Assembly (NCBI GenBank): GCA_964475165.1
Contig: CAYYVN010000009.1
Span: forward strand, 9,348-73,347
DNA: 64,000 nucleotides
Source: an uncultured Verrucomicrobiota bacterium
GTDB taxonomy: Bacteria > Verrucomicrobiota > Kiritimatiellia > JAAZAB01
Direction: 5' to 3'
The notes beneath the pieces are model-generated. The model had not been told where the DNA came from. It did no database searches and was given only the letters and a program-made list of their open reading frames with translations. The translations under genes were made by a program, and so were the position numbers. Positions 1 to 64,000 of the stretch are shown piece by piece; positions within the stretch are counted from its first letter, which is position 1, and every line of letters begins with the position of its first letter.

Positions 1-477
1 GGCCAGGAAGAGGCTGGGCATGCCGCCCCGACTGATCCCGGGGTTGACGCGAAAGGAAAGGAAGCGCGGCATGCCCAACTGTTGGAGCGTGGGCAGGAGG
101 GAGATATCGTCGAGATTGATCAGGAACCTGCCATTGCGCAAGACGCTGCTTAATTCAGCTTGGGTGGTGTAATTGCCGGTGTACATGCCGCGGCCACCCA
201 GGCGCCGGGTGACCCAGGCCTCCGCTTCGCTGGAGGCATCGGCTCCGAAGCCTTCCGCGAAAATTATCTTGAGCAGGGCCGGGTTGGCATTGGCCTTGAT
301 GGCATAGAGCGGTTCAAAGCTGGGGAAGTATTGGCGGAAGGCGCTGATGAAGCGTCGGCAATTGGCCCGGATCCGTTTTTCCTCGTAGATGAAAAAGGGC
401 GTTGGCCAATGCCGTGCCGCGCGGCGGATAGCTGTGGTGGGCAGATAAGTGACCCTCGCATTGCTGGCGCGCGGCAT
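1..477 (-). CDS. lysA: Orn/DAP/Arg-decarboxylase family PLP enzyme, most like diaminopimelate decarboxylase. 5' portion only; the gene runs off the left edge of the window.
   Basis: Reverse-frame translation from the ATG (complement of 475-477) reads MPRASNARVTYLPTTAIRRAARHWPTPFFIYEEKRIRANCRRFISAF...YAIKANANPALLKIIFAEGFGADASSEAEA...RFLSFRVNPG. There are no stops back to position 1. The pattern is typical of the LysA/ODC fold N-terminus. The gene lies in the same orientation directly downstream of argD. Confidence 0.55.
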   Translation of the reverse strand, partial: MPRASNARVTYLPTTAIRRAARHWPTPFFIYEEKRIRANCRRFISAFRQYFPSFEPLYAIKANANPALLKIIFAEGFGADASSEAEAWVTRRLGGRGMYTGNYTTQAELSSVLRNGRFLINLDDISLLPTLQQLGMPRFLSFRVNPGISRGGMPSLFLA

Positions 478-554
478 AAGACTTCTTTCCATCTTGCAGG
501 CTGCCCAGGTTTTTTCGGCCTGTTCCGGCCAGCGGCAGTGCGGGCGCGCCTGAG

Positions 555-1850
555 TTATTGATTCTCCGGGGCCGCTTCCGGCGCTTCCTCAGGGAGGCTG
601 GCGTCGGCGGCTGGCGCCTCCTCTTCCTCGACCGGCGGCTCTTCCTCGGCTGGCGCTTGACCGGTCAGCTCGGCGCAGGCATCAGCGATGATTTCCAGTG
701 CTTCATCCACTTCGCTTTGCTTGACATTAAGCGGCGGCAGAAAACGCACGATATTGCCGGCGGTGGTCAGGCTCAAGAGACCCATATCCATCAATTTAGC
801 TTCCAATTCCGGGGAGGGTTGCTTGAGTTTGAGGCCCAGCATGAGGCCCATGCCGCGGACTTCTTCCAGCAGGGTTGGATATTTTTCGACCAGGGCCTGT
901 AAGCCTTGCTGGAAGCGCCGCCCCATCTGGGTGGCGTTTTGCAAAAGGCCTTCCTCGCGGATGATCTGCAGCATGGTCAGGGCCACGGCGCAAGCCAGGG
1001 GCGATCCGCCGAAAGTGCTGGCATGTTTGCCGGGCTGAAAGACATCCGCCAGTTTGGGCCCGGTGACGATGGCCCCGATGGGATAGCCGCCGCCCAAAGC
1101 CTTGGCTAAAGCAAAAGCATCCGGTTCCACATTATAAGCCTGGAAGGCAAACCAGTGCCCGGTGCGGCCCAGGCCACTTTGGACCTCGTCGCATAAGAGC
1201 AGGATATCATGTTCGTCGCAGAGTGCGCGCAGGCCCTGCAGGAATTTCGGTTGCGCGGGATTAATGCCACCTTCACCCTGGATGGCTTCCACCAGCACCG
1301 CCGCGGTGCGGTCGTTGATGGCCCTTTTGACTGAATCCAAATCGTTGAAATCGGCATAGACGAAACCAGTCGGCAGCGGCTCAAAGCCCTCTTGAAGCTT
1401 GGGCTGCCCGGTCGCGGTCAGCGTGGCCAGCGTGCGCCCGTGGAAGGAATGGCGCATGGTGATGATCTCGAAACGCTGGCGTGTGTGCCCCCAGAGGCGC
1501 GCCAGCTTGATGAGGGCTTCGTTGGCTTCGGCGCCGGAGTTGCAGAAAAAGCATTTGCCGTCCAGGGCCAGGCCGGCGAGCGCTTTAGCCAATAGCCCCT
1601 GGTTTTCATGATAATAAAGATTGGAGATATGGATCAGCTCCGCGGCCTGTTTTTGGAGCACGGCACTGATTTTGGGATGGCTGTGGCCGACGCTGTTGAC
1701 GGCGATGCCGGCCAGGAAATCCAAGTAGACCTTGCCATTGATATCCCAGATACGGGTGCCCTTGCCGCGCACGAAGACCAGCGGCTTGCGATTGTAGGTG
1801 GGCATGACATGTTGCGTGAACAGTTGCACGATATCTTCATGAGTGGTCAT
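555..1850 (-). CDS. argD: Acetylornithine aminotransferase (class-III PLP aminotransferase) with an unusual ~35-aa acidic C-terminal tail.
   Basis: 431-aa ORF. The N-terminus (LFTQHVMPTYNRKPLVFVRGKGTRIWDINGKVYLDFLAGIAVNSVGHSHPKI) and the LLCDEVQSGLGRTG / GGGYPIGA motifs match ArgD. It sits with argB and argJ. Confidence 0.85.
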   Translation of the reverse strand: MTTHEDIVQLFTQHVMPTYNRKPLVFVRGKGTRIWDINGKVYLDFLAGIAVNSVGHSHPKISAVLQKQAAELIHISNLYYHENQGLLAKALAGLALDGKCFFCNSGAEANEALIKLARLWGHTRQRFEIITMRHSFHGRTLATLTATGQPKLQEGFEPLPTGFVYADFNDLDSVKRAINDRTAAVLVEAIQGEGGINPAQPKFLQGLRALCDEHDILLLCDEVQSGLGRTGHWFAFQAYNVEPDAFALAKALGGGYPIGAIVTGPKLADVFQPGKHASTFGGSPLACAVALTMLQIIREEGLLQNATQMGRRFQQGLQALVEKYPTLLEEVRGMGLMLGLKLKQPSPELEAKLMDMGLLSLTTAGNIVRFLPPLNVKQSEVDEALEIIADACAELTGQAPAEEEPPVEEEEAPAADASLPEEAPEAAPENQ

Positions 1851-2731
1851 TGCACTATCTCCGTTCCGACTCCCTGGTCTGTGAATATTTCCAATAGAAG
1901 CGAGTGATGCGTATTGCCGTCAATGATATGCACCTTGGCGACTCCGGCGGCGAGGGCATTAAGCGCGCCCTGGATTTTGGGCAGCATACCACCGCTGATG
2001 ATGCCGGTGGCGATGAGGTTTTCCACCTCGGCCTGGCTCAGGGTAGATATCACCGATTGGGGATCCTCCGGGTTCTTCAAGAGCCCGGGGACATCCGAAA
2101 GAAATACCAGCTTACGCGCTGGCAGAGCACGGGCAATGGCGGCGGCGGCCTCATCCGCATTGATGTTATATATGGTGCCGGCGGCGTCGCGCCCCAAGGG
2201 GGTGATCACCGGCAAGAGGCCGGCGGCCAGGCAGGCTTGAATGGGCGCCACATCAACACTGGTGACCTGCCCCACAAAGCCCAGATCCAACGGTTGGCGC
2301 GTGCGCTGATCGAGCGGCTGCAATTTTTCGGCTCGGATAATGCTGGGGCCCTGGAGACCGGCGGCTTGTGCGCCGCGGGCGATGAGGGTTTCGACCAATT
2401 CCACATTGACCTCATGATTAAGTACTTCTTCGACCACGCGCATGCTGGCCGCATCGGTGACGCGCAAGCCGCCGACGAAAACGGGCTGCAAGCCTTGTTC
2501 GGTCATGCGCCGTGAGATGGCCTTGCCGCCGCCATGCACGATGACCGGTTTTAAGCCCACGCATTCCAGAAAGGCGGCATCGGTGAGGATGTTGTCATGG
2601 CAGGCTTTATCTTCCATGGCACTGCCGCCGAACTTGATGACGACCGCCGCGCCGCGGAAGGCCCGGATATAGGGCATGGCCTCGATGAGAATGCCGGCTT
2701 TTTCGATGATTGTTCTCAGATGGCTGGGCAT
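1847..2731 (-). CDS. argB: Acetylglutamate kinase.
   Basis: 294 aa. MPYIRAFRGAAVVIKFGGSAM... is the amino-acid-kinase fold typical of ArgB. Its stop overlaps the argD start by 4 nt. Confidence 0.85.
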   Translation of the reverse strand: MPSHLRTIIEKAGILIEAMPYIRAFRGAAVVIKFGGSAMEDKACHDNILTDAAFLECVGLKPVIVHGGGKAISRRMTEQGLQPVFVGGLRVTDAASMRVVEEVLNHEVNVELVETLIARGAQAAGLQGPSIIRAEKLQPLDQRTRQPLDLGFVGQVTSVDVAPIQACLAAGLLPVITPLGRDAAGTIYNINADEAAAAIARALPARKLVFLSDVPGLLKNPEDPQSVISTLSQAEVENLIATGIISGGMLPKIQGALNALAAGVAKVHIIDGNTHHSLLLEIFTDQGVGTEIVQ

Positions 2732-2733
2732 GG

Positions 2734-3945
2734 TTAGGTCATGTAAGAGGCATTGATGCGCACATAATCAGCGCTGCAATCACAGGTATATATGAAATAG
2801 GATGATGACCCGAGATGCAGGTTGATGTCAATAGTGAACTCGGGTTGCAGGATGACCTCACGCAGGGCATCCGGCGCCAGATCCGTGGCTTGGCCGTCTT
2901 TGACGGCCGTCAGGCCATCGTAGGCGATCTCGATCAGTTCCGGGCGCAGCGCCACGCCGGCATAGCCCACCGCGCAAATGACTCGGCCCCAGTTGGGGTC
3001 GGCGCCAAACCAGGAGGTCTTAACCAGCAATGAATTGGCCACCGCCCGCGCTACGGCGGCGGCGGCGCGGCGCGAGGGGGCGCCCTTGACCCGGATGGTG
3101 ACCAGCTTCGTGGCCCCCTCGCCATCTTTGACGATCATGCGTGCCAACTGACGGGTGGCTTCGTGAACGGCGGCCTGGAAGAGAGGCCAGCCCGGCTGGC
3201 CGCGGCGCAGCGGTTTATTGCCGGCTTGGCCATTAGCCAGGAAGAGAATGGTATCGTTGGTGCTGCGGTCGCCATCCACGGAAATGCGGTTGAAGCTCTG
3301 TTCGGCGGCCGTCTTCAGGCAGCTTTGCAGGGCCTCCGCTTCCACGGCCGCATCGGTGGTGAGAAAGGCCAGCATGGTGGCCAGCATAGGGTTGATCATA
3401 CCGGCGCCCTTGGCCATGCCGCCCAGGGTAATCGGTCGGCCATCCAGGGTGAATTGCAAGGCCAGGTGTTTAGGGTGCGTATCGGTGGTCATGATCGCCG
3501 TGGCGGCAGCGGCGCCGCCAGTGGGGCTGAGCTGCGCGGCGGCCTGGGCAATGCCCGTCGCCAGGCGCTCCATGGGCAGCGGGCGCCCGATGGTGCCGGT
3601 GGAGCAAACCAAAATGCTGCGCTGGTTTAGTCCCAGCTGTGTGGCGGTCAATTGTGCCATGGCCTGTGCATCGCGCTGACCTTGCCTGCCGGTGCAGGCA
3701 TTGGCATTGCCGCTATTAACGATGATCGCGCGCAGGTTGCGGCCGGGGGTGCGTTGGCGGCAAAGTTGCACGGGGGCCGCCGTCACCCGGTTAGTGGTAT
3801 AGACCCCCGCCGCCGTGCAGGGCCTCTCCGAGACGATGAGGGCCAGATCTTTACCTTGCGCTTTGATGCCCGCGGCTACGCCGGCGGCTCGAAACCCTGC
3901 CGGCGAAGAGATATGCCCGGCGCTCTGACTTATTTTGGTTTTCAC
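2734..3945 (-). CDS. argJ: Glutamate N-acetyltransferase / ornithine acetyltransferase (ArgJ).
   Basis: The ATML autoproteolysis site (GAGMINPMLATMLAFLTTDAAV) is present. The conserved N-terminus PAGFRAAGVAAGIK starts just after a GTG at 3945 that is preceded by AAGG. The ORF track extends the ORF to 4026, probably an over-extension. Confidence 0.8.
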   Translation of the reverse strand: MKTKISQSAGHISSPAGFRAAGVAAGIKAQGKDLALIVSERPCTAAGVYTTNRVTAAPVQLCRQRTPGRNLRAIIVNSGNANACTGRQGQRDAQAMAQLTATQLGLNQRSILVCSTGTIGRPLPMERLATGIAQAAAQLSPTGGAAAATAIMTTDTHPKHLALQFTLDGRPITLGGMAKGAGMINPMLATMLAFLTTDAAVEAEALQSCLKTAAEQSFNRISVDGDRSTNDTILFLANGQAGNKPLRRGQPGWPLFQAAVHEATRQLARMIVKDGEGATKLVTIRVKGAPSRRAAAAVARAVANSLLVKTSWFGADPNWGRVICAVGYAGVALRPELIEIAYDGLTAVKDGQATDLAPDALREVILQPEFTIDINLHLGSSSYFIYTCDCSADYVRINASYMT

Positions 3946-4053
3946 GGCAATCAACCTTGTCTTTGATGGATAAAACGCGCGCGGGTTGTTTTTAGTAGCC
4001 GATCGGTGAGCAGCCCACGGCGCCACGCAAAAACAAACGGTCTGCCCAAGGCT

Positions 4054-4452
4054 TTAACGTTTCGAGAATTGGAAACGTTTGCGCGCTCCGGGTTGCCCCG
4101 TTTTCTTGCGTTCCTTGATGCGCGCGTCCCGGGTGAGGAAGCCGCTGCTTTTCAGGACCTGGCGCAAGGAGCCGTCAAAGGCCACCAAGGCGCGGGCAAT
4201 ACCATGGCGCAGGGCGCCGGCTTGGCCCACCAACCCGCCGCCATGCAGTTTGGCGCGGATATCGAAGCGGGCATCGGTATTGGTTAGCTTGAGCGGTTGT
4301 AATACAAAGTTGCGGAGGGGCGCCACGGGAAAATAATCCTGGAATGCGCGCCGATTGATGGTTAGCTGGCCGGTGCCGGCCCGCAAACGCACGCTGGCCA
4401 CCGCATTCTTGCGGCGACCGGTTGCCACAATTTCAGATTTTATCGCGTCCAC
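4054..4452 (-). CDS. rpsI: 30S ribosomal protein S9.
   Basis: ATGRRKNAVASVRL...GGGLVGQAGALRHGIARAL...TRDARIKERKKTGQPGARKRFQFSKR. The likely start is the GTG at 4452, preceded by GGAGAAAGAA. The track ORF runs to 4521 and would overlap rplM. Confidence 0.85.
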   Translation of the reverse strand: MDAIKSEIVATGRRKNAVASVRLRAGTGQLTINRRAFQDYFPVAPLRNFVLQPLKLTNTDARFDIRAKLHGGGLVGQAGALRHGIARALVAFDGSLRQVLKSSGFLTRDARIKERKKTGQPGARKRFQFSKR

Positions 4453-4471
4453 TTCTTTCTCCTTGGCATTT

Positions 4472-4900
4472 TTAAGAATCAATGGCTTCCGGGTTTTGAG
4501 CGGCATGCGGATGGGTGGCATCCGGATAAATTTTCAGCCGCCGGAAAGCAACTCGCATCAAGCGGTTCTTGGGCAACATGCGCCGCACGGCATCGGCGAG
4601 CATGCGTTCCGGATGGCGTTGCCGAATGATGCTGGCCGGATAGGTCTTGCGTCCGCTGCGGTGGCCGGAATAATCCTGGTATATTTTCTGCTCCTCTTTT
4701 TTGCCGGTCAATTTGATCTTGCCAGCGTTGATCACGACCACATGATCGCCCAAGTCCAGATGCGGAGCATAAGTGGGCTTGGTTTTGCCGCGGATGATAT
4801 TGGCGATTTTAACCGCCAAGCGACCCAAGACCTTGTTCTCAGCATCGATCAAATACCACTGGCGGCGGATATCTGCTACACGCGTTAAAGTTGTTTTCAT
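4472..4900 (-). CDS. rplM: 50S ribosomal protein L13.
   Basis: 142 aa. MKTTLTRVADIRRQWYLIDAENKVLGRLAVKIANIIRGK... is canonical L13. Confidence 0.9.
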   Translation of the reverse strand: MKTTLTRVADIRRQWYLIDAENKVLGRLAVKIANIIRGKTKPTYAPHLDLGDHVVVINAGKIKLTGKKEEQKIYQDYSGHRSGRKTYPASIIRQRHPERMLADAVRRMLPKNRLMRVAFRRLKIYPDATHPHAAQNPEAIDS

Positions 4901-5053
4901 GACAAACCTTCCTCTAATGGAAAGCCGCCACCATAGGTCAGGGCGGTGGGGCTGTCAACTAAAAAAACTTTTTTTGGCGGGCCGCGCGGCATTCCGCGCC
5001 GCCCGCCCGGCGGGGCCTTGGCGCCTGGCTGAGACAGATGCACCGCGGGCGAT

Positions 5054-6088
5054 TCAGCTCTCTTTTTGTTCCAACTTGGCGAGGCGCTCTTCCAAGGCGG
5101 CCACCTTGGCTTTCAGCTCAGGCAGACGGGAGATATGGGCGATGAGCTTGGTGGCTTTGTTGTAGGGCGCGGCGGGTGAACCCCACACGAAAGTTCCGGA
5201 AGGCACATCCTTACTAACCCCTGATTGGGCGCCGACGATGACATCCGAGCCGATCACCAAATGCCCGGTCACGCCCACCTGCCCGGCCAGAACGGTGCGT
5301 TCCCCGATAGCGGTGCTGCCCGAGATACCCACCTGGGCCACCAGCACGCTGTTATCGCCAATCACGACATTATGCGCAATCTGGACCAGATTATCGATCT
5401 TGACGCCGTGACCAATGCGCGTCTGGCCGAAGCGCGCGCGGTCAATGGTGACGTTAGCCCCGATTTCCACATCGTCGCCGATAACCACTATGCCGATCTG
5501 GGGGATTTTACGGCGCTGCGCGCCTTCCTGGGTATATCCAAAACCATCGCTGCCGATCACCGCGCCGTTATGGATGATAACCCGATTACCGATCCGCGCG
5601 TATTCGCGCACGCTGACCTGCGGATAAAATTTGCAATCTTCTCCGATAATGGTGTGCGCCCCGATATAGCATCCGGCCACGAGGATGCTGCGCGCGCCGA
5701 TGGCGGCGCCGGCTTCGACGACGCAATGCGGCCCAATAAAGATTTCCGGTCCGAGCTGAGCATCAGGGGCAATGCTGGCGCTGGGATGAATGCCGGGAGG
5801 AAAGAGGATGGGTGGTGGCGCGAACCACTGGGCCACTTCCGCGAAGGCTTTATCGGGGTTGCGTACGCGGATCAGCGTGGCCGGGCAGGGGCGCTGCCAA
5901 TCCTCGCCGACAATCACGGCGGAAGCCTTGGTATTGGCGGCGGCCGGCGCATAGCGGGGGTTGATGATGAAGGAGAGCTGCCCGGGTTGGGCTTCGCGAA
6001 TGCCGGAGAGGCTGCTGATGAGCAGCTCGCCATCGCCTTCCAGTTTGCCTTGCAGGCGTTGAGCTATTGCGGCTACGGTCAGTTGCAT
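5054..6088 (-). CDS. lpxD: UDP-3-O-acylglucosamine N-acyltransferase.
   Basis: Left-handed beta-helix hexapeptide repeats (IGANVTIDRARFGQTRIGHGVKIDNLVQIAHNVVIGDNSVLVAQVGISGS...). The start MQLTVAAIAQRL at 6088 avoids overlap with skp. The track ORF runs to 6211. Confidence 0.8.
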   Translation of the reverse strand: MQLTVAAIAQRLQGKLEGDGELLISSLSGIREAQPGQLSFIINPRYAPAAANTKASAVIVGEDWQRPCPATLIRVRNPDKAFAEVAQWFAPPPILFPPGIHPSASIAPDAQLGPEIFIGPHCVVEAGAAIGARSILVAGCYIGAHTIIGEDCKFYPQVSVREYARIGNRVIIHNGAVIGSDGFGYTQEGAQRRKIPQIGIVVIGDDVEIGANVTIDRARFGQTRIGHGVKIDNLVQIAHNVVIGDNSVLVAQVGISGSTAIGERTVLAGQVGVTGHLVIGSDVIVGAQSGVSKDVPSGTFVWGSPAAPYNKATKLIAHISRLPELKAKVAALEERLAKLEQKES

Positions 6089-6092
6089 AGTC

Positions 6093-6704
6093 CTATTTCC
6101 GGTGTGGCGCCTTGGGCTTGGCCGCGGGTGCGGTTGAGCTTTGATTGAGAATGGCCAGGATCGCGGCGGTGATTTCAAAACTGGGATCGGCAAAGAGGAC
6201 GGCTTCCACATTGTTCAAGGTTTTGCCGGAGCTATCCAGCACCAAGGAGATCTTATGTTCCTGCGCATAGTTCTGGATCACCCGGCGGATTTCGAGGATG
6301 ATCTGTTGTTGTGTCTGGCGCATTTGATCGCCGAACTGTTTTTTGCAGCTTTGATCGAATTCCAGGAGCTGTTCTTCGGCTTTATGCAGTTGCGCCAGTT
6401 TAAGCTCTTGGGCCTGTTGCTGGTTGGCCCGTTCGGAGTCCTTGAGCGATTTATCCCGCGCGGCCGCGTTCAGGGTTTCCAGTTCGCTTTGGCAGGTTTT
6501 AATCTTGGCCAGCAGGCTTTGGCGCTGACGATCCATCTCATCGGCGCGCGCTTTGAATAGGGCGTTGGCTTCCTTGGTCTTGTGATATTCATCGAAGATG
6601 CGCTCCATGGATACCAGCGCCACGCGCAGCTCGGCGCGGGCCGCTGGCGGCCCGGCCAGGATCAGCAAGGCCCCGATCAAGATTATGAAGGTATAGCGCG
6701 GCAT
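6093..6704 (-). CDS. skp: Periplasmic chaperone Skp/OmpH.
   Basis: 203 aa with a signal peptide (MPRYTFIILIGALLILAGPPAARA). The rest is helical and Q/K/E-rich. It sits between bamA and lpxD, the canonical position. Confidence 0.75.
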   Translation of the reverse strand: MPRYTFIILIGALLILAGPPAARAELRVALVSMERIFDEYHKTKEANALFKARADEMDRQRQSLLAKIKTCQSELETLNAAARDKSLKDSERANQQQAQELKLAQLHKAEEQLLEFDQSCKKQFGDQMRQTQQQIILEIRRVIQNYAQEHKISLVLDSSGKTLNNVEAVLFADPSFEITAAILAILNQSSTAPAAKPKAPHRK

Positions 6705-6731
6705 TGGTTTTTTCCTCTCTTCAACGATCCG

Positions 6732-9092
6732 CTAAAAACCGTAACCGATCCAAAAGTTAAAGCGTGGTGCGGTTCGGGAAAGATCGCTGCTGATTTCCAG
6801 CGGCCAGGCGTAATCCACCCGGATGGGAAACGAGGGGATCTCCAGGCGTAACCCGATGCCGGCATCCGAGCAATACTCTTGCAAATCAAAATCAAAGGCG
6901 TCAAGCCAAACATTGCCGATATCATAGAAGGCGGCCAGGCGGACGATCCTTTTATAGAGCGGAATGGTGTATTCCAAGGTGCCCAGGGCCGCGGTTTTGC
7001 CTCCGATCGCTTCACCCTCTTCGCTGGGTGACACTTTGCGATATTTGAAACCCCGCAGCGTGCGCGGGCCGCCCAGAAAGAGGCGATCGAAAATATGCAC
7101 ATCATCGCTCTGGCCATATTCCTGGACGGTCTCGGCCCAGAGCCGCAAGCTCAGCGTATGATCAAAGAGCGCCGGGAAATAGGATATGCTTTCGCCTTCC
7201 AGCTCAAAAACATCCACATCGCCGCCCAGCGCCCCGCCGCTGACCCGTCCGGAGAGGGTGATCTTATGGCCGCGCTGGGGCACGAAGACGTTATCGCGCG
7301 TGTCATGCACCAGCGCGAGCTTCAAGGAGCTGTTGAGAAAATCGCCCTTTTCATTCTGGATCCGCGCTATGGCGTTGGTATCCATGCTATAAATGGAGGT
7401 GCGTTCCAGGCGGTAGGTGAGGTTGGCCCGCTGAAAAAACCAGGGCAGCGGCTTGCCGAGCGTCAGGGCGCCGCCGATGCGTTTTTCGCTGTAATAATCG
7501 CTGAGATTGCGGCGCACGGTGTTGTAGAGATCCAGGCCCAGGGAAAGTTTGCGATCCAAAAACCAGGGCTCGATGAAGCTCAATTGGTAATCTTCGGTTT
7601 CGCTGCCGAATTGCGTGCGCAGGCGCAGTTTCTGACCGGCGCCGGTGAAATAAGGCCAATTGAAGAGATCAAAATTACCCTGGGAAAGCTCCAGGAATCC
7701 AATGATTTCATCCACACTGGAATAGCCGGCGCCGATCATGAAATTGCCCGTCTTGCCCTCGGTCAGTTCGAAGATCAGATCATCCTTGAAAGGATCCAGG
7801 GTTTCGCGAGCATAGCTGCGCACCGAGTTTTCGGCAAAGAAACCAAGATTTTGAAGGATGCGTTCGCTGCGCCGGATACGGACCTGATCGTAAATTTCGC
7901 CCGGGTACACCAGCAGTTCACGGCGGATCACTTTATCCTTGGTGCGCGTATTGCCACGGATTTCCACATAGCGAATATGCACCAGGCTGCTCTCGCTGAC
8001 TTCAAAAGTGATATTGACGACCGCCCCGCCCTCGGCGGTGCTCAAGAGCGGCTTAACCGTCGAGCGCATGTGGCCGCGACTCTGATAAAAATCGCGCAGA
8101 TCATCGGCGGTGCGCTGGATGGCTTCCAGGGAGGCCACCGCGCCGGGCTGGAGCTTGATGATGGCCCACAGGTTGGCTTCGGGAAAAAGCGTCACTCCGC
8201 GCAGCTCGAGGGTGCCGATCTGATATTGGGCGCCCTCGGTGATGGTGTAGGTGGCCTGCAATTTACCGGGGCGGTAGGCGCTGATCTGCGGCTCGCTGAT
8301 CTGTACATCCAGATAGCCGCGGTTATGATAGAGGGCGCGTAACAGGTCGCGATCAGCACTCAGTTCGGCCGCCTGGAATTGGCCGCGCTTGGTAAAAAAT
8401 GAAAAAATATGCCACAGCCGCGGGCGCATGGCTTCCTGCAGCATATCGGGCGGGACCGATTGGGGCGCCAGGGCGCGGCGCTGGCTCAAGCCGGCCAGGA
8501 TACGCTGGCCCAGCGGCGGCGGTTGGTAGGTGTTGCCCTCGAAAGCCACCTTGCGCAAGCTGGCGCGCGCGCCTTCCAAGACGGTTAAAGTGACGCTGGC
8601 AAAGCCGCTGGCCGGATCCAAGGTGAGGGTCCACTCGATATGCGCTTCGAAATAATAGCGCTGTTGATATTCTTCCAAGACCTTGCGCGCCTGCCGGCTG
8701 AGAATGGCATCGCTGACCGGATCGCCCGCCTCCAGCTCCATGAGTTTGCGGATTTTGGAAGGGCTGAGTTCGCGGGCGCCCTCTATGCTCAGGGGTTCGG
8801 CCAGGCGGGGGATGGGTTCGACGATATAAGTGAGGGTGAACCCTTCAGAGCCGGGCGTCAATTCGGAGTCGATGAATGCGAAGCGCCCGGTTTCCTGTAA
8901 GGTTTTGATATCGCGTGAGATCTGGCGCTGATCCAGCTCGTCGCCGGCGCGGGTGGTGATGCACTCCAAGACGAATTGCGGATCGGGGAGTTGAATGCCC
9001 CTGGTCTCCACTTGGATATCATGGATCACCGCGGCGCTTAAGAGGGCTGGCGCCAGCGCCGCCCCGAGCAGGCCTGCGGAGCAGATTCTCAT
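6732..9092 (-). CDS. bamA: Outer-membrane protein assembly factor BamA (Omp85).
   Basis: 786 aa. It has a signal peptide, POTRA-like repeats and a C-terminal beta-barrel ending ...FNFWIGYGF. The gene context is bamA-skp-lpxD. Confidence 0.85.
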   Translation of the reverse strand: MRICSAGLLGAALAPALLSAAVIHDIQVETRGIQLPDPQFVLECITTRAGDELDQRQISRDIKTLQETGRFAFIDSELTPGSEGFTLTYIVEPIPRLAEPLSIEGARELSPSKIRKLMELEAGDPVSDAILSRQARKVLEEYQQRYYFEAHIEWTLTLDPASGFASVTLTVLEGARASLRKVAFEGNTYQPPPLGQRILAGLSQRRALAPQSVPPDMLQEAMRPRLWHIFSFFTKRGQFQAAELSADRDLLRALYHNRGYLDVQISEPQISAYRPGKLQATYTITEGAQYQIGTLELRGVTLFPEANLWAIIKLQPGAVASLEAIQRTADDLRDFYQSRGHMRSTVKPLLSTAEGGAVVNITFEVSESSLVHIRYVEIRGNTRTKDKVIRRELLVYPGEIYDQVRIRRSERILQNLGFFAENSVRSYARETLDPFKDDLIFELTEGKTGNFMIGAGYSSVDEIIGFLELSQGNFDLFNWPYFTGAGQKLRLRTQFGSETEDYQLSFIEPWFLDRKLSLGLDLYNTVRRNLSDYYSEKRIGGALTLGKPLPWFFQRANLTYRLERTSIYSMDTNAIARIQNEKGDFLNSSLKLALVHDTRDNVFVPQRGHKITLSGRVSGGALGGDVDVFELEGESISYFPALFDHTLSLRLWAETVQEYGQSDDVHIFDRLFLGGPRTLRGFKYRKVSPSEEGEAIGGKTAALGTLEYTIPLYKRIVRLAAFYDIGNVWLDAFDFDLQEYCSDAGIGLRLEIPSFPIRVDYAWPLEISSDLSRTAPRFNFWIGYGF

Positions 9093-10516
9093 AGTTCGTT
9101 CTCCGTTTCCGGCAGTGGTTCGCCCCCGCCGAAACTGGCCGATTCCGCATAATTCTCGAAGCGCATAAATTCCTTGAGAAAAGTCAGGTCGATTTCTCCG
9201 ATGGGCCCATTGCGCTGCTTGGCGACAATCAACTGAGCGAGGGTGTCATCCTCAACCTTTTCCTTGGTGTCTTCCTTATAGAGGCTGGGGCGGCGCAGGA
9301 GGCAGACCACATCGGCATCTTGCTCAATGGCGCCTGAATCCCGCAGATCGGCCAGGCGCGGTTTGCCCTCGCGGGCTTCCGGGGCGCGGTTGAGCTGGCT
9401 GAGCACCAAGACCGGCACATTGAGCTCCTTGGCCATATTCTTAAGCGCACCGGAAATAGCCGAGATTTCCGACTGGCGTCCCTCGCGGCGGTGTTCGGGG
9501 GAATTCAAGAGCTGTAAATAATCAATGACGAAGAGGGCAATATCCTCTTTTTTCTTGAGGCGTCGCGCGCGCGCCCGCAGTTCCAGAATATCAAGCCCGC
9601 CGGTATCATCGAGGAAGATGGGCGCCTTCATGAAGACATCGGCGGCCTGGGCCAAGAGCCCGAATTTGGCATCGGTGATGAATCCGCCGGAAATATCATA
9701 GGTGGGGATACGCGCATGGCTGCCCAGGAGGCGTAGGATCAACTGCTCGCGCGACATCTCCAAACTAAAGACCCCCACCGCCCGCGGCTGCTCGGATTTT
9801 CCGAGAGCGACATTGCTGGCGATATTCATGGCCAGCGATGTTTTGCCCATGCTGGGCCGCGCGGCCAGGATGATCATTTCGCCGTTATGCAGTCCCAGCA
9901 GCATGTTGTCGAGGTCTTTGAAGCCGGTGGGGATGCCGCTCAGTCCTTGCTTGGTGCGATGGATGCGGTCGATCGTGGCCATGGTTTCCATGACCCCGGT
10001 TTTCCAGGGGACCATACCGCTGCGCCGTGCGGCCGAGATATTGAAAAAATCCTGTTCGACTTTGGCGAGAATCTGGTCGGCTTCCTCGCTGGAGGTATAG
10101 CAGGTGTTTTCGGAGAGCCGCGCGCAATCCACAATGCGCCGCAGCAGGTTCTGCTGGCGCACGATATCCACATAATACTCGGCATGCGCCGCGGTCGGGG
10201 TGGCATCGAGCAGTTGGTTGAGGAAAGGCAGCCCGCCGACGGCCTCCAGCTTGCCTTGGGCCTTGAGGCGATCGGAGAGGGTCAGGATATCTATCGGGCG
10301 GCGGGTTTCGGCCATATCCAGCATGGCCTCATAAATCGTCTGATGGGCGCGCAGATAGAAGGATTCCGGCCGGATCTGCTGTTCGATGCAGAAATCGAGC
10401 ACCTTCTGCCAATCGAGCAGAATGGAGCCCAGCACGCTTCGCTCAGCTTCTTCGTTATATAGTGGCTTGCGCGCCCCGGCGCCCCGCTGGTTGGCAGCGC
10501 TGCTTTCAGAAGGCAT
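9089..10516 (-). CDS. dnaB: Replicative DNA helicase DnaB.
   Basis: 475 aa. ERSVLGSILLD N-terminal motif, Walker A (AARPSMGKTSLA), and Walker B plus RecA-like motifs (LFVIDYLQLL). Confidence 0.9.
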   Translation of the reverse strand: MPSESSAANQRGAGARKPLYNEEAERSVLGSILLDWQKVLDFCIEQQIRPESFYLRAHQTIYEAMLDMAETRRPIDILTLSDRLKAQGKLEAVGGLPFLNQLLDATPTAAHAEYYVDIVRQQNLLRRIVDCARLSENTCYTSSEEADQILAKVEQDFFNISAARRSGMVPWKTGVMETMATIDRIHRTKQGLSGIPTGFKDLDNMLLGLHNGEMIILAARPSMGKTSLAMNIASNVALGKSEQPRAVGVFSLEMSREQLILRLLGSHARIPTYDISGGFITDAKFGLLAQAADVFMKAPIFLDDTGGLDILELRARARRLKKKEDIALFVIDYLQLLNSPEHRREGRQSEISAISGALKNMAKELNVPVLVLSQLNRAPEAREGKPRLADLRDSGAIEQDADVVCLLRRPSLYKEDTKEKVEDDTLAQLIVAKQRNGPIGEIDLTFLKEFMRFENYAESASFGGGEPLPETENEL

Positions 10517-10518
10517 GG

Positions 10519-10968
10519 TTATTCTCCAACCACCCAGACCTTGAGCGTGGCCTCCACCTCCGGATGCAGGCGGATCTTGATGGAATAGACGCCCAATTCG
10601 CGGATGGGCTCGGCGAGGTGGATCTTGCGCCGATCCAATTCCAGGCCTTGAGCCTGCAGACTATCGGCGATGTTTTGGACGGTGACCGATCCGAAAATCT
10701 TGTCGTTCTCACCCACCTTCACCGGGATGGTGCAGGATATTTTTTCGAGCGCCGCCGCCGTCGCTTGCGCCGCTTCGCGATCCTGTTGTTGACGTAATTC
10801 GCGGGCCAGACGGTTTTTTTCGAGCCGCCTCAAAGCCGCCGCTGTGATCGGCGCGGCCAGCTTGCGCGGCAAGAGGTAATTGCGGGCATAGCCTTCCGAC
10901 ACTTTAACTTTTGCGCCTTCGAGCCCCAAGTTTTCTACATCCGCCATTAAAATAAGTTCGCGTGCCAT
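10519..10968 (-). CDS. rplI: 50S ribosomal protein L9.
   Basis: MARELILMADVENLGLEGAKVKVSEGYARNYLLPRKLA... The start at 10968 fits. The track ORF extends to 11073. Confidence 0.85.
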   Translation of the reverse strand: MARELILMADVENLGLEGAKVKVSEGYARNYLLPRKLAAPITAAALRRLEKNRLARELRQQQDREAAQATAAALEKISCTIPVKVGENDKIFGSVTVQNIADSLQAQGLELDRRKIHLAEPIRELGVYSIKIRLHPEVEATLKVWVVGE

Positions 10969-11120
10969 GAATCTCTCCCTTGCTGGCGCGGGCAGGAACT
11001 CCGGCACCAGCTTAAGAGGGAAGGGATATTCAGCGCCCGGCCGGCTATCGGCGCGGCCGGGGCGCGGGAGCATCCTCTCCGCTCTTGGTTTATTTGCTTA
11101 ACTGTTTCACCAATGCCGCC

Positions 11121-11384
11121 CTAACGCACCAGGCCCAGAGTTCGCGCTCGATGAATGGCCTGTTTTAGTTGACGCTGTTGCTTTGCCGAGGTCCCACTGA
11201 TGCGCCGCGGCATGATTTTACCTTGCTCGGTCATGAATTTTTTCAACAGCTCATGGTCTTTGAAATCGATCTTATCGATGCCTTCCAGGTAACGGGAGCG
11301 TTTTTCCTCCGCGAAGAAGCCGAATTCGCGGCTGAATTTGCTTCTGGATTTGGCGCCGGATTTGGCGGATTTCCTGCGTTTCAC
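11121..11384 (-). CDS. rpsR: 30S ribosomal protein S18.
   Basis: 87 aa. ...[48 protein letters not shown]. Confidence 0.9.
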
Positions 11385-11432
11385 ATGGTTCTCCTCTGCT
11401 AAGGCTGCACTCTTGCACAGCGATTAATATTA

Positions 11433-11891
11433 TTAAAAAGGCAGATTATCGGTATCGGCTTTATCATCGCCGGCGGGCTCGGTCTCCAGCGGCTCAGGGG
11501 CGCTTTCCTCGGCCGGCGCCGATTCGCTGGCGCTGCTGGTTTCGGCCCCACTGCGGCGCGGGGCGCGATCCAGAAACTGAATGCGGCTGGCGCTGACGCG
11601 CAGGCGGCTGCGTTTTTCGCCGCTGGCTGTCTCCCATTGATCGTAGCGCAGGGAGCCTTCGATCAGCACCGCCGAGCCTTTCTTGAGGTATTCACCGGCG
11701 GTTTCCGCTTGGCGGCCCCAAGCTTCCACATTCACGAAACAGGTTTCTTCCTTGTTCTCGCCGCTGGGCGTTCGATATTTGCGGCTGATGGCCAGATTCA
11801 AGTCGGCCACGGCCTTGCCGGAAGGGATATAGCGGACCTCGGGGTCGCGCGTTAAGTTGCCGGCTAGAAAGACGCGATTCAAATCAGTCAT
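11433..11891 (-). CDS. ssb: Single-stranded DNA-binding protein.
   Basis: MTDLNRVFLAGNLTRDPEVRYIPSGKAVADLNLA..., followed by a disordered acidic tail ending ...DTDNLPF. Confidence 0.9.
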   Translation of the reverse strand: MTDLNRVFLAGNLTRDPEVRYIPSGKAVADLNLAISRKYRTPSGENKEETCFVNVEAWGRQAETAGEYLKKGSAVLIEGSLRYDQWETASGEKRSRLRVSASRIQFLDRAPRRSGAETSSASESAPAEESAPEPLETEPAGDDKADTDNLPF

Positions 11892-11893
11892 GG

Positions 11894-12241
11894 TTAGGCT
11901 CCTTTCTCGCTGAGCGCCGCGGCCTTGTCATCCGCCAGGGGGGCGGGCGCTTGAGCGGTCGGGGCGCGAAAGAATTGCGCGCGCAAAATATCCGGATTGA
12001 GCTTGAGCCGCTCGCGTAACAGGGCCAGCTGAGCCGGCTGCAAGGTAAAGGTGATCAAGACATAGACTCCGGATTCTTTTTTGCGCAGCGGACGGGCGAA
12101 GGTGGCTCGGCCCATACGCGTCAGGGCCTCCACGCTGCCCTCCAGTTTGACGACTTCGGCGCGCAGCGCTTCGAGGGTTGCTTCCAGCGCCGCCTCATTA
12201 CTGGGCGCGAACAAGATGATCATGCCTTGATATTTTTTCAA
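11894..12241 (-). CDS. rpsF: 30S ribosomal protein S6.
   Basis: MKKYQGMIILFAPSNEAALEATLEAL...GVYVLITF. It begins the rpsF-ssb-rpsR-rplI order. Confidence 0.85.
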   Translation of the reverse strand: MKKYQGMIILFAPSNEAALEATLEALRAEVVKLEGSVEALTRMGRATFARPLRKKESGVYVLITFTLQPAQLALLRERLKLNPDILRAQFFRAPTAQAPAPLADDKAAALSEKGA

Positions 12242-12274
12242 ACCTTCCTCCTCCAGCGGTTCTCGCCGCGGCTT

Positions 12275-12859
12275 TCACTTAGCATTTTCCGTATAGGGCG
12301 CATTATAAACATTCATGGCTTCATCTACGCCCAGAGCAATAATAGATTCGGCTGCCTGCGCGGCCCGTTGGAGCATGGGCTCCATGGCCCGCCGCGCCGC
12401 CGCCGACCAGGGCGCCAGCACATGGCTGGCCAAATCCAGGCCCGGTGCCTGGCGACCGATCCCCAGCCGGATACGGGAGAATCCTTCCCGACCCAAATGA
12501 TCGATCAGCGACTGTAATCCCTTGTGCCCGCCGCTGCCACCTCTGGCCCGGATGCGCAGCTGCCCGACAGGCAGGTCGGCATCATCGGCGATCACCACCA
12601 AGTCCTGGCAATCCAGCCCTTTTTGGCGCAGGATCGCGGCCACCACCGGGCCGCTATTATTCATGAAGGCCAGGGGCTTAACCAACCATACCTGCTGGTC
12701 GCCCAGCCTGCTCTGAGCCATTTGCGCCCCCAAACGCCAGCTGCGCCGTAGACGGCAAGCAGAGCGCTGTGCCAGGAGGTCGATCACCTCAAATCCGGCA
12801 TTATGGGGCGTACGCGCATATTGTCGGCCCGGATTGCCCAATCCTACGATCACCTTCAT
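12275..12859 (-). CDS. pth: Peptidyl-tRNA hydrolase.
   Basis: MKVIVGLGNPGRQYARTPHNAGFEVIDLLA... Confidence 0.9.
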   Translation of the reverse strand: MKVIVGLGNPGRQYARTPHNAGFEVIDLLAQRSACRLRRSWRLGAQMAQSRLGDQQVWLVKPLAFMNNSGPVVAAILRQKGLDCQDLVVIADDADLPVGQLRIRARGGSGGHKGLQSLIDHLGREGFSRIRLGIGRQAPGLDLASHVLAPWSAAARRAMEPMLQRAAQAAESIIALGVDEAMNVYNAPYTENAK

Positions 12860-13019
12860 AAATTTTCAGGCAACCAACTTCCCTTATCGATTTTAACGGC
12901 TTGGACCGGTTGCTCACGCCGCCGGGCGCCAGCAACCAGCCTGAACCCTTAGGCAGTGTAGTGCTAAGGGCAGGATGGCACAAGGCCTTTTTGTGGGGCG
13001 CGTATAAGAGGAGTGCTCG

Positions 13020-13790
13020 CTAAGCTTTAGCGCTCTTATCCTTGCCTTTTTCCTTGGCGGTCGGAGATTTTTCCTTGGCGCCGGCAGCTTTGGGTTCCTT
13101 CTCTTTATCTTCTTTGGCTTCGCTGTCGGCGGCCGCTTCCGTTTCTTTTTCGGCGCCAATAACTTCCGGTTCAGCGGCGCTGGCGGCCTCTTCGGCGGCC
13201 GCTTCCTCTTCCGCCGCCGGCAACTGGACTGAGGCCAGGGCAATATCGCCAGGGGTCAGCAGGGTGAACTTGGCATCCAGCTGCAAATCGCGCACGAAGA
13301 GGCTCTCGCCCACATTCAAAGCGCTAACATCCAGCATGAAGGTCTTCACGATGTCGCCCGGCAGACATTCCACTTCCACCGCTCGCAGCAGATGTTCCAG
13401 CACACCGCCCTGCTGACTGACGCCCACCGGCTCGCCCACGAGGGTGATGGTCACGGCCAGGCGCAGTTTCTGGGTCATGGAGATTTCCTGAAAATCAGCG
13501 TGCAAGGCATCCGCGCCGATGTGATCGCGCTGGATTTCCTTGAGCAGCACTTTGCGCTCGCCTTCCGTCGCGATATCCAGATCCAAAACCAGGTTCTGGG
13601 AGCCATGCTGGCGAATCAGCAGCTCGAAGCCATGCCGATTGACCTGCAGCGGCCGGGCTTGTCCCCGAGTATCGTAGACGATACAGGGCAGCCAGCCTTG
13701 CTGGCGCAGGCGCCGGACGCGGTGGGAGCCAATTATGGTGCGGGCTGAAGCCGCCAATTTAATGGATTCAGATGCGATATGTTTGATCAT
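13020..13790 (-). CDS. rplY: 50S ribosomal protein L25 / general stress protein Ctc, with a K/E/A-rich C-terminal extension.
   Basis: N-terminus ...AASARTIIGSHRVRRLRQQGWLPCIVY... The gene context is pth-ctc-prs. Confidence 0.8.
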   Translation of the reverse strand: MIKHIASESIKLAASARTIIGSHRVRRLRQQGWLPCIVYDTRGQARPLQVNRHGFELLIRQHGSQNLVLDLDIATEGERKVLLKEIQRDHIGADALHADFQEISMTQKLRLAVTITLVGEPVGVSQQGGVLEHLLRAVEVECLPGDIVKTFMLDVSALNVGESLFVRDLQLDAKFTLLTPGDIALASVQLPAAEEEAAAEEAASAAEPEVIGAEKETEAAADSEAKEDKEKEPKAAGAKEKSPTAKEKGKDKSAKA

Positions 13791-13811
13791 GGATGCCTGC
13801 TTTCTCTAACA

Positions 13812-14741
13812 CTAGATTTCGAACAAGGATGATACCGATTGATTGCTGTGGATACGGCGAATAGCCTCAGCCAGCAGATCGGCTACCGATAAAACCTTCA
13901 TCGGGGCCGGGCCATCGGGCACGCGCAGCGGAACACTATCCGTGACGATGAACTCGCGAATGGCAGCGCTGCTCAGGCGCTCAAAAGCCTCGGGGATCAA
14001 AACCGCATGGGTGACCGCCGCGTAAATGTCTTGGGCGCCTTTTTGCTTTAATAGCTCGGCGGCCGCCTGCAGGGTGCCACCGGTGGTCACGAGATCATCC
14101 ACCATGATGGCTGTCCGCCCGGCAACATCGCCGACCATTTGATAACTTTCCACCGAGCGCGGGCTGGTGCGTTGCTTGGCGACAATGGCCAATCCGGAAT
14201 TGAGCATGCGCGAATAAGCATAGGCCATTTTCATGCCGCCGGGATCGGGCGCCACGACCACCGCATTGGAGATCTTTTTTTCGCGCAGATATTTTACCAT
14301 GACCGGGGCCGCACACAGATGATCCACGGGGATATCAAAAAAGCCCTGAATTTGCTGGGCGTGCAGGTCCATGGTCAATAGGCGATGGGCGCCGGCGGCC
14401 ACCAACAGATTGGCCACCAGTTTGGCGGTAATCGGCACGCGCGGCTGATCCTTACGGTCCTGGCGGCCGTAGCCATAAAAGGGCATCACGGCCGTGATGC
14501 GCGCGGCCGAAGAGCGGCGCAGGGCGTCAATCACGATCAGCAGCTCCATGAGGTGCTCGTTGGGCGGATAGCAAACGGGTTGAATCACGAAGACATCGCT
14601 GCCGCGAATGTTTTCCAAGACCTTGACGGAAGTTTCACCATCCGGAAAGCGCGTGATTTGAATGGCGCCCAGGGGGACATCCAGATTACGGACGATGCCG
14701 GCCGCCAGTTTGGGATTCGCGTTGCCTGTAAAAACTTTCAT
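13812..14741 (-). CDS. prs: Ribose-phosphate pyrophosphokinase.
   Basis: MKVFTGNANPKLAAGIVRNLDVPLGAIQITRFPDGETSVKVLENIRGSDVFVIQP... The PRPP-binding motif DDLVTTGGT is present. Confidence 0.9.
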   Translation of the reverse strand: MKVFTGNANPKLAAGIVRNLDVPLGAIQITRFPDGETSVKVLENIRGSDVFVIQPVCYPPNEHLMELLIVIDALRRSSAARITAVMPFYGYGRQDRKDQPRVPITAKLVANLLVAAGAHRLLTMDLHAQQIQGFFDIPVDHLCAAPVMVKYLREKKISNAVVVAPDPGGMKMAYAYSRMLNSGLAIVAKQRTSPRSVESYQMVGDVAGRTAIMVDDLVTTGGTLQAAAELLKQKGAQDIYAAVTHAVLIPEAFERLSSAAIREFIVTDSVPLRVPDGPAPMKVLSVADLLAEAIRRIHSNQSVSSLFEI

Positions 14742-14767
14742 ATGCTCTTCTCTCTTATTGATGGGCG

Positions 14768-14838
14768 TTGCCCGACCAGGACTTGAACCTGGACTCTGGC
14801 CTCCAAAGGGCCGTGTGCTACCATTACACCATCGGGCA
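14768..14838 (-). tRNA. tRNA-Gln, anticodon UUG.
   Basis: Hand-folded cloverleaf. Acceptor stem TGCCCGA/TCGGGCA, D-arm GTGT..GCAC, anticodon loop CTTTGGA, T-arm CCAGG-TTCAAGT-CCTGG. No CCA is encoded. The ends are accurate to about 2 nt. Confidence 0.75.
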
Positions 14839-14926
14839 ATCCGGTTGCCAAGCGCTTACGCGCCACGGCTCCCGCGCGGTTATGCCCTGACCCCAGCCAG
14901 GCCGCCGCCCGGGGCCGCACGCCGAC

Positions 14927-15844
14927 TTACGCCTCGGCCGCCGCCGCCCCGGCCGGGATGACGCGCATCCATAACGGGCAACCCAAGGCAGCGCGCACCC
15001 GCGCGGCCAGTTCATAGCCCTGGGCGCGCGTAGAGACCAGCGCAAAGAGCGTTGGTCCCGTGCCGGATAACAATACCCCTTTGGCCTTTAATTGTGCAAG
15101 CTCCTTATGCATGAGCTTGAGCAGGGGATATTTCTGAAAAACTGTTTTTTGCAGGGCATTGAAGAGCCCCGCGGCGATGAGCTCCAGAGATCCTTCCTCC
15201 AATCCGCGCAAAATCGACGCGAATCTAGCTGGCGGCGCAGGAGAAGTCAAGTCCTCCGTGTAGCGCGTATAAATATCGCCGGTGCTGATACCGAAGCCGG
15301 GATTGATCAGTAAGAACCAGAGTCTCTTGCGGCCCAGCCGCAGCGGCCGAATGCGTTCCCCGCGCCCATTCATCTCCAGGGCGCCGCCATGTACCAAGGC
15401 TGGAATATCGCAGCCCAGGCGCGCGCCAATGGCCATCAGTTCTTTTTGTGTTAGGCCCGTATCCCAGAGCCTGTTCAAGCCCACTAAGACCGCCGCGGCA
15501 TCGGCACTGCCCCCGCCCATGCCTCCGGCAATCGGAATGTTTTTTTTCAAAAAGATCCGTGCCCCACGCCGATAACCGGTCATGGTTTTTAAGAGATGTG
15601 CGGCCCGCCCCGCCAGGTTGTTTTCCAGTGATCCCATGCTGATGGGCCAGGGGATACCCCGAAAACGCGTGGGGTTTTGGGTGAGGACTTCGATAGCGCC
15701 CGGGCCCTGCTCCAGCACGAGTTGATCATAAAGCGCCAGCGGTAGCAGCAGGCTCTTGATATTATGATAGCCATCGGCCCGCTTGCGCAGCACATCCAGA
15801 TATAAATTGATTTTAGCCGGAGCTCTAACCTCTAATCTTTTCAT
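14927..15844 (-). CDS. ispE: 4-diphosphocytidyl-2-C-methyl-D-erythritol kinase.
   Basis: MKRLEVRAPAKINLYLDVLRKRADGYHNIKSLLLPLALYD... GHMP-kinase fold with IAGGMGGGSADAAA. Confidence 0.85.
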   Translation of the reverse strand: MKRLEVRAPAKINLYLDVLRKRADGYHNIKSLLLPLALYDQLVLEQGPGAIEVLTQNPTRFRGIPWPISMGSLENNLAGRAAHLLKTMTGYRRGARIFLKKNIPIAGGMGGGSADAAAVLVGLNRLWDTGLTQKELMAIGARLGCDIPALVHGGALEMNGRGERIRPLRLGRKRLWFLLINPGFGISTGDIYTRYTEDLTSPAPPARFASILRGLEEGSLELIAAGLFNALQKTVFQKYPLLKLMHKELAQLKAKGVLLSGTGPTLFALVSTRAQGYELAARVRAALGCPLWMRVIPAGAAAAEA

Positions 15845-16069
15845 GATCGCTTACCGCCTTTAATGGTTGCCGACGGTTTTATCCGCCAGAAAATCCTAAA
15901 AGTCAAACAGGAAAATAGCGCTCTGGCTATCAGGCGCCGTTGGTTGGCGGCGCATAATCTTAGGATGATCAGGGCTGTGCAGCTTCTTGGCATGATCCCT
16001 GCTCTATAAGATATAGGGAGCTCCCTGCTCAGCCGCTGGTGTTGCTCTTTGAAAAATGTCTCAAAAAAA

Positions 16070-16203
16070 ATACCCTGCCTGGTGCGTGCTGCGCGCCTCA
16101 CGACTCATCCCCATTACGATTAACGAGAGGCTCTCTGAGCCTGATCTTGTTATCAGGGAAACGAGCCCGGCGTAGCCACGGCTTGGTGGGGTATTTTTTT
16201 TTT
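16070..16203 (+). ncRNA. Candidate structured small RNA in a gene-free interval. Its identity is unknown.
   Basis: A ~130-nt GC-rich block is flanked on the plus strand by A8 (16063-16070) and T10 (16194-16203). The 5' end UACCCUGCC pairs with the 3' end GGUGGGGUA in a 9-bp closing helix immediately followed by the U-run. Internal hairpins sit at 16129-16143 and 16138-16155. A weak promoter TTGCTC-N17-AAAAAT lies just upstream. The flanks are symmetric, so the minus strand cannot be excluded. Confidence 0.3.
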
Positions 16204-16464
16204 GGACAGCCAAGCGCCCTTTTGTCTATCAATTTATAAAAAATGCGAAGAATATGGGCTACTGCTTGGTGGATTGCAGCTGAATCTTGATTGACGAGTG
16301 TTATTGGCCGCTTATTATTTCCGGCCAGCCCTTGATCAAGGATCCAGTTTGTTGGCCAACGGCAGGGCTGAGCGCGCGGCCGCGCGGTGTTGAGACGGGT
16401 GCCGCGCCCTTGCTTGCTGAGAGCAGTCCAGTACAATCTGGCTGGTAAGGAAGTTGAGCAGACG

Positions 16465-18207
16465 ATGTTCGAGCCTTTGGATAAGGATCAGATGCGCAAA
16501 GCCGGCTGCGGGGCTGGTGTGCCGCGCGGCTGGCTGATCTCGGCCTGGGTGCTGCTGGGGTTGGCTTACGCGCTTATGCTCTTTCAGCGCGGGCTGATCG
16601 ACCCGGATGAGGGACGCTATGCTGAGATTGCTCGCGAAATGGTGGCTGACGGCGCCTGGCAGGAAATGCGTTTGCTGGGCTATCGCTATTATGAAAAGCC
16701 GCCCTTCACTTACTGGGTGACGGCTCTGGCCATCGCCGGCTGGGGGGCGCACGATTGGGCGGTGCGCGTTCCCCTGCTAGGCAACCTTATCTTGATCTTG
16801 GGATTGTTTTATGGCTTGGCTCGGCGGCATTGGTCGCCGGCCGTCGCGCGCATTGCTCTGCTGGTCTTGGCAAGCCTGGCGGTGTTTTTTGTGGGCTCAT
16901 CTCTGCTGCTGACCGATGGTTTTCTGGTCTGGTGGATTAGCCTGACTTGCGTTTTGCTCTATCGCGCATTTCAGCCGGCTATCCCGGCTGGTCAACAACG
17001 CCTCTGGCTATCCGGGGCCGCCTGTGCGGCGGCCTTGGGATTTTTAACCAAGGGTGCGGTAGCGGTGGTATTGCCGGCGCTGATTATCCTGGTCTGGTTA
17101 TTAGAGGAGGGGCGCGCGCGGGCTTTGATGACTCCAGCGCTGCTCCTGGCGTTGCTCATCCTGGCGGGGCTCTTAAGCCCTTCACTCCTGTGGATTGAGC
17201 GCCATAATCCTGGCTTCTGGCAGGCTTTTGTTTTCGATGAGCATATCGGGCGCTTCCTGGGGAGCCGTATAACGCAATTGCATGCTGAGCCCAGCTGGTT
17301 TTTCCTGGCTCTCTTGCCGCTCTTGCTTTTGCCTTGGAGCCTCTTTGGAGTGCGCGCTCTGCGCTGGAGTTTTTGGCAGCGCGCTTGGCAGACGGATCCG
17401 CTCACGCGTTTTCTGTTGATCTGGAGCTTGGTGGTACTGATCTTTTTTTCGCTGAGCACCGGTAAGCTGATTTCCTATATCCTGCCGGCCGTTCCTCCGC
17501 TGGGGCTGCTGCTGGGACGCTGGGGGCTTGCTCAACCGCGGACTGCTGAAGGGCTCGATAACCGGCTGTGGTATCTGGGCTGGTTTGGCGTATGGCTGAT
17601 GGTCTTGGGGGTTATCCTGCTGCTGCTATTGAGCGCCTTGCACCTGGCGCCGGCCTGGTTGCACCCCATCAAACTTTCCGGCTTGGCCTGGCTGGCGCCT
17701 TTGGGGCTGGCTATATTGCTGGTGCTGTGGCGGCGGGCCTGGCGGCACGGCGGCGGCGCCTTCTTGCTGAGCGCCACGCTCTTCAGCACGGCCGCCCTGC
17801 TGCTTTCGCCGCTGGCCGGCCGCGACTTTCATCTTTTATTGCACACCAATTCCGCCAATGTTTATCAAGCTTTGGCCGCTGAACTGCAGGCCGAGGATCA
17901 GGTGGTGGTGTTTGGGAAATATCGGCCCTCGCTGCCCTTTTATCTGCGGCGTCCGGTGTATTTTTGCTATGGCATGAATGAGCTGCGTCCGGGTATTCTG
18001 CGTGAGCGTCAGCGCCCCGGATATCTCTGGACGCGCCAGGCTATTCACCACTTAATCAGCCTCACGCCCGGGCGCGTCTATGCTCTGGTGGATAGTCAGG
18101 ATTATCAGCCTAAATTTCTGCCCTTGCAATTGAACTTTCGAGCGACAGCTTTGGCGGGCGATGCTCACACCTTGATCCTGGAATTGCTGAGCGCGCCGGC
18201 GGATTAA
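16465..18207 (+). CDS. GT39-family (ArnT/PMT-like) membrane glycosyltransferase.
   Basis: Polytopic membrane protein. ...DEGRYAEIAREMVADGAWQEMRLLGYRYYEKPPFTYWVTALAIAGWG... matches the ArnT/PMT_2 periplasmic-loop signature. ATG at 16465 with AAGGAAG upstream. The track ORF starts at 16387. Confidence 0.65.
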   Translation: MFEPLDKDQMRKAGCGAGVPRGWLISAWVLLGLAYALMLFQRGLIDPDEGRYAEIAREMVADGAWQEMRLLGYRYYEKPPFTYWVTALAIAGWGAHDWAVRVPLLGNLILILGLFYGLARRHWSPAVARIALLVLASLAVFFVGSSLLLTDGFLVWWISLTCVLLYRAFQPAIPAGQQRLWLSGAACAAALGFLTKGAVAVVLPALIILVWLLEEGRARALMTPALLLALLILAGLLSPSLLWIERHNPGFWQAFVFDEHIGRFLGSRITQLHAEPSWFFLALLPLLLLPWSLFGVRALRWSFWQRAWQTDPLTRFLLIWSLVVLIFFSLSTGKLISYILPAVPPLGLLLGRWGLAQPRTAEGLDNRLWYLGWFGVWLMVLGVILLLLLSALHLAPAWLHPIKLSGLAWLAPLGLAILLVLWRRAWRHGGGAFLLSATLFSTAALLLSPLAGRDFHLLLHTNSANVYQALAAELQAEDQVVVFGKYRPSLPFYLRRPVYFCYGMNELRPGILRERQRPGYLWTRQAIHHLISLTPGRVYALVDSQDYQPKFLPLQLNFRATALAGDAHTLILELLSAPAD

Positions 18208-18269
18208 GCTTGCCTTTGGGTTAGAGATGTGTTTCCATCCGCATGCAGTGGGCCGGAGAAGCTGATTTC

Positions 18270-19124
18270 ATGAATAATCCTTATCATAAATTTGTGGCTG
18301 ACTACGCCCGCCTCTTGAAAGAGGCCGAGAGTTATCCTGTGGGCCATGGGGCCATTGAGCCGCGCGGCACTCTGCCGGCGGATGCCCCTGCGGTTTTAAT
18401 CTTTGCGCCGCATCCGGATGATGAATGCTTGATTGGCGCCTTGCCCCTGCGCCTCTTACGCGAGATGAAGATGAAGGTGATCGATGTGGCTGTGACCCTG
18501 GGGAGCCGCAAGGATCGTCAGACCGAGCGCTGGGACGAATTACGCCAGGCTTGCGCCTATCTGGGGTTCGGCGTGCTGACCGTCGGCGAGCGCGGTTTGG
18601 ATAAAATCAATCCGACCACTCGTTCCCAAAGCCCGGAGATCTGGCAGGCAGCGGTGCAGCAGGTGGCCGGTATCTTGGAGCAATATCAGCCGCGCGTGAT
18701 TTTTGCTCCGCATGCCAAGGATTGGCACAGCACGCATATTGGCACGCATTATCTGGTTCAGGACGCCCTCAAGCTTATGGATCCGACCTTTTGTTGTTGG
18801 GTTTGCGAAACGGAATTTTGGGCGCCGCTATCCAATCCTAACTTGATGGTGGAAGTGAGCGTGGCCGATTTGGCCGATCTGGTGGCGGCCATTTCTTTTC
18901 ATGTGGGGGAGGTGCGCCGCAACCCTTATCACTTGCGTCTGCCGGCCTGGATGCAGGATAATGTGCGCCGCGGCGGCGAGCTGGTGGGCGGCCAGGGCGC
19001 CGATGTCCCGGCCTTTGGGTTCGCCACCCTCTATCGGCTTAAGAAATGGGCCAAACGCCGCTCCACTGAGACCGGCAGCAAGTTAGTTTCTTGTAACGAC
19101 TCTCTCGCCGAACTCTTCGGCTGA
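18270..19124 (+). CDS. PIG-L/LmbE-family N-acetylglucosaminyl deacetylase.
   Basis: LIFAPHPDDECLIG... is the zinc-binding HPDDE signature of LmbE/PIG-L. Start at 18270, 12 nt after GGAG. Confidence 0.65.
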   Translation: MNNPYHKFVADYARLLKEAESYPVGHGAIEPRGTLPADAPAVLIFAPHPDDECLIGALPLRLLREMKMKVIDVAVTLGSRKDRQTERWDELRQACAYLGFGVLTVGERGLDKINPTTRSQSPEIWQAAVQQVAGILEQYQPRVIFAPHAKDWHSTHIGTHYLVQDALKLMDPTFCCWVCETEFWAPLSNPNLMVEVSVADLADLVAAISFHVGEVRRNPYHLRLPAWMQDNVRRGGELVGGQGADVPAFGFATLYRLKKWAKRRSTETGSKLVSCNDSLAELFG

Positions 19125-19135
19125 TAGCGGTTACT

Positions 19136-20470
19136 GTGAGTCGCTTTTGCGGAGAATCAGCCGTGGTTGTGCCTGGCTCTGCTTATCGCCTTTTCCTGAT
19201 CTATTTTGTTCCGCTGGCCCTGCAAAGCATGGCCCAGAGCTTAACCTATCCTCTGGTGGCTATGGTGGCCTCGCGCGGTCTGGGCGGGCCGGTGAATATG
19301 GCCGGACTGGCTCAGGCCCATGGAGTTTTTGGCGTGCTCTGGACGCTGAGCATGGGGCTTTTAACTGCCGGCATGGTCTTTGGCCGCTCGCGTGAAGGTT
19401 TTGCCCGTTGTCGCCGCATCAATAATGGGCTGACGCTGGCGATGGTCTTCATCAGTTTATGCCTGATGATGCCGCCGGTGGCCCATCGTCTTTTTCATGC
19501 CTTGCTGGGGCTGCCCCCTTCGATCGAACGCCCGGCCACGCTGGCCTTCATCGCTTCCCTGCCACTCAATGTGCTCTTTTTTCTGCGCACGCCTTATCAG
19601 ATCTTGTTGTTTACCCATAATGCCACCGCCAAGGCTTTTCTGGCCAGCTTAGCGCGTATCGTCTTGACGCTGCTGCTTTCGCCTTTGTTCTGTTGGCTGC
19701 ATGCGGTGGGGCCGGTCTGGGCGACGGTTTGCATGACCATCGGCGTGCTTTTGGAATTATATCTGACGCGTCGTTTTGCCAGGCCCTTTCTCAAGCAACT
19801 GCCAGAGGAGGGGCCGCCGCCGCGCTATACGGAGATCCTGGTCTTTGCCTTGATTCTATCGGTGGGCGCCTTATTTCTTTCCTTATCGGGATTTCTGATG
19901 GGCGCTTTCATCGCGCGCGCGCCTGATCCCGAGCAGGTCTTGCCGGTCTTCTATCTCGTTTTGGGTGTGGCCAATCCGGTGGCCGGTGGCGCCATGCGTA
20001 TTCAAGCTCTGACCCTGACCTATTATGGGCGCTCGCAGCGCGCCAATCAGCAGCTGGTTCGCTTTACGGGTTGGACGGGGCTGGTGTTGGGAGTTTTACC
20101 GCTGCTGCTGTTGGTGCCGGGCTTGAAGGAATGGTATTATATCACCCTCCAAAAATTAAGCGCGGCGGATATGCCATTAGTGCGCGCGGCCTCTTGGGCC
20201 TTGGTGCTTTTTCCGTTGACGGCGGCTTGGCGGGCTTATAGTGAGGGGCAGGCCGCCTGGCTGAAGAAACCCATCATCGTTTTGGCTGGGCAGGCCGTTT
20301 ATCTTTCGGTGGCGGTGGTGGCGGCTTTTTTCGCCTTACATCTGGGTATGTCCGGTCATCTCCTGGGAGCATTTGCCCTGGCGCTGGCCAATGCGGCTGC
20401 CGCGGCCATGGTGCTCTTCGCCATCCGTTGGGAACGGCGCGATGATCTGCCGCCTCCGGCGCCCGGTTAA
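19136..20470 (+). CDS. Polytopic membrane protein, MOP-superfamily-like (MATE/Wzx-type transporter or flippase).
   Basis: 444 aa, about 12 hydrophobic segments arranged in two halves, short loops. GTG start 12 nt after the LmbE stop, so likely co-transcribed. The family call rests on topology only. Confidence 0.35.
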   Translation: MSRFCGESAVVVPGSAYRLFLIYFVPLALQSMAQSLTYPLVAMVASRGLGGPVNMAGLAQAHGVFGVLWTLSMGLLTAGMVFGRSREGFARCRRINNGLTLAMVFISLCLMMPPVAHRLFHALLGLPPSIERPATLAFIASLPLNVLFFLRTPYQILLFTHNATAKAFLASLARIVLTLLLSPLFCWLHAVGPVWATVCMTIGVLLELYLTRRFARPFLKQLPEEGPPPRYTEILVFALILSVGALFLSLSGFLMGAFIARAPDPEQVLPVFYLVLGVANPVAGGAMRIQALTLTYYGRSQRANQQLVRFTGWTGLVLGVLPLLLLVPGLKEWYYITLQKLSAADMPLVRAASWALVLFPLTAAWRAYSEGQAAWLKKPIIVLAGQAVYLSVAVVAAFFALHLGMSGHLLGAFALALANAAAAAMVLFAIRWERRDDLPPPAPG

Positions 20471-20474
20471 AGCA

Positions 20475-21125
20475 TCAGGGCGCCGTTGGTGGCGCTTGTT
20501 GGCGGAGGTATGCTTTGCGGCGGTTGATCGTTTGGGCGTCGCTGAAGCCACTGCCATCGGAATCGGCGCGCTGGGGATCAGTGTGCCAGAGCATGATCTC
20601 ATCGTAGTCAGAGACGCCATCGCCATCGCTATCGTTGGCCACCGTCAGGGTCACCTGGATGGCCCCGCTTTGCCCGAGGGGCAGAGAGGCATTATTGGCG
20701 AAGAGCAACGCGCCGCTGCCGCGCGCCACCACAGTGGTTTCGCGGCCCACCCGGATGACCTGGGCGCTGAGGTAATCATTGGTATGATAATGCACCTTCA
20801 TCAGCAAGGCGTTGGCGGGCGCCTCGATTCCCAGATGACCCTTGATGATTTGCGGGTTGCCCTCAGGTCCATAATCGTTAAAGGAATCATTCCACTGCCC
20901 CTCGGCTCGACAATGAATGATCTGGCCGCGGCGCGCCTGCAGGCCGCTATTTTGCCAGCCGGCTTGAGCGGCCTGCACAAAGAAGACCACTTCCATGGGC
21001 GGCTGCGGCTGAGTGGGCAGGCTCTGGCAGCCGCATAGCCCCAGGCCGAGCAGACAACTGAGGAGCGCCAAGCGGCCCCGGGCGCGCTTTTGCTGGGCGG
21101 ATAAATTATCCATTTTTACGCTCAA
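20475..21125 (-). CDS. Putative lipoprotein with calcium-binding aspartate-rich repeats.
   Basis: Signal/lipobox-like N-terminus (RLALLSCLLGLGLCGC). The C-terminus has ...NDSDGDGVSDYDE...DPQRADSDGSGFSD, thrombospondin-type-3-like Ca-binding motifs. Confidence 0.45.
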   Translation of the reverse strand: MSVKMDNLSAQQKRARGRLALLSCLLGLGLCGCQSLPTQPQPPMEVVFFVQAAQAGWQNSGLQARRGQIIHCRAEGQWNDSFNDYGPEGNPQIIKGHLGIEAPANALLMKVHYHTNDYLSAQVIRVGRETTVVARGSGALLFANNASLPLGQSGAIQVTLTVANDSDGDGVSDYDEIMLWHTDPQRADSDGSGFSDAQTINRRKAYLRQQAPPTAP

Positions 21126-22179
21126 AATCCCGCATGAAGTCGGCCAGGACTTCCGCGCCCTCCATGGGGAAGGCGTTATAGATGGAGGCGCGAATGCCGC
21201 CCACTGAACGATGGCCCTTGAGGCCTTTGAGCCCTTGCTGGGTGGCTTCCTGGATGAAGCGCGCTTCCAGACTCTCGCTGGGTAGACGGAAGGTAATATT
21301 CATGTCGGAACGATAGTCCTTGGCCGCCGTGCCGCGATAGAAGGCGCCGCTATCGATCACCGCATAGATTTTGCGCGCCTTCTCCACATTCCTTTGATAG
21401 ACCTTCGGGAGCCCTGTCTTGAGGAGCAGGCGTGAGGTCAGCATCATAAGATAAATGCTGAAACAAGGCGGAGTGTTGTAGAGCGAGTTTTCCTTGATGA
21501 AGGTTTTATATTTCAAGATGGCCGGGATCTTTTCCGCGGCGCGCTCCGCCAGGCTGCGCTGGATCACCACCAGGGCCAATCCGGCCGGCCCCAGGTTTTT
21601 CTGGGCGCCCGCATAAAGCAGAGCGAATTGATTGATATCTATGGGCCGCGAAAGGATATCCGAGGACATATCCGCCACTAGGGGAGCCTCCGTTGCGGGA
21701 AAGGTTTTCCATTGGGCGCCGGAAATCGTTTCATTGGAGGTGATATGCACATAGGCCGCACCCGCGGTCAGTTTCAATTCGGCGGCGGCGGGCATGCGCG
21801 CGGGTAAGTCCTTACTGCAATCGGCGGCCACATTAACCTTGCCGATGACTTGCGCTTCCTTGATGGCCTTGCCGGCCCAGGCCCCCGAATTAACATAGTC
21901 CGCCGTCTGACCGGCACCCAGAAAGTTCAAGGGTAACATGGCGAATTGCAGACTGGCCCCGCCCGCGATGAAGAGCACCTCATAATCAGCCGAGCAGTTG
22001 AGCAGTTTTTTGTAATTGGCCACCGCTTCTGAGTGTACGGCATCATATTCTTTGGCACGATGACTGCTCTCCAGCAGCGAGATGCCCGAGCCCTGGAAAT
22101 CCAGCAGTTCGGCTTGGGCTTCGGCGAGCACTTCCTGCGGTAAAATGGCTGGTCCGGCATTAAAATTATAGATACGCGT
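21106..22179 (-). CDS. serC: Phosphoserine aminotransferase.
   Basis: MTRIYNFNAGPAILPQEVL...; class-V aminotransferase typical of SerC. Start at 22179. The track ORF runs to 22275. Confidence 0.85.
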   Translation of the reverse strand, partial: TRIYNFNAGPAILPQEVLAEAQAELLDFQGSGISLLESSHRAKEYDAVHSEAVANYKKLLNCSADYEVLFIAGGASLQFAMLPLNFLGAGQTADYVNSGAWAGKAIKEAQVIGKVNVAADCSKDLPARMPAAAELKLTAGAAYVHITSNETISGAQWKTFPATEAPLVADMSSDILSRPIDINQFALLYAGAQKNLGPAGLALVVIQRSLAERAAEKIPAILKYKTFIKENSLYNTPPCFSIYLMMLTSRLLLKTGLPKVYQRNVEKARKIYAVIDSGAFYRGTAAKDYRSDMNITFRLPSESLEARFIQEATQQGLKGLKGHRSVGGIRASIYNAFPMEGAEVLADFMRDFERKNG

Positions 22180-22358
22180 CATCTCAAAACCTCCTCTTGC
22201 TATTGGATAAAAGACCCACAGCTTCTGCTGTAGTCTGGGATAGGCAATATAGAATGGTTGGCGCCGGCCTGGCAAGCATAATAGAGGGCACGCTCCATCC
22301 CCCGGCTAGGCTTTTCCGGGGTGCCGCCAGCAGAAACTTAAGCCCCCGAGGCATTATC

Positions 22359-22387
22359 TTGACAGATCGCCGCCCCTGGAGTATGGT
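22359..22387 (+). promoter_or_regulatory. Near-consensus sigma70-type promoter upstream of tRNA-Thr and rpoD.
   Basis: TTGACA (22359-22364), a 17-nt spacer, then TATGGT (22382-22387). The tRNA 5' end is 19 nt downstream. Confidence 0.45.
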
Positions 22388-22405
22388 GAATCGTTTTTTT
22401 TTATT

Positions 22406-22478
22406 GCCAACGTAGCTCAGCTGGTAGAGCAGCGCATTCGTAATGCGCGGGTCGGCGGTTCGATCCCGCCCGTTGGCT
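22406..22478 (+). tRNA. tRNA-Thr, anticodon CGU.
   Basis: Acceptor GCCAACG/CGTTGGC, D-arm AGCTCAGCTGGTAGAGC, anticodon stem-loop GCGCA-TTCGTAA-TGCGC, T-arm GGCGG-TTCGATC-CCGCC. Confidence 0.85.
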
Positions 22479-22583
22479 TGGGGGTGCGTGGCGCTCCATG
22501 CCTGGCTCGATCAGGCCCGGTGGCGAAAGATGGGTGCGCCGAAAAATAGGAAACCGGTGCTGCCTGGCCGGAGCGGATGTTTT

Positions 22584-24542
22584 ATGAAATCTCGAAAGCC
22601 TAAAGCCCGAACCAAAGCCTCGCCTAAACGCCAATCGCCCGCTCGTTCCGCAGCCGCTGGGCGGTCGAAAAAAACCACCCGCGCGCCTTCGCGCCCCGCC
22701 AAGCCGGCCGCCTCACGCGCCGCTAAGCCGGCCGCCTCACGCGCCGTCAAGCCAGCCGCCTCGCGCGCCGCCAAGCCAGCCGCCTCGCGCGCCGCCAAGC
22801 CAGCCGCTTCGCGCGCCGTTAAGGCCCCCGCGCCGCGGGCGACGAAACGCTCGGAGCGGCATACGCCCTTTAAGGATCTCGATAATATCCACCCCCAGAT
22901 TCGCGTTAAGATGAGCAGCGAGGAGCTCCAGAGTAAAATGAAGGAGCTGATGAAGCTGGCGCGCGATCAGGGCTACCTGACCGATCAGGATATCCACGAA
23001 TGCCTGCCCACCAACTTGATCGATCCGGACGAGATCGAAGGTTTCATCCTGCTCCTGCGCGGCATGGATATTGAAGTGATCGATGCGGCCAGCGTGGAAC
23101 AGTTCAAGAAACAAGCCGAGAAGGATGCGCGCGCTGAGCAGGCTAAATCCTTTGAGGTCATGGATGATCCCATCCGGACCTACCTGCATCAGATGGGGCA
23201 GGTGCCCTTGTTGACGCGCAGCCAGGAGGTGGAAATATGCAAGCGCATTGAAGAGGCCGAAATCAATTCGCGCGCCATCTTCAAGCAGTTTGGCTTCTCA
23301 CTGGAAGCATACCTAAACCTGGTTGAGCGTCTCGAAAGCAATCGCGAACGCTTCGATCGGATTATTATGGATAAGCATGCTGAGGGTCGCAATAAGTATG
23401 TGCGCGCCTTGGCCAAGCAGAAGAAGAAAGTGCGCGATACTCACAAAAAAATGAGCGCGATCTTTCGCCGCATCTGCCAATGCCGCGGCAATGAAAAAAA
23501 GATCCAGCGCCATCAAAAACATTATCTGAAGGCGCAGCAGCAATATTCCCGCCAATTGGATGGTTTCTATTTTAAGCAGAAGGCCATCGAGGATTTCGTA
23601 GTCGTGGCCGATCATTATTACCAGCGTTTTGCGGCCGAGACAGCTCTCATTAAGCGTTTGAGCTCGGGGCGCAGCGCCAAAAACCCGGCCAACCAGGCTA
23701 AACTGCGTGCCGCGCGGCGGCGGCTGCGCGAGCTGGAAGCCGCCTTGCTGATGGATGGGGCCACCTTCGAAACGCAGTATCGCGAGTTGAAATCCTGGTT
23801 GAAAAAGGGCCAGAAGGCGCGCACCGAAATGGCCGAAGCCAACCTGCGCTTAGTCATCAGTATCGTTAAAAAATATATGAACCGTGGCCTGATGTTTCTG
23901 GATCTCATTCAGGAGGGCAATACGGGGCTGATGCGCGCGGTGGAAAAATTTGAATACAAGCGCGGCTATAAGTTCAGCACCTATGCCACCTGGTGGATTC
24001 GCCAGGCGGCCACGCGGGCCATCGCCGATCAGGCGCGGACCATTCGCATCCCCGTGCACATGATCGAAAACATCAATAAGTTGGTGCGCGTGCAAAAACT
24101 GCTCTTGCAGGATTTAGGACGAGAACCCACTCCGGAAGAGGTGGCCAACGAAGTGGAAATGCCCGTCGAACGCGTCAAGGAAATCTTCAAGATGTCGCAA
24201 CAGCCGATTTCCTTGCAGGCCACCGTCGGCGATAGCGATGATGCCTATTACGGCGATTTTATCGAAGATAAATCAGCCGAAAATCCTTCGGAAATGACGG
24301 CCTATAGCCTGCTCAGGGAACGGCTCCAGGAGGTTATCAAAACCCTTTCGGAGCGTGAGCAGAAGGTGCTCCGCTTGCGTTTCGGATTGGATGATGGTTG
24401 CCCACGCACCCTGGAAGAAGTGGGCTCCATGTTCACCGTCACCCGCGAGCGTATTCGCCAAATCGAAGCCAAGGCGCTGCGCAAGCTGCGCCATCCCACC
24501 CGCTTGCAGAAACTGGAAGGGTTTCTGGAAGTTAAAGATTAA
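22584..24542 (+). CDS. rpoD: RNA polymerase sigma-70 factor RpoD with a basic AKPAASRA-repeat N-terminal extension.
   Basis: Regions 2-4 are clear ([34 protein letters not shown]; [28 protein letters not shown]). ATG at 22584 with GGAG upstream. The track ORF starts at 22443, inside the tRNA, which is not plausible. Confidence 0.85.
22698..22817 (+). repeat. Five 24-bp in-frame tandem repeats encoding (AKPAASRA)x5 within rpoD.
   Basis: The unit gcN-aag-ccR-gcc-gcc-tcR-cgc-gcc is repeated five times with silent or conservative changes. Confidence 0.8.
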
Positions 24543-24564
24543 GCTCCGCGCCGGATAGGCGCGC

Positions 24565-25002
24565 CTATACATCCACCACGCATTGCGCCAGCCAGCGCTG
24601 GGGGTTCTCCTGGACCACTTTCAGCTCGGCATAGGTAGCCGCCTTGACCTCAAGGCCGCGGGCGCTCGGGGGCAGTCGACTGATCAGTTCGCCCCGGGCC
24701 AGGCCCTGTAAATTATGGCCCTCAATGGTCACCTGAAAATGGCCAAAGAGCATTTCGGCGACGGCCATGGCGTAGATCACGCTATTGAGCCAGTCGATGA
24801 ATAATTGTTCCCTTGCGTCCGCCTGGCAAACCAGGGGCCGCGCCTGCTGTGCTGGGATCTGGCAAGGATCGATGAGCACGGCCGTCAGGGCCAGGGCCGC
24901 CTGTTCGAAAGCCTGCTCCAGAGTGCGGCCGATGCCGCGCACACCGATATCCGCCTGGTGTTCAAAATGTTCCCAATAGCAGGCTGGGGGAGGTACAGGC
25001 AT
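24565..25002 (-). CDS. Archease.
   Basis: 145 aa. The N-terminal YWEHFEHQADIGVRGIG matches the archease F-x-H-T/Q-AD-x-G-x-R signature. Confidence 0.6.
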   Translation of the reverse strand: MPVPPPACYWEHFEHQADIGVRGIGRTLEQAFEQAALALTAVLIDPCQIPAQQARPLVCQADAREQLFIDWLNSVIYAMAVAEMLFGHFQVTIEGHNLQGLARGELISRLPPSARGLEVKAATYAELKVVQENPQRWLAQCVVDV

Positions 25003-25137
25003 TCTTTATCCGTTCTCCAGGGGGCGGCAGGCAGTTCCGGGATGCTGCTTTTCGGAGCGCCCCGCCGCACAATTATAAAATCATGGCTTGCTTCGAGCTG
25101 CTCTGCTCACTAGGATACTGGTTCAAGAGGAGTTGTC

Positions 25138-25752
25138 ATGCTTAAAGTTATGCTCATGCTAACGCTGCTCTTCGGTATCTTGACTGCGGATGGCTCCGCA
25201 CAGGTGAAGAGAAAAATCGTCACTTCCACTCTAGCTCGTCAGGCCAAAGATCTCTCCCGCGCTCAAAGCTTGGAACGGGCCAGGAGTGGCACTAATAAGG
25301 ATCTGCGCGGAACTAAATTAAACGAAGTTAATTTGAGCGGAGCCCTCCTTTTCTCAGCGGATCTCAGCGAGGCCAATTTACAAAAAACCCTCTTGAGTAA
25401 TGCCCGCCTGAGCCGCGCCAACTTAAGCGGCGCCAATCTTGAGGGCGCGCTCTTGAATGGTGCGGATCTCAATAGCGCCCGATTGGTGCAGGCCAACTTA
25501 AGCGGCGCCGATCTGACCGGTGCCAATCTCAATAACGCTGATCTGGCCGGCGCCAATTTAAGGCAGGCTAATCTGCAGCAAGCCATCCTGACCGGCGCCA
25601 ATTTGAAGCAAGCTAACTTAAGCGAAGCTAATTTATTGGGCGCGCAGCTCGAGGGAGCCTTGACCAATGGGGCTGTTTTTGAGAGCGCCATCCTGCCGGA
25701 TGCGGAGCTAGCGCCGGCGGTGGATGGGCTGCCACGGCTCAATGAACAGTAA
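25138..25752 (+). CDS. Secreted pentapeptide-repeat protein.
   Basis: Signal peptide [21 protein letters not shown], followed by about 30 A(N/D)LxxA(N/D)Lxx pentapeptide repeats. Confidence 0.8.
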
Positions 25753-25832
25753 TCGGGCCGGCGCTTGTCTCATGGGAGAGTGGGGGCGCGGGCCCCTCCG
25801 AGAGGGATAAACAAATATGGAAAGGGCATCCT

Positions 25833-26009
25833 ATGCAACGCTATCTATGTAATGTATGTGGCTATATCTATGATCCGCGCCAGGGCGATCCTGAACATGG
25901 AATTCAGCCGGGAGTCAGCTTCGCCGATCTGCCGGATGATTGGGTCTGCCCCGAGTGCGGAGTAGGTAAGGATGAGTTTTCGCCGGTGCCCGATAACCAA
26001 CCGGCCTGA
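25833..26009 (+). CDS. Rubredoxin. 58 aa, below the ORF-track cutoff.
   Basis: [49 protein letters not shown]... has both CxxCG and CPxCG iron-binding knuckles. It ends 36 nt upstream of rubrerythrin. Confidence 0.85.
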
Positions 26010-26044
26010 TGGACAGCGAACAGCTTGTATAAGGAGGTAATGTT

Positions 26045-26617
26045 ATGGAACTTAAAGGTAGCCAGACCGAACGCAATATCATGACGGCCTTTGCGTTGGA
26101 ATCGCAAGCGCGCAACCGCTACAACTTTTATGCTGGCCAGGCGCGTAAAGATGGGTTCGTGCAGATCAGCTATATTTTTGAGGAAACCGCTAATCAGGAA
26201 AAAGAGCATGCCAAGCGTCTCTTCAAATTACTGCCGGGCGGCGAGGTCACAATCCAGGAGGCTTTCCCGGCTGGAGTCATCGGTCCGACGCTGCAGAATC
26301 TCAATGCGGCGGCGGCGGGCGAATTGCATGAGTGGAGCAAGATGTATCCCAATTTTGCCCAAGTGGCTCGCCAGGAAGGCTTTGAAGAAATCGCCAAGAT
26401 TTTTGAGGCCGTGGCCATTGCCGAACGCCAACACGAAAAACGCTACCGCGGTTTGGCCGCCAATGTGGAGGCCGGCAGCGTATTCCAAAAGAATCAAGAG
26501 GTCGTTTGGCGCTGCCGGAATTGCGGCTATCTGCATAAGGGCTTAGAAGCGCCGCAGATGTGTCCGGCCTGCGCTCATCCCCAGGCTCATTTTGAGCTGC
26601 TGTGCGAAAACTGGTGA
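26045..26617 (+). CDS. rbr: Rubrerythrin.
   Basis: 190 aa. Ferritin-like diiron domain (E..E..H motifs: NQEKEHAKRLF, AIAERQHEKRY) plus a C-terminal rubredoxin-like CRNCGY...CPACAHP. Confidence 0.85.
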   Translation: MELKGSQTERNIMTAFALESQARNRYNFYAGQARKDGFVQISYIFEETANQEKEHAKRLFKLLPGGEVTIQEAFPAGVIGPTLQNLNAAAAGELHEWSKMYPNFAQVARQEGFEEIAKIFEAVAIAERQHEKRYRGLAANVEAGSVFQKNQEVVWRCRNCGYLHKGLEAPQMCPACAHPQAHFELLCENW

Positions 26618-26769
26618 GTCGCGCCGACGCCGCCATGTACTGCGGAGCTCGTTGCGCTCTCTGCCTCATGGGGGGCTGCCGTGCCTCGGCCGCCCCGGCA
26701 ATCCCGCCGGAGGAAGGGCGCGCTTGATCCCGACTAGGAAAGCTAACCAAGATATAGGAACTAAATTCA

Positions 26770-27639
26770 ATGAGCACTATTGGCATTATCGGTTATGGAT
26801 ATGTGGGCCGCTCGGTGGAATATGGTTTTGTGGAGCATGACCGTCAACGCGGGCAGGAGCCCAAGCATCGCGCTCTGGTCTATGATAAATATAAACCTCG
26901 CGATCCACTGGCCCAAGTGCTGGAAGAAAGCGAAATCATCTTCGCTTGCCTGCCCACGCCCTATGATGAAGAAAAACTGCATATCGATCTGACGATCTAT
27001 GATCAATGCATGGCCGAAATCTGCCCCCAAATCGCCGGCCGTGGCAAGATCATGGTGATCAAATCCACCGTGGCCCCCGGCACTACGCGTCGTTACGCCA
27101 GCCTTTATCCCCAGGTGCCCTTTGCCATGAATCCTGAATTTCTAACCGAAGCCAATTACCTGCAGGATTTCGTGCAGACCGATCGCATCGTGATCGGGGC
27201 CGATAACGACTGGGTCTCGCAGAAGATCATTGATCTCTATCGTTCCTGTTTCCCGACTACCATCATCATGCCCATGAGCTCGGTTGCGGCTGAAATCGTC
27301 AAATATCAAGCCAATATCATGCTGGCCACCAAGGTTGCTTTGGCCAATATCTTCTATGACCTCTGCCAGGCCGAAGGCGTCAAATACGACGATGTTAAAA
27401 AGGCGGTGGCCCTCGATAAGCGTATTGGTACCAGTCATATGGATGTCACTACGGACCGCGGCTTCGGCGGCAAATGCTTTCCCAAGGATCTGGGCGCCTT
27501 GATCGGGCGCTGCCACGAGCTCAAGGTGGATTGCAAGGTGCTCGAGGAAGTCCACGCCTATAACCTGCGCATCAGGAAAGTGAGAGACTGGCACGAAATC
27601 GCCGGCGCCACCGTCGGCGGGCGTATCTATGCTGAATAG
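26770..27639 (+). CDS. Nucleotide-sugar (UDP-glucose/GDP-mannose) dehydrogenase-family protein, short form.
   Basis: Rossmann GIIGYGYVG and the catalytic-Cys motif GFGGKCFPKD are present. At 289 aa it is about 100-150 aa shorter than canonical UDPGDH and appears to lack the C-terminal UDP-binding domain. Confidence 0.6.
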   Translation: MSTIGIIGYGYVGRSVEYGFVEHDRQRGQEPKHRALVYDKYKPRDPLAQVLEESEIIFACLPTPYDEEKLHIDLTIYDQCMAEICPQIAGRGKIMVIKSTVAPGTTRRYASLYPQVPFAMNPEFLTEANYLQDFVQTDRIVIGADNDWVSQKIIDLYRSCFPTTIIMPMSSVAAEIVKYQANIMLATKVALANIFYDLCQAEGVKYDDVKKAVALDKRIGTSHMDVTTDRGFGGKCFPKDLGALIGRCHELKVDCKVLEEVHAYNLRIRKVRDWHEIAGATVGGRIYAE

Positions 27640-27666
27640 CCGGCTGGCGTCTGGCCGGTTGGCGGA

Positions 27667-28194
27667 CTAGAAAACCAGCCGCGCCGCGGCGCCCAGCGTC
27701 AGGGTATCGCTAGCAATCTTTTTACCCTCGCTGCTGAGGTCCGACCAGTCTTCGAAGCGATAATTGCAGTTGAGATCCAAGTGCAGGATGGGCAGAAGCG
27801 GAATATCCAACCCGGCCCGCAGTGCGTAGAAGGGCTGATCGCTGAGCTTGCCATCAGTGATGTAGCCGCCGATGCCCGCCGCCACATAAATTACCTTGCC
27901 CAAGATCAGATGGGCTTGGGGTTGATAAACGGCCTGGTCGGCGCCACCGAATCCTTTAGGAAACCATTCCACGCCCGCCTCGGCGCCGATCCAACCATAA
28001 TGGACTTGATACATCAGCAGATAAGAAAAACCATCCTTATCCACAGCTTGGGCATCAAGGTTTTTGAGGGTGGTCCAGTAATGGGCGCCTACGCCCAGTT
28101 GCTGGCTGAGGGCGCTGCTTTCAGCCCGGGCCATACCGGCTAGCGCTAAAAACATTCCGAGCGCGACGCTGTAGATGATGCTCGATCGTTGCAT
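27667..28194 (-). CDS. Small outer-membrane beta-barrel protein, OmpW/OmpA-like 8-strand class.
   Basis: Signal peptide MQRSSIIYSVALGMFLALAGMARA. Alternating amphipathic strands, aromatic girdle, C-terminal ...RLVF. Confidence 0.5.
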   Translation of the reverse strand: MQRSSIIYSVALGMFLALAGMARAESSALSQQLGVGAHYWTTLKNLDAQAVDKDGFSYLLMYQVHYGWIGAEAGVEWFPKGFGGADQAVYQPQAHLILGKVIYVAAGIGGYITDGKLSDQPFYALRAGLDIPLLPILHLDLNCNYRFEDWSDLSSEGKKIASDTLTLGAAARLVF

Positions 28195-28395
28195 GGATTC
28201 TGCCTCCTTATTTGTCTCCGGATAGCCCCGCCGTTTAGCGAAATCTATCGTGCCGCCGCTTCAGCGTCAAGCCCCACGGCGCGGCATCTCATTGCCGGTT
28301 GCTTTTTCAAGCGCATCTGCTAAAGTCCTCCACCGGATATGAAAACCGTTGAGCCGCATAGAAAAACATCCGCTCCGCAGCTGGATCCTCACACC

Positions 28396-30138
28396 ATGCC
28401 GGATTGGCAAATCGCCAGCGCCGCCGAAGCGCACCTGAAGCCTTTTCGGCAACTGGGAGCCGAGCTGGGCTTGCAGCCCGCGGAATTGATACCCATGGGG
28501 CATCAATTGGGCAAGGTGGATTACCGCTCGGTTTTAGCGCGCTTGCGCCAGGCACCCCGTGGGAAATATGTCGCCATCACCGCCATTACGCCTACGCCGC
28601 TGGGAGAAGGCAAAACCACCACCACCATGGGCTTGATCGACGGGCTGGGCCGTTTGGGTCGGCGTGTCTGCGGCGCCATCCGTCAGCCCAGCAGTGGCCC
28701 CACCTTCAACATCAAAGGCTCGGGCGCCGGCGGCGGCCTGGCCCAATGCGTCCCGCTGACGCCGCTTTCCATTCGTTTGACGGGCGATATTGATTCTGTG
28801 ACCAACGCCCATAACCTGGCCATGGTGGCCTTGACCGCCCGTTTGCAACATGAACGCAATTATGATGACGCCCGCCTGGCGCAAAGCGGATTAAAAAGGC
28901 TCAATATTGATCCGCAGCGTGTGCTGCTCAAATGGGCGTTGGATTTTTGCGCGCAGTCCCTGCGCCATATCAGCATTGGTCAGGGTGGTAAGCTGGATGG
29001 GATCCCGATGGAATCCGGCTTTCAGATCTCCGTCTCCAGCGAAATCATGGCTATTTTGGCCGTGGCCAGGGATCTGGCGGATTTTCGGGAACGTATGGGC
29101 CGCATCGTCGTGGCCTTGGATAAAGAGGGGCGCGAGGTGACCACGCGCGATCTGGAAGTGGATGGGGCCATGACGGCCTGGATGCTGGAGGCTCTCAATC
29201 CCAACCTGCTCCAGACTCTGGAAGGACACCCAGTCTTCGTGCACGCTGGGCCCTTTGCCAATATTGCCATCGGCCAAAGCTCCATCATTGCCGATGAGCT
29301 GGGCCTGCGTCTGGCTGATTATCATATCACCGAAAGCGGCTTTGGCGCTGATATCGGCTTTGAGAAGTTCTGGAATCTAAAATGCCGCCTATCCGGCTTG
29401 GTGCCCAATGCGGTGGTCATTGTGTGCACGGTGCGTGCGCTCAAAATGCATGGCGGCGGACCTGCCGTCCGGCCGGGAGTGCCCCTGGATGAGGCTTATC
29501 AAAGGGAAAACCTGGCCTTGCTCGAGCGCGGCTGCGAAAACCTCAGAGCCCACATTGAGATAGTCAAAAAAAGCGGCCTGCGCCCCGTAGTCTGCCTGAA
29601 TGCTTTTCATACGGATACGCCGGCCGAAGTGGCCTTGATCAAGCGTGTGGCCGAGGCGCACGGCGCGCTGGCCGCCTTGGCGCGGCATTGGGCGGCCGGC
29701 GGCGCCGGGGCCCAGGAACTGGCCGAAGCCGTCATCGCTGCCTGTGAAGAAAAATCGTCATTCAAATTCCTTTATGCTGCTGAGCTGCCGCTCCGCCAAC
29801 GCGTGGAGATTATTGCCCGGGAAGTCTATGGCGCGCGCTCCGTCAGCTACAGCCCTGCGGCGACCGCCAAAATCGCGGCTTGCGAAGCCGATCCGCAAAC
29901 CGCCCGCTTGGGAGTCTGCATGGTTAAAACTCATCTGAGCCTCTCGCATGATCCGCTCCTGAAAGGTCGTCCGCGCGGCTGGGATTTGCCTATTCATGAT
30001 CTTCTGGTTTATAAAGGCGCCGGATTGGTGGTGCCGGTAGCCGGCGCCATTCAGTTGATGCCCGGCACGGCCTCCAACCCGGCTTTCCGGCGCATAGATG
30101 TGGATCTAGCCAGCGGCCGGGTGCAAGGACTCTTTTAA
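28396..30138 (+). CDS. fhs: Formate--tetrahydrofolate ligase.
   Basis: PTPLGEGKTTTTMGLIDGL P-loop and full-length FTHFS-like sequence. Start at 28396 (MPDWQIASAAEAHLKP aligns with FTHFS N-termini). The track ORF starts at 28339. Confidence 0.85.
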   Translation: MPDWQIASAAEAHLKPFRQLGAELGLQPAELIPMGHQLGKVDYRSVLARLRQAPRGKYVAITAITPTPLGEGKTTTTMGLIDGLGRLGRRVCGAIRQPSSGPTFNIKGSGAGGGLAQCVPLTPLSIRLTGDIDSVTNAHNLAMVALTARLQHERNYDDARLAQSGLKRLNIDPQRVLLKWALDFCAQSLRHISIGQGGKLDGIPMESGFQISVSSEIMAILAVARDLADFRERMGRIVVALDKEGREVTTRDLEVDGAMTAWMLEALNPNLLQTLEGHPVFVHAGPFANIAIGQSSIIADELGLRLADYHITESGFGADIGFEKFWNLKCRLSGLVPNAVVIVCTVRALKMHGGGPAVRPGVPLDEAYQRENLALLERGCENLRAHIEIVKKSGLRPVVCLNAFHTDTPAEVALIKRVAEAHGALAALARHWAAGGAGAQELAEAVIAACEEKSSFKFLYAAELPLRQRVEIIAREVYGARSVSYSPAATAKIAACEADPQTARLGVCMVKTHLSLSHDPLLKGRPRGWDLPIHDLLVYKGAGLVVPVAGAIQLMPGTASNPAFRRIDVDLASGRVQGLF

Positions 30139-30307
30139 GATTAAAACTTTATTGCAGAAATTAAAAAAAAGATTGCGCCGGCCTCGAAATCCGGCCGATC
30201 AGTCAAGCCCGGCTGTCCCCAGTAGCGCCGCCACCCAACCGGCCTCTGGCAGGCGAGAACCTCACCGCGCCGCCGGCCCCGCACCGCTGGCGGACCAGGC
30301 AGATAAA

Positions 30308-31549
30308 ATGCCTTTCCATGATCTGGCTTTGCCTCAGCCTATTCTGCAGGCCCTGGCTGATCTTGAATTCGCTTATTGCACCCCCATCCAGGCGCAGATC
30401 CTGCCGGCCTTGCTGGAAGGTCGCGATGCCGGCGGGCGCGCGCAAACCGGGACCGGTAAAACCGCCGCTTTCCTGATCGCCATCTTCACCCGCCTGCTGC
30501 GCACGCCGCTGACCAGCCAGCCGCGCCGCGGCACCCCGCGCGCTTTGGTCATTGCGCCCACCCGTGAATTGGCTATGCAGATTTTCAAGGATGCCCAGCT
30601 GCTGGGCAAATATGGTTCTTTCCAGAATATGGTGGTCTTTGGCGGGATGGATTATAAACAGCAACAAGAGCAGTTGCGCAGATCTAAGCTCGATCTGCTG
30701 GTGGCAACGCCCGGCCGCCTGCTCGATTTTCGGCGCTCCGGATATCTCAATCTGGGCCGGGTGGAGGCGCTGGTTATCGATGAGGCTGACCGTATGCTGG
30801 ATATGGGCTTCATCCCCGATGTCCGCAAAATCATCTATAGCCTGCCGCCCAAGGGCCAGCGCCAGACCATGCTCTTCAGCGCTACCCTTAGCCAGGATAT
30901 CATCCGCTTGGCTTCACGCTGGATGCACGATCCCTTGATGGTGGCCGCCGATCCGGAACAGGTCACCGTGAAAAACATCGATCAGCGGATCTATGCCGTG
31001 GCCGCCCAGGATAAATTCGCCCTGCTTTTTAATCTCCTGCAACGCGAGTCGCTGCAAAGAGTGCTTGTCTTCCGTAATCGGCGCGATGGCGTCGATCAGT
31101 TGGCGCGTCAGTTGGCCCAGGCGGGGATTCCCGCGGCCCAGTTATCGGGCGAAATCCCCCAGGAAAAACGCATCAGGGTATTAGAGGATTTTCGCGCCGG
31201 GCGTATGCGGGTTGTGGTGGCCACCGATGTCGCCGGGCGGGGCATCCATGTCGAGGGCATCACCCATGTGATCAACTATGATGTGCCCTGGGAAGCAGAG
31301 GATTATGTGCATCGTATCGGGCGCACCGGGCGCGCCGGAGCAGCCGGCGTCGCCATCACCTTCGCTTGCGAAGAGGGCTCCTTCGGTATTCCGGCTATTG
31401 AAGGATTCATCGCTCAGGATTTGCCCTGCCAGCAGCCGGAAGAAAATTGGCTGCAGCTCCCGTCGGAAGTCACGCGCCGCATTGCGGCCAGCCCCGGCGC
31501 TCCCCGCCGCCGGCGCCCGCCAGCGCGGCCGCGCCGCCGCCGGCGTTGA
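30308..31549 (+). CDS. DEAD-box ATP-dependent RNA helicase with an Arg-rich C-terminal tail.
   Basis: Q-motif (FAYCTPIQAQ), motif I (AQTGTGKT), DEAD (VIDEADRML), SAT, HRIGRTGRAG. The tail is ...PRRRRPPARPRRRRR. Confidence 0.85.
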   Translation: MPFHDLALPQPILQALADLEFAYCTPIQAQILPALLEGRDAGGRAQTGTGKTAAFLIAIFTRLLRTPLTSQPRRGTPRALVIAPTRELAMQIFKDAQLLGKYGSFQNMVVFGGMDYKQQQEQLRRSKLDLLVATPGRLLDFRRSGYLNLGRVEALVIDEADRMLDMGFIPDVRKIIYSLPPKGQRQTMLFSATLSQDIIRLASRWMHDPLMVAADPEQVTVKNIDQRIYAVAAQDKFALLFNLLQRESLQRVLVFRNRRDGVDQLARQLAQAGIPAAQLSGEIPQEKRIRVLEDFRAGRMRVVVATDVAGRGIHVEGITHVINYDVPWEAEDYVHRIGRTGRAGAAGVAITFACEEGSFGIPAIEGFIAQDLPCQQPEENWLQLPSEVTRRIAASPGAPRRRRPPARPRRRRR

Positions 31550-31554
31550 ATCAC

Positions 31555-32229
31555 TCAGCCGGCGCGTATCCGCCGAGTGGGGCTGGCATTCAGGGTGGGC
31601 ATAAAAGCATAGAGGTGGCGCCCCGGACAGAGAGTGCGATCCAGGTCACGGTGCCCGTAAACCTGCCGGCGCGGGATGCCATAGTGTTTGCGTAAGAGCG
31701 TCACCAATTGCAGCAGCGTCGCTTTCTGTGCCAGCGCCGGTTTCTGCAGTTCAAAGTTGCCCAGTAACATCACACCCAGATTGCCGGGATTGTTGCCTGA
31801 GACATGGGCGCCTTGATACTGCAGGGAGCGTCCTTCCCAGACCCGCCCGGCATGGTCAATGATGAAATGATAGCCGATATCACCATAGCCCAGGCGGCGA
31901 TGCGCACCCCAAACCTGCCGTAAATCCTGAACCACATTCTCTAACGCCAGATTGTGATTGGTGCGATTGCCTTCATGATGGATGGTGATGCGCTCATAGG
32001 GCGTTGTCGGCCCCAGGCGAGAATAGATGGGCGCCGCCCGCGTCCAGGCGGCCCGCGGATGAAAGACCGTCTTTTTAGCCAAAGCCTGACGCAGGGCCGC
32101 CGCATCAGTTGAGTCGGCCGCCAACAGTGTCCTGGGCCGGCCGCATAACAGGGCTCCGGCCAGCAGGGCCAGCGTCCGCTGGAATTGCCGGCGGGTCATG
32201 CTAGCCTGGAAAGGGGCGCTGCTGAGCAT
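31555..32229 (-). CDS. N-acetylmuramoyl-L-alanine amidase (Amidase_2/PGRP fold) with a Tat-like signal.
   Basis: MTRRQFQRTLALLAGALL (a twin-arginine-like motif), followed by ...ITIHHEGN...IGYHFIIDHAGRVWEGRS...GAHVSGNNPGNLGV. Confidence 0.7.
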   Translation of the reverse strand: MLSSAPFQASMTRRQFQRTLALLAGALLCGRPRTLLAADSTDAAALRQALAKKTVFHPRAAWTRAAPIYSRLGPTTPYERITIHHEGNRTNHNLALENVVQDLRQVWGAHRRLGYGDIGYHFIIDHAGRVWEGRSLQYQGAHVSGNNPGNLGVMLLGNFELQKPALAQKATLLQLVTLLRKHYGIPRRQVYGHRDLDRTLCPGRHLYAFMPTLNASPTRRIRAG

Positions 32230-32331
32230 GGTTTTTCTTTCACTGATCTTCTAGATAAGCGCAATCATAAGTTGGCTGATGGAGCAGGGCAAGATTTTAT
32301 TGCTCAAGGCCAAGGCGGCCCCGCCGGCTGG

Positions 32332-34836
32332 CTAGTAGAAGCTATAGATAGTGCCAGCCGGCGGCATAGATTGGTAGGCGCCCATATCGATCAGGCCACC
32401 ACTGATGCGTTTCGCGCCGACCAGATCCACTGTATCAATGATGCCATTGGTCGTGCCGGCGCGGCGTGCCGGAGAGGAAGCGCTCAAGCGATAATCTCCG
32501 CCGGCCCAATCGATGAACTGTGGATCGTCGGAGATATTGCCCGAGCCGACAAGATCAGGCGCCGTCGTGCAATTATAAGAGCCGGCGCACTGCACGCTAT
32601 TCATTACTACACCATTAGTGGTGCTCCAAGTATTGGAATAGACAATACAGTTAGTTAGATAGCAGCCAGAGATACCGGCCCGGGGCGTTCCGCTATGAAT
32701 AACATGATTACTCACAACTGTGCAATTGATCAAGGTTGATTGCCGAGAGCTATGGCCGGCAATGGCTGAGCCAACGTAGTAGCTTACATTGTTGGCAATC
32801 AAACAATTGCGCAGGGTGGCAGGATAATCCGCCCATACTCCACCGCCGTTGCTGCTACCACCAGGAGCTTGATTATCCACTATATGGCAACGGAGCAGCA
32901 GGCCGTTAGTTATATAGACCCCGCCACCGCGCCGCGGAGTGTAATTATTGCTGATTACGCTATCGATGACTTCGCCGCCCAACATATAGATCCCGCCGCC
33001 GGCATCACTGTTCTTTTCTGCCTTGTTTGCGGCAATAATGCAGTTGGTAATCAGGCCAGAAACCATATAGACCCCGCCACCGGCGCCCAGATTATTATTG
33101 GACACGATAGTGCAGTTCTCTATTATCCCGCCCACCATATATACTCCAGGCCCATTGGTGGCATTAGCAATCGTCAGGCCTGAGAGAACCGCTTCCGGAT
33201 GATAGATATTGAAAATATTATTCGCATTGGTGGTGAGAGAGGCGCGCCGCAGCAGGGTCTCATCGCGTCCGGCCACGCCCTCCACGCGCACGCCCTTGGA
33301 AATAGTTATCGGCTCAATCAAGGCATAGACGCCATTGCTCACTAAGACGCAAGGGTTGGGCGCCCCGCCGGCTGAGCCTGCTTCGGCTGCCAGCACCGCA
33401 TCCTGAATATTGCCGGCGGCCTCCTCCCAGGAAGCATAGGGAAAACTGCCCGTGCCGCCCTCAGCCACATAGCTGGTGGCCACACCCACCATCACGGCAT
33501 CGACCAACTTATGGCTGGCCACAGCGCCCAGAGAGTTGCTGACCGTCAAGGTGATATCGTAGCGGCCGGGGCCAAAAGTATGGGTGGCTGTGCTCAAGCT
33601 CGCGCCACTCTGTACCGGGCTGCCATCGCCAAAATCCCACCAGTAATGGCTGATATTAGTGCTCGTGCCACCCAGAACAGCCTGGCAGGAGGCTGTGACA
33701 GATTCCCAGCCGGCGGCGGGTGTGACGGTGAAGCGGCAGCTCAGAGGCCCCGTCCCATAATCCGGCGCCTCATAGCAGCCCATATCGTGGAATAGCCCCA
33801 GGTTATTGCCATTCAGCGGCCGTGGATTGCCATCCAGGTCGTCGGTGATATGGGCCAGATTGGTGCCGGCATCAATGGCCGGCGAACCGAATTGCAGACG
33901 GAAATCGCTATTCGCCAGATCCACGAACTGCGGATCAGCGCCAATGTTGCCTTCCCCCGGTTGTCTGATAGGAGAGCAAGAGTAGCTGCTCGTGCAAGCC
34001 ACGAAATCACTCACGCCATTATAGGCCACAATACAGTTGGTCAGAGTACAGCCATATAGACCATCAACCTGGTAGGCTGCGCGTTGTCTGGTGACGCGGT
34101 TACTCACCACGGTGCAGTTCACTAGCGTGGCGCCATTTGCTCCGGCGACTTTGTTTTCGCACATATTGTAGGCGATCAGACAATTATAAGCCTTGACGCC
34201 TGCTAGGCCGCCGCAGGAGTCAGCCGCTTTATTGGAGACGATTACACAGCGGGTCAGAGTGCCGGCGCTGCCGCCCGCTCCTGCCGCGCCAATATTCTGA
34301 GCTGAATTATAGCAGATGATGGAATCAAAGACCTTGGCGTTAGCCGTCATAAAATCGCAGCCGCCAGACCGCGTCCCCGAATGGTTGGAACTAACGATGC
34401 AATTGCTGACTATCCCATTCCACATCTTCACGCCGATGTTTCTGCCGCCAGTGATGGTGAAGCCCTCCACAACGGCATTGGCATTACTGACGATGAAGAT
34501 CGGAGCTGGTAGATTGGTGCCACTGACGATAGTCGCTTCGCGGCCAGCCAGGCCTTTGACCGTCAATGCGGCTGTGATCTGGATACCCAGTGTGGGGGTG
34601 ATGGAGTTGGAGGCGTAATAGAAACCGTTAGAGACCAGCACCGTATCGTAGGAGTCGGTATGGGCGCTGGCATAATCCACCGCCGTCTGGATATTGGTGG
34701 CCGCCGTCTCCCAGGTATTATAAGGCTCCACATGCGTGCCGTCGAGGGAGACATAGACTGTATCGGCGGCCCAGGCACTGGAGAACCAGGCGCCCAATAG
34801 GCCGAGGAGCATATAGTGAAAGGATCGGTTCAGCAT
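32332..34836 (-). CDS. Large secreted right-handed parallel beta-helix repeat protein with an internal PKD domain.
   Basis: 834 aa. Signal peptide; many NxxG/CxxxN beta-helix turns (TNCIVAYN, TNCTVVSN, ...). PKD signature WDFGDGSP...HTF..GxYxITLTV. Duplicated xDMG(C/A)Y(E/Q) motifs, as in choice-of-anchor type domains. Confidence 0.55.
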   Translation of the reverse strand: MLNRSFHYMLLGLLGAWFSSAWAADTVYVSLDGTHVEPYNTWETAATNIQTAVDYASAHTDSYDTVLVSNGFYYASNSITPTLGIQITAALTVKGLAGREATIVSGTNLPAPIFIVSNANAVVEGFTITGGRNIGVKMWNGIVSNCIVSSNHSGTRSGGCDFMTANAKVFDSIICYNSAQNIGAAGAGGSAGTLTRCVIVSNKAADSCGGLAGVKAYNCLIAYNMCENKVAGANGATLVNCTVVSNRVTRQRAAYQVDGLYGCTLTNCIVAYNGVSDFVACTSSYSCSPIRQPGEGNIGADPQFVDLANSDFRLQFGSPAIDAGTNLAHITDDLDGNPRPLNGNNLGLFHDMGCYEAPDYGTGPLSCRFTVTPAAGWESVTASCQAVLGGTSTNISHYWWDFGDGSPVQSGASLSTATHTFGPGRYDITLTVSNSLGAVASHKLVDAVMVGVATSYVAEGGTGSFPYASWEEAAGNIQDAVLAAEAGSAGGAPNPCVLVSNGVYALIEPITISKGVRVEGVAGRDETLLRRASLTTNANNIFNIYHPEAVLSGLTIANATNGPGVYMVGGIIENCTIVSNNNLGAGGGVYMVSGLITNCIIAANKAEKNSDAGGGIYMLGGEVIDSVISNNYTPRRGGGVYITNGLLLRCHIVDNQAPGGSSNGGGVWADYPATLRNCLIANNVSYYVGSAIAGHSSRQSTLINCTVVSNHVIHSGTPRAGISGCYLTNCIVYSNTWSTTNGVVMNSVQCAGSYNCTTAPDLVGSGNISDDPQFIDWAGGDYRLSASSPARRAGTTNGIIDTVDLVGAKRISGGLIDMGAYQSMPPAGTIYSFY

Positions 34837-34954
34837 AGTAATCAGCCTTGAAAGTTAAAGTATGGGGTCACAGCCCTCTGGAGTCAAATAAAAAAAATTA
34901 GCCCAGCCGCGCCCTTTGAGCGGGTCTCAACAGGTCCTGGGTCGCGGGGAGGGA

Positions 34955-35027
34955 TGGGCGATACTGGACTTGAACCAGTAACATCTACCGTGTAAGGGTA
35001 GCGCTCTGCCAATTGAGCTAATCGCCC
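34955..35027 (-). tRNA. tRNA-Val, anticodon UAC.
   Basis: Acceptor GGGCGAT/ATCGCCC, D-arm TAGCTCAATTGGCAGAGCG, anticodon stem-loop CTACC-CTTACAC-GGTAG, T-arm CTGG-TTCAAGT-CCAG. Confidence 0.85.
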
Positions 35028-35126
35028 GTCTGCTGATCGGCACAGTTTCGGCTGCTGGCGAGAGACTAACCTATGGCTCAGCAAAGCTCAACCCTTGATA
35101 GTTGCCTTGCCGAGGGGGCATCTGCT

Positions 35127-35750
35127 ATGCTGCGCCGCATGAAGACCAAGGCGCCGTTATCCATTGCCGTGTTGGGATCGGGGCAGGGCAGTAACTTCCA
35201 GGCTATTGCCGATGCCATTCAGGAGCAATCCTTGGTGGCGCGCATTGTTTGTGTGCTGGCCGATAATCCGGCGGCCTTCATTCTGGAACGGGCCCGCCGC
35301 TTGGGCGTGCCGGCTGAATATATTGATCCGGCGCCCTATAAAAACAAGCTGGCCGGCGCCGCCGAATTGAAGACCATCGAGCGTTTGCGTTATTACCGGG
35401 CGGAATTGATTGTGCTGGCCGGGTTCATGCGCATCATCAAGGCGCATTTATTGGCGGCTTATCCGGCGCGCATCATCAACATTCATCCCTCGCTCTTACC
35501 GGCCTTTCCCGGCTTGCATTCCTGGAAACAGGCCCTGGATTATGGGGTGAAAGTATCGGGATGCACCGTGCATTTCGTGGATGCCGGTATGGATAGCGGC
35601 CCGATCATCCTGCAAAGGACGGTGCCGGTGCTGCCCGATGATACGCCCGAGACTTTACATGCGCGCATCCAGGAGCAGGAACATCAAGCCTATCCCGAAG
35701 CTATTCGTCAGCTCATCGCCAACTATAATTCTCCGGATCATAAGCGATGA
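35127..35750 (+). CDS. purN: Phosphoribosylglycinamide formyltransferase.
   Basis: ...IAVLGSGQGSNFQAI..., formyltransferase core. ATG at 35127 after GAGGGGG. Confidence 0.8.
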   Translation: MLRRMKTKAPLSIAVLGSGQGSNFQAIADAIQEQSLVARIVCVLADNPAAFILERARRLGVPAEYIDPAPYKNKLAGAAELKTIERLRYYRAELIVLAGFMRIIKAHLLAAYPARIINIHPSLLPAFPGLHSWKQALDYGVKVSGCTVHFVDAGMDSGPIILQRTVPVLPDDTPETLHARIQEQEHQAYPEAIRQLIANYNSPDHKR

Positions 35751-36433
35751 CCTCCTCCGCCACTATGCAACCGGCTGCGTTCCAACGCATCTTGCGCACC
35801 CTGCGCCGCGCCTACGGCCCCTTGCCGGTCGCGCGCCCGGAGCCGCCGTTGGATGTATTGATCCAAACCATCCTTTCCCAGAACACCAGCGACCTCAATT
35901 CGCTGCGCGCCTATCGCTCTTTGAGGCGTCAATTTCCGCGTTGGTCACAGGTGGCCGCGGCTTCCGAGGCGGAGATCGCCAGCGCCATTCATAGCGGCGG
36001 CTTGGCGCGGATCAAAGCCGCCCGTATTCGCCAGGTGCTCCAGATCATCCACGCGCCAGGCGGCAGAGCCGCCCTGCGGCGCCTAAAAAAAATGGATCAG
36101 GCCCAAGCGCTTTCCTGGCTGACCAGCCTGCCCGGCGTTGGCGTTAAAACCGCTTCCTGCGTGCTCTTGTTCGCCTTGGGCTTGCCGGCTATGCCGGTGG
36201 ATACGCATGTTTATCGCTTGGTTATCCGGCTGGGCTGGGTTGCGCCGCGCCAGCCGGTGGCGGCAGTCACGGCGGCGCTGGAAAAGCTGATCCCGGCGCG
36301 CATGATCCGGCCCCTGCATCTCTACTTGATCGAGCATGGCCGGCGCATCTGCCGCCCGCAGCGCCCGGCTTGCGACCAGTGCGTGCTGCGTCCGGATTGC
36401 GTCTGGGCGCTCCATAACGCTCCCTCGGCCTGA
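35747..36433 (+). CDS. nth: Endonuclease III-family DNA glycosylase (HhH-GPD, 4Fe-4S).
   Basis: HhH motif LTSLPGVGVKTASCVLLFALGLPAMPVDTHVYRL. C-terminal C-x6-C-x2-C-x5-C cluster (CRPQRPACDQCVLRPDC). Confidence 0.8.
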   Translation: MTSSATMQPAAFQRILRTLRRAYGPLPVARPEPPLDVLIQTILSQNTSDLNSLRAYRSLRRQFPRWSQVAAASEAEIASAIHSGGLARIKAARIRQVLQIIHAPGGRAALRRLKKMDQAQALSWLTSLPGVGVKTASCVLLFALGLPAMPVDTHVYRLVIRLGWVAPRQPVAAVTAALEKLIPARMIRPLHLYLIEHGRRICRPQRPACDQCVLRPDCVWALHNAPSA

Positions 36434-36540
36434 GGCGCGCTGCGTCTGTTTTGCTTTTAATATCGACGAGCGGCGCCGAGACACTATAATGCGCGCTAAA
36501 GGTTATATCAGATTCGAGCAGCACCATGGATTGCATTATG

Positions 36541-37410
36541 AAAAAAATTGTTATCGGTTTGCCCAAGGGGAGCCTGCAAGAAACCACCTTGCAGTTGATG
36601 CGTAAAGCCGGCTTCATGATCTCGGTTGGCTCGCGCTCCTATCTGCCGACGGTGGATGATCCTCTGCTGGAGGCGCGCTTGATCCGCGCCCAGGAAATCA
36701 GCCGCTATGTGGAACACGGCCTGCTGGATGCGGGGATCACCGGTTATGATTGGATCAAGGAAAACGACTCGGATGTTGAGGAGATCGCCGATCTCGTCTA
36801 CGCCAAGCAGGGTATGGCTCCCGTGCGCTGGGTGCTGGCGGTGCCTTGCGATTCGCCGATCAGCCGTGTCGCTGATCTGCAGGGTAAACGCATCGCCACT
36901 GAAGCCGTGGGCTTGACGCGGCGCTTCCTGGAAAAGCATGGCGTGCAAGCGCAAATCGAGTTTTCGTGGGGCGCCACCGAAATGAAGGCGCCCGATCTGG
37001 TGGATGCCATTGTCGAATTGACCGAAACAGGCTCGTCATTGCGCGCGCATAGTTTGCGTATTCTGGAAACCATCATAGAATCCACCACCCGCCTGATCGC
37101 CAATAAAGCGGCCTGGCAAGATCCCGGCAAGCGTGCCAAAATAGAGCAGGTGGCCGTGCTGCTGCAGGGCGCCTTGGCGGCCGAAACTCAGGTGCTCTTG
37201 AAAATGAATGCCACCCAGGAGCGCGTGGCTACCATCACGGATATTTTACCGGCCTTGCATTCGCCCACCATCAATCAATTGAATGAGCAAGGCTGGGTGG
37301 CCATCGAATCGGTGGTCGCCAAGCAAGTGGTTAGGGAAATCATTCCGCGTTTGAAAGCGGCGGGAGCGGAGGGCATCATCGAGATTCCTCTCAACAAGGT
37401 GATTACCTGA
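36541..37410 (+). CDS. hisG: ATP phosphoribosyltransferase, long form.
   Basis: MKKIVIGLPKGSLQETTLQLMRKAGF... A perfect TATAAT sits at ~36494. Confidence 0.85.
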   Translation, partial: KKIVIGLPKGSLQETTLQLMRKAGFMISVGSRSYLPTVDDPLLEARLIRAQEISRYVEHGLLDAGITGYDWIKENDSDVEEIADLVYAKQGMAPVRWVLAVPCDSPISRVADLQGKRIATEAVGLTRRFLEKHGVQAQIEFSWGATEMKAPDLVDAIVELTETGSSLRAHSLRILETIIESTTRLIANKAAWQDPGKRAKIEQVAVLLQGALAAETQVLLKMNATQERVATITDILPALHSPTINQLNEQGWVAIESVVAKQVVREIIPRLKAAGAEGIIEIPLNKVIT

Positions 37411-37708
37411 GGAAGCGCGCGGCTATATTGAACAATTAGATCCAGCACTTGGTCGGGTTAAAAGCATCCATCCGGCTGTCGAGAGGCAACCCAAAGATAA
37501 GCACTGCTGAGGCTGGCTCGGCTGCGCCGGCTCAGGCTGGATGGGCCCGGAGGTCTTGATCAATGCCGCTAGCGCCAGTGATGAGCCTCTCTCCCTTACA
37601 AAAGCAGAGAAAATCCCAGGGCGGCGCGCCTGCTCGGGGGAGTCTCTCAGCGTGGGCTGGCCGGGCAGAATTTGTTAAGAGGTTGGCAACAATAACAGGA
37701 GGGAACAT

Positions 37709-37804
37709 ATGGGATCACTGAAGAAATGGCGCCGCAAAAAGATGTCCAAACATAAACGGCGTAAGCGTCTCAAAGCTAATCGCCATAAGAACATCAATAA
37801 ATAG
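37709..37804 (+). CDS. 31-aa basic micro-protein resembling ribosomal protein bS22.
   Basis: MGSLKKWRRKKMSKHKRRKRLKANRHKNINK preceded by a perfect AGGAGG, 6 nt upstream. It has the MGS-x-KK-RRK-RM-S/AK-KKH-RK-LL pattern seen in bS22 family micro-proteins. It is absent from the ORF track because it is under 60 aa. Confidence 0.55.
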   Translation: MGSLKKWRRKKMSKHKRRKRLKANRHKNINK

Positions 37805-37819
37805 CGGATTGCTGAGTTC

Positions 37820-39856
37820 ATGCGGATAGGTGCGCTATGCGGCTTGATGTGCTTGGCTCTAGTCTGTGGCCTGCTGGCTGGCTGCCAGGTGATCCCGCGG
37901 CCTGCGCAGCAGGCCGGGTCTGAAGCTTCCTTGAGCCAGGGCCAATTGGATTTGGCTGATGCCTTAGCCCATTATAGCCTGGGTTTGTTGCGCGAGGGCC
38001 TGGCTGATCCGGGCGCCTTAACCAATTATCTGCAGGCCCTGCAGTTGCAGCCGGAGCGCTTGGATCTTTACGCTCGTGCCGCGGCCGTGCATCTGCGGCT
38101 GGGGGCGAGCGCGGAGGCCGTGGCTGTGCTCCAAAACGCCTGCCGCCGGAATCCACGCTCGGCGGAGGCCTGCCTTTATCTGGCCCAGGTTTATCAAGCG
38201 CTACAGCAATGGAGCCTGGCCGAGGATGCTTGCCGACAGGCGGCGCGTATCGCTCCTGAATATTTCAAGATCTATCTCCAACTGGCCGCTCTGGCCCAGG
38301 AGCAGGGCGATCAAGAGGGCGCCTTGACCATCCTGGAAGAGGCCTTGGCGCTGGTGGCCGATAAACGTCCCCTGCTGCGTTTGTTGGGCGATCTGCATCT
38401 GCAACGCACCGGTTATCGGGTCCTGGCCGATGGCGCCTTGCCGGAGGTGCAGCTGGCTATAGATTATTATGAACGCGCCGCCCGCGAACCGCCGGATGCG
38501 CTGAGCATCACCTACCTTCGGCAACTGGGCGATCTCTACATGTTGACGCGCCAGTTTGCGGCTGCCGCCGCCTGTTATGGCGCCGTGCTCACCGAACATC
38601 CCGCGGAAATCGCCACCCGCAAAAAGCTGGCGCTTTGCCACCTGGCCCTGGGCGAAAGACAGCCGGCCATTGCTGAGCTGCAAGCCATTGCCGAGCAGGA
38701 ACCCGCCAATCTTGAGGTGCAATGTTATCTGGGCGAATTATATGAGGAGCAGGCCGATATCCCCAAAGCCATCGCGCATTTCATCTCGGCCTGCGCCCAT
38801 GAGGCTGCCTCAGCTAAGCCCTTCTTAAAGCTGGCTCGGCTCTATCTGGAAACCGACCCGCGCAAGGCCAGTCAGGTGTTGGAGTCGGGGCTCAAACAGA
38901 TCCCCGAAGATCAACAGCTGCTCGAAATGCTCATTCCGCTTTATCTGCATAATCAGCAAAAGGATGCCGCCCAGACCGCGCTCTATCGTCTGCAGGCCGT
39001 GGTGAGGCAGCATCATGCGCCTGCTCTGGCCGCGCGGCTCTTGTTTTATTACGCTCTGGCCGCTCAGCATAATGACCTGCCAGAAAATGCCGCGGCCATG
39101 TATCAAGAGGCTATCGAACTGGATCCCTATCTGATCGCCGCGCGCCTGCGCTTAGCCTTTCTCTATTTGGCGCAAGCGCGGCGCCCGGAAGCCCTGCAGA
39201 TTATTGGTGGCGTGGAAGAGCTGCTGCCCGAAGATTTTCATGTTTTGTATTTTTTGGGCTTGTTCTATTTCCGCTTGGAGTATTTCCCGCAAGCCCGGGC
39301 GTATTTTGAGCAGGCCAGCGAAGCCGCGCTCCTCGAAGGCCTGGATGGGTTTGATCTGGATTCTTCTTTTTATTTTGCTTATGGCGCGGCCTGCGAGCGT
39401 TGCGGGGAATGGGCTGCCGCCGAGCTGCTCCTCGAACATGCCATCCGCCTGGATCCCGAGAACGGGGCGGCTTTCAATTATCTGGCTTATATGTGGGCGG
39501 AGCGCGGCCAGAACCTCATGCGGGCCCTGTTCTATATTGACCAAGCCCTGGATCTGGAGCCGGAGAATGGGGCCTTCCTGGATACACTCGGTTGGGTTTA
39601 TTTCCAGCTGGGCCGCTATACCGCAGCGCTCGATGAAATCCATAACGCCCTGGTCTTTATGCCCCAGGAACCGATTATCATGGAACATATGGGCGATGTA
39701 CTGTGGGCCTTGCAGCGCGCGCCGGAGGCTTTCTTCTGGTGGCGCGAGGCTTATCGTCTCAATCCCCAAGCAGCTGAGCTGGGTGCAAAATTAAAAACGC
39801 ACGCTGGCCAGTCGGATAACCCACCAGCGCCGGATGGATATGCGCCTGAGCCTTGA
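37820..39856 (+). CDS. TPR-repeat lipoprotein.
   Basis: Lipobox MRIGALCGLMCLALVCGLLAGC, then about 15 TPR-like helical repeats. Confidence 0.7.
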   Translation: MRIGALCGLMCLALVCGLLAGCQVIPRPAQQAGSEASLSQGQLDLADALAHYSLGLLREGLADPGALTNYLQALQLQPERLDLYARAAAVHLRLGASAEAVAVLQNACRRNPRSAEACLYLAQVYQALQQWSLAEDACRQAARIAPEYFKIYLQLAALAQEQGDQEGALTILEEALALVADKRPLLRLLGDLHLQRTGYRVLADGALPEVQLAIDYYERAAREPPDALSITYLRQLGDLYMLTRQFAAAAACYGAVLTEHPAEIATRKKLALCHLALGERQPAIAELQAIAEQEPANLEVQCYLGELYEEQADIPKAIAHFISACAHEAASAKPFLKLARLYLETDPRKASQVLESGLKQIPEDQQLLEMLIPLYLHNQQKDAAQTALYRLQAVVRQHHAPALAARLLFYYALAAQHNDLPENAAAMYQEAIELDPYLIAARLRLAFLYLAQARRPEALQIIGGVEELLPEDFHVLYFLGLFYFRLEYFPQARAYFEQASEAALLEGLDGFDLDSSFYFAYGAACERCGEWAAAELLLEHAIRLDPENGAAFNYLAYMWAERGQNLMRALFYIDQALDLEPENGAFLDTLGWVYFQLGRYTAALDEIHNALVFMPQEPIIMEHMGDVLWALQRAPEAFFWWREAYRLNPQAAELGAKLKTHAGQSDNPPAPDGYAPEP

Positions 39857-40033
39857 GCTGCTCTTTGTCGGCTGCTGCGCCGCCCGCTGGGAGGCCCCTC
39901 CCTTTCTGCTTGAAAATAGCGTATACCCGGGCTAGCATCCTGATCGGATGCCGCCTTGGGCCTGGCCATGGCCAGGCTGCGACCGACGCCAGCGAGCTAT
40001 CAGGCAGCGGAGCGGGGAGCGGCAATGGCGAGG

Positions 40034-40107
<74 letters not shown>

Positions 40108-40156
40108 CCCTAACATCTGGTGGATCAGTTTGCAAAAATCTATTGCGGGAGGTCGC

Positions 40157-43100
40157 ATGAAAACGCATCCTTGGGTTATAATAATCGGTGCTTCCCTGCT
40201 GCTGAGCGCTCTGGCGCCGGGCGCCCTTAGTGATTCTGACTCAGTCATACCGGCCGCCCGCGCCGCTCAACTTCAAAAGTTGCAGCAGGATCTGCAGGCC
40301 GCCGATCAGCTGCTGGATAGCATCAGGGCGCAACAGCAAAGCCTGGCGCAGCTGCCCCGCGAAGTGCAAGAGGCTCAGCGCCAGGAACGTCAGACCCAGC
40401 GCCAGGAGCAGACGCAGATCCGCGAGCTCCAGACCGCAGAGCGTGAGCTCTCCGGATTAAAAACCCGCCTGACCGCTCTCGAAAAACAAATCATCCGCGC
40501 CGGCGCCGCTCAAGAGAAGCTCGCCGCCCTCAACGCCGCAGAGCAGCAGCTCCAGCGCCAGCAGCAGGCCGCCGCCGCGCGCCTTGAAACCCTGACCGCT
40601 CAGCATCAGGCCGCTCAGCAGGAGCGCGCCGCCCTGCAAACCCAGCTGCAGGAGGCCGCTCAGCGTCTGGCGGCAGCGCAAAAACTGGCTCCGGAACTCA
40701 AACGGCTCCAGAGGGATTTGCAGCGCCGCCAGCAAGAATTGGCGGGGATCACTAATCAGGCTCAGCGCGCCGCCGCGGAGCATGCTCTCATCCGCCAAGA
40801 AATCGAAAGCTTCCAAAGCCGTCTGGCAGAAATCGAACGCGCGGCCAGTACCAATGTTGCGCAAGAGACCTTAAAGCAATTACAAGCCGCGCTGGCGGCC
40901 GCTCAGCAGGAGCGCACCGCCGCCACGGCCGAGCTGCAAACCGCCACCCGCGCCGGCGCCGCCGCCGCCCAAGAGGTTGCCCAGCTCAAGCGCCGCCTGG
41001 CCGCGGCCAGCAAGCGCTTACAGCAAGCCTCTCAACCATCCGGGGCTGTGGAAAAGCTGCAGGCTGAATTGGACCGAGAACAAAAATTACGCGCCGATTC
41101 CGATGCCGCTCTGCAACGCCATCGCGAGGCACGCCACGCGGCCCAGCAGGAAATCGCCGCGCTTGCTGCCCAGATCGCCGAAGCTCAGGCCCGTGAAAAA
41201 GATGTGCAGCGTCAGATTCAAGCCACGGCCCAAGTGCGCACCGCGCTGGAACGGGAGCAAAAATTACAGGTGGCCTCCATGCAGGCCGCCGAGCAGGCCA
41301 CTCGCGCCGCCGAACAAACCGAACGCGAGCTGCTCCAAGCTAAAACCGCTTGGGATAGCCTCTCCTCGCGCCTGGCCGAAACTCATCCGCAACTGCAAGC
41401 CTACCAACGCCTGCAGGAGGAATTGCAAACGGTGCAAAGGCAGCGCCAGGCGGCGCTTGAGCAGGCGCGCCAGGAAGAACAATCATCGCAAGCGGCGGCG
41501 GAGCTGCTGCGCAAACTGCAGCGCCAAATCGCCGCTGCTGAAAAACAGGCCGCGCGCCAACAAGCCACCAAGCTCGCACCGCTCCAGGCGCAGCTGGAGA
41601 AAGAACAGCAGGCTCTGGCGCAGGCCACTGCCGCCGGGCAGCGTCAGACCGCCGCCCGCGCCGCGACCACCCAGGAAGTCGCCGCTCTCGAGCAGCGCCT
41701 GGTCTTTCTGAGCCAACCAGCCGCCGAGGAGGCCAGTCCTTTGGAGCTCGCTTTGCAAGGGCAGCTGCAAGAGGCGCAGCAAGCCCGCGCGGCGGCCGAA
41801 GCCCAGATTCTCCAGGAACGCCAGGCTTATCAGGAGGCCCAAGCAAAATTGAGCTCCTTGCGGCGCGCCTGCCGGGAAGCGGCCCGCCAATCGGAGCAGA
41901 GCAAGAAACATGCGGCCCAGCTGGCTAAACTACAAGCTGATCTAAACCGGCAACAAGAGCTGCAGCGCGCCGCCGCCGCCCAAGCCGCCGAGCAGGCCCA
42001 GCGGCGTCTGGCCGCGGAGCAGGAATTGAGCGCGCAGCAAGCTCAGCTCCAAAGTGTTTCCCAAGCGCTCTCCGCGGCCCCCGCCGCGGCTGCCAGCGCG
42101 CAAGTGCAAGCCGAATTGGCTGCGACTATCCGCCTCAAAGAGGCCGCCCACAAACAAGCGCTCAGTGATGCCGCGGCCACTCAGGTTATCCGTAAATCCC
42201 TGGCGAAAATCCAGACGCAGTTGCAGGCCCAACAAGCGGCCGAGGCGACCCTCCAGCAAAAAATGGAGCGGCAGGCTGAATTGCAAGGCCAGTTAGCGGA
42301 AGCTTCGCAAGAGCTCCGGACGGCTGAAGCCCAAGGGCAGGCCGCGGCCGCCCTGCGGACGGCCGCCGATGAAGAATTGGTGGGCTTACAAGCCCAGCTG
42401 GCCCTGCTGGATAAACAGGTAGCCGAAAAAGAGCGGGCCAATCAACAGCTCATCTCGCTCCAAGCCGAGTTGCAAAAAACCCGCGCGCAAACTCAAGCGC
42501 TGCTGGCGGCCCCGCCAGCGGCGGCGGCCAGGCAAAAGATCGTGGATCTACAGGCCCAACTGCAAGCGGCTGAAAAACGCCTGGCGGATCAAGAGGAACA
42601 AAGCCAGGCTTTGCAAGCGCTGCGCGAACAATTGGCCGGTGAAAAAGAACAGCTTCTGGCCGCCCAAGAGCAATCCCGCGACCGGGATAAAGAGCAGCGG
42701 CTTTTGGAAAAACAAGCCGCCAGCTTGCAGGCCGCCCTCCAGCAGGCCGAAAGCCGTCTGACAAAATGGGCGCGGCGCCTGCCTCCCAGCGCGGCCCTTA
42801 AACAGGAACTCGATCAAGTAAAACGAGAGCAACAAGAGACCCTCGCCGCCGCTCAGGCCGCGCGCGGCGAGCAAACTCGTTTGCAAAGCGAATTGACCTC
42901 TCTGACCAGCCGAACGCAGTTGCTGGCTGATTCCCTGGCTGTGATGCAACGCGAGCTGGCCGCGCGCCCGGCCACAGCTTTGGCGCGGGCGTCCCAGCAG
43001 TCCGCCCCGGTCCCAGCGATCTCCAGGCCTCTCCCGGCCTCATCAAGTTCAACCGCGCTCGCCGGCGGGCCGCATAGCACCGCCGCGCACTTATTGGCGG

Positions 43101-43504
43101 CCGAACAAAAGATCCTGGCCGCCGCTCGCAGCCCGGCAGAGCTCGAGAGCGCTTCTTCGGCTGCCGAAATTGCGCCTGCTCAGGAGGCCGCGGCCGCGCG
43201 CCATTATCACGCCGGCATTCGTCAGTGGGATGCCGGTAATCTGGAAGGGGCCATCGCCGAGTTTGAGCAGACCATTCGCCTGAACCCGGATGCGGCCAGC
43301 GCCTATTATAATCTGGGCTTGGCTTATCTGCGTAAGGAACAGATCGGCACCGCTTGCGATTATGCCTATCAAGCCGGTCGCATTTATTTAAAAGATAACA
43401 ATGTGGCCCAAGCCATGCGCATGATCGCTTTTATTAAAAGCATGGATGCCTCCAGCGGTCTGATTTCGGAATTAAGGCAGGCCATCTCCGCGCAGCAACA
43501 ATAA
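40157..43504 (+). CDS. Giant secreted coiled-coil protein (~1,115 aa) with a C-terminal TPR-like domain.
   Basis: Signal peptide MKTHPWVIIIGASLLLSALAPGALS. Roughly 1,000 aa of Q/A/E/L/R-rich heptad-like sequence follows. It ends with a TPR-like module (AIAEFEQTIRLNPDAASAYYNLGLAYL). No Walker motifs, so it is not SMC. Confidence 0.6.
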   Translation: MKTHPWVIIIGASLLLSALAPGALSDSDSVIPAARAAQLQKLQQDLQAADQLLDSIRAQQQSLAQLPREVQEAQRQERQTQRQEQTQIRELQTAERELSGLKTRLTALEKQIIRAGAAQEKLAALNAAEQQLQRQQQAAAARLETLTAQHQAAQQERAALQTQLQEAAQRLAAAQKLAPELKRLQRDLQRRQQELAGITNQAQRAAAEHALIRQEIESFQSRLAEIERAASTNVAQETLKQLQAALAAAQQERTAATAELQTATRAGAAAAQEVAQLKRRLAAASKRLQQASQPSGAVEKLQAELDREQKLRADSDAALQRHREARHAAQQEIAALAAQIAEAQAREKDVQRQIQATAQVRTALEREQKLQVASMQAAEQATRAAEQTERELLQAKTAWDSLSSRLAETHPQLQAYQRLQEELQTVQRQRQAALEQARQEEQSSQAAAELLRKLQRQIAAAEKQAARQQATKLAPLQAQLEKEQQALAQATAAGQRQTAARAATTQEVAALEQRLVFLSQPAAEEASPLELALQGQLQEAQQARAAAEAQILQERQAYQEAQAKLSSLRRACREAARQSEQSKKHAAQLAKLQADLNRQQELQRAAAAQAAEQAQRRLAAEQELSAQQAQLQSVSQALSAAPAAAASAQVQAELAATIRLKEAAHKQALSDAAATQVIRKSLAKIQTQLQAQQAAEATLQQKMERQAELQGQLAEASQELRTAEAQGQAAAALRTAADEELVGLQAQLALLDKQVAEKERANQQLISLQAELQKTRAQTQALLAAPPAAAARQKIVDLQAQLQAAEKRLADQEEQSQALQALREQLAGEKEQLLAAQEQSRDRDKEQRLLEKQAASLQAALQQAESRLTKWARRLPPSAALKQELDQVKREQQETLAAAQAARGEQTRLQSELTSLTSRTQLLADSLAVMQRELAARPATALARASQQSAPVPAISRPLPASSSSTALAGGPHSTAAHLLAAEQKILAAARSPAELESASSAAEIAPAQEAAAARHYHAGIRQWDAGNLEGAIAEFEQTIRLNPDAASAYYNLGLAYLRKEQIGTACDYAYQAGRIYLKDNNVAQAMRMIAFIKSMDASSGLISELRQAISAQQQ

Positions 43505-43574
43505 ATCCAGGCTGCGCCCGCGCCGCCGCCAATGGATGGGTGGCGCCCGGCGGCGGGCGGTGCTGAACAAAATA

Positions 43575-44579
43575 ATGGCAACTTTAACACAGCTTTATCC
43601 GTTGGTTTTTACCCCAATCTATAAGGATTATATTTGGGGTGGCGACCGCATTATACGGCGTTACCGGCGCACGGCCCCACCGGGAATCTATGCTGAATCA
43701 TGGGAACTGGCTGATCGACCCGAGGCGATGAGCGTCGTGCGGGATGGTCCCCTGGCCGGCCGGACGCTCGCTGATCTGCGGCGCGACTATGGTTCGCAAT
43801 TGTTGGGCGGCCAGGCCGCGGAGCGTTTTCCTCTGCTGGTGAAACTGCTCGACGCCCGTGAATGCCTGAGCGTTCAGGTGCATCCGGATGAAGCCTCAGC
43901 CGCAGCGGTGGGCGGCGAGCCCAAGACCGAGGCCTGGTATGTTATCGATGCTGAGCCCGGCGCCTTGGTCTACGCTGGCTTACGGGCCGGGGTGGGGGCG
44001 GAGACTTTTCGGCGGGCACTAGAGGCCGGATCCCTCAAAGAGCTTTTGCTGGCTGTTCCGGTCCGGCCGGGCGATCTGATCTATATTCCCGGCGGGCGCG
44101 TGCATGCTATCGGTGCCGGCTGTTTGCTGTTGGAAGTTCAGCAGAATTCCGATACCACTTACCGCGTCTTCGATTGGCAACGCTTGGATCGCAATGGTCA
44201 ACCGCGTCAGTTGCATGTTGAGCAGGCTCTGCGTGTGATCCGCTGGAGCACTACGGCGCCGACGCATCTACCGCCGCCGGCAGGTTTATGGGCTGCACCC
44301 AAGGCGGCGGCCGTCTGCCATGAACGCCTGCGTACGCCTTATTTTCAAATCAATCAGCTGGTGATCGTCACCCGCTATGCGGCGGCCACCTCGGCTGAGA
44401 GTTTCCAGATCATCTTCGTCGAGGATGGCGCTCTGCGCTTGCAAAGCGCTCAAGCCACCCTCAGCGCCGCCGCCGGCACCACCCTGCTATTGCCGGCGGC
44501 GCTGGGCGCTTATGAAATCAGCGCCCTCACCGCGCCCCTGCGTATCGTGCAGATCAGCCTGCCGAGCAAACTAGCGTAA
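43575..44579 (+). CDS. manA: Class-I mannose-6-phosphate isomerase.
   Basis: ...LSVQVHPDE...KTEAWYVIDAEPGA..., cupin Zn-binding motifs. Confidence 0.75.
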   Translation: MATLTQLYPLVFTPIYKDYIWGGDRIIRRYRRTAPPGIYAESWELADRPEAMSVVRDGPLAGRTLADLRRDYGSQLLGGQAAERFPLLVKLLDARECLSVQVHPDEASAAAVGGEPKTEAWYVIDAEPGALVYAGLRAGVGAETFRRALEAGSLKELLLAVPVRPGDLIYIPGGRVHAIGAGCLLLEVQQNSDTTYRVFDWQRLDRNGQPRQLHVEQALRVIRWSTTAPTHLPPPAGLWAAPKAAAVCHERLRTPYFQINQLVIVTRYAAATSAESFQIIFVEDGALRLQSAQATLSAAAGTTLLLPAALGAYEISALTAPLRIVQISLPSKLA

Positions 44580-45404
44580 GTGTAGCCGCTGGAGGGCCTG
44601 CCGGAAATCCTGGGGCAATGGCGCGCGCGAGCGCAGCGCCTGGCCGGAGAAGGGCTGGATGAAACGCAGCTCAAAGGCATGCAGGAGCGGACGCGCTATA
44701 GCGCACTCCCAGGAACTGAGGGCGCGGCGGGTAGCATAATAGGGATCGCCCACGATCGGATGCCCGCTGGCGGTCAAGTGCTTGCGAATCTGATGGGTGC
44801 GGCCGGTGGGGATCTTGATCTGTAAATGACTGGCCTGGCGATTGGTATCCAAGACGGTCACCTCCGTCAGCGCGGCTTGGCCATCAATAGGATGCCGAAT
44901 GCTGAAATGCTGCTTATGGAGCCGCCCGGCCACCAGGGCATGATAAACCTTGCCCACCTCGCGTTGCGCAAAGAGCTGGCGCAGGCGTGCCTGCGCCGCT
45001 GGCCGTTTGGCAAATAATAAACAGCCGGAAGTGCCGCGGTCCAAGCGATGCGCCGCCCTCAGCTCCGGCATAGCCAAAGCCTGACGCAGGAGCGTTTCCA
45101 GGCTGCCTGCCCCATTGGCAGTGATGCCCGCCGGCTTATCGACAACCAAATAATCGGCGTCTTGATAAAGAATCCGCTCGGTGATGGGCTCCGGCGTTGC
45201 CGCCGCCGGCAGATTGAGCTGGACAATATCGCCGGCGCGCAAGCTTTGGCGTGCCATCCAGATGCGCCGCTGATTCACAAACACCGCCCGCTGATCGAGC
45301 CAGGCCTTGGCTTGACTGCGCGAAGCTTGCCCCTGGCGCGCCAGAAACTCCAGCAAGGCGCAGCCTGATTCCGTGGCCGATACGCGGAAGGTGAGGATCT
45401 TCAT
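44571..45404 (-). CDS. RluA-family pseudouridine synthase.
   Basis: ...ILYQDADYLVVDKPAGI...HRLDRGTSGCLLFAK... Confidence 0.8.
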   Translation of the reverse strand: MKILTFRVSATESGCALLEFLARQGQASRSQAKAWLDQRAVFVNQRRIWMARQSLRAGDIVQLNLPAAATPEPITERILYQDADYLVVDKPAGITANGAGSLETLLRQALAMPELRAAHRLDRGTSGCLLFAKRPAAQARLRQLFAQREVGKVYHALVAGRLHKQHFSIRHPIDGQAALTEVTVLDTNRQASHLQIKIPTGRTHQIRKHLTASGHPIVGDPYYATRRALSSWECAIARPLLHAFELRFIQPFSGQALRSRAPLPQDFRQALQRLHLR

Positions 45405-45595
45405 GGCGTCGACTATGCCGCAGAAGAGGAGGGCTTGTCAATCAGAGGAGTGCTGCGCGGAGGGGGACGGCAGCTCAGGCCGTGGCCTCCGCCAGCGGGG
45501 CGCTTGGCAATGCCCCCCTGATCTTTTTAATTTTCGGGTTGCTTTTTTGGCCTTATGAATTTATCTTTCAAAAGAACTGAACTTTTTGATCACTC

Positions 45596-46363
45596 ATGAA
45601 ACCGCGTCAGCGTCAGGAACAAATTTTGCAGCGGCTGCGCGCCTTGCCGCGCGAGTGGCAGGTGGAGGAGTTGGCCCGCGCTCTCAAGGTATCGGCCCTG
45701 ACCATCCGTCGTGATCTGGAGGAGCTGGCGCGTGGCGGTTTAATTTTACGCACGCACGGGGGTTGCCTGGATAGCGGGCGCGGTGCGGCCGCCTCCGACT
45801 ACCAGCGCCGCGTGGCCGTTAATTTTGAGCTCAAGCAGGCCATCGGCGCCGAGGCCGCGCGCCAGGTGCGCGCTCATAACGCGCTCTTGATCAATGACGG
45901 TTCCACCTGTTTTCATTTGGCCTCCTGTTTGGGCCGGGGCGGGGCCTTGACCGTCTACACCAATTCGATCATTATGTTGAGCGAGTTGAGCCGTTTTGCG
46001 AATGTACGTCTCTATGTTTTGGGAGGCGAGTATCAGGCGGCTTCGGCCTGCCTGGGCGGCAGCCTGCTGGAAGAAGCCCTGGAAGATATCGCCGCCGACC
46101 TGGTTTTTCTGGGCACCGATGCGGTGGATGCCCAGGGGCGTTGCCTGGTGTTGGATCAAGATACGGCGCGCGTGGCCCGCGTGATGCTGCGCCATGCGCG
46201 GCGGCGCATTCTGCTGGCGGATCATACCAAGGCGGCGGCGCCGGGGCAGGTGGCTTATGCCAGCTTGCCTGATTTCGATCTTTGGATTACTACGGCTGGC
46301 TTGCCAGGGGGCCTTCGCCGCCGTTACCTAAAACAAACCCTGATCAAGGAGGTGCGCATATGA
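45596..46363 (+). CDS. DeoR/GlpR-family transcriptional regulator.
   Basis: N-terminal HTH (RQEQILQRLRALPREWQVEELARALKVSALTIRRDLEELA) and a C-terminal sugar-phosphate-binding domain. Its stop overlaps the next gene's start (ATGA). Confidence 0.8.
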   Translation: MKPRQRQEQILQRLRALPREWQVEELARALKVSALTIRRDLEELARGGLILRTHGGCLDSGRGAAASDYQRRVAVNFELKQAIGAEAARQVRAHNALLINDGSTCFHLASCLGRGGALTVYTNSIIMLSELSRFANVRLYVLGGEYQAASACLGGSLLEEALEDIAADLVFLGTDAVDAQGRCLVLDQDTARVARVMLRHARRRILLADHTKAAAPGQVAYASLPDFDLWITTAGLPGGLRRRYLKQTLIKEVRI

Positions 46364-47724
46364 ATAGTTCCATCGCCTGGGCTAAAGTTGATTTGAACCG
46401 TTATCCGCAGATCGTCACCTCCAGCGTGCCTGGCCCTCAATCCCAAGCCCAACACAAGCGGGCCGCGGCCATCATGAAGGGCTATTCCGGCCAGGTGAAG
46501 CTCTTCCCGGTGGTCTTTGAGAAGGGGCATGGCTGCACGCTGACCGATGTGGATGGTAATACCTATCTCGATTTTTCATCGGGCATTTATGTCACTACCT
46601 TGGGGCATTGCCATCCCAAGGTGACTGAGGCTGTGCAAAAATATGCCGCTCAGCTGATGAATTGCCACGACTTCACCACGCCCATCAAGCTGCGCTTGCT
46701 GGAGAAACTGCAATCCATTCTGCCTCGGGGTCTGGCGGTGGTGCAGCTCTATGATAGTGGGACTACGGCTGTCGAGGCCGGCTTGCGCGTCTGCCGCGCG
46801 GCCACCCAAAAGCATGAGTTCCTCTCCTGCTACGGCGATTTTCATGGGAAGACCGGTCATGCCGTCAGCCTGGCGCGCATCAACCGCAGCAATGGGCCGA
46901 CGCGCGCGCCCGGCTTTTATATGATGCCGCGCCCCAATCCCTATCGGCCGCTTTTCAAGAAAGCGGATGGCAGTCTGGATACGGATGCTTATCTGGCTTT
47001 CTATGATGAATTCATTCTCGAGGCCACCACGGGGCAGATTGCGGCCATAGTTCTGGAGCCTATCCAGGGTTGGGCGGGATCCATCTTTCCCCCCGATGAT
47101 TTCTTTCCCAAACTGCGCCAATGGTGCGATCGGCATGAGATCCTGCTCTTTGCCGACGAAGTGCTGACCAGTATGGGACGCACGGGCAAGTTTCTGGCCC
47201 TGGAGCATTGGCAGACCGTGCCGGATATCGTCACCCTGGGTAAGGGCTTTGGCAATGGTTTCCCGGTGACGGCCATGGTGGCCCGTGGCGAGTTTGGCGA
47301 GTATTTCGAGAAGATCAGCGCCTCGACCAGCTATGGGGGCAATCCCATGGCCTGCGCGGCGGCCCTGGCCTCGATCGAAGCCATTGAAGAGGAAGGTCTC
47401 CTGGAAAATGCCAAGCGCCTGGAGGATTATTTCATCCCGCGCCTGGCGCAGATGAAGGCGGCCCATCCGATCATCGGCGATGTGCGCTGTAAGGGCTGCC
47501 TGATGGGCGTGGAACTGGTTAAGGATCGCTCCACCAAGGAGCCTTTCCTGGAGGCGGGTAAGCAGGTTTATCAAAGGGCCTTCCGGAAGGGTCTGGCCTG
47601 GATTCCGGCTGGGCATATCCTGCGCATGAGCCCGCCGATCGTCATGGATCTGGATGTGGCCGCTAAGTGCATGGATATCATCGATGAGGCCATCGCCGAA
47701 ACGGAACAAGCGCTGGGCTATTGA
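46360..47724 (+). CDS. Class-III (omega-type) PLP aminotransferase.
   Basis: ...DEVLTSMGRTGKFLALEHW...TLGKGFGNGFPV..., Aminotran_3-like. AAGGAGG RBS. Translationally coupled to deoR. Confidence 0.75.
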   Translation: MNSSIAWAKVDLNRYPQIVTSSVPGPQSQAQHKRAAAIMKGYSGQVKLFPVVFEKGHGCTLTDVDGNTYLDFSSGIYVTTLGHCHPKVTEAVQKYAAQLMNCHDFTTPIKLRLLEKLQSILPRGLAVVQLYDSGTTAVEAGLRVCRAATQKHEFLSCYGDFHGKTGHAVSLARINRSNGPTRAPGFYMMPRPNPYRPLFKKADGSLDTDAYLAFYDEFILEATTGQIAAIVLEPIQGWAGSIFPPDDFFPKLRQWCDRHEILLFADEVLTSMGRTGKFLALEHWQTVPDIVTLGKGFGNGFPVTAMVARGEFGEYFEKISASTSYGGNPMACAAALASIEAIEEEGLLENAKRLEDYFIPRLAQMKAAHPIIGDVRCKGCLMGVELVKDRSTKEPFLEAGKQVYQRAFRKGLAWIPAGHILRMSPPIVMDLDVAAKCMDIIDEAIAETEQALGY

Positions 47725-47738
47725 AGGAAAGGGGCTCC

Positions 47739-48896
47739 ATGAAGACCATCGGATTTGGCATCATTGGCGCCGGGTTGATGGGGCGCGAATTCGCCAGCGC
47801 GGCGGCGCGCTGGGCGCATCTGCCGGAGATGAAAATCCGGCCGCAGATCGTTGCCGTTTGCGATCCCAATCCCGCGGTGCTCGAATGGTATCGCGCCCAT
47901 TTTGCGGCCGGCACCCAATTCACGGATGACTATCATACCCTGCTGGCCAATCCGCAAGTGGAGGCTGTCTATTGCGCCGTGCCCCATCATCTGCATGAGA
48001 GCATCTATACGGCGATCATCCAGGCCGGCAAGCATCTCTTGGGCGAGAAACCCTTTGGCATTGATCTGCCCGCCAACCGGAATATCCTCCAGACGCTCAA
48101 GGCCCATCCCCAGGTCTTCGTGCGTTGCTCCTCGGAATTCCCGTTCTTTCCGGCTGTGCAGCGCATGGGCGCTTTGATCGAAAGTGGCGCTTTCGGCCGC
48201 ATCATCGAGGTCGATGGCTTCTTTTTGCATTCCAGCGATCTCGATCCTCATAAACCCCTCAATTGGAAGCGCACCATCGAGTTCAACGGCGCTTATGGCG
48301 TCCTCGGCGACCTGGGCTTGCATGTCTGCCATGTGCCCTTCCGGGCCGGCTGGATTCCGCGCAATGTGCGCGCCATTCTCTCCGATATCATCAAGGAACG
48401 TCCTGATGGCCGGGGCGGACAGGCGCCCTGTCGGACCTGGGATAACGCCACTTTGCTTTGCGAGGCCCAGGATCCGCTTTCCGGTGATGCCTTCCCCTTG
48501 ACGCTCAAGACGCAGCGCATTGCTCCTGGCGAAAAGAACACCTGGGCCCTCTCCATCCTGGGCACCAAGGCCAGCGCGCGTTTTTCCAGTAAGAATCCCA
48601 AACTCTTACAGCTGTTGGAATATCAGGGCGCTGAGCAGATTTGGCAGCAGCTGGATATGGGGCACGAGACAGCTTTCAAGTCGATCACCGGCGGTATTTT
48701 TGAATTCGGATTTTCGGATGCGCTCTTGCAGATGTGGGCTGCCTTCCTCTACGAGCTGGTGGAGGGATTGCCGCTCAAAAAATTTGCGGCCTGTGTGACA
48801 CCCGCCGAAACCGCCCTCAGCCATCAGCTTTTTACGGCGGCACTCAAGTCGCATGCCAGCCAGGAAGTGATCCGCGTGGGGGAGGGCGCCGTTTAA
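47739..48896 (+). CDS. Gfo/Idh/MocA-family NAD(P) oxidoreductase.
   Basis: MKTIGFGIIGAGLMGREF... Rossmann N-terminus, GEKP motif (HLLGEKPFG). Confidence 0.7.
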   Translation: MKTIGFGIIGAGLMGREFASAAARWAHLPEMKIRPQIVAVCDPNPAVLEWYRAHFAAGTQFTDDYHTLLANPQVEAVYCAVPHHLHESIYTAIIQAGKHLLGEKPFGIDLPANRNILQTLKAHPQVFVRCSSEFPFFPAVQRMGALIESGAFGRIIEVDGFFLHSSDLDPHKPLNWKRTIEFNGAYGVLGDLGLHVCHVPFRAGWIPRNVRAILSDIIKERPDGRGGQAPCRTWDNATLLCEAQDPLSGDAFPLTLKTQRIAPGEKNTWALSILGTKASARFSSKNPKLLQLLEYQGAEQIWQQLDMGHETAFKSITGGIFEFGFSDALLQMWAAFLYELVEGLPLKKFAACVTPAETALSHQLFTAALKSHASQEVIRVGEGAV

Positions 48897-48965
48897 CCCG
48901 CGCGGGGCACCCGCACTTGATCAAGAAAAAGCCAAGCAGTTCATGATGAACACAGAAAGGGACGC

Positions 48966-49775
48966 ATGAAAAATATCAGATTGGAACGCCTCTTCAACCG
49001 CAGTGAACGCACGGTGATCATCGCTATGGATCATGGCGAATTCGATGGGCCGCTCCCCGGAATGATCAATCTGCCGCGCGTAGCCGCTAAAATCGATGCG
49101 AGCGTGGATGGTATTCTGCTCTCGCCGGCCATGTTGCCTCATTGCCGCCAGGCCTTCAATTACAAGGGCGCGCCCCTGGCCGTGGTGCGTCTCAATTGGA
49201 GCACAGTCTATTGTTTTCAGTGGAACTACAAGGAGGCCGTCACCGTGCCGGCTTTCAGTCCGGCCGAAGCCCTGCGCCTGGGCGCGGATGCCGTGCTGAT
49301 TTCGCTGACGCTGCAGACCGGCAGCGAGGCCAACGATGCCCATAACATCGAGGTCTTTCGCGCGCTCTGCGAGCAAGCCAAGCAGCTGGGGCTGCCGGTG
49401 ATCGGCGAGTATTTTCCGGCCGATCCCGATAGTCTTTCCGAGGATGAAATGCACGCCAAGGTCTATGCCTGTGCGCGGATCATCTCCGAGCTGGGCGCCG
49501 ATTGCATCAAAACTTTCTTCACCAATAAATTCAAGGCGGTGGTAGCCAGCTGTCCGGTGCCGGTGCTGGGGCTGGGTGCCGCCAAATGCCCCACTCAATT
49601 GGAGGCTTTGCAGTTGGCCGCCGCCCAGGTGGCCGCCGGCGCCGGCGGCGTGGTCTTCGGCCGTAACGCCATCCAGGTGCCCAATCCGGCGGCCTTTCAG
49701 CGGGCCCTCTGCGATGTGGTCAAGCGCGGGGCGGCCCCGGCCGCGGCCGCCAAGAAGCATGGCTTGCGTGGATAA
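48966..49775 (+). CDS. Class-I aldolase of the DeoC/DhnA (FbaB/LacD-like) family.
   Basis: TIM-barrel aldolase pattern ...VIIAMDHG...GADAVLIS...GADCIKTFFT... The last motif carries the probable Schiff-base Lys. Confidence 0.6.
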   Translation: MKNIRLERLFNRSERTVIIAMDHGEFDGPLPGMINLPRVAAKIDASVDGILLSPAMLPHCRQAFNYKGAPLAVVRLNWSTVYCFQWNYKEAVTVPAFSPAEALRLGADAVLISLTLQTGSEANDAHNIEVFRALCEQAKQLGLPVIGEYFPADPDSLSEDEMHAKVYACARIISELGADCIKTFFTNKFKAVVASCPVPVLGLGAAKCPTQLEALQLAAAQVAAGAGGVVFGRNAIQVPNPAAFQRALCDVVKRGAAPAAAAKKHGLRG

Positions 49776-49915
49776 GCAAAATGCTGACACATGCGGGAGC
49801 TTCTGATAGGCTCAGGCTCTGTTCGCTCGGAGATGGCGGGGCGCTGAGCAGGCAGATAATCTTCAGCTAACAAACAGATCTAAACAGCAAAACTATAAAA
49901 GGGAGACCGTTAGTC

Positions 49916-51184
49916 ATGACTAGCAAGCAACGTCGGCAATCTCGTTCCCGTAAATCTCGTCCCATTCGCCTGGGCGTCGTGGGGCTGGGGCGCGGGCACT
50001 CCTTCACCGGGCCGGGCGCGGAGGCCGCCGGCTTCCAGCTGGTAGCCGTCTGTGACCAGCAGCCGGAGAAGCTCAAGGGTTTCGCCAAGCGTCCCGGGGT
50101 GGCCACCTATACTGATTTCGACCGCTTCCTGAAGCATGATCTGGATGCCGTGGCGCTGGTTAACTATTTCCATCAGCATGCCCCGCTGGCCATTCAGGCC
50201 CTGCGGGCCGGCAAGCATGTCATCAGCGAAACAGCGGCCTGCCATACTCTGGCCGAAGGCGTGGCCCTCATCCGCGCCGTGGAGCAATCCGGCTGCACCT
50301 ATATGTTCGCCGAGAACTATCCCTATAACCGCAGCAATCAGGAGATGCGCCGGCTCTTTCGCAGCGGCGAATTGGGCACCTTTCTCTATGGTGAATGCGA
50401 GTATGTCCATCCCATGAACGCTCATGAAGGCTGCACCTTGCGGCCGGGGCTGGATCACTGGCGCAACTGGGTTCCGGCCACCTACTACTGCACGCATGGC
50501 ATGGGACCGGCCATGTTTATCACCGATACCCGGCCCACGCAGGTGAACGGTTTCGTGGTACCGTTCCCGCCGGATAGTCCCGAATATAAGCTGACCGTTA
50601 AACGTTCCGATTGCGCCAGCATGATCGCCGTGCGCATGGATAATCGCGCGGTGGTCAAGTTGTTGCAGGGTAATTTGCGCCGACACAGCAGCCAAGTGCG
50701 CATCTACGCGGCGCGCGGCTACATGGAGGGCAATGGCCGCAGCGTGACTGTGATTCGCCAGCAATGGCATGAACGCCGGCGTTATCCGGAGGAAGTGACT
50801 TATCTGCCCGATTTCCCTGAAATGCACGAGCTGGCCTTGCGCAGTGGTCATGGCGGCGGCGATTTCTTTATGCTCTATCATTTCGCCGATGCCATTCGCA
50901 GAAAGAAACAGCCTTATTTGGATGTCTATCGCGGGGTAGCCATGTCGGCCGTGGGCATTCAGGCCTATCGTTCGGCCCTGGCCGATGGCGCGCCGATGCC
51001 CGTGCCCGATTTCCGTAAGGCCGCTGTGCGCCGTCAATACGAAGCTGACGATTGGTCGCCCGATCCGGCGCGGCGGCGGCCGGGGCAGCCCTGGCCCAGC
51101 ATCGATGGTGATATCAAACCGTCGGCGACGGGGTTGAAGCATGCGCGCCAGATCTGGCGCCAGATGGGCTATAAGGGCCGCTAG
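49916..51184 (+). CDS. Gfo/Idh/MocA-family oxidoreductase, paralog group A.
   Basis: IRLGVVGLGRGHSF..., ...AGKHVISETAACHTLAEG...ENYPYNRSNQ...YYCTHGMGPAMFITD... Paralogous to the N-terminal half of 55724-57733. Confidence 0.7.
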   Translation: MTSKQRRQSRSRKSRPIRLGVVGLGRGHSFTGPGAEAAGFQLVAVCDQQPEKLKGFAKRPGVATYTDFDRFLKHDLDAVALVNYFHQHAPLAIQALRAGKHVISETAACHTLAEGVALIRAVEQSGCTYMFAENYPYNRSNQEMRRLFRSGELGTFLYGECEYVHPMNAHEGCTLRPGLDHWRNWVPATYYCTHGMGPAMFITDTRPTQVNGFVVPFPPDSPEYKLTVKRSDCASMIAVRMDNRAVVKLLQGNLRRHSSQVRIYAARGYMEGNGRSVTVIRQQWHERRRYPEEVTYLPDFPEMHELALRSGHGGGDFFMLYHFADAIRRKKQPYLDVYRGVAMSAVGIQAYRSALADGAPMPVPDFRKAAVRRQYEADDWSPDPARRRPGQPWPSIDGDIKPSATGLKHARQIWRQMGYKGR

Positions 51185-51245
51185 TATTTCCGGATGGCCC
51201 TGCGCCGCTTGAGGCCGGCGCGTGGCGGCCGGGAGGGGGGGGAGC

Positions 51246-52838
51246 ATGAAGCCTTTATTCGCGGTGCAAGCGGTTGATCAAACCTTTTATGAGCAGCGCT
51301 TGCGCGACTGGTTGCCGGATAAAATCATCGATATCCACACCCATCTCTGGCGCAATCCGGCGGGGGCGCGCGCCGCCGCCCAACCTTCCCGCAGTGTCAC
51401 TTGGCCGGCGCGCGTAGCGGCTCAAAATCCGCTGGAGGATCTGGTGGCAACCTATGAGTTGCTTTTCCCCGGTAAACAGGTGACGCCCCTGATGTTCGCT
51501 TCCGCCCAACATCAGAACTTGCGCCGCGCCAATGCTTATGTGGCCCGCTCGGCCCGCCGCCGGCATTTTCCGGCTTTGATCTATTCGCATCCGCGTTGGA
51601 GCGCCAATCAACTGCTGGAAGAAATCGAACAAGGCGGTTTTCTGGGCGCCAAGAGCTATCTCTCGCTGGCTGAGGATTACTTGCCGGCGGGGGAAATCCG
51701 TATCTACGATTTCTTCCCGCCACACCAGTTGGCGGCGCTCAACCGGCGTGGCTTGATCCTCATGCTGCATATCCCGCGGGCCGCCCGCCTGCGCGATCCG
51801 GTTAACCTGGCCCAACTGCTGGAGATCGAGGAGCGTTATCCGCGCCTGCAGGTGATTGTGGCCCATGTGGGCCGGGCCTATTGCCGGCCTGATATCGGCG
51901 CGGCCTTTCAGAGGCTGGCCGGCACCAAACGCTTGCTCTTCGATATCTCGGCCAATACCAATGCGGAGGTCTTTAGAGAGTTGTTGCGGGCGGTCGGCCC
52001 GGGGCGCGTTCTTTTTGGCAGCGATCTGCCCATCACGCGCATGCGTATGCGGCGTATTTGCGAGGGCGGCCGTTATGTTAACCTGGTGCCTCGCGGTCTC
52101 TATGGCAATCTGGCAGGCGATAAAAATATGCGGGCCCTCTCCGGTGCCGCCGCTCAAGGCCTGACTTTCTTTCTATATGAAGAGCTGGATGCTTTTCGCC
52201 GCGCGGCCAAGGCGGAGCGGCTCACTCAGGGTGATATCCAGGCTGTCTTTCACGATAACGCGGCCGCCCTGCTGGCCAGCGCTGCCAAACAACCCCCGCA
52301 GCAACTGCGCATGGTCTATCCGGCGGCGCGCCGGATCAAGCCGCGCGATCTCAAATTGCCGCCCGGCTACCAGCTGCGCACCTACCGGGCGGATGATGCA
52401 GAGGCTTATATCCGCCTCATGCGCCGCGCAGGGTTCAGGGCCTGGAACAAGGACACTCTCCAGGAGCTCTTGCGGCGCATCTTGCCCGGAGGAATCTTTT
52501 TTATCGTGCACCAGCCCAGCGGCGCCTTGGTGGCTACGGCCAGCGCTCTGCATCATCCGCAGGAGCAGCATCCCAGCGGGGGCGAATTGGGTTGGGTGGC
52601 CTGCGACCCGAAGTGGCGCGGGCGGGGCCTGGGCAGGATCGTCTGCGCGGCGGCGCTCAAGCGTTTTCAAGATGCCGGCTATCGGGAGCTATATCTCTTG
52701 ACCGACGACATCCGCCTGGCGGCCATTCATATCTATTTGGAGCAGGGCTGGAAGCCGCTGCTCTGTGCGCCGGATATGGCGGCGCGCTGGCAAGCCGTTT
52801 TGCAGCAGCTCAATTTAAAAAAGGAGGTTCAGCTATGA
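51246..52838 (+). CDS. Fusion protein: metal-dependent amidohydrolase (Amidohydro_2-like TIM barrel) + C-terminal GNAT N-acetyltransferase.
   Basis: N-terminal IIDIHTHLW (HxH metal site). The C-terminal ~170 aa has the GNAT acetyl-CoA motif (...GWVACDPKWRGRGLGRIVCAAALKRFQDAGYRELYLLTDD...). Confidence 0.6.
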   Translation: MKPLFAVQAVDQTFYEQRLRDWLPDKIIDIHTHLWRNPAGARAAAQPSRSVTWPARVAAQNPLEDLVATYELLFPGKQVTPLMFASAQHQNLRRANAYVARSARRRHFPALIYSHPRWSANQLLEEIEQGGFLGAKSYLSLAEDYLPAGEIRIYDFFPPHQLAALNRRGLILMLHIPRAARLRDPVNLAQLLEIEERYPRLQVIVAHVGRAYCRPDIGAAFQRLAGTKRLLFDISANTNAEVFRELLRAVGPGRVLFGSDLPITRMRMRRICEGGRYVNLVPRGLYGNLAGDKNMRALSGAAAQGLTFFLYEELDAFRRAAKAERLTQGDIQAVFHDNAAALLASAAKQPPQQLRMVYPAARRIKPRDLKLPPGYQLRTYRADDAEAYIRLMRRAGFRAWNKDTLQELLRRILPGGIFFIVHQPSGALVATASALHHPQEQHPSGGELGWVACDPKWRGRGLGRIVCAAALKRFQDAGYRELYLLTDDIRLAAIHIYLEQGWKPLLCAPDMAARWQAVLQQLNLKKEVQL

Positions 52839-54229
52839 CGGAGATTCGCGTGGGCTTGCTCGCTTTTTATCTGGAATTATATGATCGCGTTTCCCCCAAA
52901 CGCCGCCAGCGTATCAATCAGTTTTACGATCAAATCGCGGCCGCCTTGGAGCGCCGCGGCCTGCACATTTTGCGCGCACCGGTTTGTCGTTTGGAGGGGG
53001 AGTTCCGCGCCGCGGTGCGGGGTTTCGAAAAAGAGGGCGCCGAAGCCCTGATCACCCTGCATTTGGCCTATTCGCCCTCTTTGGAATCAGCCGGGGTTTT
53101 GGCCAAAACCGCGCTGCCGATCATTGTTTTGGATACCACTCCGACCTTCGATTACGGCCCCCACCAGGATCCCGATGAACTGATGTTTAATCATGGTATT
53201 CATGGTGTGCAGGATATGTGCAACCTCTTGATCAGGCATGGTAAGCCCTTTCAGATCGAGGCTGGGCATTGGCAGGAATCGGATGTCTTGGCGCGTGTGA
53301 CCGCTGCGGCTTGCGCGGCGCGCATGGCCAGCGCCATGCGCCGCGCGCGCGTCGGACGGATCGGGCCGCCCTTCCGTGGCATGGGCGATTTTGCCGTGCC
53401 CAGCACCGTGCTCAAAAAAACGATGGGCGTTGAAACCGTTCTCTGCCCAGCGGGCACGCTGCGCCGTTTGAGCCGCGCCTTGCGTCCGGCCGAAGAAATG
53501 GCCGAAGCCGCCGCCTGCCGCCTGATCTTCGATGCGCGTCAGATCAGTTCCGCCAGTCTGCGGCGTTCGGTGCGCGCCAGCTTGGCCGTGCGGCACTGGA
53601 TGGAGCAGGAGCATTTAACGGCTTTCACGATGAACTTTCTTTCCATAACCCGCACCCTGGGGCTGCCCACCGTGCCTTTCCTGGAAGCCTGTTTGGCTAT
53701 GGCGCGCGGTAACGGTTACGCCGGTGAGAGCGATGTGCTCACCGCCGCTCTGGTGAGCGCTCTCTTAGCCGCTTATCCCGAGACCACTTTCTCGGAAATG
53801 TTCTGTCCGGATTGGAAGGGCAATCGCATTTTTATCAGTCATATGAGCGAGGTTAATCATCGCTTGCTGGCTAAGCGCCCCTGCCTGCTGGAAAAACCTT
53901 TTCCCTATACCAATGTGCCGGCCCCGCTCAGCGTGGCCGGCTGCCTGCGGGGCGGCCAGGCTGTCTGGGTCAATCTGGCGCCCCTGCCGCAGCAGCGCTT
54001 TCGACTGATCGTGGCGCCGGTGACCATGAAAACCATCCGCGGTCCGGACCGCATGGGCAGCAGCGTGCGCGGTTGGATGGAGCCCTCGGGTAGCGTAGCC
54101 GATTTTCTGGCGGCCTATAGCCGCCTGGGAGGAACGCATCATGCGGCCTTGGTCTATGGCGATGCCGCGCGCAGCATCCTCAGTTTTGGTGAGCTGATGG
54201 GCTGGGAAACAGCTCTCATCGAGCGTTGA
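52835..54229 (+). CDS. L-arabinose-isomerase-family aldose-ketose isomerase.
   Basis: Aligns by eye with AraA (LHLAYSPS ~ WLHTFSPA; AGHWQE ~ TGHWQD; catalytic-Glu region YAGESDVLTA ~ FAGEGDWKTA). AAGGAGG RBS. ATGA overlap with the upstream gene. Confidence 0.6.
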   Translation: MTEIRVGLLAFYLELYDRVSPKRRQRINQFYDQIAAALERRGLHILRAPVCRLEGEFRAAVRGFEKEGAEALITLHLAYSPSLESAGVLAKTALPIIVLDTTPTFDYGPHQDPDELMFNHGIHGVQDMCNLLIRHGKPFQIEAGHWQESDVLARVTAAACAARMASAMRRARVGRIGPPFRGMGDFAVPSTVLKKTMGVETVLCPAGTLRRLSRALRPAEEMAEAAACRLIFDARQISSASLRRSVRASLAVRHWMEQEHLTAFTMNFLSITRTLGLPTVPFLEACLAMARGNGYAGESDVLTAALVSALLAAYPETTFSEMFCPDWKGNRIFISHMSEVNHRLLAKRPCLLEKPFPYTNVPAPLSVAGCLRGGQAVWVNLAPLPQQRFRLIVAPVTMKTIRGPDRMGSSVRGWMEPSGSVADFLAAYSRLGGTHHAALVYGDAARSILSFGELMGWETALIER

Positions 54230-54231
54230 GC

Positions 54232-55689
54232 ATGAAAGATGCCGCATATCTTGGTTTGGATCTGGGCGGGACCGGCGCCAAGGCGGGACTCTTTAACGCC
54301 GAGGGCTCTCTCTTAGGCTTGGGGCAGGCGCGTTTCGAGCCGCAGATCTCACCGGCCGGGCATGCTGAAATAGCTATCGATGAAATTTATCTGGCGGCAC
54401 GCCAGGCGGTCCGCCAGGCCTTGGCCGGCAGCGGGGCGCGGGTTTTGGCGCTGGCGATATCTTCCCAGGGACAAACCTTCGTGGCCCTGGATGAAGATGA
54501 TCGACCCTTGCATCCGGCGATTATGTGGTATGATAGCCGTGCGGCTGAGCAGGCCGCCCAGTTACAGGCGGCGGCCGCGCATTTTTCGGGAGCTGTGCCT
54601 GAGCCCAGCGCTATTGCTACCGCATCAAAAATCCTTTGGCTCCGGGCGCAGCGGCCGGAGCTCATGCGGCGCGCCAGGCGCTATCTGCTTTTGCCGGATT
54701 ATTTCGCCTATCGACTCAGCGGTGAAGCGGTCACCGATCCGAATACGGCCGCGACCACCGCTCTCTATACCGCGGATGGTTTTGGCTATCATGCGGGTTT
54801 GCTGGAGGCCGTTGGCCTAGAGCTTGCACAATTGGCGCGGGTTTTACCCTGTGGCAGTCCGGTGGCGCCCGTGCGCCCTGAGCTAGCCGCCGAGTGGGGC
54901 TTGGCTCCGGAAACCCTCTTGGTCACCGGCACCAACGATCAGTATGCCGGCGCGCTGGGCGCCGGCAATTGCCGCCCCGGCATCCTCAGCGAAACTTCCG
55001 GTACCTGCCTGGCGATGGTGACCTTGACCGAACAAAGACTCGAGCCAGTGCCCTGCGGCTTGTTCACGGGGCGTTTCCCGATTGCGGCCTATTATTATCT
55101 GTTGGCCTATTCCAAGACCGCCGGGGTGGTGCTCGATTGGTTTCGCAAAAATTTTGCGCCGACGGCCAGTTTGGAAGATTTGACTCAAGCCGCCGCCGGC
55201 GTGCCGATCGGTGCGCATGGCGTGAGCATGTTACCGACTTTCGATGGCGCCATCTCCCCTCGGCCCAATCAGGCTTTGCGGGGAGTTTTTGCTAATCTTT
55301 CCCTGCAACATACCAGCGCCGATTTGTTCCGGGCTATCCTGGAGGCACTCTCTTTTGCCCTGCATGAAAATATCCTGCATCTCAGCGCCAATGGCTTTGC
55401 GCCGGAGGTGATTCGTTCCATCGGCGGCGGCGCGCGCAATGATTTTTGGTTACAGATGAAGGCCGATCTCACCGGCCTGACGGTCGAAAAGCCCGCCGTC
55501 ACCGAGGCCGCTGTCTTGGGTGCGGCTATGCTGGCGGCCAGTGGCCAAGGGGCCTATCGTTCGCTGGCCGAAGCCAGTGCCGCTTTATACCGTCCCAGTC
55601 GCCTTTTCAATCCGGATCCTGAGCGGCACGGGGCCTATCAGGAAGCCTATCAGCGTTATCAGAAACTGCGCTGTCGCTGGCCGGATTGA
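54232..55689 (+). CDS. FGGY-family carbohydrate kinase (xylulokinase-like).
   Basis: MKDAAYLGLDLGGTGAKAGLF...; second actin-fold motif ...IRSIGGGARNDFWLQMKADL... Its start is 3 nt after the upstream stop. Confidence 0.75.
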   Translation: MKDAAYLGLDLGGTGAKAGLFNAEGSLLGLGQARFEPQISPAGHAEIAIDEIYLAARQAVRQALAGSGARVLALAISSQGQTFVALDEDDRPLHPAIMWYDSRAAEQAAQLQAAAAHFSGAVPEPSAIATASKILWLRAQRPELMRRARRYLLLPDYFAYRLSGEAVTDPNTAATTALYTADGFGYHAGLLEAVGLELAQLARVLPCGSPVAPVRPELAAEWGLAPETLLVTGTNDQYAGALGAGNCRPGILSETSGTCLAMVTLTEQRLEPVPCGLFTGRFPIAAYYYLLAYSKTAGVVLDWFRKNFAPTASLEDLTQAAAGVPIGAHGVSMLPTFDGAISPRPNQALRGVFANLSLQHTSADLFRAILEALSFALHENILHLSANGFAPEVIRSIGGGARNDFWLQMKADLTGLTVEKPAVTEAAVLGAAMLAASGQGAYRSLAEASAALYRPSRLFNPDPERHGAYQEAYQRYQKLRCRWPD

Positions 55690-55723
55690 GTGAGTTCCCT
55701 GAGCAGCCATATAGGAGCCATGC

Positions 55724-57733
55724 ATGAGCAGAAAACAGATCAAGGTGTTCGATACTGATCAGCGCATTCGCCTGGGTATCTGGGGGCTGGGGCGCGGGAT
55801 GAGCTTTTACCATACTTGCCGGCTGCTGAATATCGATGTGGTCGCCGGCTGCGATTATAACGCCCATATGCGCGAAAAATTCCTGGCGGCCAATCCGGAC
55901 GCCTTGGCCACCGCCGATGCCCAAGAGTTCCTGGATCATGATTTCGATGCCGTGCTCTTGGCCACCTATTGTCCCAATCATGCCGAGGACGCTATCCGCT
56001 GTCTGCAGGCTGGCAAACATGTGTTGGCGGAGGTCACCTCTTTTTTCACCCTGGCCCAAGGGGTGCGCCTGGTGGAGGCGGTGGAAAAAAGCGGACGCAT
56101 CTATAACCTGGCCGAGAATTATCCCTTCAGCGCGGCCAATATGTATCTGGCCCACCACTGGCAGGCGGGTCTCTTCGGCGAGTTGATGTATGCCGAATAT
56201 GAATACATGCATGAATGCCGGGCGCTGTCTTATACCTATATTGATGGTATGCCGGTGCAGCCGGGGCATACGGTGCATAACTGGCGCAGCTGGATGGATT
56301 TTCATTACTATTGCACCCATTCCCTGGGACCGGTCATGGTCATTACCGGCCGGCGCCCCACCAGAGTGGTCGCGCTCCCCGCCAGACAGCGTCTGGCCGG
56401 CTATCTGATCGAGGGCTCTGCCGGTACCGGGATGGGTGGCATCTCGCCCTCGCTGATCAGCATGGATAACGGCGGGGTGGTCCGCAATCTGATGGGTGCC
56501 AGCACCAATGATTCGCATATTCAAAGAATCTGGGGCACCCTCGGCTCAGCCGAGCTCAATACGGGTAAGGGCTTACAGTTGCGTTTGGGCGCGGCCGGCA
56601 CTTCGCCCAAGTTAGCCGTGACGCCCCGCGCGCATCAGCTGGGTGTTCTGGCCAGCAAGACCGGCCATGGGGGTGGCGATTTCTGGGTGCTCTATTATTT
56701 TGCCCGTCAGATTTTTACCGGAGAGAAGGCGCCCTTCGATATCTATCAAGCCTGCGATGTCACCATCCCCGGTATCCAGGCCTATCGCTCGTCGCAGGAG
56801 GAAGGGCAGCCTCAGGTTGTGCCTGACTTCCGTCAGCCCAAGGAACGCGATGCTTTCCGCAATGATCATTGGCAGCCGCAAGCCTATGATTATCAAAAGG
56901 GCGTCTTTGGCGGCATCAGCACTGGTCTGGCCAGCCAGTTTTCGAGGGTCATGGCTGCTCTGACCAGATACGCGCCCCTTTATCGGGCCTATGTCGATTG
57001 GAAAAAAATCCGCGCTGATCTGGTTACACCCGATGATTTCTTGCGACTGGCGCTGGCTCTCCTGCCGCACCTCAAGGAGCTTCAGGAAACCTACGCTCAG
57101 GCCGTCCGGATCAGCCAGGCTTATCCTGGCAGCGATGGTGCCCGCCTGCTCAAGGAAATGCTGGAGCTGGGTCATGCCGAAACAGTTATGGCGCCGGGCT
57201 TCGCAGCGCGTTTTCGGCGTGAATGGAGCTTGACTGTGCGTAAATACATGCGTCTGCCGCCGGCAGAGGCCGCCAGGCTGTTGGGGCCAGGGGTGCATCT
57301 GCTGCGCACCTATACCAGCATCAGTTCCGCGCGCATCAGTGCTCTGCTGCCTGAGTCTGGCTCCATCCGCAAGGTCGGCCTGCCGTCTAAAGGCCTGGTT
57401 TGGCGCTCACTGGCCGTGCAAGTCCTGGCTGACCGTTGCTTCTTGGATATGCGCCCCGTGCATGAGTCGCATAAGGATGGCCTGATTTATGGGGAGTGCA
57501 TCATCCAGCGGCCGCGCCGCGGCCGCGCCGCTTTGCAGTATGGGGCCGATGGTCCGGTTAAACTATGGTTGAATGGCAAGGAGGTTGCCTGCCGACCAGA
57601 GGCCACCAATCCCTTGAATCCACCCCGCTTCAAGGCGCTGCTGCAGTGGCGGCGCGGTCCCAACAAATTGCTCTTTGCCATGCGCACCAATGGGGGTAAG
57701 GCCTGGGGGCTCAGCCTGCTCCTGCCGGCTTGA
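55724..57733 (+). CDS. Gfo/Idh/MocA-family oxidoreductase with a ~300-aa C-terminal extension, possibly a beta-sandwich or sugar-binding domain.
   Basis: The N-terminal 350 aa are paralogous to 49916-51184 (IRLGIWGLGRGMSF; AGKHVLAEV; ENYPFSAAN; YYCTHSLGPVMVITG). The C-terminus ...GPVKLWLNGKEV...LLFAMRTNGGKAWGLSLLLPA looks like a jelly-roll domain. Confidence 0.55.
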   Translation: MSRKQIKVFDTDQRIRLGIWGLGRGMSFYHTCRLLNIDVVAGCDYNAHMREKFLAANPDALATADAQEFLDHDFDAVLLATYCPNHAEDAIRCLQAGKHVLAEVTSFFTLAQGVRLVEAVEKSGRIYNLAENYPFSAANMYLAHHWQAGLFGELMYAEYEYMHECRALSYTYIDGMPVQPGHTVHNWRSWMDFHYYCTHSLGPVMVITGRRPTRVVALPARQRLAGYLIEGSAGTGMGGISPSLISMDNGGVVRNLMGASTNDSHIQRIWGTLGSAELNTGKGLQLRLGAAGTSPKLAVTPRAHQLGVLASKTGHGGGDFWVLYYFARQIFTGEKAPFDIYQACDVTIPGIQAYRSSQEEGQPQVVPDFRQPKERDAFRNDHWQPQAYDYQKGVFGGISTGLASQFSRVMAALTRYAPLYRAYVDWKKIRADLVTPDDFLRLALALLPHLKELQETYAQAVRISQAYPGSDGARLLKEMLELGHAETVMAPGFAARFRREWSLTVRKYMRLPPAEAARLLGPGVHLLRTYTSISSARISALLPESGSIRKVGLPSKGLVWRSLAVQVLADRCFLDMRPVHESHKDGLIYGECIIQRPRRGRAALQYGADGPVKLWLNGKEVACRPEATNPLNPPRFKALLQWRRGPNKLLFAMRTNGGKAWGLSLLLPA

Positions 57734-57774
57734 GGCCGCACGCCAACCGCCGGCGCGAGAGGCTTAGCAGGGCT

Positions 57775-59130
57775 TTACTCAGCTGGCCGCGAGTCTTGTT
57801 TGCCAGGCGCCGCTGGGCTGTGCCGGTCTTTTTCCAGCAAGGCCAGAGTGGCTCCGGCCAGGAAGAGCGAGCCGCAGATGCAGATAGCGCCAGCATGTTC
57901 CTCTGCCCAAGCTCTGCTTTGCGTTAAGGCTTCCGGCAGTGAAGCCACCTTGACCGGCCAGCCCCGGGCTTGGACTTGCGCGGCCAGTTCTTGTGGTGCT
58001 AGAGAGCGCTCGTTATTCAGCGGAACTGTCCAGCAATGTTTAACCAGTCCTTGCCAGGGCCGTAGGAAGCCAGCGACATCCTTATCGGCGCACATGCCCA
58101 GGATCAGGCCCAGGGGTTTATGGGGCAGCAGTTCCTTGAGGGTCTGGACGAGGGCGCCAGCGGCTTCCGGATTATGTGCGCCATCCACGAGCATCACCGG
58201 CTCCTGCGAGATCAGCTGGCAACGGCCGGGCCAGTGCGTTGTTTCCAACCCCCGCTTAACGGTGGCGGGTGGCAGATCCCAACCGGCTTGGCGCGCCAAT
58301 TCCTCGGCCGCGGTCAAGGCAATGGCCGCATTGCCCAGTTGAAAAGTTCCCAACAAGGGCAGGGTCAAGGTGCCGTAGGAGTGGGTGGCTGATGCGAGGC
58401 TGATTTTTTGTCCTGCCAGATCCTGTTGCCGGCGGTGGATGGAGACATTGTCTTGAGCCAGGATCAGAGGAGCCTCTTGTTCGGCGGCCAGGCGGCGGAT
58501 TTCGGTTAGAGCGGCTTCGGGCAAGGCTCCCACCACCAGCGGGCGGCGGGGTTTGATGATGCCGCCTTTTTCGCGCGCGATCGCCGCTATTTCCCGGCCC
58601 AGATATTGGGCATGTTCCCGGCTGATGCCGGTGATCACGGAAAGCAGGGGGGTGATGACGTTGGTGGCATCGAGCCGCCCGCCGAGGCCTGTCTCCAGGA
58701 TCACCAGTTCCACCTGCTGTTGCTGGAAGTATGCGAAGGCGACAGCGGTGGCGAATTCAAAAAAAGTGGCTTCCCGCCCGCCGGGCTGGGCGGCCAGGTG
58801 GCGGTCAGCGGCGTCGACTTTAGCGATCAAAGCGCTCAGCTGGCTTTGGCTGATGGGCTGACCGGCGACCTTGATCCGTTCAGAGAAGCTGATCAGGTGC
58901 GGGGATGTATAGAGGCCGGTTTTCAGGCCGGCCGCGCGGAAAACAGACTCGAGCATAGCACAGACCGATCCCTTGCCATTGGTGCCGGCGACATGAATAC
59001 AGGCCAGCTTTTTTTGGGGGTGCCCCAGCCGCGCGAGGAGCTCTTGTTCCGTTTCCAGGCCGAACTTGATGCCGCTGGCTGGTCGGCGATACAACTGAGC
59101 TAGGGTGGCGTCCAGGTGCGGATCGCTCAT
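57775..59130 (-). CDS. folC: Dihydrofolate synthase / folylpolyglutamate synthase.
   Basis: Mur-ligase P-loop ...CIHVAGTNGKGSV...LYTSPHLISFSERIKV... Confidence 0.85.
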   Translation of the reverse strand: MSDPHLDATLAQLYRRPASGIKFGLETEQELLARLGHPQKKLACIHVAGTNGKGSVCAMLESVFRAAGLKTGLYTSPHLISFSERIKVAGQPISQSQLSALIAKVDAADRHLAAQPGGREATFFEFATAVAFAYFQQQQVELVILETGLGGRLDATNVITPLLSVITGISREHAQYLGREIAAIAREKGGIIKPRRPLVVGALPEAALTEIRRLAAEQEAPLILAQDNVSIHRRQQDLAGQKISLASATHSYGTLTLPLLGTFQLGNAAIALTAAEELARQAGWDLPPATVKRGLETTHWPGRCQLISQEPVMLVDGAHNPEAAGALVQTLKELLPHKPLGLILGMCADKDVAGFLRPWQGLVKHCWTVPLNNERSLAPQELAAQVQARGWPVKVASLPEALTQSRAWAEEHAGAICICGSLFLAGATLALLEKDRHSPAAPGKQDSRPAE

Positions 59131-59179
59131 AATGCTTCTTTCACGCTCTCAGACCAGGCGGCGCAGGGGCCGCTTTGGC

Positions 59180-60070
59180 TTATATGCTTTGGGCATCGGC
59201 GACGGCGGCGCGACAGACCGGCGGTGGTGTGCCGCGGCCCAGGTAGCCCAACAGGAGCATGAGCGTCTCCTTGAGGTTCTGGCGGTTGACGATCATATCT
59301 ATCAAGCCGTGCTTGAGCATGAATTCGGAGCGCTGGAAACCAGGGGGGATATTCTCGCGCGTGGTTTCCTTGATAACGCGCGGCCCGGCAAAGCCGATCA
59401 AGGCGCGCGGTTCGGCGATGATGACATCTCCCAGCGTAGCATAGCTGGCCATGACGCCGGCGGTGGAAGGATGGGTCAGGATGGAGATATAGGGCAGATT
59501 AGCCGCGGCATGCCGTGCCAGCGCCGCGCTGGTTTTAGCCATTTGCATCAAGCTGTATAAGCCCTCATACATGCGCGCTCCGCCGGTAGCCGAAATGATC
59601 ACCACCGGTATTTTTTGGGCTGTGGCCCGTTCCACCAGGCGGGTGACTTTCTCGCCCACCACCGAGCCCATGCTGCCGCCCAGAAAGCGAAAATCCATAA
59701 TCCCCAGCGCCACGGCGAAGGGGCCGATGCGCGCCTGTCCGCAGACGATGGCATCTTTCAAGCCGCTTTTTTTACGGCTCTCAGCCAGCTTAGCGGTATA
59801 GGAGACCTGCCCCTGAAACTGCAGCGGATCCACGCTCACCAGATTGGCATCCCATTCCTCAAAGGAACCTTCCTCGGTGAGCAGCGCCAGGCGTTCCTGC
59901 CAGGTGATCGAAAAATGGTGGGCGCACTTGGGGCAGACGCCATGCCCGGATTCGATCTCGTGTTTATAGACGATTTCCTGGCATTCCGGGCATTTAACCC
60001 AAAGACCATCCGGCAGGGTTTTCTTGCGGACTTTGATGGAGGTATATTTTTTGCGGCTGAATAAACGCAT
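59180..60070 (-). CDS. accD: Acetyl-CoA carboxylase carboxyltransferase beta subunit.
   Basis: N-terminal Zn ribbon (CPECQEIVYKHEIESGHGVCPKCAHH) and carboxyltransferase domain. Confidence 0.85.
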   Translation of the reverse strand: MRLFSRKKYTSIKVRKKTLPDGLWVKCPECQEIVYKHEIESGHGVCPKCAHHFSITWQERLALLTEEGSFEEWDANLVSVDPLQFQGQVSYTAKLAESRKKSGLKDAIVCGQARIGPFAVALGIMDFRFLGGSMGSVVGEKVTRLVERATAQKIPVVIISATGGARMYEGLYSLMQMAKTSAALARHAAANLPYISILTHPSTAGVMASYATLGDVIIAEPRALIGFAGPRVIKETTRENIPPGFQRSEFMLKHGLIDMIVNRQNLKETLMLLLGYLGRGTPPPVCRAAVADAQSI

Positions 60071-60136
60071 GGCGCTATTCTCTATTCAGTTTGGGCGGCT
60101 CAAAAGCGGCCAGCATCGCCAGTGGTTATTATTACC

Positions 60137-60877
60137 TCATCCTCGGGCCACGGTCAAAACATAAACGGCCTCGGCCCCGGCCTGTTTGAGTGTGCGGGCA
60201 CATTCATTGACGGTGGCCCCGGTGGTCATGACGTCATCAATCAGCAGCACGCGCCGACCGGCGGCGGCACCTTTTTTGGTTACCGCAAAAGAGCTTTTTA
60301 TATTAGCGCGCCGGGCGCGGGCTGTCAAATGAGTTTGGGTGGGGGTGGGGCGGGTTTTAATCAAGAGTTGTTGCAGGCGGATATGGCTGGTCTTGTGCAG
60401 CTCACGCGCCAAGAGTTCGGCCTGGTTATAGGAACGCTCCCGTTCCTTGGTGCTATGGAGCGGGATATAACAGAGGGTATCCAGGGCGAGCGGCATGTAA
60501 TAGACGCGCCAGGCGGCCAGCAAGAGCTGTCCCAAATCATGGCTCAGCCAGGTGGCACGATGATATTTGAACTCCTGCAGGGCGCTTTGCATTACGCCTC
60601 GATAGCGCGCCGCCGCGCGGGCCAGATCAAAGTGGGGCCGATCAGCTTGGCAGCTCGCGCAGTGGAAAGCGTGTGCGCTGCTGCCGGCGATGGGATCACC
60701 GCAGCAATGGCAGAAAGGCGGCTTGATCCAAGCTAAATGTGCCAGACAATCCCAGCAGAAATAGCGGGCGGTCGCTTCCGGCGCCTGCCCGCAACCGACG
60801 CACACCCGCGGAAAGAGCAGGTCGGCGAGCGCCTGTTGTAACCCCCTGGATATTCCTGTTGCTAAGAGCGTTGCCAT
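60137..60877 (-). CDS. comF: ComF/GntX-family phosphoribosyltransferase-domain protein.
   Basis: N-terminal double Zn-finger (CVGCGQ...CWDC...CHCCGDP...CASC). C-terminal PRTase motif VLLIDDVMTTGATV. Confidence 0.75.
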   Translation of the reverse strand: MATLLATGISRGLQQALADLLFPRVCVGCGQAPEATARYFCWDCLAHLAWIKPPFCHCCGDPIAGSSAHAFHCASCQADRPHFDLARAAARYRGVMQSALQEFKYHRATWLSHDLGQLLLAAWRVYYMPLALDTLCYIPLHSTKERERSYNQAELLARELHKTSHIRLQQLLIKTRPTPTQTHLTARARRANIKSSFAVTKKGAAAGRRVLLIDDVMTTGATVNECARTLKQAGAEAVYVLTVARG

Positions 60878-61038
60878 TGCTTAAGATGCTCCATGGTAGC
60901 TTGGGCTCCGGATGGCGCTAGAGATAGGGTCCCGATCGGGAGCGGGCGCCTACCTCTAAAATGTCTGGTTAGGCCCCTGGCTGGCAAGCCAAGCACACGG
61001 GAGGAAATGAAGTGGTTCGGAATCATAAGGAGCATGCT

Positions 61039-61416
61039 ATGTCGCTGCAAGTTAAAGTGTCAAAGCAAAAAGAAGGTTATTTTGTGGTGACTCTGAATGG
61101 CCGGCTCGATTCGCAGTCCACCCCCCTCTGTGAGGGGCACTTGCAGCCGGTGCTCTCCGGCGCCGCCCGCGTGGTAGTGCTGGATTTATCGCTTTTGGAT
61201 TATATCAGCAGCATGGGTCTGCGCCTGCTGCTCAAGGCGCGTCAGACGTTGACCGCGCAAAACGCACATTTGATCCTGACCAACCTGCAGCCGCAGATCG
61301 CCAAGGTCTTCGAGATCGCCCAGGCTCTGCCGCCCCAGACCATCTTCGCCAGCCAGGCCGAAGCCGATCATTATTTGGATGTTATGCAGCGCCGTGCGCG
61401 CGAGCAAAAAATCTAA
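61039..61416 (+). CDS. STAS-domain protein (anti-sigma-factor-antagonist-like).
   Basis: ...VVTLNGRLDSQSTPLCEGHLQPVL...VVLDLSLLDYISSMGLRLLLKARQ... ATG at 61039 after AAGGAG. Confidence 0.65.
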   Translation: MSLQVKVSKQKEGYFVVTLNGRLDSQSTPLCEGHLQPVLSGAARVVVLDLSLLDYISSMGLRLLLKARQTLTAQNAHLILTNLQPQIAKVFEIAQALPPQTIFASQAEADHYLDVMQRRAREQKI

Positions 61417-62237
61417 GCCCCCCTGTCTGGCAGTTTCAGAGCATGCTGTCGCAAGCAACGTTTGAGGGCGCCATGCAGGCGCGCATTGCTGGCCACACAG
61501 GCCACCCGATGTTGGGCGTCTTGATCCAAGATGGTGCAGCGTCCGCCGGCTTGTTGCACGATCAGGCTGGCGGCAGCCATATCCCAAAGATAAATGCCGC
61601 TTTCAAAATAGCCGTCTATTTTGCCGCTGGCCACCAGACAAAGGTCCAGAGCGGCCGAGCCCATCACGCGCAGCTTTTGGGTTCTAGCGGATAAGGCGCA
61701 GAGTAGATCCGCCACGCTCCTTTGGCCGCAACGATCCTTATTGATGCCGGTGGCCACCATGGCTTGCGCCAGGCGTGCGGTGTCGGAGACAGCAATCGGT
61801 CGGCCGTTGCAGAGCGCTGGCGCGCCGCTCCGGGCCATATAGCAAGCTCGTAATTCGGGTGCGTAGACGGCCCCGGCCACGATCCTGCCCTGCACCCGCA
61901 GGGCCACCGAGCTGCACCAGAGATGCAAGCCATGAAAAAAATTAACCGTGCCGTCAATGGGATCTATGATCCAGGTAGGCTCACCTGCCAGGCTGGTGGC
62001 CTGGGTATCTTCCTCGCCCAGCATGGCATGGCGTGGATAGCGGCGCCGGATAATCCTCTCGGCCACATCCTGGCATTCGCGGTCCAGCTTGAGTTTGAGA
62101 TCATGCGCGAAGCGCTGGGTCACTTCGCGGCGCCGCTGGCTCTGGCGCAGGGCATGCCGACCGGCGGCCATGGCGGCGGCGCGCGCACAATCCAAGTAGG
62201 CCTCCAAGGTGGGGTGGGATAAGGTTTTATCTTGCAT
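61413..62237 (-). CDS. Inositol monophosphatase-family phosphatase (SuhB-like).
   Basis: ...WIIDPIDGTVNFFHGLHLWCSSVAL... metal-binding motifs. Start at 62237 (MQDKTLSHPTLEAYLD...). The track ORF runs to 62273. Confidence 0.8.
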   Translation of the reverse strand: MQDKTLSHPTLEAYLDCARAAAMAAGRHALRQSQRRREVTQRFAHDLKLKLDRECQDVAERIIRRRYPRHAMLGEEDTQATSLAGEPTWIIDPIDGTVNFFHGLHLWCSSVALRVQGRIVAGAVYAPELRACYMARSGAPALCNGRPIAVSDTARLAQAMVATGINKDRCGQRSVADLLCALSARTQKLRVMGSAALDLCLVASGKIDGYFESGIYLWDMAAASLIVQQAGGRCTILDQDAQHRVACVASNARLHGALKRCLRQHALKLPDRGA

Positions 62238-62327
62238 AGCCGATTTTGTGAAATGTTTGCCGCCGCGGCGCACTCTGCACCATCAAAATAATATAGCTAG
62301 AGCCTATTGTCCAGCACCAAAAGGGGG

Positions 62328-64000
62328 CTATTCATATCTCAAGGCGTCAATCGGGTTGAGGCGTGCGGCTTTGCGCGCCGGCCAGAGCCCGAAAATGATG
62401 CCCACCAGCGCGGAGAATCCCACCGCCAACAGAATGGAAGAGGCCGTTACGATAGAGTGCCAGCCGGCCAGGTGGGAGATGAGCAGGCTGCTGAACCAGC
62501 CGGTCATGATGCCGATACCACCTCCGGCCAGGCTGACCACCAGCGCTTCGGTGAGGAACTGCAAGAGGATATCGCGGTGGCGCGCCCCCACCGCTTTGCG
62601 GATGCCGATCTCGCGCGTGCGTTCCGTGACCGATACCAGCATGATATTCATAATGCCAATGCCGCCCACCAACAAGGATACCGCGGCAATGGAGGCCAGC
62701 AGCCAGGAGAGCGTGCGCTGCGTCTCAGTGATCATGGCCTTTATTTCGGCTACATCGCGAATGTTGATGGCATCCTTCTGACTCTCCGGCAGGCGATGCA
62801 GACGTTGGATCAGGCTTTTAATCTCCTCCTGGGCGCTGGGGATTTCCTGTTCCGAACGGATTTCAATATCGATGCTATCCAGATATTCGCGGCCCAGCAG
62901 GCGGAACATGGCCGTGGAGACGGGGATGAGAATGATATCATCTTGGTCCTGCCAGCCGCTGGCCCCTTTTTCCGGCAGGATACCTATGACCAGGAAATTA
63001 TTCTTGTTGATTTTGATGTATTCGCCCAGAGGGTTAGCCTCGCCGAATAATTCGCGCACCAGCGTTTGCCCCAGCACGGCCAGGCGTGCGCGCCGTGTGG
63101 TTTCGGCGGCCGTAAAAAAGCGACCGCTGCGCGGCTCACTGGCGCGCATGGCGGCGTAATCAGGATCCACACCCATGATGCGCGTGTTCCAGTTCTTGTT
63201 GCCGTAGGTGACCTGGCCGCGTCCCTGCACGATGCCCCCGGCGCGTTGCACTGCCGGCACGGCCGCGCGGATTTCGGCAATATCCTGGGGTTTGAAGCGC
63301 GTCACCGCTCCGGCCTCATAGGCTACCCCAGCCACGCGGCGCGCGCCTGAGCGCAGGGTTAGCATATTCGAGCCCAGCGAAGCCAATTGTTCACTGATCG
63401 CTTCGCGCGCCCCGGCGCCAATGGCCAGCATGGCGATCACGGCGGCCACGCCGATCAAGATGCCCAGCAAAGAAAGGGCGCTGCGGGTTTTATTGGCCAA
63501 GAGCGCCCGCCAGGCTTGATGGAGGTTATGCGAGGTTTCGCCCAGCAGCGACCCGCCCTCAGCGCGCTTGGGGTGAGGGGGCGGCGGCGCGCTCGGCGCT
63601 GGAGCCTGGATGTGCGGCGTGGCCGTATCCGTTTGAATCAAGCCATCGCGCATGCGGATGATGCGCTGCGCCTGAGCGGCGATCTCGTTTTCGTGCGTGA
63701 CCATGACGATGGTGATGCCGCGCCGGTTGAGATCTTTGAGAATGGCCATGATCTCGGCCGCACTGGCCGAGTCCAGGTTGCCGGTGGGCTCATCCGCCAG
63801 AATCAGGCGCGGGTTGTGGATCAGGGCGCGGGCGATTGCCACGCGCTGCTGCTGGCCGCCGGAGAGTTCGTTGGGCTGATGCCCCAGGCGATCGGCTAGG
63901 CCGACGGCTGCCAGAAGTTCCCTGGCCCTCTGATGGTTTTGGCGTTGGCCGCCCGGGGCATAAAGCATGGGCAACATGGCGTTTTCGAGGGCATTGGCGC
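62328..64000 (-). CDS. MacB-like ABC transporter with fused ATPase + FtsX permease. The 5' end lies beyond the right edge of the window.
   Basis: ABC signature [15 protein letters not shown] and Walker [13 protein letters not shown], followed by a four-TM FtsX-type permease. The frame stays open upstream of the listed ATG through position 64000 (..[11 protein letters not shown]..). Confidence 0.75.

What the first reader, a model, noticed from the sequence alone, without database searches (positions are those of the whole stretch)
16465..20470. ArnT-like GT39 transferase + PIG-L/LmbE deacetylase + MATE/Wzx-like transporter. Possible lipid-A/glycolipid aminosugar-modification module (Lgm/Arn-like).
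Three co-directional, tightly spaced genes. A GT39 enzyme (the family that transfers sugars from undecaprenyl-phosphate donors to lipid A or proteins in the periplasm). A PIG-L-type de-N-acetylase (the family that turns GlcNAc-lipid into GlcN-lipid in GPI and mycothiol pathways). A flippase-like polytopic transporter. This mirrors the logic of lipid-A glucosamine (Lgm) and L-Ara4N (Arn) modification systems. Those make a polyprenyl-P-GlcNAc, de-acetylate it, flip it and transfer the cationic sugar to lipid A. No ArnC-like GT2 is adjacent, so the donor-synthesis step would be encoded elsewhere or be different. The third gene's family rests on topology only.
Basis: inference. Interest (0 to 1): 0.55.

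Follow-up and report, generated by a model that had tools for sequence, protein, structure and literature searches.

The report
Adjacent envelope-sugar genes, no proven module
Three neighbouring genes (an ArnT-type lipid-A sugar transferase, a sugar de-acetylase and a membrane exporter) are real, but in related bacteria they mostly sit apart and in other company, so they are probably ordinary neighbours and not a new lipid-A modification pathway.

Summary
There are three co-directional, tightly spaced genes on the + strand. g1 (16465-18207) is an ArnT-family GT-C transferase. g2 (18270-19124) is a PIG-L/LmbE zinc deacetylase. g3 (19163-20470) is a 12-TM MOP-superfamily transporter.

The family calls are right at superfamily level. 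g1 groups with ArnT (CAZy GT83 from my own knowledge), not with protein O-mannosyltransferases. g2 is neither BshB nor MshB.

The proposed Lgm/Arn-like module fails its own co-conservation test.
- Of 80 genomes with a g2 ortholog, none has an ArnT-like gene within 10 kb. 44 have a ROK-like kinase and/or NagB, which points to amino-sugar catabolism.
- Of 79 distant g3 homologs, none has g1 or g2 nearby. 55 of the 63 with enough upstream sequence follow murB.
- g1 orthologs elsewhere sit beside a PMT_2 paralog, and in one case beside near-equivalog ArnB and ArnC.
- One Lentisphaerae relative keeps g2-TSP3-serC without g3.

All three genes are adjacent in only two lineages.

Most likely this is a junction of conserved gene blocks (synteny junction): an Ara4N-type lipid A/LPS transferase whose donor pathway lies elsewhere, a cytoplasmic N-acetylhexosamine deacetylase, and an ANKH/MATE-like exporter. 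A new PIG-L-dependent lipid-A hexosamine route is not excluded (about 0.12). Interest is low to moderate.

The parts
16465..18207 (+). g1: ArnT-family GT-C glycosyltransferase that uses a polyprenyl-phosphate-sugar donor, 580 aa
   Evidence: Pfam PMT_2/PMT/Arnt_C. NCBIfam ArnT model 205 bits, below the 567-bit equivalog cutoff. PDB 5EZM 3e-35. The residues that by my recollection of the 5EZM study are functional (D55, E84, K85, D158, H267, R270, Y345, after a 3-residue offset I inferred) align with identical residues and are invariant in 17 homologs as D48, E77, K78, D151, H260, R263, Y338.
18270..19124 (+). g2: cytoplasmic PIG-L/LmbE zinc deacetylase, 284 aa, from a highly conserved subfamily found mainly in Verrucomicrobiota, Kiritimatiellia and Lentisphaerae
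   Evidence: Pfam PIG-L 53.7 bits. Invariant H57, D59, D60 and H165 in ORF numbering, matching the LmbE zinc and base motifs. AlphaFold model has the LmbE fold; the best PDB matches are archaeal diacetylchitobiose deacetylases, then MshB. Orthologs are 50-71% identical across 80 genomes.
19163..20470 (+). g3: 12-TM MOP-superfamily transporter of an uncharacterised family, 435 aa, with weak ANKH/MatE affinity
   Evidence: At least 592 homologs; every source name listed among the best 120 is 'hypothetical' or 'uncharacterized membrane protein'. AlphaFold pLDDT 90.4. Foldseek matches to MATE, MurJ and WzxE. Pfam ANKH hits in 7 of 22 homologs (best 1e-6) and MatE in 2 of 22, but none for the window protein.
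16291..16318 (+). Promoter-like site upstream of g1 (TTGACG-16-TATTAT, 10 of 12 matches)
   Evidence: This is a consensus match only, and the number of sites found does not exceed the shuffled expectation. No convincing terminator lies between g1, g2 and g3.
20475..22275 (-). Context only: a gene for a TSP3-repeat protein and serC, convergent with g3. Together with g2 (and g3 where present) they form the conserved synteny block.
   Evidence: Pfam TSP3_bac and Aminotran_5. NCBIfam SerC 470 bits. The block recurs in L001, L007, L087, L093, L176 and L177.

Best explanation
The three genes are functional but belong to different processes. They are neighbours because two conserved synteny blocks meet here: [bamA...dnaB...pth...prs-ispE | g1] and [g2-(g3)-TSP3-serC].

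g1 is an ArnT-type inner-membrane transferase. It moves a sugar, most likely L-Ara4N or a similar amino sugar, from a polyprenyl-phosphate donor onto lipid A or the LPS core in the periplasm. Its donor pathway (ArnB/ArnC-like) would be encoded elsewhere in the genome.

g2 is a soluble zinc de-N-acetylase acting on a free or phosphorylated N-acetylhexosamine, or a small GlcNAc glycoside. It would feed the amine sugar into catabolism or salvage (kinase, then NagB).

g3 is an ANKH/MATE-like MOP exporter of unknown substrate, probably anionic.

The genes may be co-transcribed in this organism.

Shown: the family and fold assignments, the conserved catalytic residues, and the gene-neighbourhood statistics. 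Inferred: the substrates, and the absence of a functional link between the genes.
For: (1) g1
- It aligns with ArnT at the positions I recall as catalytic and undecaprenyl-phosphate-binding, and those residues are invariant in 17 homologs.
- Its 58%-identical ortholog in L173 has the same bamA...ispE upstream block but is followed by a PMT_2 paralog, not by g2/g3.
- In L172 it also precedes a PMT_2 paralog.
- In L174 a 49%-identical homolog sits next to ArnB-like (596 bits, cutoff 631) and ArnC-like (482 bits, cutoff 529) genes.

(2) g2
- 80 ortholog loci with up to 10 kb of flank on each side: 0 carry ArnT.
- A ROK-like gene is present in 32 (26 adjacent). NagB is present in 15 (all adjacent; TIGR00502 250 bits, above cutoff). 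Either one is present in 44 of 80.
- L178 places g2 among GH42 and GH123 genes and a LacI regulator.
- L177 keeps g2-TSP3-serC without g3.
- The nearest structures are soluble diacetylchitobiose deacetylases.
- There is a weak hit to the LmbE part of the 653-aa NagB-like model NF002557.

(3) g3
- 79 distant homologs have neither g1 nor g2 nearby.
- murB lies directly upstream in 55 of the 63 loci with at least 1 kb of upstream sequence.
- The only Pfam affinities are ANKH and MatE, not MurJ, Wzx or Polysacc_synt.

(4) No GT2, ArnB, ArnC or ArnD-like gene occurs in the 64-kb window.
Against: - The three genes are co-directional with gaps of only 62 and 38 nt and no convincing terminator between them, so an operon is plausible.
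- The same three-gene order recurs in a second lineage (L087/L088; identities 55%, 68% and 60%) with a different upstream flank. This is more than trivial inheritance of one arrangement.
- g2-g3 adjacency with gaps of 12-30 nt holds in at least six lineages.
- All three families handle GlcNAc-type or lipid-linked sugars, so a shared pathway is chemically coherent.
- The ROK-like neighbour of g2 orthologs matches Pfam ROK only weakly (20.6 bits, below cutoff) and has no NCBIfam hit.
- The many metagenomic g3 loci are not phylogenetically independent.
Confidence: 0.6

Rival explanations
1. g1-g2-g3 form a lineage-specific lipid A or glycolipid hexosamine-modification pathway. A GT2 encoded elsewhere makes polyprenyl-P-GlcNAc. 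g2 de-N-acetylates it on the cytoplasmic face. g3 flips polyprenyl-P-GlcN. g1 transfers GlcN to a lipid A phosphate.
For: - Tight co-directional spacing.
- The three-gene order recurs in L087/L088 with a different flank.
- g1 keeps the ArnT catalytic residues.
- g3 has the fold shared by the lipid-linked-sugar flippases MurJ and WzxE.
- PIG-L enzymes can act on lipid-linked GlcNAc (GPI pathway, from my own knowledge).
- A PIG-L deacetylase (DnpA, PA5002) is listed next to LPS-related genes (wapH, wapO) in Pseudomonas aeruginosa (PMC13552734).
Against: - 0 of 80 g2-ortholog loci have an ArnT-like gene.
- 0 of 79 distant g3 loci have g1 or g2.
- Four sampled relatives have g2 and g3 adjacent with no g1 detected next to them, though one has too little upstream sequence to judge.
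- g2 stays in place without g3 in L177.
- g2 orthologs are 50-70% identical to copies that sit with NagB and a ROK-like gene, which argues for one conserved soluble substrate.
- g1 homologs associate with ArnB/ArnC, that is an Ara4N donor that needs no GlcNAc deacetylase.
- No GT2 is present in the window.
- The known pathways use a different deacetylase: NaxD, which is of the YdjC type by my recollection.
Confidence: 0.12
2. g2 and g3 form a functional pair in this clade, and g1 is unrelated. For example, g3 transports a GlcNAc-containing or related anionic metabolite or precursor that g2 produces or consumes.
For: g2-g3 adjacency with gaps of 12-38 nt in the window, L087, L001 and L007 (219 nt in L176), and also in L094. 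These span 60-70% protein identity. g3's distant homologs link to murB, an enzyme of UDP-GlcNAc-derived metabolism.
Against: - L177 keeps g2-TSP3-serC without g3.
- In L093 the two genes are 5.3 kb apart.
- L175 has g3 without g2.
- 77 of 80 g2 genome loci lack g3 and 79 distant g3 loci lack g2.
- The adjacency can be explained by inherited synteny within one family-level clade.
Confidence: 0.15
3. g3 is a flippase for a lipid-linked glycan: lipid II, or the polyprenyl-P-sugar donor of g1. It therefore serves envelope assembly together with g1, while g2 is unrelated.
For: MOP fold with TM-score 0.72-0.73 to MurJ and 0.66 to WzxE. murB lies directly upstream in 55 of 63 distant loci. Several arginines are invariant (R142, R165, R252, R279, R357), which would suit an anionic head group.
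Against: - The best fold matches are MATE exporters.
- The only Pfam affinities are ANKH and MatE.
- A family profile finds no MurJ or Wzx in the PDB sequences.
- g3 has 12 TM helices; by my recollection MurJ has 14.
- g1 orthologs in L172-L174 have no g3 nearby.
Confidence: 0.1

Closest known systems
ArnT (PmrK) of the arnBCADTEF L-Ara4N lipid A modification system; structure 5EZM/5F15 from Cupriavidus metallidurans
   Same: g1 aligns over about 500 residues (3e-35). It keeps the residues I recall as catalytic and undecaprenyl-phosphate-binding (D55, E84, K85, D158, H267, R270, Y345) and has a weak Arnt_C domain. A 49%-identical homolog lies beside near-equivalog ArnB and ArnC.
   Different: It scores 205 bits against the NCBIfam ArnT equivalog cutoff of 567. 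H265 of the recalled zinc site is Asp in g1. No arnB, arnC, arnA, arnD, arnE or arnF is adjacent or anywhere in the 64-kb window. The acceptor and the sugar are unknown.
Hexosamine modification of lipid A: Bordetella LgmA/B/C(D), and NaxD (Francisella, Acinetobacter)
   Same: NaxD deacetylates undecaprenyl-P-linked GalNAc (PMC10927774). That the final transfer is done by an ArnT-like enzyme (LgmB, FlmK) is from my own knowledge.
   Different: Here the deacetylase is PIG-L/LmbE, not NaxD, which is of the YdjC type by my recollection. No GT2 donor synthase is adjacent. The candidate flippase is a MOP-family protein. The three genes are not co-conserved.
Archaeal diacetylchitobiose deacetylase (Dac; PDB 3WE7, 3WL4, 8BGO), and NagB-like proteins carrying an LmbE domain (NCBIfam NF002557)
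   Same: These are the best sequence-profile and fold matches of g2 in the PDB. Like Dac, g2 orthologs sit beside a sugar-kinase-like gene and a GlcN-6-P deaminase. g2 has a weak hit to positions 499-557 of the 653-aa NF002557 model.
   Different: Identity is only 18-20% and the PDB profile E-values are about 1e-3. g2 has a distinctive, highly conserved C-terminal segment (EVxRNPYHLRLPAWMQDNVRRGGE) that is modelled poorly (pLDDT below 50 for residues 237-258). The substrate is untested.
MshB and BshB (mycothiol and bacillithiol GlcNAc-conjugate deacetylases)
   Same: Same LmbE fold and zinc motif.
   Different: Scores are 34 bits (BshB1) and 13.5 bits (MshB) against cutoffs of 182 and 224. No thiol-pathway genes are nearby.
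MOP superfamily transporters: MATE (PfMATE 4MLB, NtMATE2 7DQK), ANKH, MurJ (6NC9), WzxE (9G9O)
   Same: g3 has the 12-TM two-lobe fold, with TM-score 0.73-0.76 to MATE, about 0.72 to MurJ and 0.66 to WzxE. Some homologs weakly match Pfam ANKH and MatE.
   Different: The window protein passes no Pfam or NCBIfam family threshold. It has 12 TM helices; MurJ has 14 by my recollection. The family's conserved partner is murB, an association I do not recall for these families. It is an uncharacterised family in which the source names listed are 'hypothetical' or 'uncharacterized membrane protein'.
Pseudomonas aeruginosa DnpA (PA5002), a PIG-L deacetylase listed beside LPS-related genes
   Same: It is a precedent for a PIG-L enzyme encoded next to LPS-related genes (PMC13552734).
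   Different: Its relationship to g2 was not tested. In that study the deletion kept the colistin MIC at 1280 ug/mL.

Membership tests
ArnT family (GT-C; Pfam PMT_2/PMT + Arnt_C; CAZy GT83) | Full-length homology to a solved ArnT, covering both the membrane domain and the periplasmic C-terminal domain | tested here: met
   5EZM 3e-35, query residues 39-543 against chain residues 23-520. PMT_2 60 bits, above cutoff. Arnt_C 26.1 bits against a cutoff of 26.5, so marginal.
ArnT family (GT-C; Pfam PMT_2/PMT + Arnt_C; CAZy GT83) | Catalytic Asp residues and the undecaprenyl-phosphate-binding Lys, Arg and Tyr (D55, D158, K85, R270, Y345 of the Cupriavidus enzyme; the residue list is from my own knowledge of the 5EZM study) | tested here: met
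   All five align with identical residues and are invariant in 17 homologs: D48, D151, K78, R263, Y338.
ArnT family (GT-C; Pfam PMT_2/PMT + Arnt_C; CAZy GT83) | Score above the NCBIfam equivalog cutoff for lipid IV(A) 4-amino-4-deoxy-L-arabinosyltransferase | tested here: not met
   204.9 bits against a cutoff of 567. g1 is a family member but not a demonstrated functional equivalog.
ArnT family (GT-C; Pfam PMT_2/PMT + Arnt_C; CAZy GT83) | Genetic linkage to the donor pathway (arnB, arnC, arnA, arnD) | tested here: not met
   None in the 64-kb window. A 49%-identical homolog in L174 is linked to ArnB-like and ArnC-like genes.
ArnT family (GT-C; Pfam PMT_2/PMT + Arnt_C; CAZy GT83) | Transfer of L-Ara4N to a lipid A phosphate | not testable with these tools
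   Needs lipid A mass spectrometry or an enzyme assay.
Protein O-mannosyltransferase (GT39) | Closer to Pmt-type enzymes than to ArnT | tested here: not met
   The only PDB sequence hit at E <= 0.01 is ArnT. The only NCBIfam hit is ArnT.
Lgm/NaxD-type lipid A hexosamine modification module | An adjacent GT2 that makes the polyprenyl-P-HexNAc donor | tested here: not met
   No GT2 in the window, nor in L087/L088 next to the three genes.
Lgm/NaxD-type lipid A hexosamine modification module | A NaxD-type deacetylase (YdjC type by my recollection) | tested here: not met
   g2 is PIG-L/LmbE.
Lgm/NaxD-type lipid A hexosamine modification module | Co-conservation of the transferase, deacetylase and flippase genes across relatives | tested here: not met
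   All three are adjacent in 2 lineages only. 0 of 80 g2 loci have ArnT. 0 of 79 distant g3 loci have g1 or g2. g1 orthologs in L172-L174 lack g2 and g3.
PIG-L/LmbE deacetylase family (PF02585) | Pfam score above the gathering cutoff, and the LmbE fold | tested here: met
   53.7 bits against 28.2. Foldseek matches to Dac, MshB, BC1534 and TT1542 at E 1e-9 to 1e-8.
PIG-L/LmbE deacetylase family (PF02585) | Zinc ligands and general base (the H-P-D-D motif plus the last His of the HxDH motif) | tested here: met
   H57, D59, D60 and H165 are invariant in 17 orthologs. H165 aligns with the last His of the TT1542 HPDH motif.
BshB / MshB (low-molecular-weight thiol biosynthesis) | Score above the equivalog cutoffs | tested here: not met
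   BshB1 34.2 bits against 182.5. MshB 13.5 against 224. BshB2 13.1 against 195.
MOP superfamily (MATE / MurJ / Wzx / ANKH) | 12-TM (or more) two-lobe MOP fold | tested here: met
   Model pLDDT 90.4. TM-score 0.73-0.76 to MATE structures at E 4e-8.
MOP superfamily (MATE / MurJ / Wzx / ANKH) | Membership of a named subfamily (MatE, MurJ, Polysacc_synt/Wzx, ANKH) by profile score | tested here: not met
   No Pfam or NCBIfam hit for the window protein. Only sub-threshold ANKH hits (7 of 22 homologs) and MatE hits (2 of 22). The family profile finds nothing among the PDB sequences.
MOP superfamily (MATE / MurJ / Wzx / ANKH) | Flipping of a lipid-linked sugar | not testable with these tools
   Fold alone does not separate exporters from flippases. 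The murB linkage in distant homologs is only suggestive.

The most novel reading that the evidence does not exclude
In this Lentisphaerae/Kiritimatiellia lineage the three genes form a previously undescribed route for decorating lipid A or LPS with a cationic hexosamine. A PIG-L/LmbE enzyme would replace the NaxD- or ArnD-type deacetylase by acting on polyprenyl-P-GlcNAc. An ANKH/MATE-like MOP protein would replace ArnE/F as the flippase. An ArnT-type enzyme would do the transfer.
Probability: 0.12. Interest if true: 0.6.

Novelty: new member of a known kind. Interest (0 to 1): 0.25.

Why it matters
If the module were real, it would add a third enzymatic solution to making polyprenyl-P-aminosugar donors for lipid A. 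That would bear on cationic-peptide resistance and envelope charge in PVC bacteria (the Planctomycetota-Verrucomicrobiota-Chlamydiota group), which are poorly studied.

As it stands, the main value is as a caution. Chemically coherent adjacency of three sugar-handling genes did not survive a neighbourhood test across about 170 related loci.

Two by-products may deserve follow-up more than the original claim:
- A very conserved LmbE deacetylase that travels with a ROK-like gene and NagB in Verrucomicrobiota. This could be a NagA-independent GlcNAc route.
- An uncharacterised MOP transporter family that follows murB in Desulfobacterales-type genomes.

Tried and rejected
- PMT/GT39 identity for g1. 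Rejected: the only hits are to ArnT.
- BshB/MshB identity for g2. Rejected: scores are far below the cutoffs.
- Canonical MurJ, Wzx or MatE membership for g3. No profile support.
- A donor-pathway gene (GT2, ArnB, ArnC, ArnA, ArnD) elsewhere in the window. None found. The formyltransferase at 35073-35750 is a 225-aa single-domain Formyl_trans_N protein, which I take to be PurN-like and not ArnA. The UDP-sugar dehydrogenase-like ORF at 26770-27639 is short and isolated.
- Rfam search of the window and of the g1 upstream region for a riboswitch or leader. Only four tRNAs were found.
- Literature searches for a PIG-L + ArnT pathway, for an LmbE/ROK/NagB route in Verrucomicrobia or Akkermansia, and for a new lipid II flippase family. 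Nothing specific to these families was found.
- The NaxD primary paper (PMC3841722) is not held. The YdjC classification of NaxD therefore rests on my own knowledge.

Full report
**Observation**

The window carries three + strand ORFs at 16387/16465-18207, 18243/18270-19124 and 19136/19163-20470. Alignment with homologs fixes the likely starts:
- g1: ATG 16465, 580 aa, identical to P0241 and to independent gene calls in L089-L091.
- g2: ATG 18270, 284 aa.
- g3: GTG 19163, 435 aa.

The gaps between the genes are 62 and 38 nt. A consensus scan finds a promoter-like site at 16291-16318 and no convincing terminator between the genes. Site counts do not exceed the shuffled expectation.

The flanks are housekeeping genes.
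- Upstream, on the - strand: ispE-like kinase, prs, L25, pth, ssb, L9, dnaB, bamA, skp, lpxD.
- Downstream: a TSP3-repeat protein and serC on the - strand, then tRNA-Thr and rpoD.

Near-identical cluster members (at least 90% identity) of g1 and g3 are deposited from a metagenome-assembled genome labelled Lentisphaerae bacterium.

**What each gene is**

g1 matches Pfam PMT_2, PMT and (marginally) Arnt_C.
- Its only NCBIfam hit is the ArnT model, at 205 bits against an equivalog cutoff of 567.
- Its only PDB sequence hit is Cupriavidus ArnT 5EZM, at 3e-35 over about 500 residues.
- In that alignment the positions I recall as functional (D55, E84, K85, D158, H267, R270, Y345, after a 3-residue numbering offset that I inferred) carry identical residues. 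They are invariant in an alignment of 17 homologs as D48, E77, K78, D151, H260, R263 and Y338. H265 is Asp.
- g1 is therefore an ArnT-type GT-C enzyme (CAZy GT83 from my own knowledge), not a GT39 protein mannosyltransferase.

g2 is a PIG-L/LmbE protein, at 53.7 bits against a cutoff of 28.2.
- H57, D59, D60 and H165 are invariant.
- It is far below the BshB1, BshB2 and MshB cutoffs.
- Its family profile and its AlphaFold model (pLDDT 77.8) find archaeal diacetylchitobiose deacetylases first, then MshB and BshB-like proteins.

g3 has no Pfam, NCBIfam or PDB sequence match.
- A high-confidence model (pLDDT 90.4, pTM 0.88) has the 12-TM MOP fold. TM-scores are 0.73-0.76 to MATE exporters, about 0.72 to MurJ and 0.66 to WzxE.
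- Among 22 family members, 7 weakly match Pfam ANKH and 2 match MatE. None matches MurJ or Wzx models.

I collected loci around relatives of each gene.

(a) A GTDB genome scan with a g2 alignment returned 80 loci with up to 10 kb of flank on each side. They are mostly Verrucomicrobiota, Kiritimatiellia and Lentisphaerae, with scattered other phyla, at 49-71% identity.
- tblastn found an ArnT-like gene in 0 of 80, and g3 in only one, L007.
- The recurrent neighbours are a roughly 470-aa ROK-like protein (in 32 loci, adjacent in 26; Pfam ROK only 20.6 bits) and NagB (in 15 loci, all adjacent; TIGR00502 250 bits, above cutoff). At least one of the two is present in 44 of 80 loci.
- Two further contexts point the same way. 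L178 places g2 among GH42 and GH123 genes and a LacI regulator. L177 (Lentisphaerae) keeps g2-TSP3-serC with no g3 in between.

(b) A metagenome scan with a g3 alignment returned 80 loci. With L003, L005 and L175 this gives 79 distant homologs at 45-57% identity.
- None has g1 or g2 nearby.
- murB (Pfam MurB_C + FAD_binding_4) lies directly upstream on the same strand in 55 of the 63 loci that have at least 1 kb of upstream sequence.

(c) g1 orthologs:
- L173 (58% identity) has the same bamA...prs-ispE block upstream as the window, but g1 is followed by a PMT_2 paralog.
- L172 comes from the same sample as L001. There g1 is followed by a PMT_2 paralog, an RmlC-like gene and an MFS transporter.
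- L174 (Kiritimatiellae, 49% identity) has the homolog divergent from a PMT_2 paralog plus ArnB-like (596 bits, cutoff 631) and ArnC-like (482 bits, cutoff 529) genes.

(d) Within the closest clade (g3 at least 60% identical):
- g1-g2-g3 are adjacent only in the window species (L089-L092) and in L087/L088, where the upstream flank differs.
- g2-g3 occur with no g1 detected next to them in L001/L002, L007, L094 and L176. L094 has only about 1 kb of upstream sequence.
- In L093 they are 5.3 kb apart.

**Interpretation**

Each gene has its own conserved company, and the three sets differ:
- g1 goes with PMT_2 paralogs and Arn-type donor genes.
- g2 goes with amino-sugar catabolic genes and with the TSP3-serC block.
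- g3 goes with murB.

The window arrangement reads as a junction of the [bamA...ispE | g1] block with the [g2-(g3)-TSP3-serC] block.

I therefore take the most likely functions to be these:
- g1 is an ArnT-type lipid A/LPS transferase of an Ara4N-like sugar, with its donor pathway encoded elsewhere.
- g2 is a cytoplasmic N-acetylhexosamine, or GlcNAc-glycoside or GlcNAc-phosphate, deacetylase for catabolism or salvage.
- g3 is an ANKH/MATE-like exporter with an unknown substrate, probably anionic. Invariant arginines are listed.

The substrates are inferred. The family assignments and the neighbourhood statistics are shown.

Some evidence points the other way: the tight spacing, the recurrence of the trio in L087/L088, and the stable g2-g3 pair in six lineages.

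**Comparison with known systems**

Lipid A amino-sugar modification is known in two forms relevant here:
- the Arn pathway (ArnB, C, A, D, T, E, F; from my own knowledge);
- hexosamine pathways. Bordetella LgmA/B/C are required for GlcN addition (PMC4993483). NaxD deacetylates undecaprenyl-P-linked GalNAc (PMC10927774).

A PIG-L deacetylase or a MOP flippase has not been described in these pathways as far as I know or could find. Pseudomonas aeruginosa does list a PIG-L protein, DnpA, beside LPS-related genes (PMC13552734).

The window locus lacks the GT2 donor synthase and fails co-conservation. I therefore do not file it as an Lgm- or Arn-type module.

**Verdict**

The genes are real and the superfamily calls are correct. 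The proposed pathway is not supported. The finding amounts to new members of known families in an ordinary neighbourhood.

**Limits**
- Many metagenomic loci are related to each other, so the counts are not independent events.
- Neighbour ORFs were called with a simple script.
- The complete genome could not be searched for the Arn donor genes.

Noticed in passing
window 16071-16203 (+), in the 620-bp divergent intergenic region between ispE and g1: A conserved element of about 135 nt. It is roughly 85% identical to L173:7480-7615, while the rest of the spacer hardly aligns. It folds as a long imperfect hairpin (-58.6 kcal/mol, z = -4.06) and ends in GGGGUA + U10. 4 of 36 consensus pairs show compensatory double changes between the two sequences. 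There is no Rfam hit even at E <= 1. It is a candidate unannotated small RNA.
   Followed up: partly
L096-L171 (distant homologs of window 19163-20470): The uncharacterised MOP transporter family of g3 sits directly downstream of murB on the same strand in 55 of the 63 loci with enough upstream sequence. An MFS gene often follows (26 loci). This suggests a link to cell-wall precursor metabolism, possibly a flippase or exporter role. The loci are not phylogenetically independent.
   Followed up: partly
L007-L086 (orthologs of window 18270-19124): The 285-aa LmbE deacetylase is 50-70% identical across Verrucomicrobiota, Kiritimatiellia and Lentisphaerae. Scattered copies occur in assemblies labelled cyanobacteria, Acidobacteriota, Myxococcales, Paracoccus and Limnohabitans; some labels of metagenome-assembled genomes may reflect binning errors. 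It frequently forms a cluster of ROK-like gene, LmbE and NagB, which may be a NagA-independent GlcNAc catabolic route.
   Followed up: partly
L172:2461-4182, L173:9687-11420, L174:5881-7698: g1 orthologs are usually accompanied by a second, more divergent PMT_2 paralog (73-89 bits to the ArnT model for the L173 and L174 copies). The window has no such paralog within 64 kb.
   Followed up: partly
window 22406-22478 and 22443-24542: tRNA-Thr(CGT) overlaps the 5' end of the longest rpoD ORF. Sigma-70 region 1.1 starts only at residue 163 of that ORF, so the real rpoD start must lie downstream of 22478.
   Followed up: no
window 26770-27639 (+): A short (289-aa) protein of the UDP-glucose/GDP-mannose dehydrogenase family. 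It has an intact N-terminal GxGxxG motif and the central domain, but no hit to the family's C-terminal domain. Function unclear.
   Followed up: no
window 40130-43504 (+): A 1124-aa ORF in the most GC-rich (0.64) and most AT-skewed (+0.29) part of the window. Its only Pfam match is a single C-terminal TPR repeat. It lies just after tRNA-Arg.
   Followed up: no
window 51222-52838 (+): An Amidohydro_2 domain and a GNAT acetyltransferase domain are fused in one 538-aa ORF. It sits in a sugar-catabolism neighbourhood: DeoR regulator, class-III aminotransferase, Gfo/Idh/MocA, AraA-like and an FGGY kinase.
   Followed up: no
window 16001-20000: Strong negative AT skew (-0.32 to -0.26) over g1-g3. 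This is consistent with T-rich codons of hydrophobic membrane proteins on the + strand, not with foreign origin. GC content (0.58) matches the rest of the window.
   Followed up: no

Follow-up and report, generated by a model that had tools for sequence, protein, structure and literature searches.

An operon of nine genes in the window, a 64,000-nucleotide stretch of one contig from an uncultured Verrucomicrobiota bacterium, is a genuine sugar-breakdown operon whose transaminase probably deaminates an amino sugar. Its gene set is found again in more than 10 bacterial phyla, and the route that it would encode is apparently undescribed: our literature search turned up no account of it, and none of the operon's genes reaches an NCBIfam equivalog cutoff, in line with the initial annotation, which knew of no characterized pathway with precisely this set of genes. 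That the operon serves, under DeoR control, to catabolize an amino-substituted sugar that may be N-acetylated and may arrive as a glycoside is a reading to which we assign an even probability.

Organization of the operon

The nine closely packed open reading frames (positions 45596 to 57733) all lie on the plus strand (Table 1). The co-directional arrangement and the domains claimed at the outset agree with the ORF coordinates and Pfam, and profile searches against Pfam and NCBIfam recovered every family assignment. The coupling read from the sequence is also present: 4-nt ATGA overlaps join the DeoR and aminotransferase genes (at 46360) and the amidohydrolase::GNAT and isomerase genes (at 52835), and 2 nt separate the isomerase stop (54229) from the kinase ATG (54232); the remaining gaps are 14, 69, 140, 61, and 34 nt. 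Most starts are preceded by GGAGG-like ribosome-binding sites, and an independent assembly of the identical sequence gives the same gene calls. The first Gfo gene more likely begins at ATG 47739 than at TTG 47721, and ATG 51246 is the likely start of the amidohydrolase. Long antisense ORFs within the operon (e.g., 49910 to 51247 on the minus strand) are probably artifacts of high G+C content. The operon itself holds no transporter gene, which we count against the reading given above.

Table 1. Features of the operon and its upstream region
Feature	Position	Strand	Length (aa)	Basis
Type I mannose-6-phosphate isomerase (ManA)	43536..44579	+		PMI_typeI_cat; just upstream of operon
Repeat CTGAWCTTTTTRAT, two copies	45518..45590	+		Exact matches, 59 nt apart
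DeoR-family repressor	45596..46363	+	255	HTH_DeoR + DeoRC (Pfam)
Class III (omega) aminotransferase AT3a	46360..47724	+	454	Aminotran_3, E 6e-99
GFO385, Gfo/Idh/MocA dehydrogenase	47739..48896	+		GFO_IDH_MocA; canonical GEKPF motif
DhnA-type class I aldolase	48966..49775	+	269	PF01791, DeoC/LacD family
GFO422, GH109-like Gfo/Idh/MocA protein	49916..51184	+		Pfam; PF21252 precomputed
Amidohydrolase::GNAT fusion	51246..52838	+	530	Amidohydro_2 + Acetyltransf_1 (Pfam)
ISO, AraA-family aldose-ketose isomerase	52835..54229	+	464	AraA_central + Arabinose_Iso_C
FGGY-family sugar kinase	54232..55689	+	485	FGGY_N + FGGY_C
GFO669, three-part protein	55724..57733	+	669	AlphaFold model, Foldseek

The DeoR protein falls below every NCBIfam equivalog cutoff (GlpR, SrlR, and AgaR score 115 to 156 bits), and its orthologues, at 50 to 68% identity, sit before the aminotransferase in many loci. 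Both copies of CTGAWCTTTTTRAT lie in the 191-nt region 5' of its gene and are the only exact matches in the window; allowing up to 2 mismatches yields five matches against 0.9 expected, and the pair may be an operator or promoter element.

Properties of the encoded proteins

The proposed isomerase-kinase-aldolase logic is plausible, in that ISO retains the four metal and catalytic ligands of AraA (E298, E321, H336, and H435/436) and the aldolase is of the DhnA-type class I. The aldolase sequence carries the motifs AMDHG, DCIKT (with the presumed Schiff-base lysine), and FGRN, and among solved structures the enzyme most resembles MJ0400 (E 2e-32), LsrF, and a Thermoproteus FBP aldolase. ISO is not an L-arabinose isomerase orthologue (77 bits against an NCBIfam cutoff of 622), and the best NCBIfam match of the kinase is XylB (294 bits; cutoff, 380), followed by LsrK (184 bits).

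AT3a has an intact PLP lysine (in TLGKGF) and an invariant DFHGK[ST] motif, in which lysine replaces the usual arginine of FHGRT. The solved structures most similar to it are those of archaeal GABA/ornithine-type aminotransferases and racemases, and because its closest solved relatives include amino acid racemases and phospho-lyases, AT3a is possibly no transaminase at all.

The fusion protein joins an Amidohydro_2-type TIM-barrel metallohydrolase (residues ~1 to 350; D29, H31, H33, K136, H175, H207, and D260 invariant) to a GNAT acetyltransferase (~375 to 530) with an intact motif A (RGRGLG), and it forms at least 55 clusters at 90% identity in several phyla. Its initial description as deacetylase-like needs correction: the fold is closest to sugar lactonases and decarboxylases and not to NagA-type deacetylases, although the ligand pattern still permits amide hydrolysis.

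All three proteins annotated as sugar oxidoreductases contain the GFO_IDH_MocA domain, but two are GH109-like and may be glycosidases. GFO385, which we propose to be a keto-sugar reductase, is nearest in structure to levoglucosan 3-dehydrogenase (E 2e-23) and scyllo-inositol/L-glucose dehydrogenase (E 2e-20), and in many loci its gene lies directly downstream of an aminotransferase gene (AT3a or AT3b; see below). GFO422 has an SGHGGGDF loop, lacks the EKP lysine, and shows no evident signal peptide; it is indeed a paralogue of the N-terminal domain of GFO669 (36% identity over 379 aa, E 1e-67). The latter protein comprises a GH109-like Gfo domain (residues 1 to 390; TGHGGGDFW loop, likewise lacking the EKP lysine), a helical bundle (401 to 519), and the predicted extra beta-sandwich, which the AlphaFold model (pLDDT 87) places at residues 532 to 666. 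Its best Foldseek matches are the GH109 alpha-N-acetylgalactosaminidases 6t2b and 2ixa (E 6e-19), and the PVC phyla hold at least 120 clusters of its family, all under generic source names only ("hypothetical protein," "predicted dehydrogenase," "Gfo/Idh/MocA family"). With their GH109-like fold and GHGGG loop, GFO422 and GFO669 may be NAD-dependent glycosidases, for which a gateway role in isomerase-kinase-aldolase clusters has published precedent (PMC10755693).

Conservation and modular structure

ISO has orthologues in more than 10 phyla, including those of cultured Paenibacillus and Cohnella; sequences at 45 to 70% identity come from Verrucomicrobiota, Kiritimatiellia, Lentisphaerota, Armatimonadota, Acidobacteriota, Chloroflexota, Spirochaetota, Chlamydiota, Planctomycetota, and Bacillota. 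We fetched loci with up to 10 kb on each side of the isomerase and, in the 42 whose flanks both reach at least 6 kb, counted genes within ~9 kb of it: the amidohydrolase and an FGGY kinase are each present in 27 of 42 loci, a class III aminotransferase in 21, the aldolase in 19, and GFO385 in 14, and GNAT is lacking in most. The gene set is not exclusive to the window but is conserved in related PVC genomes, with parts of it in more than 10 phyla. One locus (L009) repeats the whole arrangement, and two others (L010 and L017) have most of the genes without GNAT.

The operon combines two modules that are also found apart, as follows.

(i) Module A consists of DeoR, the aminotransferase, GFO385, and the class I aldolase. 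When it stands alone, it carries its own alternative isomerase and kinase.

(ii) Module B consists of a GH109-like protein, amidohydrolase::GNAT, the isomerase, and the FGGY kinase, followed by the GH109-like GFO669.

Genes at five positions of this set are replaced across loci: the aminotransferase is either AT3a or a divergent, non-orthologous 521-aa enzyme (AT3b), the kinase comes from several FGGY lineages, the isomerase is ISO itself, a distant paralogue of the AraA-like type, or a cupin similar to D-lyxose isomerase, the aldolase is DhnA-type or TAL/FSA, and the reductase is GFO385 or a Zn-ADH. Such non-orthologous displacement marks the functions that are required. Reduction and cleavage are not universal steps, since Paenibacillaceae operons have AT3b but neither GFO385 nor the aldolase. 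Several loci, mostly in Clostridia, hold amidohydrolase, isomerase, kinase, and aldolase with no aminotransferase within 10 kb, so that the core can handle a compound devoid of an amino group, and the amidohydrolase, which co-occurs with the isomerase and not with the aminotransferase, cannot simply be a deacetylase feeding the latter.

The suggestion, first made from the window, that the operon acts on the amino group of a sugar-like molecule gains independent comparative support from the alternation of two aminotransferases beside the same isomerase and Gfo genes and from their company. AT3b is accompanied by a true alanine dehydrogenase (527 bits; cutoff, 392), in Armatimonadota a glutamate dehydrogenase gene stands between those of AT3a and GFO385, an Actinomycetota locus (L042) has one as well, and at some loci the AT3a operon includes an APC amino acid permease. 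We count the two dehydrogenases in favor of catabolism, as recycling the amino acceptor, although they could equally supply amino donors in the biosynthetic direction. N-acyl handling also recurs, which we count toward an amino-sugar substrate: GNAT is fused to the amidohydrolase or to an AraA-like isomerase (P0433) or is free-standing beside them, and related loci contain other amide hydrolases (Amidohydro_3, creatininase, CN_hydrolase, and ceramidase-like). The transporters (APC permease, SSF symporters, and sugar ABC systems), DeoR or LacI regulators, and glycosidase neighbors (GH38, GH4, and GH28) of related loci likewise favor a catabolic context.

Proposed pathway and alternatives

From family membership and gene context, we consider it an even call that the amine is lost through transamination and ketoreduction and that the resulting neutral aldose is isomerized, phosphorylated, and cleaved to DHAP and an aldehyde. 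Cytoplasmic GFO422 and GFO669 would free the sugar from a glycoside by NAD-dependent oxidation-elimination or else serve as extra dehydrogenases. The aminotransferase would then use 2-oxoglutarate or pyruvate as amino acceptor and turn the substrate into a keto- or aldehydo-sugar whose carbonyl GFO385 would reduce to give the neutral aldose; the AraA-like isomerase would convert this to a ketose, the FGGY kinase would phosphorylate it, and the aldolase would release DHAP and an aldehyde. Amidohydrolase::GNAT, as a functional partner of the isomerase, might hydrolyze either a lactone of this sugar or one of its N-acyl/amide derivatives, with the GNAT half acetylating an amine. We know of no characterized catabolic pathway in which a free amino sugar is transaminated directly.

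An oxidative route, which we regard as improbable, would account better for the amidohydrolase, whose fold lies near lactonases and decarboxylases, whose invariant residues include many arginines, and whose gene often has a GH109-like Gfo gene immediately 5' of it. A Gfo enzyme would oxidize C1 of an amino-aldose (L-glucose 1-dehydrogenase resembles GFO385), the amidohydrolase would act as lactonase, and the GABA-aminotransferase-like enzyme would turn the resulting omega- or alpha-amino acid into a uronate or keto-aldonate for AraA-like isomerization, phosphorylation beside the new ketone, and cleavage to DHAP and an acid-aldehyde such as tartronate semialdehyde, analogous to IolB/IolC/IolJ. 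The GABA/ornithine-type relatives of AT3a accept carboxylate-bearing amines, but AT3a has lysine for the canonical arginine that binds the distal carboxylate, the D-lyxose-isomerase-like cupin and mutarotase-like substitutes indicate a neutral aldose, and omega-amino aldoses are rare in nature. To our knowledge, uronates are not substrates of any AraA-family enzyme, nor are 5-keto-aldonates substrates of any FGGY kinase.

Quite improbable, too, is the degradation of a neutral sugar or cyclitol, for instance by an iol-like inositol route built from nonhomologous parts, with the aminotransferase acting only on the small aldehyde from the aldolase for disposal or redox balancing (e.g., malonate semialdehyde to beta-alanine, or an amino-aldehyde). 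The core loci devoid of an aminotransferase fit such a route, as do the similarity of several Gfo dehydrogenases to inositol dehydrogenase, the DeoR regulators (IolR is of the DeoR type), the SSF and CUT2 transporters, and the alanine and glutamate dehydrogenases as possible sources of amino donors. Yet IolD-, IolE-, and IolA-like families are outside the top 25 families in isomerase operons, only 2 of 123 proteins have the IolE-type fold (AP_endonuc_2), GNAT and amide hydrolases turn up repeatedly, and the aminotransferase heads its operon directly with GFO385 and the APC permease, as befits an entry rather than a terminal step.

We think it very doubtful that modules A and B are independent and merely juxtaposed in this lineage, serving different substrates: each occurs alone in many loci, the largest gap of the operon (140 nt) falls exactly between them, and the amidohydrolase follows the isomerase rather than the aminotransferase, but the modules are found together, in differing gene orders, in at least eight phyla, the window's single isomerase, kinase, and aldolase are split across the halves so that neither is a complete pathway, and stand-alone module A supplies its own isomerase and kinase. 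Salvage or biosynthesis is the most improbable alternative; transamination of a Gfo-made keto-sugar and N-acetylation by GNAT, yielding an N-acetyl amino sugar or iminosugar-type product, would follow the classical biosynthetic order of dehydrogenase, aminotransferase, and acetyltransferase (as in kanosamine and UDP-GlcNAc3NAc logic), with donors regenerable by glutamate and alanine dehydrogenases and with class III aminotransferases known from azasugar biosynthesis, but the uptake transporters, DeoR/LacI repressors, free-sugar kinase, glycosidase genes, and cleaving aldolase point to catabolism, most loci lack GNAT, and nucleotidyltransferase, glycosyltransferase, and export genes are absent.

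Candidate substrate

For catabolic deamination of an amino sugar, the most specific candidate substrate, itself unlikely, is a 2-amino-2-deoxyhexose (GlcN, GalN, or ManN), which would pass through a 2-keto-aldose and a manno- or talo-configured aldose to fructose or tagatose. Weak hints of a manno- or lyxo-configured sugar come from the D-lyxose-isomerase-like cupin, the GH38 enzyme, a DUF4432 protein (which we take to have a mutarotase-like fold), and the neighboring ManA gene. The last may be associated with the operon, from which a minus-strand RluA gene divides it; homologues at 46 to 51% identity are present in loci L017 and L030.

Organization and conservation of the operon

The cluster is real, conserved, and uncharacterized. 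Our furthest-reaching reading, rated somewhat short of an even chance, is a phosphorylation-late, transaminase-dependent catabolism of amino sugars that would be widespread in the PVC supergroup, Armatimonadota, Acidobacteriota, Chloroflexota, Spirochaetota, and Bacillota. It would employ four uncharacterized enzyme families: an FHGK omega-transaminase for free amino sugars, an AraA-like isomerase subfamily, a binuclear-type Amidohydro_2 enzyme (often GNAT-fused), and cytoplasmic GH109-like gateway glycosidases with a C-terminal beta-sandwich.

The operon consists of nine ORFs, all on the plus strand, and the stop/start coupling described in the initial annotation is present: ATGA overlaps join the DeoR repressor gene to the aminotransferase gene (46360) and the amidohydrolase::GNAT gene to the isomerase gene (52835), and a 2-nt gap separates isomerase from kinase (54229/54232). 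The other junctions are gaps of 14 to 140 nt, most with a GGAGG-like ribosome-binding site. Housekeeping genes (ManA, RluA, FolC, and AccD) flank the operon, and the same stretch is present, identical, in two public assemblies. An Rfam scan of the window detected no riboswitch and only four tRNAs, outside the operon, and the matches from promoter and terminator scans were not above chance. Upstream of the DeoR gene, CTGAWCTTTTTRAT occurs twice, spaced 59 nt, with no further exact match anywhere in the 64-kb window; the two copies are possible DeoR operator half-sites. Long minus-strand ORFs (289 to 445 aa) that oppose operon genes are probably artefacts of high G+C content, although one exceeds the true aldolase gene in length and misleads a simple longest-ORF caller.

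Coordinates of operon genes and other features
Feature	Sequence	Positions	Strand
Operon	window	45596-57733	+
DeoR repressor	window	45596-46363	+
AT3a, class-III aminotransferase	window	46360-47724	+
GFO385, Gfo/Idh/MocA dehydrogenase	window	47739-48896	+
DhnA-type aldolase	window	48966-49775	+
GFO422, GH109-like	window	49916-51184	+
Amidohydrolase::GNAT fusion	window	51246-52838	+
ISO, AraA-family isomerase	window	52835-54229	+
FGGY kinase	window	54232-55689	+
GFO669, three-part GH109-like	window	55724-57733	+
CTGAWCTTTTTRAT, first copy	window	45518-45531	
CTGAWCTTTTTRAT, second copy	window	45577-45590	
Antisense ORF	window	46576-47709	-
Antisense ORF	window	48921-49790	-
Antisense ORF	window	49910-51247	-
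Antisense ORF	window	51255-52157	-
Antisense ORF	window	55607-56524	-
ManA, type-I mannose-6-phosphate isomerase	window	43536-44579	+
1124-aa repeat protein	window	40130-43504	+
834-aa secreted-looking protein	window	32332-34836	-
Negative AT-skew region	window	16000-20000	
Three ORFs in that region	window	16387-20470	+
Site noted at a Bacillota version of the operon	locus L018	14880-17855	
Site noted at a Bacillota version of the operon	locus L022	3567-5705	

At E ≤ 1e-5 the isomerase, ISO, has more than 3,000 relatives, among which other AraA-family proteins may be included; the best 120 of these are 55 to 70% identical to it and are named at most "hypothetical protein" or, automatically, "L-arabinose isomerase," none bearing a specific functional name. 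Its subfamily amounts to 198 clusters at 50% identity (E ≤ 1e-30). A scan of one genome per species yielded 80 loci from Verrucomicrobiota, Kiritimatiellia, Lentisphaerota, Armatimonadota, Acidobacteriota, Chloroflexota, Spirochaetota, Chlamydiota, Planctomycetota, and Bacillota; carriers in culture are, among others, Paenibacillus daejeonensis (DSM 15491), Paenibacillus sp. 598K, and Cohnella phaseoli (CECT 7287), whose version of the cluster is a compact operon of AT3b-DeoR-AlaDH-FGGY-amidohydrolase-isomerase (AlaDH, alanine dehydrogenase). A plasmid collection searched with the isomerase gave a single distant, uninformative match.

ORFs were called and clustered in these loci, and genes up to about 9 kb from ISO were counted in the 42 loci whose two flanks each span 6 kb or more. 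The amidohydrolase and an FGGY kinase each occur in 27 of the 42, a class-III aminotransferase in half (21), the aldolase in 19, and GFO385 in 14, with the amidohydrolase mostly directly upstream of ISO and frequently overlapping it. The whole window arrangement is found again in the closest genome locus (L009, from a Verrucomicrobiota MAG), where the synteny matches and includes FolC, AccD, and ComF, so that the window probably derives from a bacterium of the PVC group; two further loci (L010 and L017) hold most of the operon genes without the GNAT.

Family assignments

Every family named in the initial annotation was borne out by Pfam and NCBIfam searches: DeoR, Aminotran_3, GFO_IDH_MocA (three proteins), a DeoC/LacD-family (DhnA-type) aldolase, Amidohydro_2-GNAT, an AraA-family isomerase, and an FGGY kinase. 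None of the nine genes reaches an NCBIfam equivalog cut-off, so no specific function can be transferred to any of them.

(i) The isomerase has the AraA central and C-terminal domains (PF24856, E 4e-7; PF11762, E 1e-10), and its only matches among PDB sequences are L-arabinose isomerases. Aligned to 4r1o, its residues E298, E321, H336, and H435/436, which are invariant across 21 orthologues, fall at the positions of the AraA metal and catalytic ligands (which we take to be Glu306, Glu331, His348, and His447 in Geobacillus AraA numbering). It is not an AraA orthologue (77 bits against an equivalog cut-off of 622). ISO is predicted to work like an AraA-type isomerase yet to form a separate subfamily.

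(ii) The kinase carries both FGGY domains (N-terminal, E 1e-41; C-terminal, E 4e-29) and fits none of the known xylulo-, ribulo-, fuculo-, rhamnulo-, glycerol, or AI-2 kinase specificities, its best score being 294 bits for XylB against a cut-off of 380.

(iii) The aldolase has the DeoC/LacD fold (PF01791, E 9e-19; MJ0400, E 2e-32) with the motifs DCIKT, AMDHG, and FGRN read from its sequence, the putative Schiff-base lysine being assigned by motif and not by superposition. It scores below the cut-offs of the characterized subfamilies ADH synthase (161 against 241 bits), LsrF (113 against 297), archaeal FBP aldolase (106 against 430), and BagB (84 against 500).

(iv) The aminotransferase, AT3a, matches Aminotran_3 (E 6e-99) and conserves TLGKGF (PLP lysine) and ADEV (the Asp contacting the pyridine nitrogen). 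In GabT/ArgD-type enzymes, the Arg of FHGRT binds the substrate carboxylate; this Arg is missing from AT3a orthologues, in which DFHGK[ST] is invariant; the family has its own substrate-recognition signature.

(v) Among the Gfo/Idh/MocA proteins, GFO385 has the canonical EKP motif and resembles levoglucosan 3-dehydrogenase and inositol/L-glucose dehydrogenase. The other two are the paralogues that had been claimed, GFO422 being 36% identical to the N-terminal domain of GFO669; both are missing the EKP lysine and have an invariant GHGGG loop (SGHGGGDF and TGHGGGDFW), a candidate counterpart of the GH109 loop. The predicted structure of GFO669 contains the extra beta-sandwich domain that had been proposed and, in addition, a helical bundle. 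In a Foldseek search, this model most resembles GH109 alpha-N-acetylgalactosaminidases (E 6e-19, 20 to 22% identity), and 1,5-anhydrofructose reductase is among its structural neighbors. The GH109 C-terminal domain (PF21252) scores 22 bits in GFO669 against a cut-off of 27, and there are precomputed matches for both GH109-like proteins. The GFO669 family is large, belongs to the PVC bacteria, and bears only generic source names ("hypothetical protein," "predicted dehydrogenase," "Gfo/Idh/MocA family").

The GH109 catalytic acid/base sits in a conserved GGHGG loop, according to the title of Teze 2020 (as listed in PMC11535203) and the residue roles given in PMC10755693. Because none of 31 proteins annotated as GH109/177/179 in an Armatimonadota isolate was active when assayed (PMC11535203), a GH109 annotation by itself is weak. 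There is a precedent in SqgA, an NAD-dependent glycosidase that is the gateway enzyme of an isomerase-kinase-aldolase cluster (PMC10755693), and a putative role of GFO422 and GFO669 as gateway glycosidases is therefore reasonable.

The amidohydrolase::GNAT fusion and possible N-acyl handling

The initial annotation described a deacetylase-like amidohydrolase fused to a GNAT acetyltransferase. The fusion is real (PF04909 plus Acetyltransf_1), but a NagA-type deacetylase is at odds with what was observed: neither Amidohydro_1 membership nor close structural similarity to NagA was found, and the TIM barrel of the AlphaFold model (pLDDT 90) is nearest to COG3618 enzymes, placing the protein in the Amidohydro_2/COG3618 lactonase clan. 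PDB sequence and profile searches gave remote matches only (E at least 4e-6). The family conserves HxH, a lysine ending strand 4, two histidines, and an aspartate, a predicted ligand set (HxH/K/H/H/D) that resembles the one of binuclear amidohydrolases acting on amides, esters, or lactones. The COG3618 enzymes include PDB 4mup, which we take to be the galactaro-lactone isomerase Atu3138. Another is L-fucono-1,5-lactonase, PDB 4dlf (Hobbs 2013, as cited in PMC13406643). The window family is only 14 to 19% identical to COG3618 lactone enzymes and differs from them in having the full ligand set typical of binuclear amidohydrolases, in its fusion to GNAT, and in the AraA-like isomerase that always adjoins it. 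We consider an oxidative route through an amino-aldonate unlikely.

The GNAT part (Acetyltransf_1, E 1.5e-11) has acetyl-CoA motif A as RGRGLG, read from sequence, and no PDB match to this domain is informative on acceptor class. Its link to the system is robust: at least 55 clusters, spread over several phyla, contain the amidohydrolase::GNAT fusion; a second, independent fusion (P0433, 678 aa) joins an N-terminal GNAT to an AraA-like isomerase that is 34% identical to the window isomerase; and in other loci unfused GNAT genes sit between the amidohydrolase and ISO genes or next to them. Further amide hydrolases (Amidohydro_3, creatininase, CN_hydrolase, and ceramidase-like) are found near AT3a or ISO. 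The recurring GNAT links and these hydrolases thus make N-acyl handling, as originally suggested, plausible. An order of deacetylase then transaminase was rejected, as the amidohydrolase tracks the isomerase, and there are loci with both of these and no aminotransferase within 10 kb. In five loci (L010, L013, L019, L059, and L089), proteins of 440 to 500 aa encoded near the isomerase or aminotransferase weakly resemble the N-terminal domain of neutral ceramidase.

Aminotransferases and proposed amine removal

The class-III aminotransferases of ISO loci are of two non-orthologous kinds, AT3a and a divergent 521-aa lineage (AT3b) from Bacillota, Spirochaetota, and Victivallaceae. GFO385 is often the direct neighbor of either, and each kind is paired with its own amino-acceptor recycling enzyme: AT3b loci encode a bona fide alanine dehydrogenase (TIGR00518; 527 bits, cut-off 392), and Armatimonadota AT3a loci have a glutamate dehydrogenase between AT3a and GFO385, an enzyme also present in an Actinomycetota locus (L042). 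A second scan, anchored on AT3a, gave 80 metagenome loci at 69 to 86% identity, in which DeoR and FGGY genes are frequently divergent from AT3a and accompanied by genes for GFO385, an APC amino-acid permease, and an AraA-like isomerase only distantly related to ISO. That an operon of sugar type includes an amino-acid/amine-superfamily transporter is in keeping with a cationic substrate, either an amino sugar or an aminopolyol.

Taurine catabolism likewise couples a class-III aminotransferase to alanine dehydrogenase: taurine:pyruvate aminotransferase (Tpa) and alanine dehydrogenase (Ald) strip the amine and release ammonium. The AT3b loci share this pair, but set it in a sugar isomerase/kinase operon and use a divergent aminotransferase. 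The linked alanine and glutamate dehydrogenases disfavor a phospho-lyase function of the AT3 proteins. The interpretation in the initial annotation is partly supported. A route for a neutral sugar or cyclitol with a terminal transaminase seems improbable.

Two modules and five proposed steps

Two modules are joined in the window operon. Module A (DeoR-AT3a-GFO385-aldolase) stands alone in many loci, then with an alternative isomerase and kinase. Module B (amidohydrolase-ISO-FGGY, to which the aldolase and GH109-like Gfo proteins may or may not be added) is likewise found by itself, especially in Clostridia, in loci that lack an aminotransferase within 10 kb. The seam in the window is the 140-nt gap between the aldolase and GFO422. 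Such separate occurrences are what two unrelated modules would look like, an explanation that we regard as quite improbable: the window holds a single isomerase, a single kinase, and a single aldolase, divided across the seam, and the modules are found together in several phyla in varying gene order, which argues for one pathway with two entry branches.

Several steps are filled by different enzymes in different loci: isomerization by ISO, by a distantly related AraA-like paralogue, or by a cupin of 160 aa that resembles D-lyxose isomerase; phosphorylation by at least four FGGY lineages; cleavage by the DhnA-type aldolase or a TAL/FSA-family enzyme; and the dehydrogenase step beside AT3a by GFO385 or a Zn-ADH. 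Some loci add a DUF4432 protein (presumably with a mutarotase-like fold), an aldo-keto reductase, or glycosidases of GH38, GH4, and GH28. This non-orthologous displacement points to a constant logic of five steps, which, judged from families and context, would be amine removal, carbonyl reduction, aldose-ketose isomerization, phosphorylation, and class-I aldol cleavage. We give this general mechanism about an even chance of being correct.

Comparison with known systems

Literature searches on the gene combination, glucosone/glucosamine transamination, alanine-dehydrogenase-linked sugar operons, and related enzyme families returned no description of the cluster. The initial annotation named no characterized pathway with this exact gene set; the operon shares the logic of fucose, rhamnose, D-arabinose, and sulfo-EMP catabolism and is a member of none. 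It is best classed as known in being a catabolic sugar operon built from known superfamilies, and as new in its front end and several uncharacterized subfamilies.

(i) Amino-sugar catabolism as known so far runs through phosphorylation, deacetylation by NagA/AgaA, and deamination by NagB/AgaS, and every textbook route that we know of takes the amine off a sugar 6-phosphate by a NagB/AgaS-type deaminase. A 2025 review of amino-sugar catabolism nowhere mentions a transaminase (PMC12118421). As proposed for the window operon, the GalNAc/GalN and GlcNAc pathways lead from an N-acetyl amino sugar through a ketose phosphate to trioses, with a DeoR-family repressor (AgaR), an amidohydrolase-superfamily enzyme adjoining an isomerase-type enzyme, and a final aldolase (AgaY/LacD) cleavage to DHAP. 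Unlike them, the operon is without NagA/AgaA (Amidohydro_1), NagB/AgaS, and PTS genes, and it would use transamination in place of 6-phosphate deamination and phosphorylate late.

(ii) The FucI-FucK-FucA, RhaA-RhaB-RhaD, and D-arabinose triads share with the operon an AraA/FucI-superfamily isomerase, an FGGY kinase, and the route, proposed for the operon, from an aldose through ketose and ketose phosphate to DHAP and an aldehyde. The operon differs in its class-I DhnA-type aldolase (class II in the triads), its separate isomerase subfamily, and its extra aminotransferase, Gfo, amidohydrolase, and GNAT genes.

(iii) The sulfo-EMP cluster with SqgA (GH188) serves a C6-modified sugar and encodes, in a setting like the one proposed for the operon, an NAD-dependent Rossmann glycosidase alongside isomerase, kinase, and class-I aldolase; SqgA superposes on GH109 and is assigned to the SDR superfamily (PMC10755693). 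A sulfoquinovose pathway was rejected, as the operon has no sulfonate-handling genes and the similarity of its isomerase to SftI is negligible (E 0.009). The Gfo proteins also differ, being GH109-like and not GH188.

(iv) An iol-type inositol pathway was also rejected: the window has no analogues of IolD, IolE, or IolA. Among 123 further operon proteins, IolD- and IolA-type families are outside the 25 most frequent families, and the IolE-type fold (AP_endonuc_2) occurs in only two.

(v) Biosynthesis of kanosamine (NtdC/NtdA) and UDP-GlcNAc3N (GnnA/GnnB, WbpB/WbpE) couples a Gfo/Idh/MocA dehydrogenase to an aminotransferase, as is proposed for the operon, interconverting sugar hydroxyl, ketone, and amine; the aminotransferases of these routes are of DegT type, act on phosphorylated or nucleotide sugars, and work in the aminating direction, whereas the operon has a class-III enzyme in a catabolic context, and a biosynthetic function is very unlikely.

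Candidate substrates

Upstream of the operon, past a minus-strand RluA gene, lies ManA, whose homologues are also near the isomerase in L017 and L030; this neighbor may hint at a mannose-type intermediate. The closest AT3a locus has a GH38 (alpha-mannosidase family) gene. Together, the cupin, GH38, DUF4432, and ManA are weak hints of a neutral aldose of manno-, lyxo-, or talo-configuration. The Gfo-family enzyme 1,5-anhydrofructose reductase turns 2-keto-aldoses into manno-configured aldoses, and with the preceding hints this suggests a 2-keto-aldose route, in which GlcN, ManN, or GalN would give a 2-keto-aldose, then mannose or talose, and then fructose or tagatose. We regard this specific route as doubtful; a C3-, C4-, or C6-amino sugar, as first suggested, is possible.

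Compared with PDB entries in search of a liganded relative, the solute-binding proteins of isomerase operons resemble only generic mono- and oligosaccharide binders. Two Bacillota operons (L018 and L022) adjoin a CUT1 sugar ABC transporter, a GH9 protein with fn3, and a GH78-like protein, which suggests an oligosaccharide as substrate source. URO-D/MtaA-like proteins, with weak methyltransferase similarity, occur in 9 of 75 isomerase loci (related loci L003, L004, L006, L007, L010, L012, L017, L045, L052, and L059), once alongside an MTTB-family gene (L006), and not in the window; they may point to demethylation of a methylated substrate derivative.

Implications

In soils, sediments, and guts, amino sugars make up a major reservoir of organic carbon and nitrogen. 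The cluster is widespread and may bear on this large nutrient pool; it is assembled from familiar chemistry. If our reading is true, transaminase action on the free sugar would add another general strategy to 6-phosphate deamination, and amino sugars that cannot be phosphorylated at C6 could also be handled. Confirmation would give functions to large "hypothetical protein" or generically named families in poorly cultured phyla, would partly account for the unexplained expansion of Gfo/GH109-like proteins in PVC bacteria and Armatimonadota, and would supply new enzymes for amino- and rare-sugar biocatalysis (a sugar omega-transaminase and isomerases). The compact cluster of cultured Paenibacillus and Cohnella makes the hypothesis directly testable.

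Other features of the window

The 1124-aa protein encoded upstream of ManA is built mainly from coiled-coil-like repeats rich in Gln, Ala, Glu, and Leu, has a TPR-like C-terminus, and causes the strong positive AT skew at 40 to 42 kb. The 834-aa protein has, as read from its sequence, apparent right-handed beta-helix-like repeats and a PKD-like segment. Over the three plus-strand ORFs near the 16- to 20-kb region, AT skew is strongly negative (-0.26 to -0.32).
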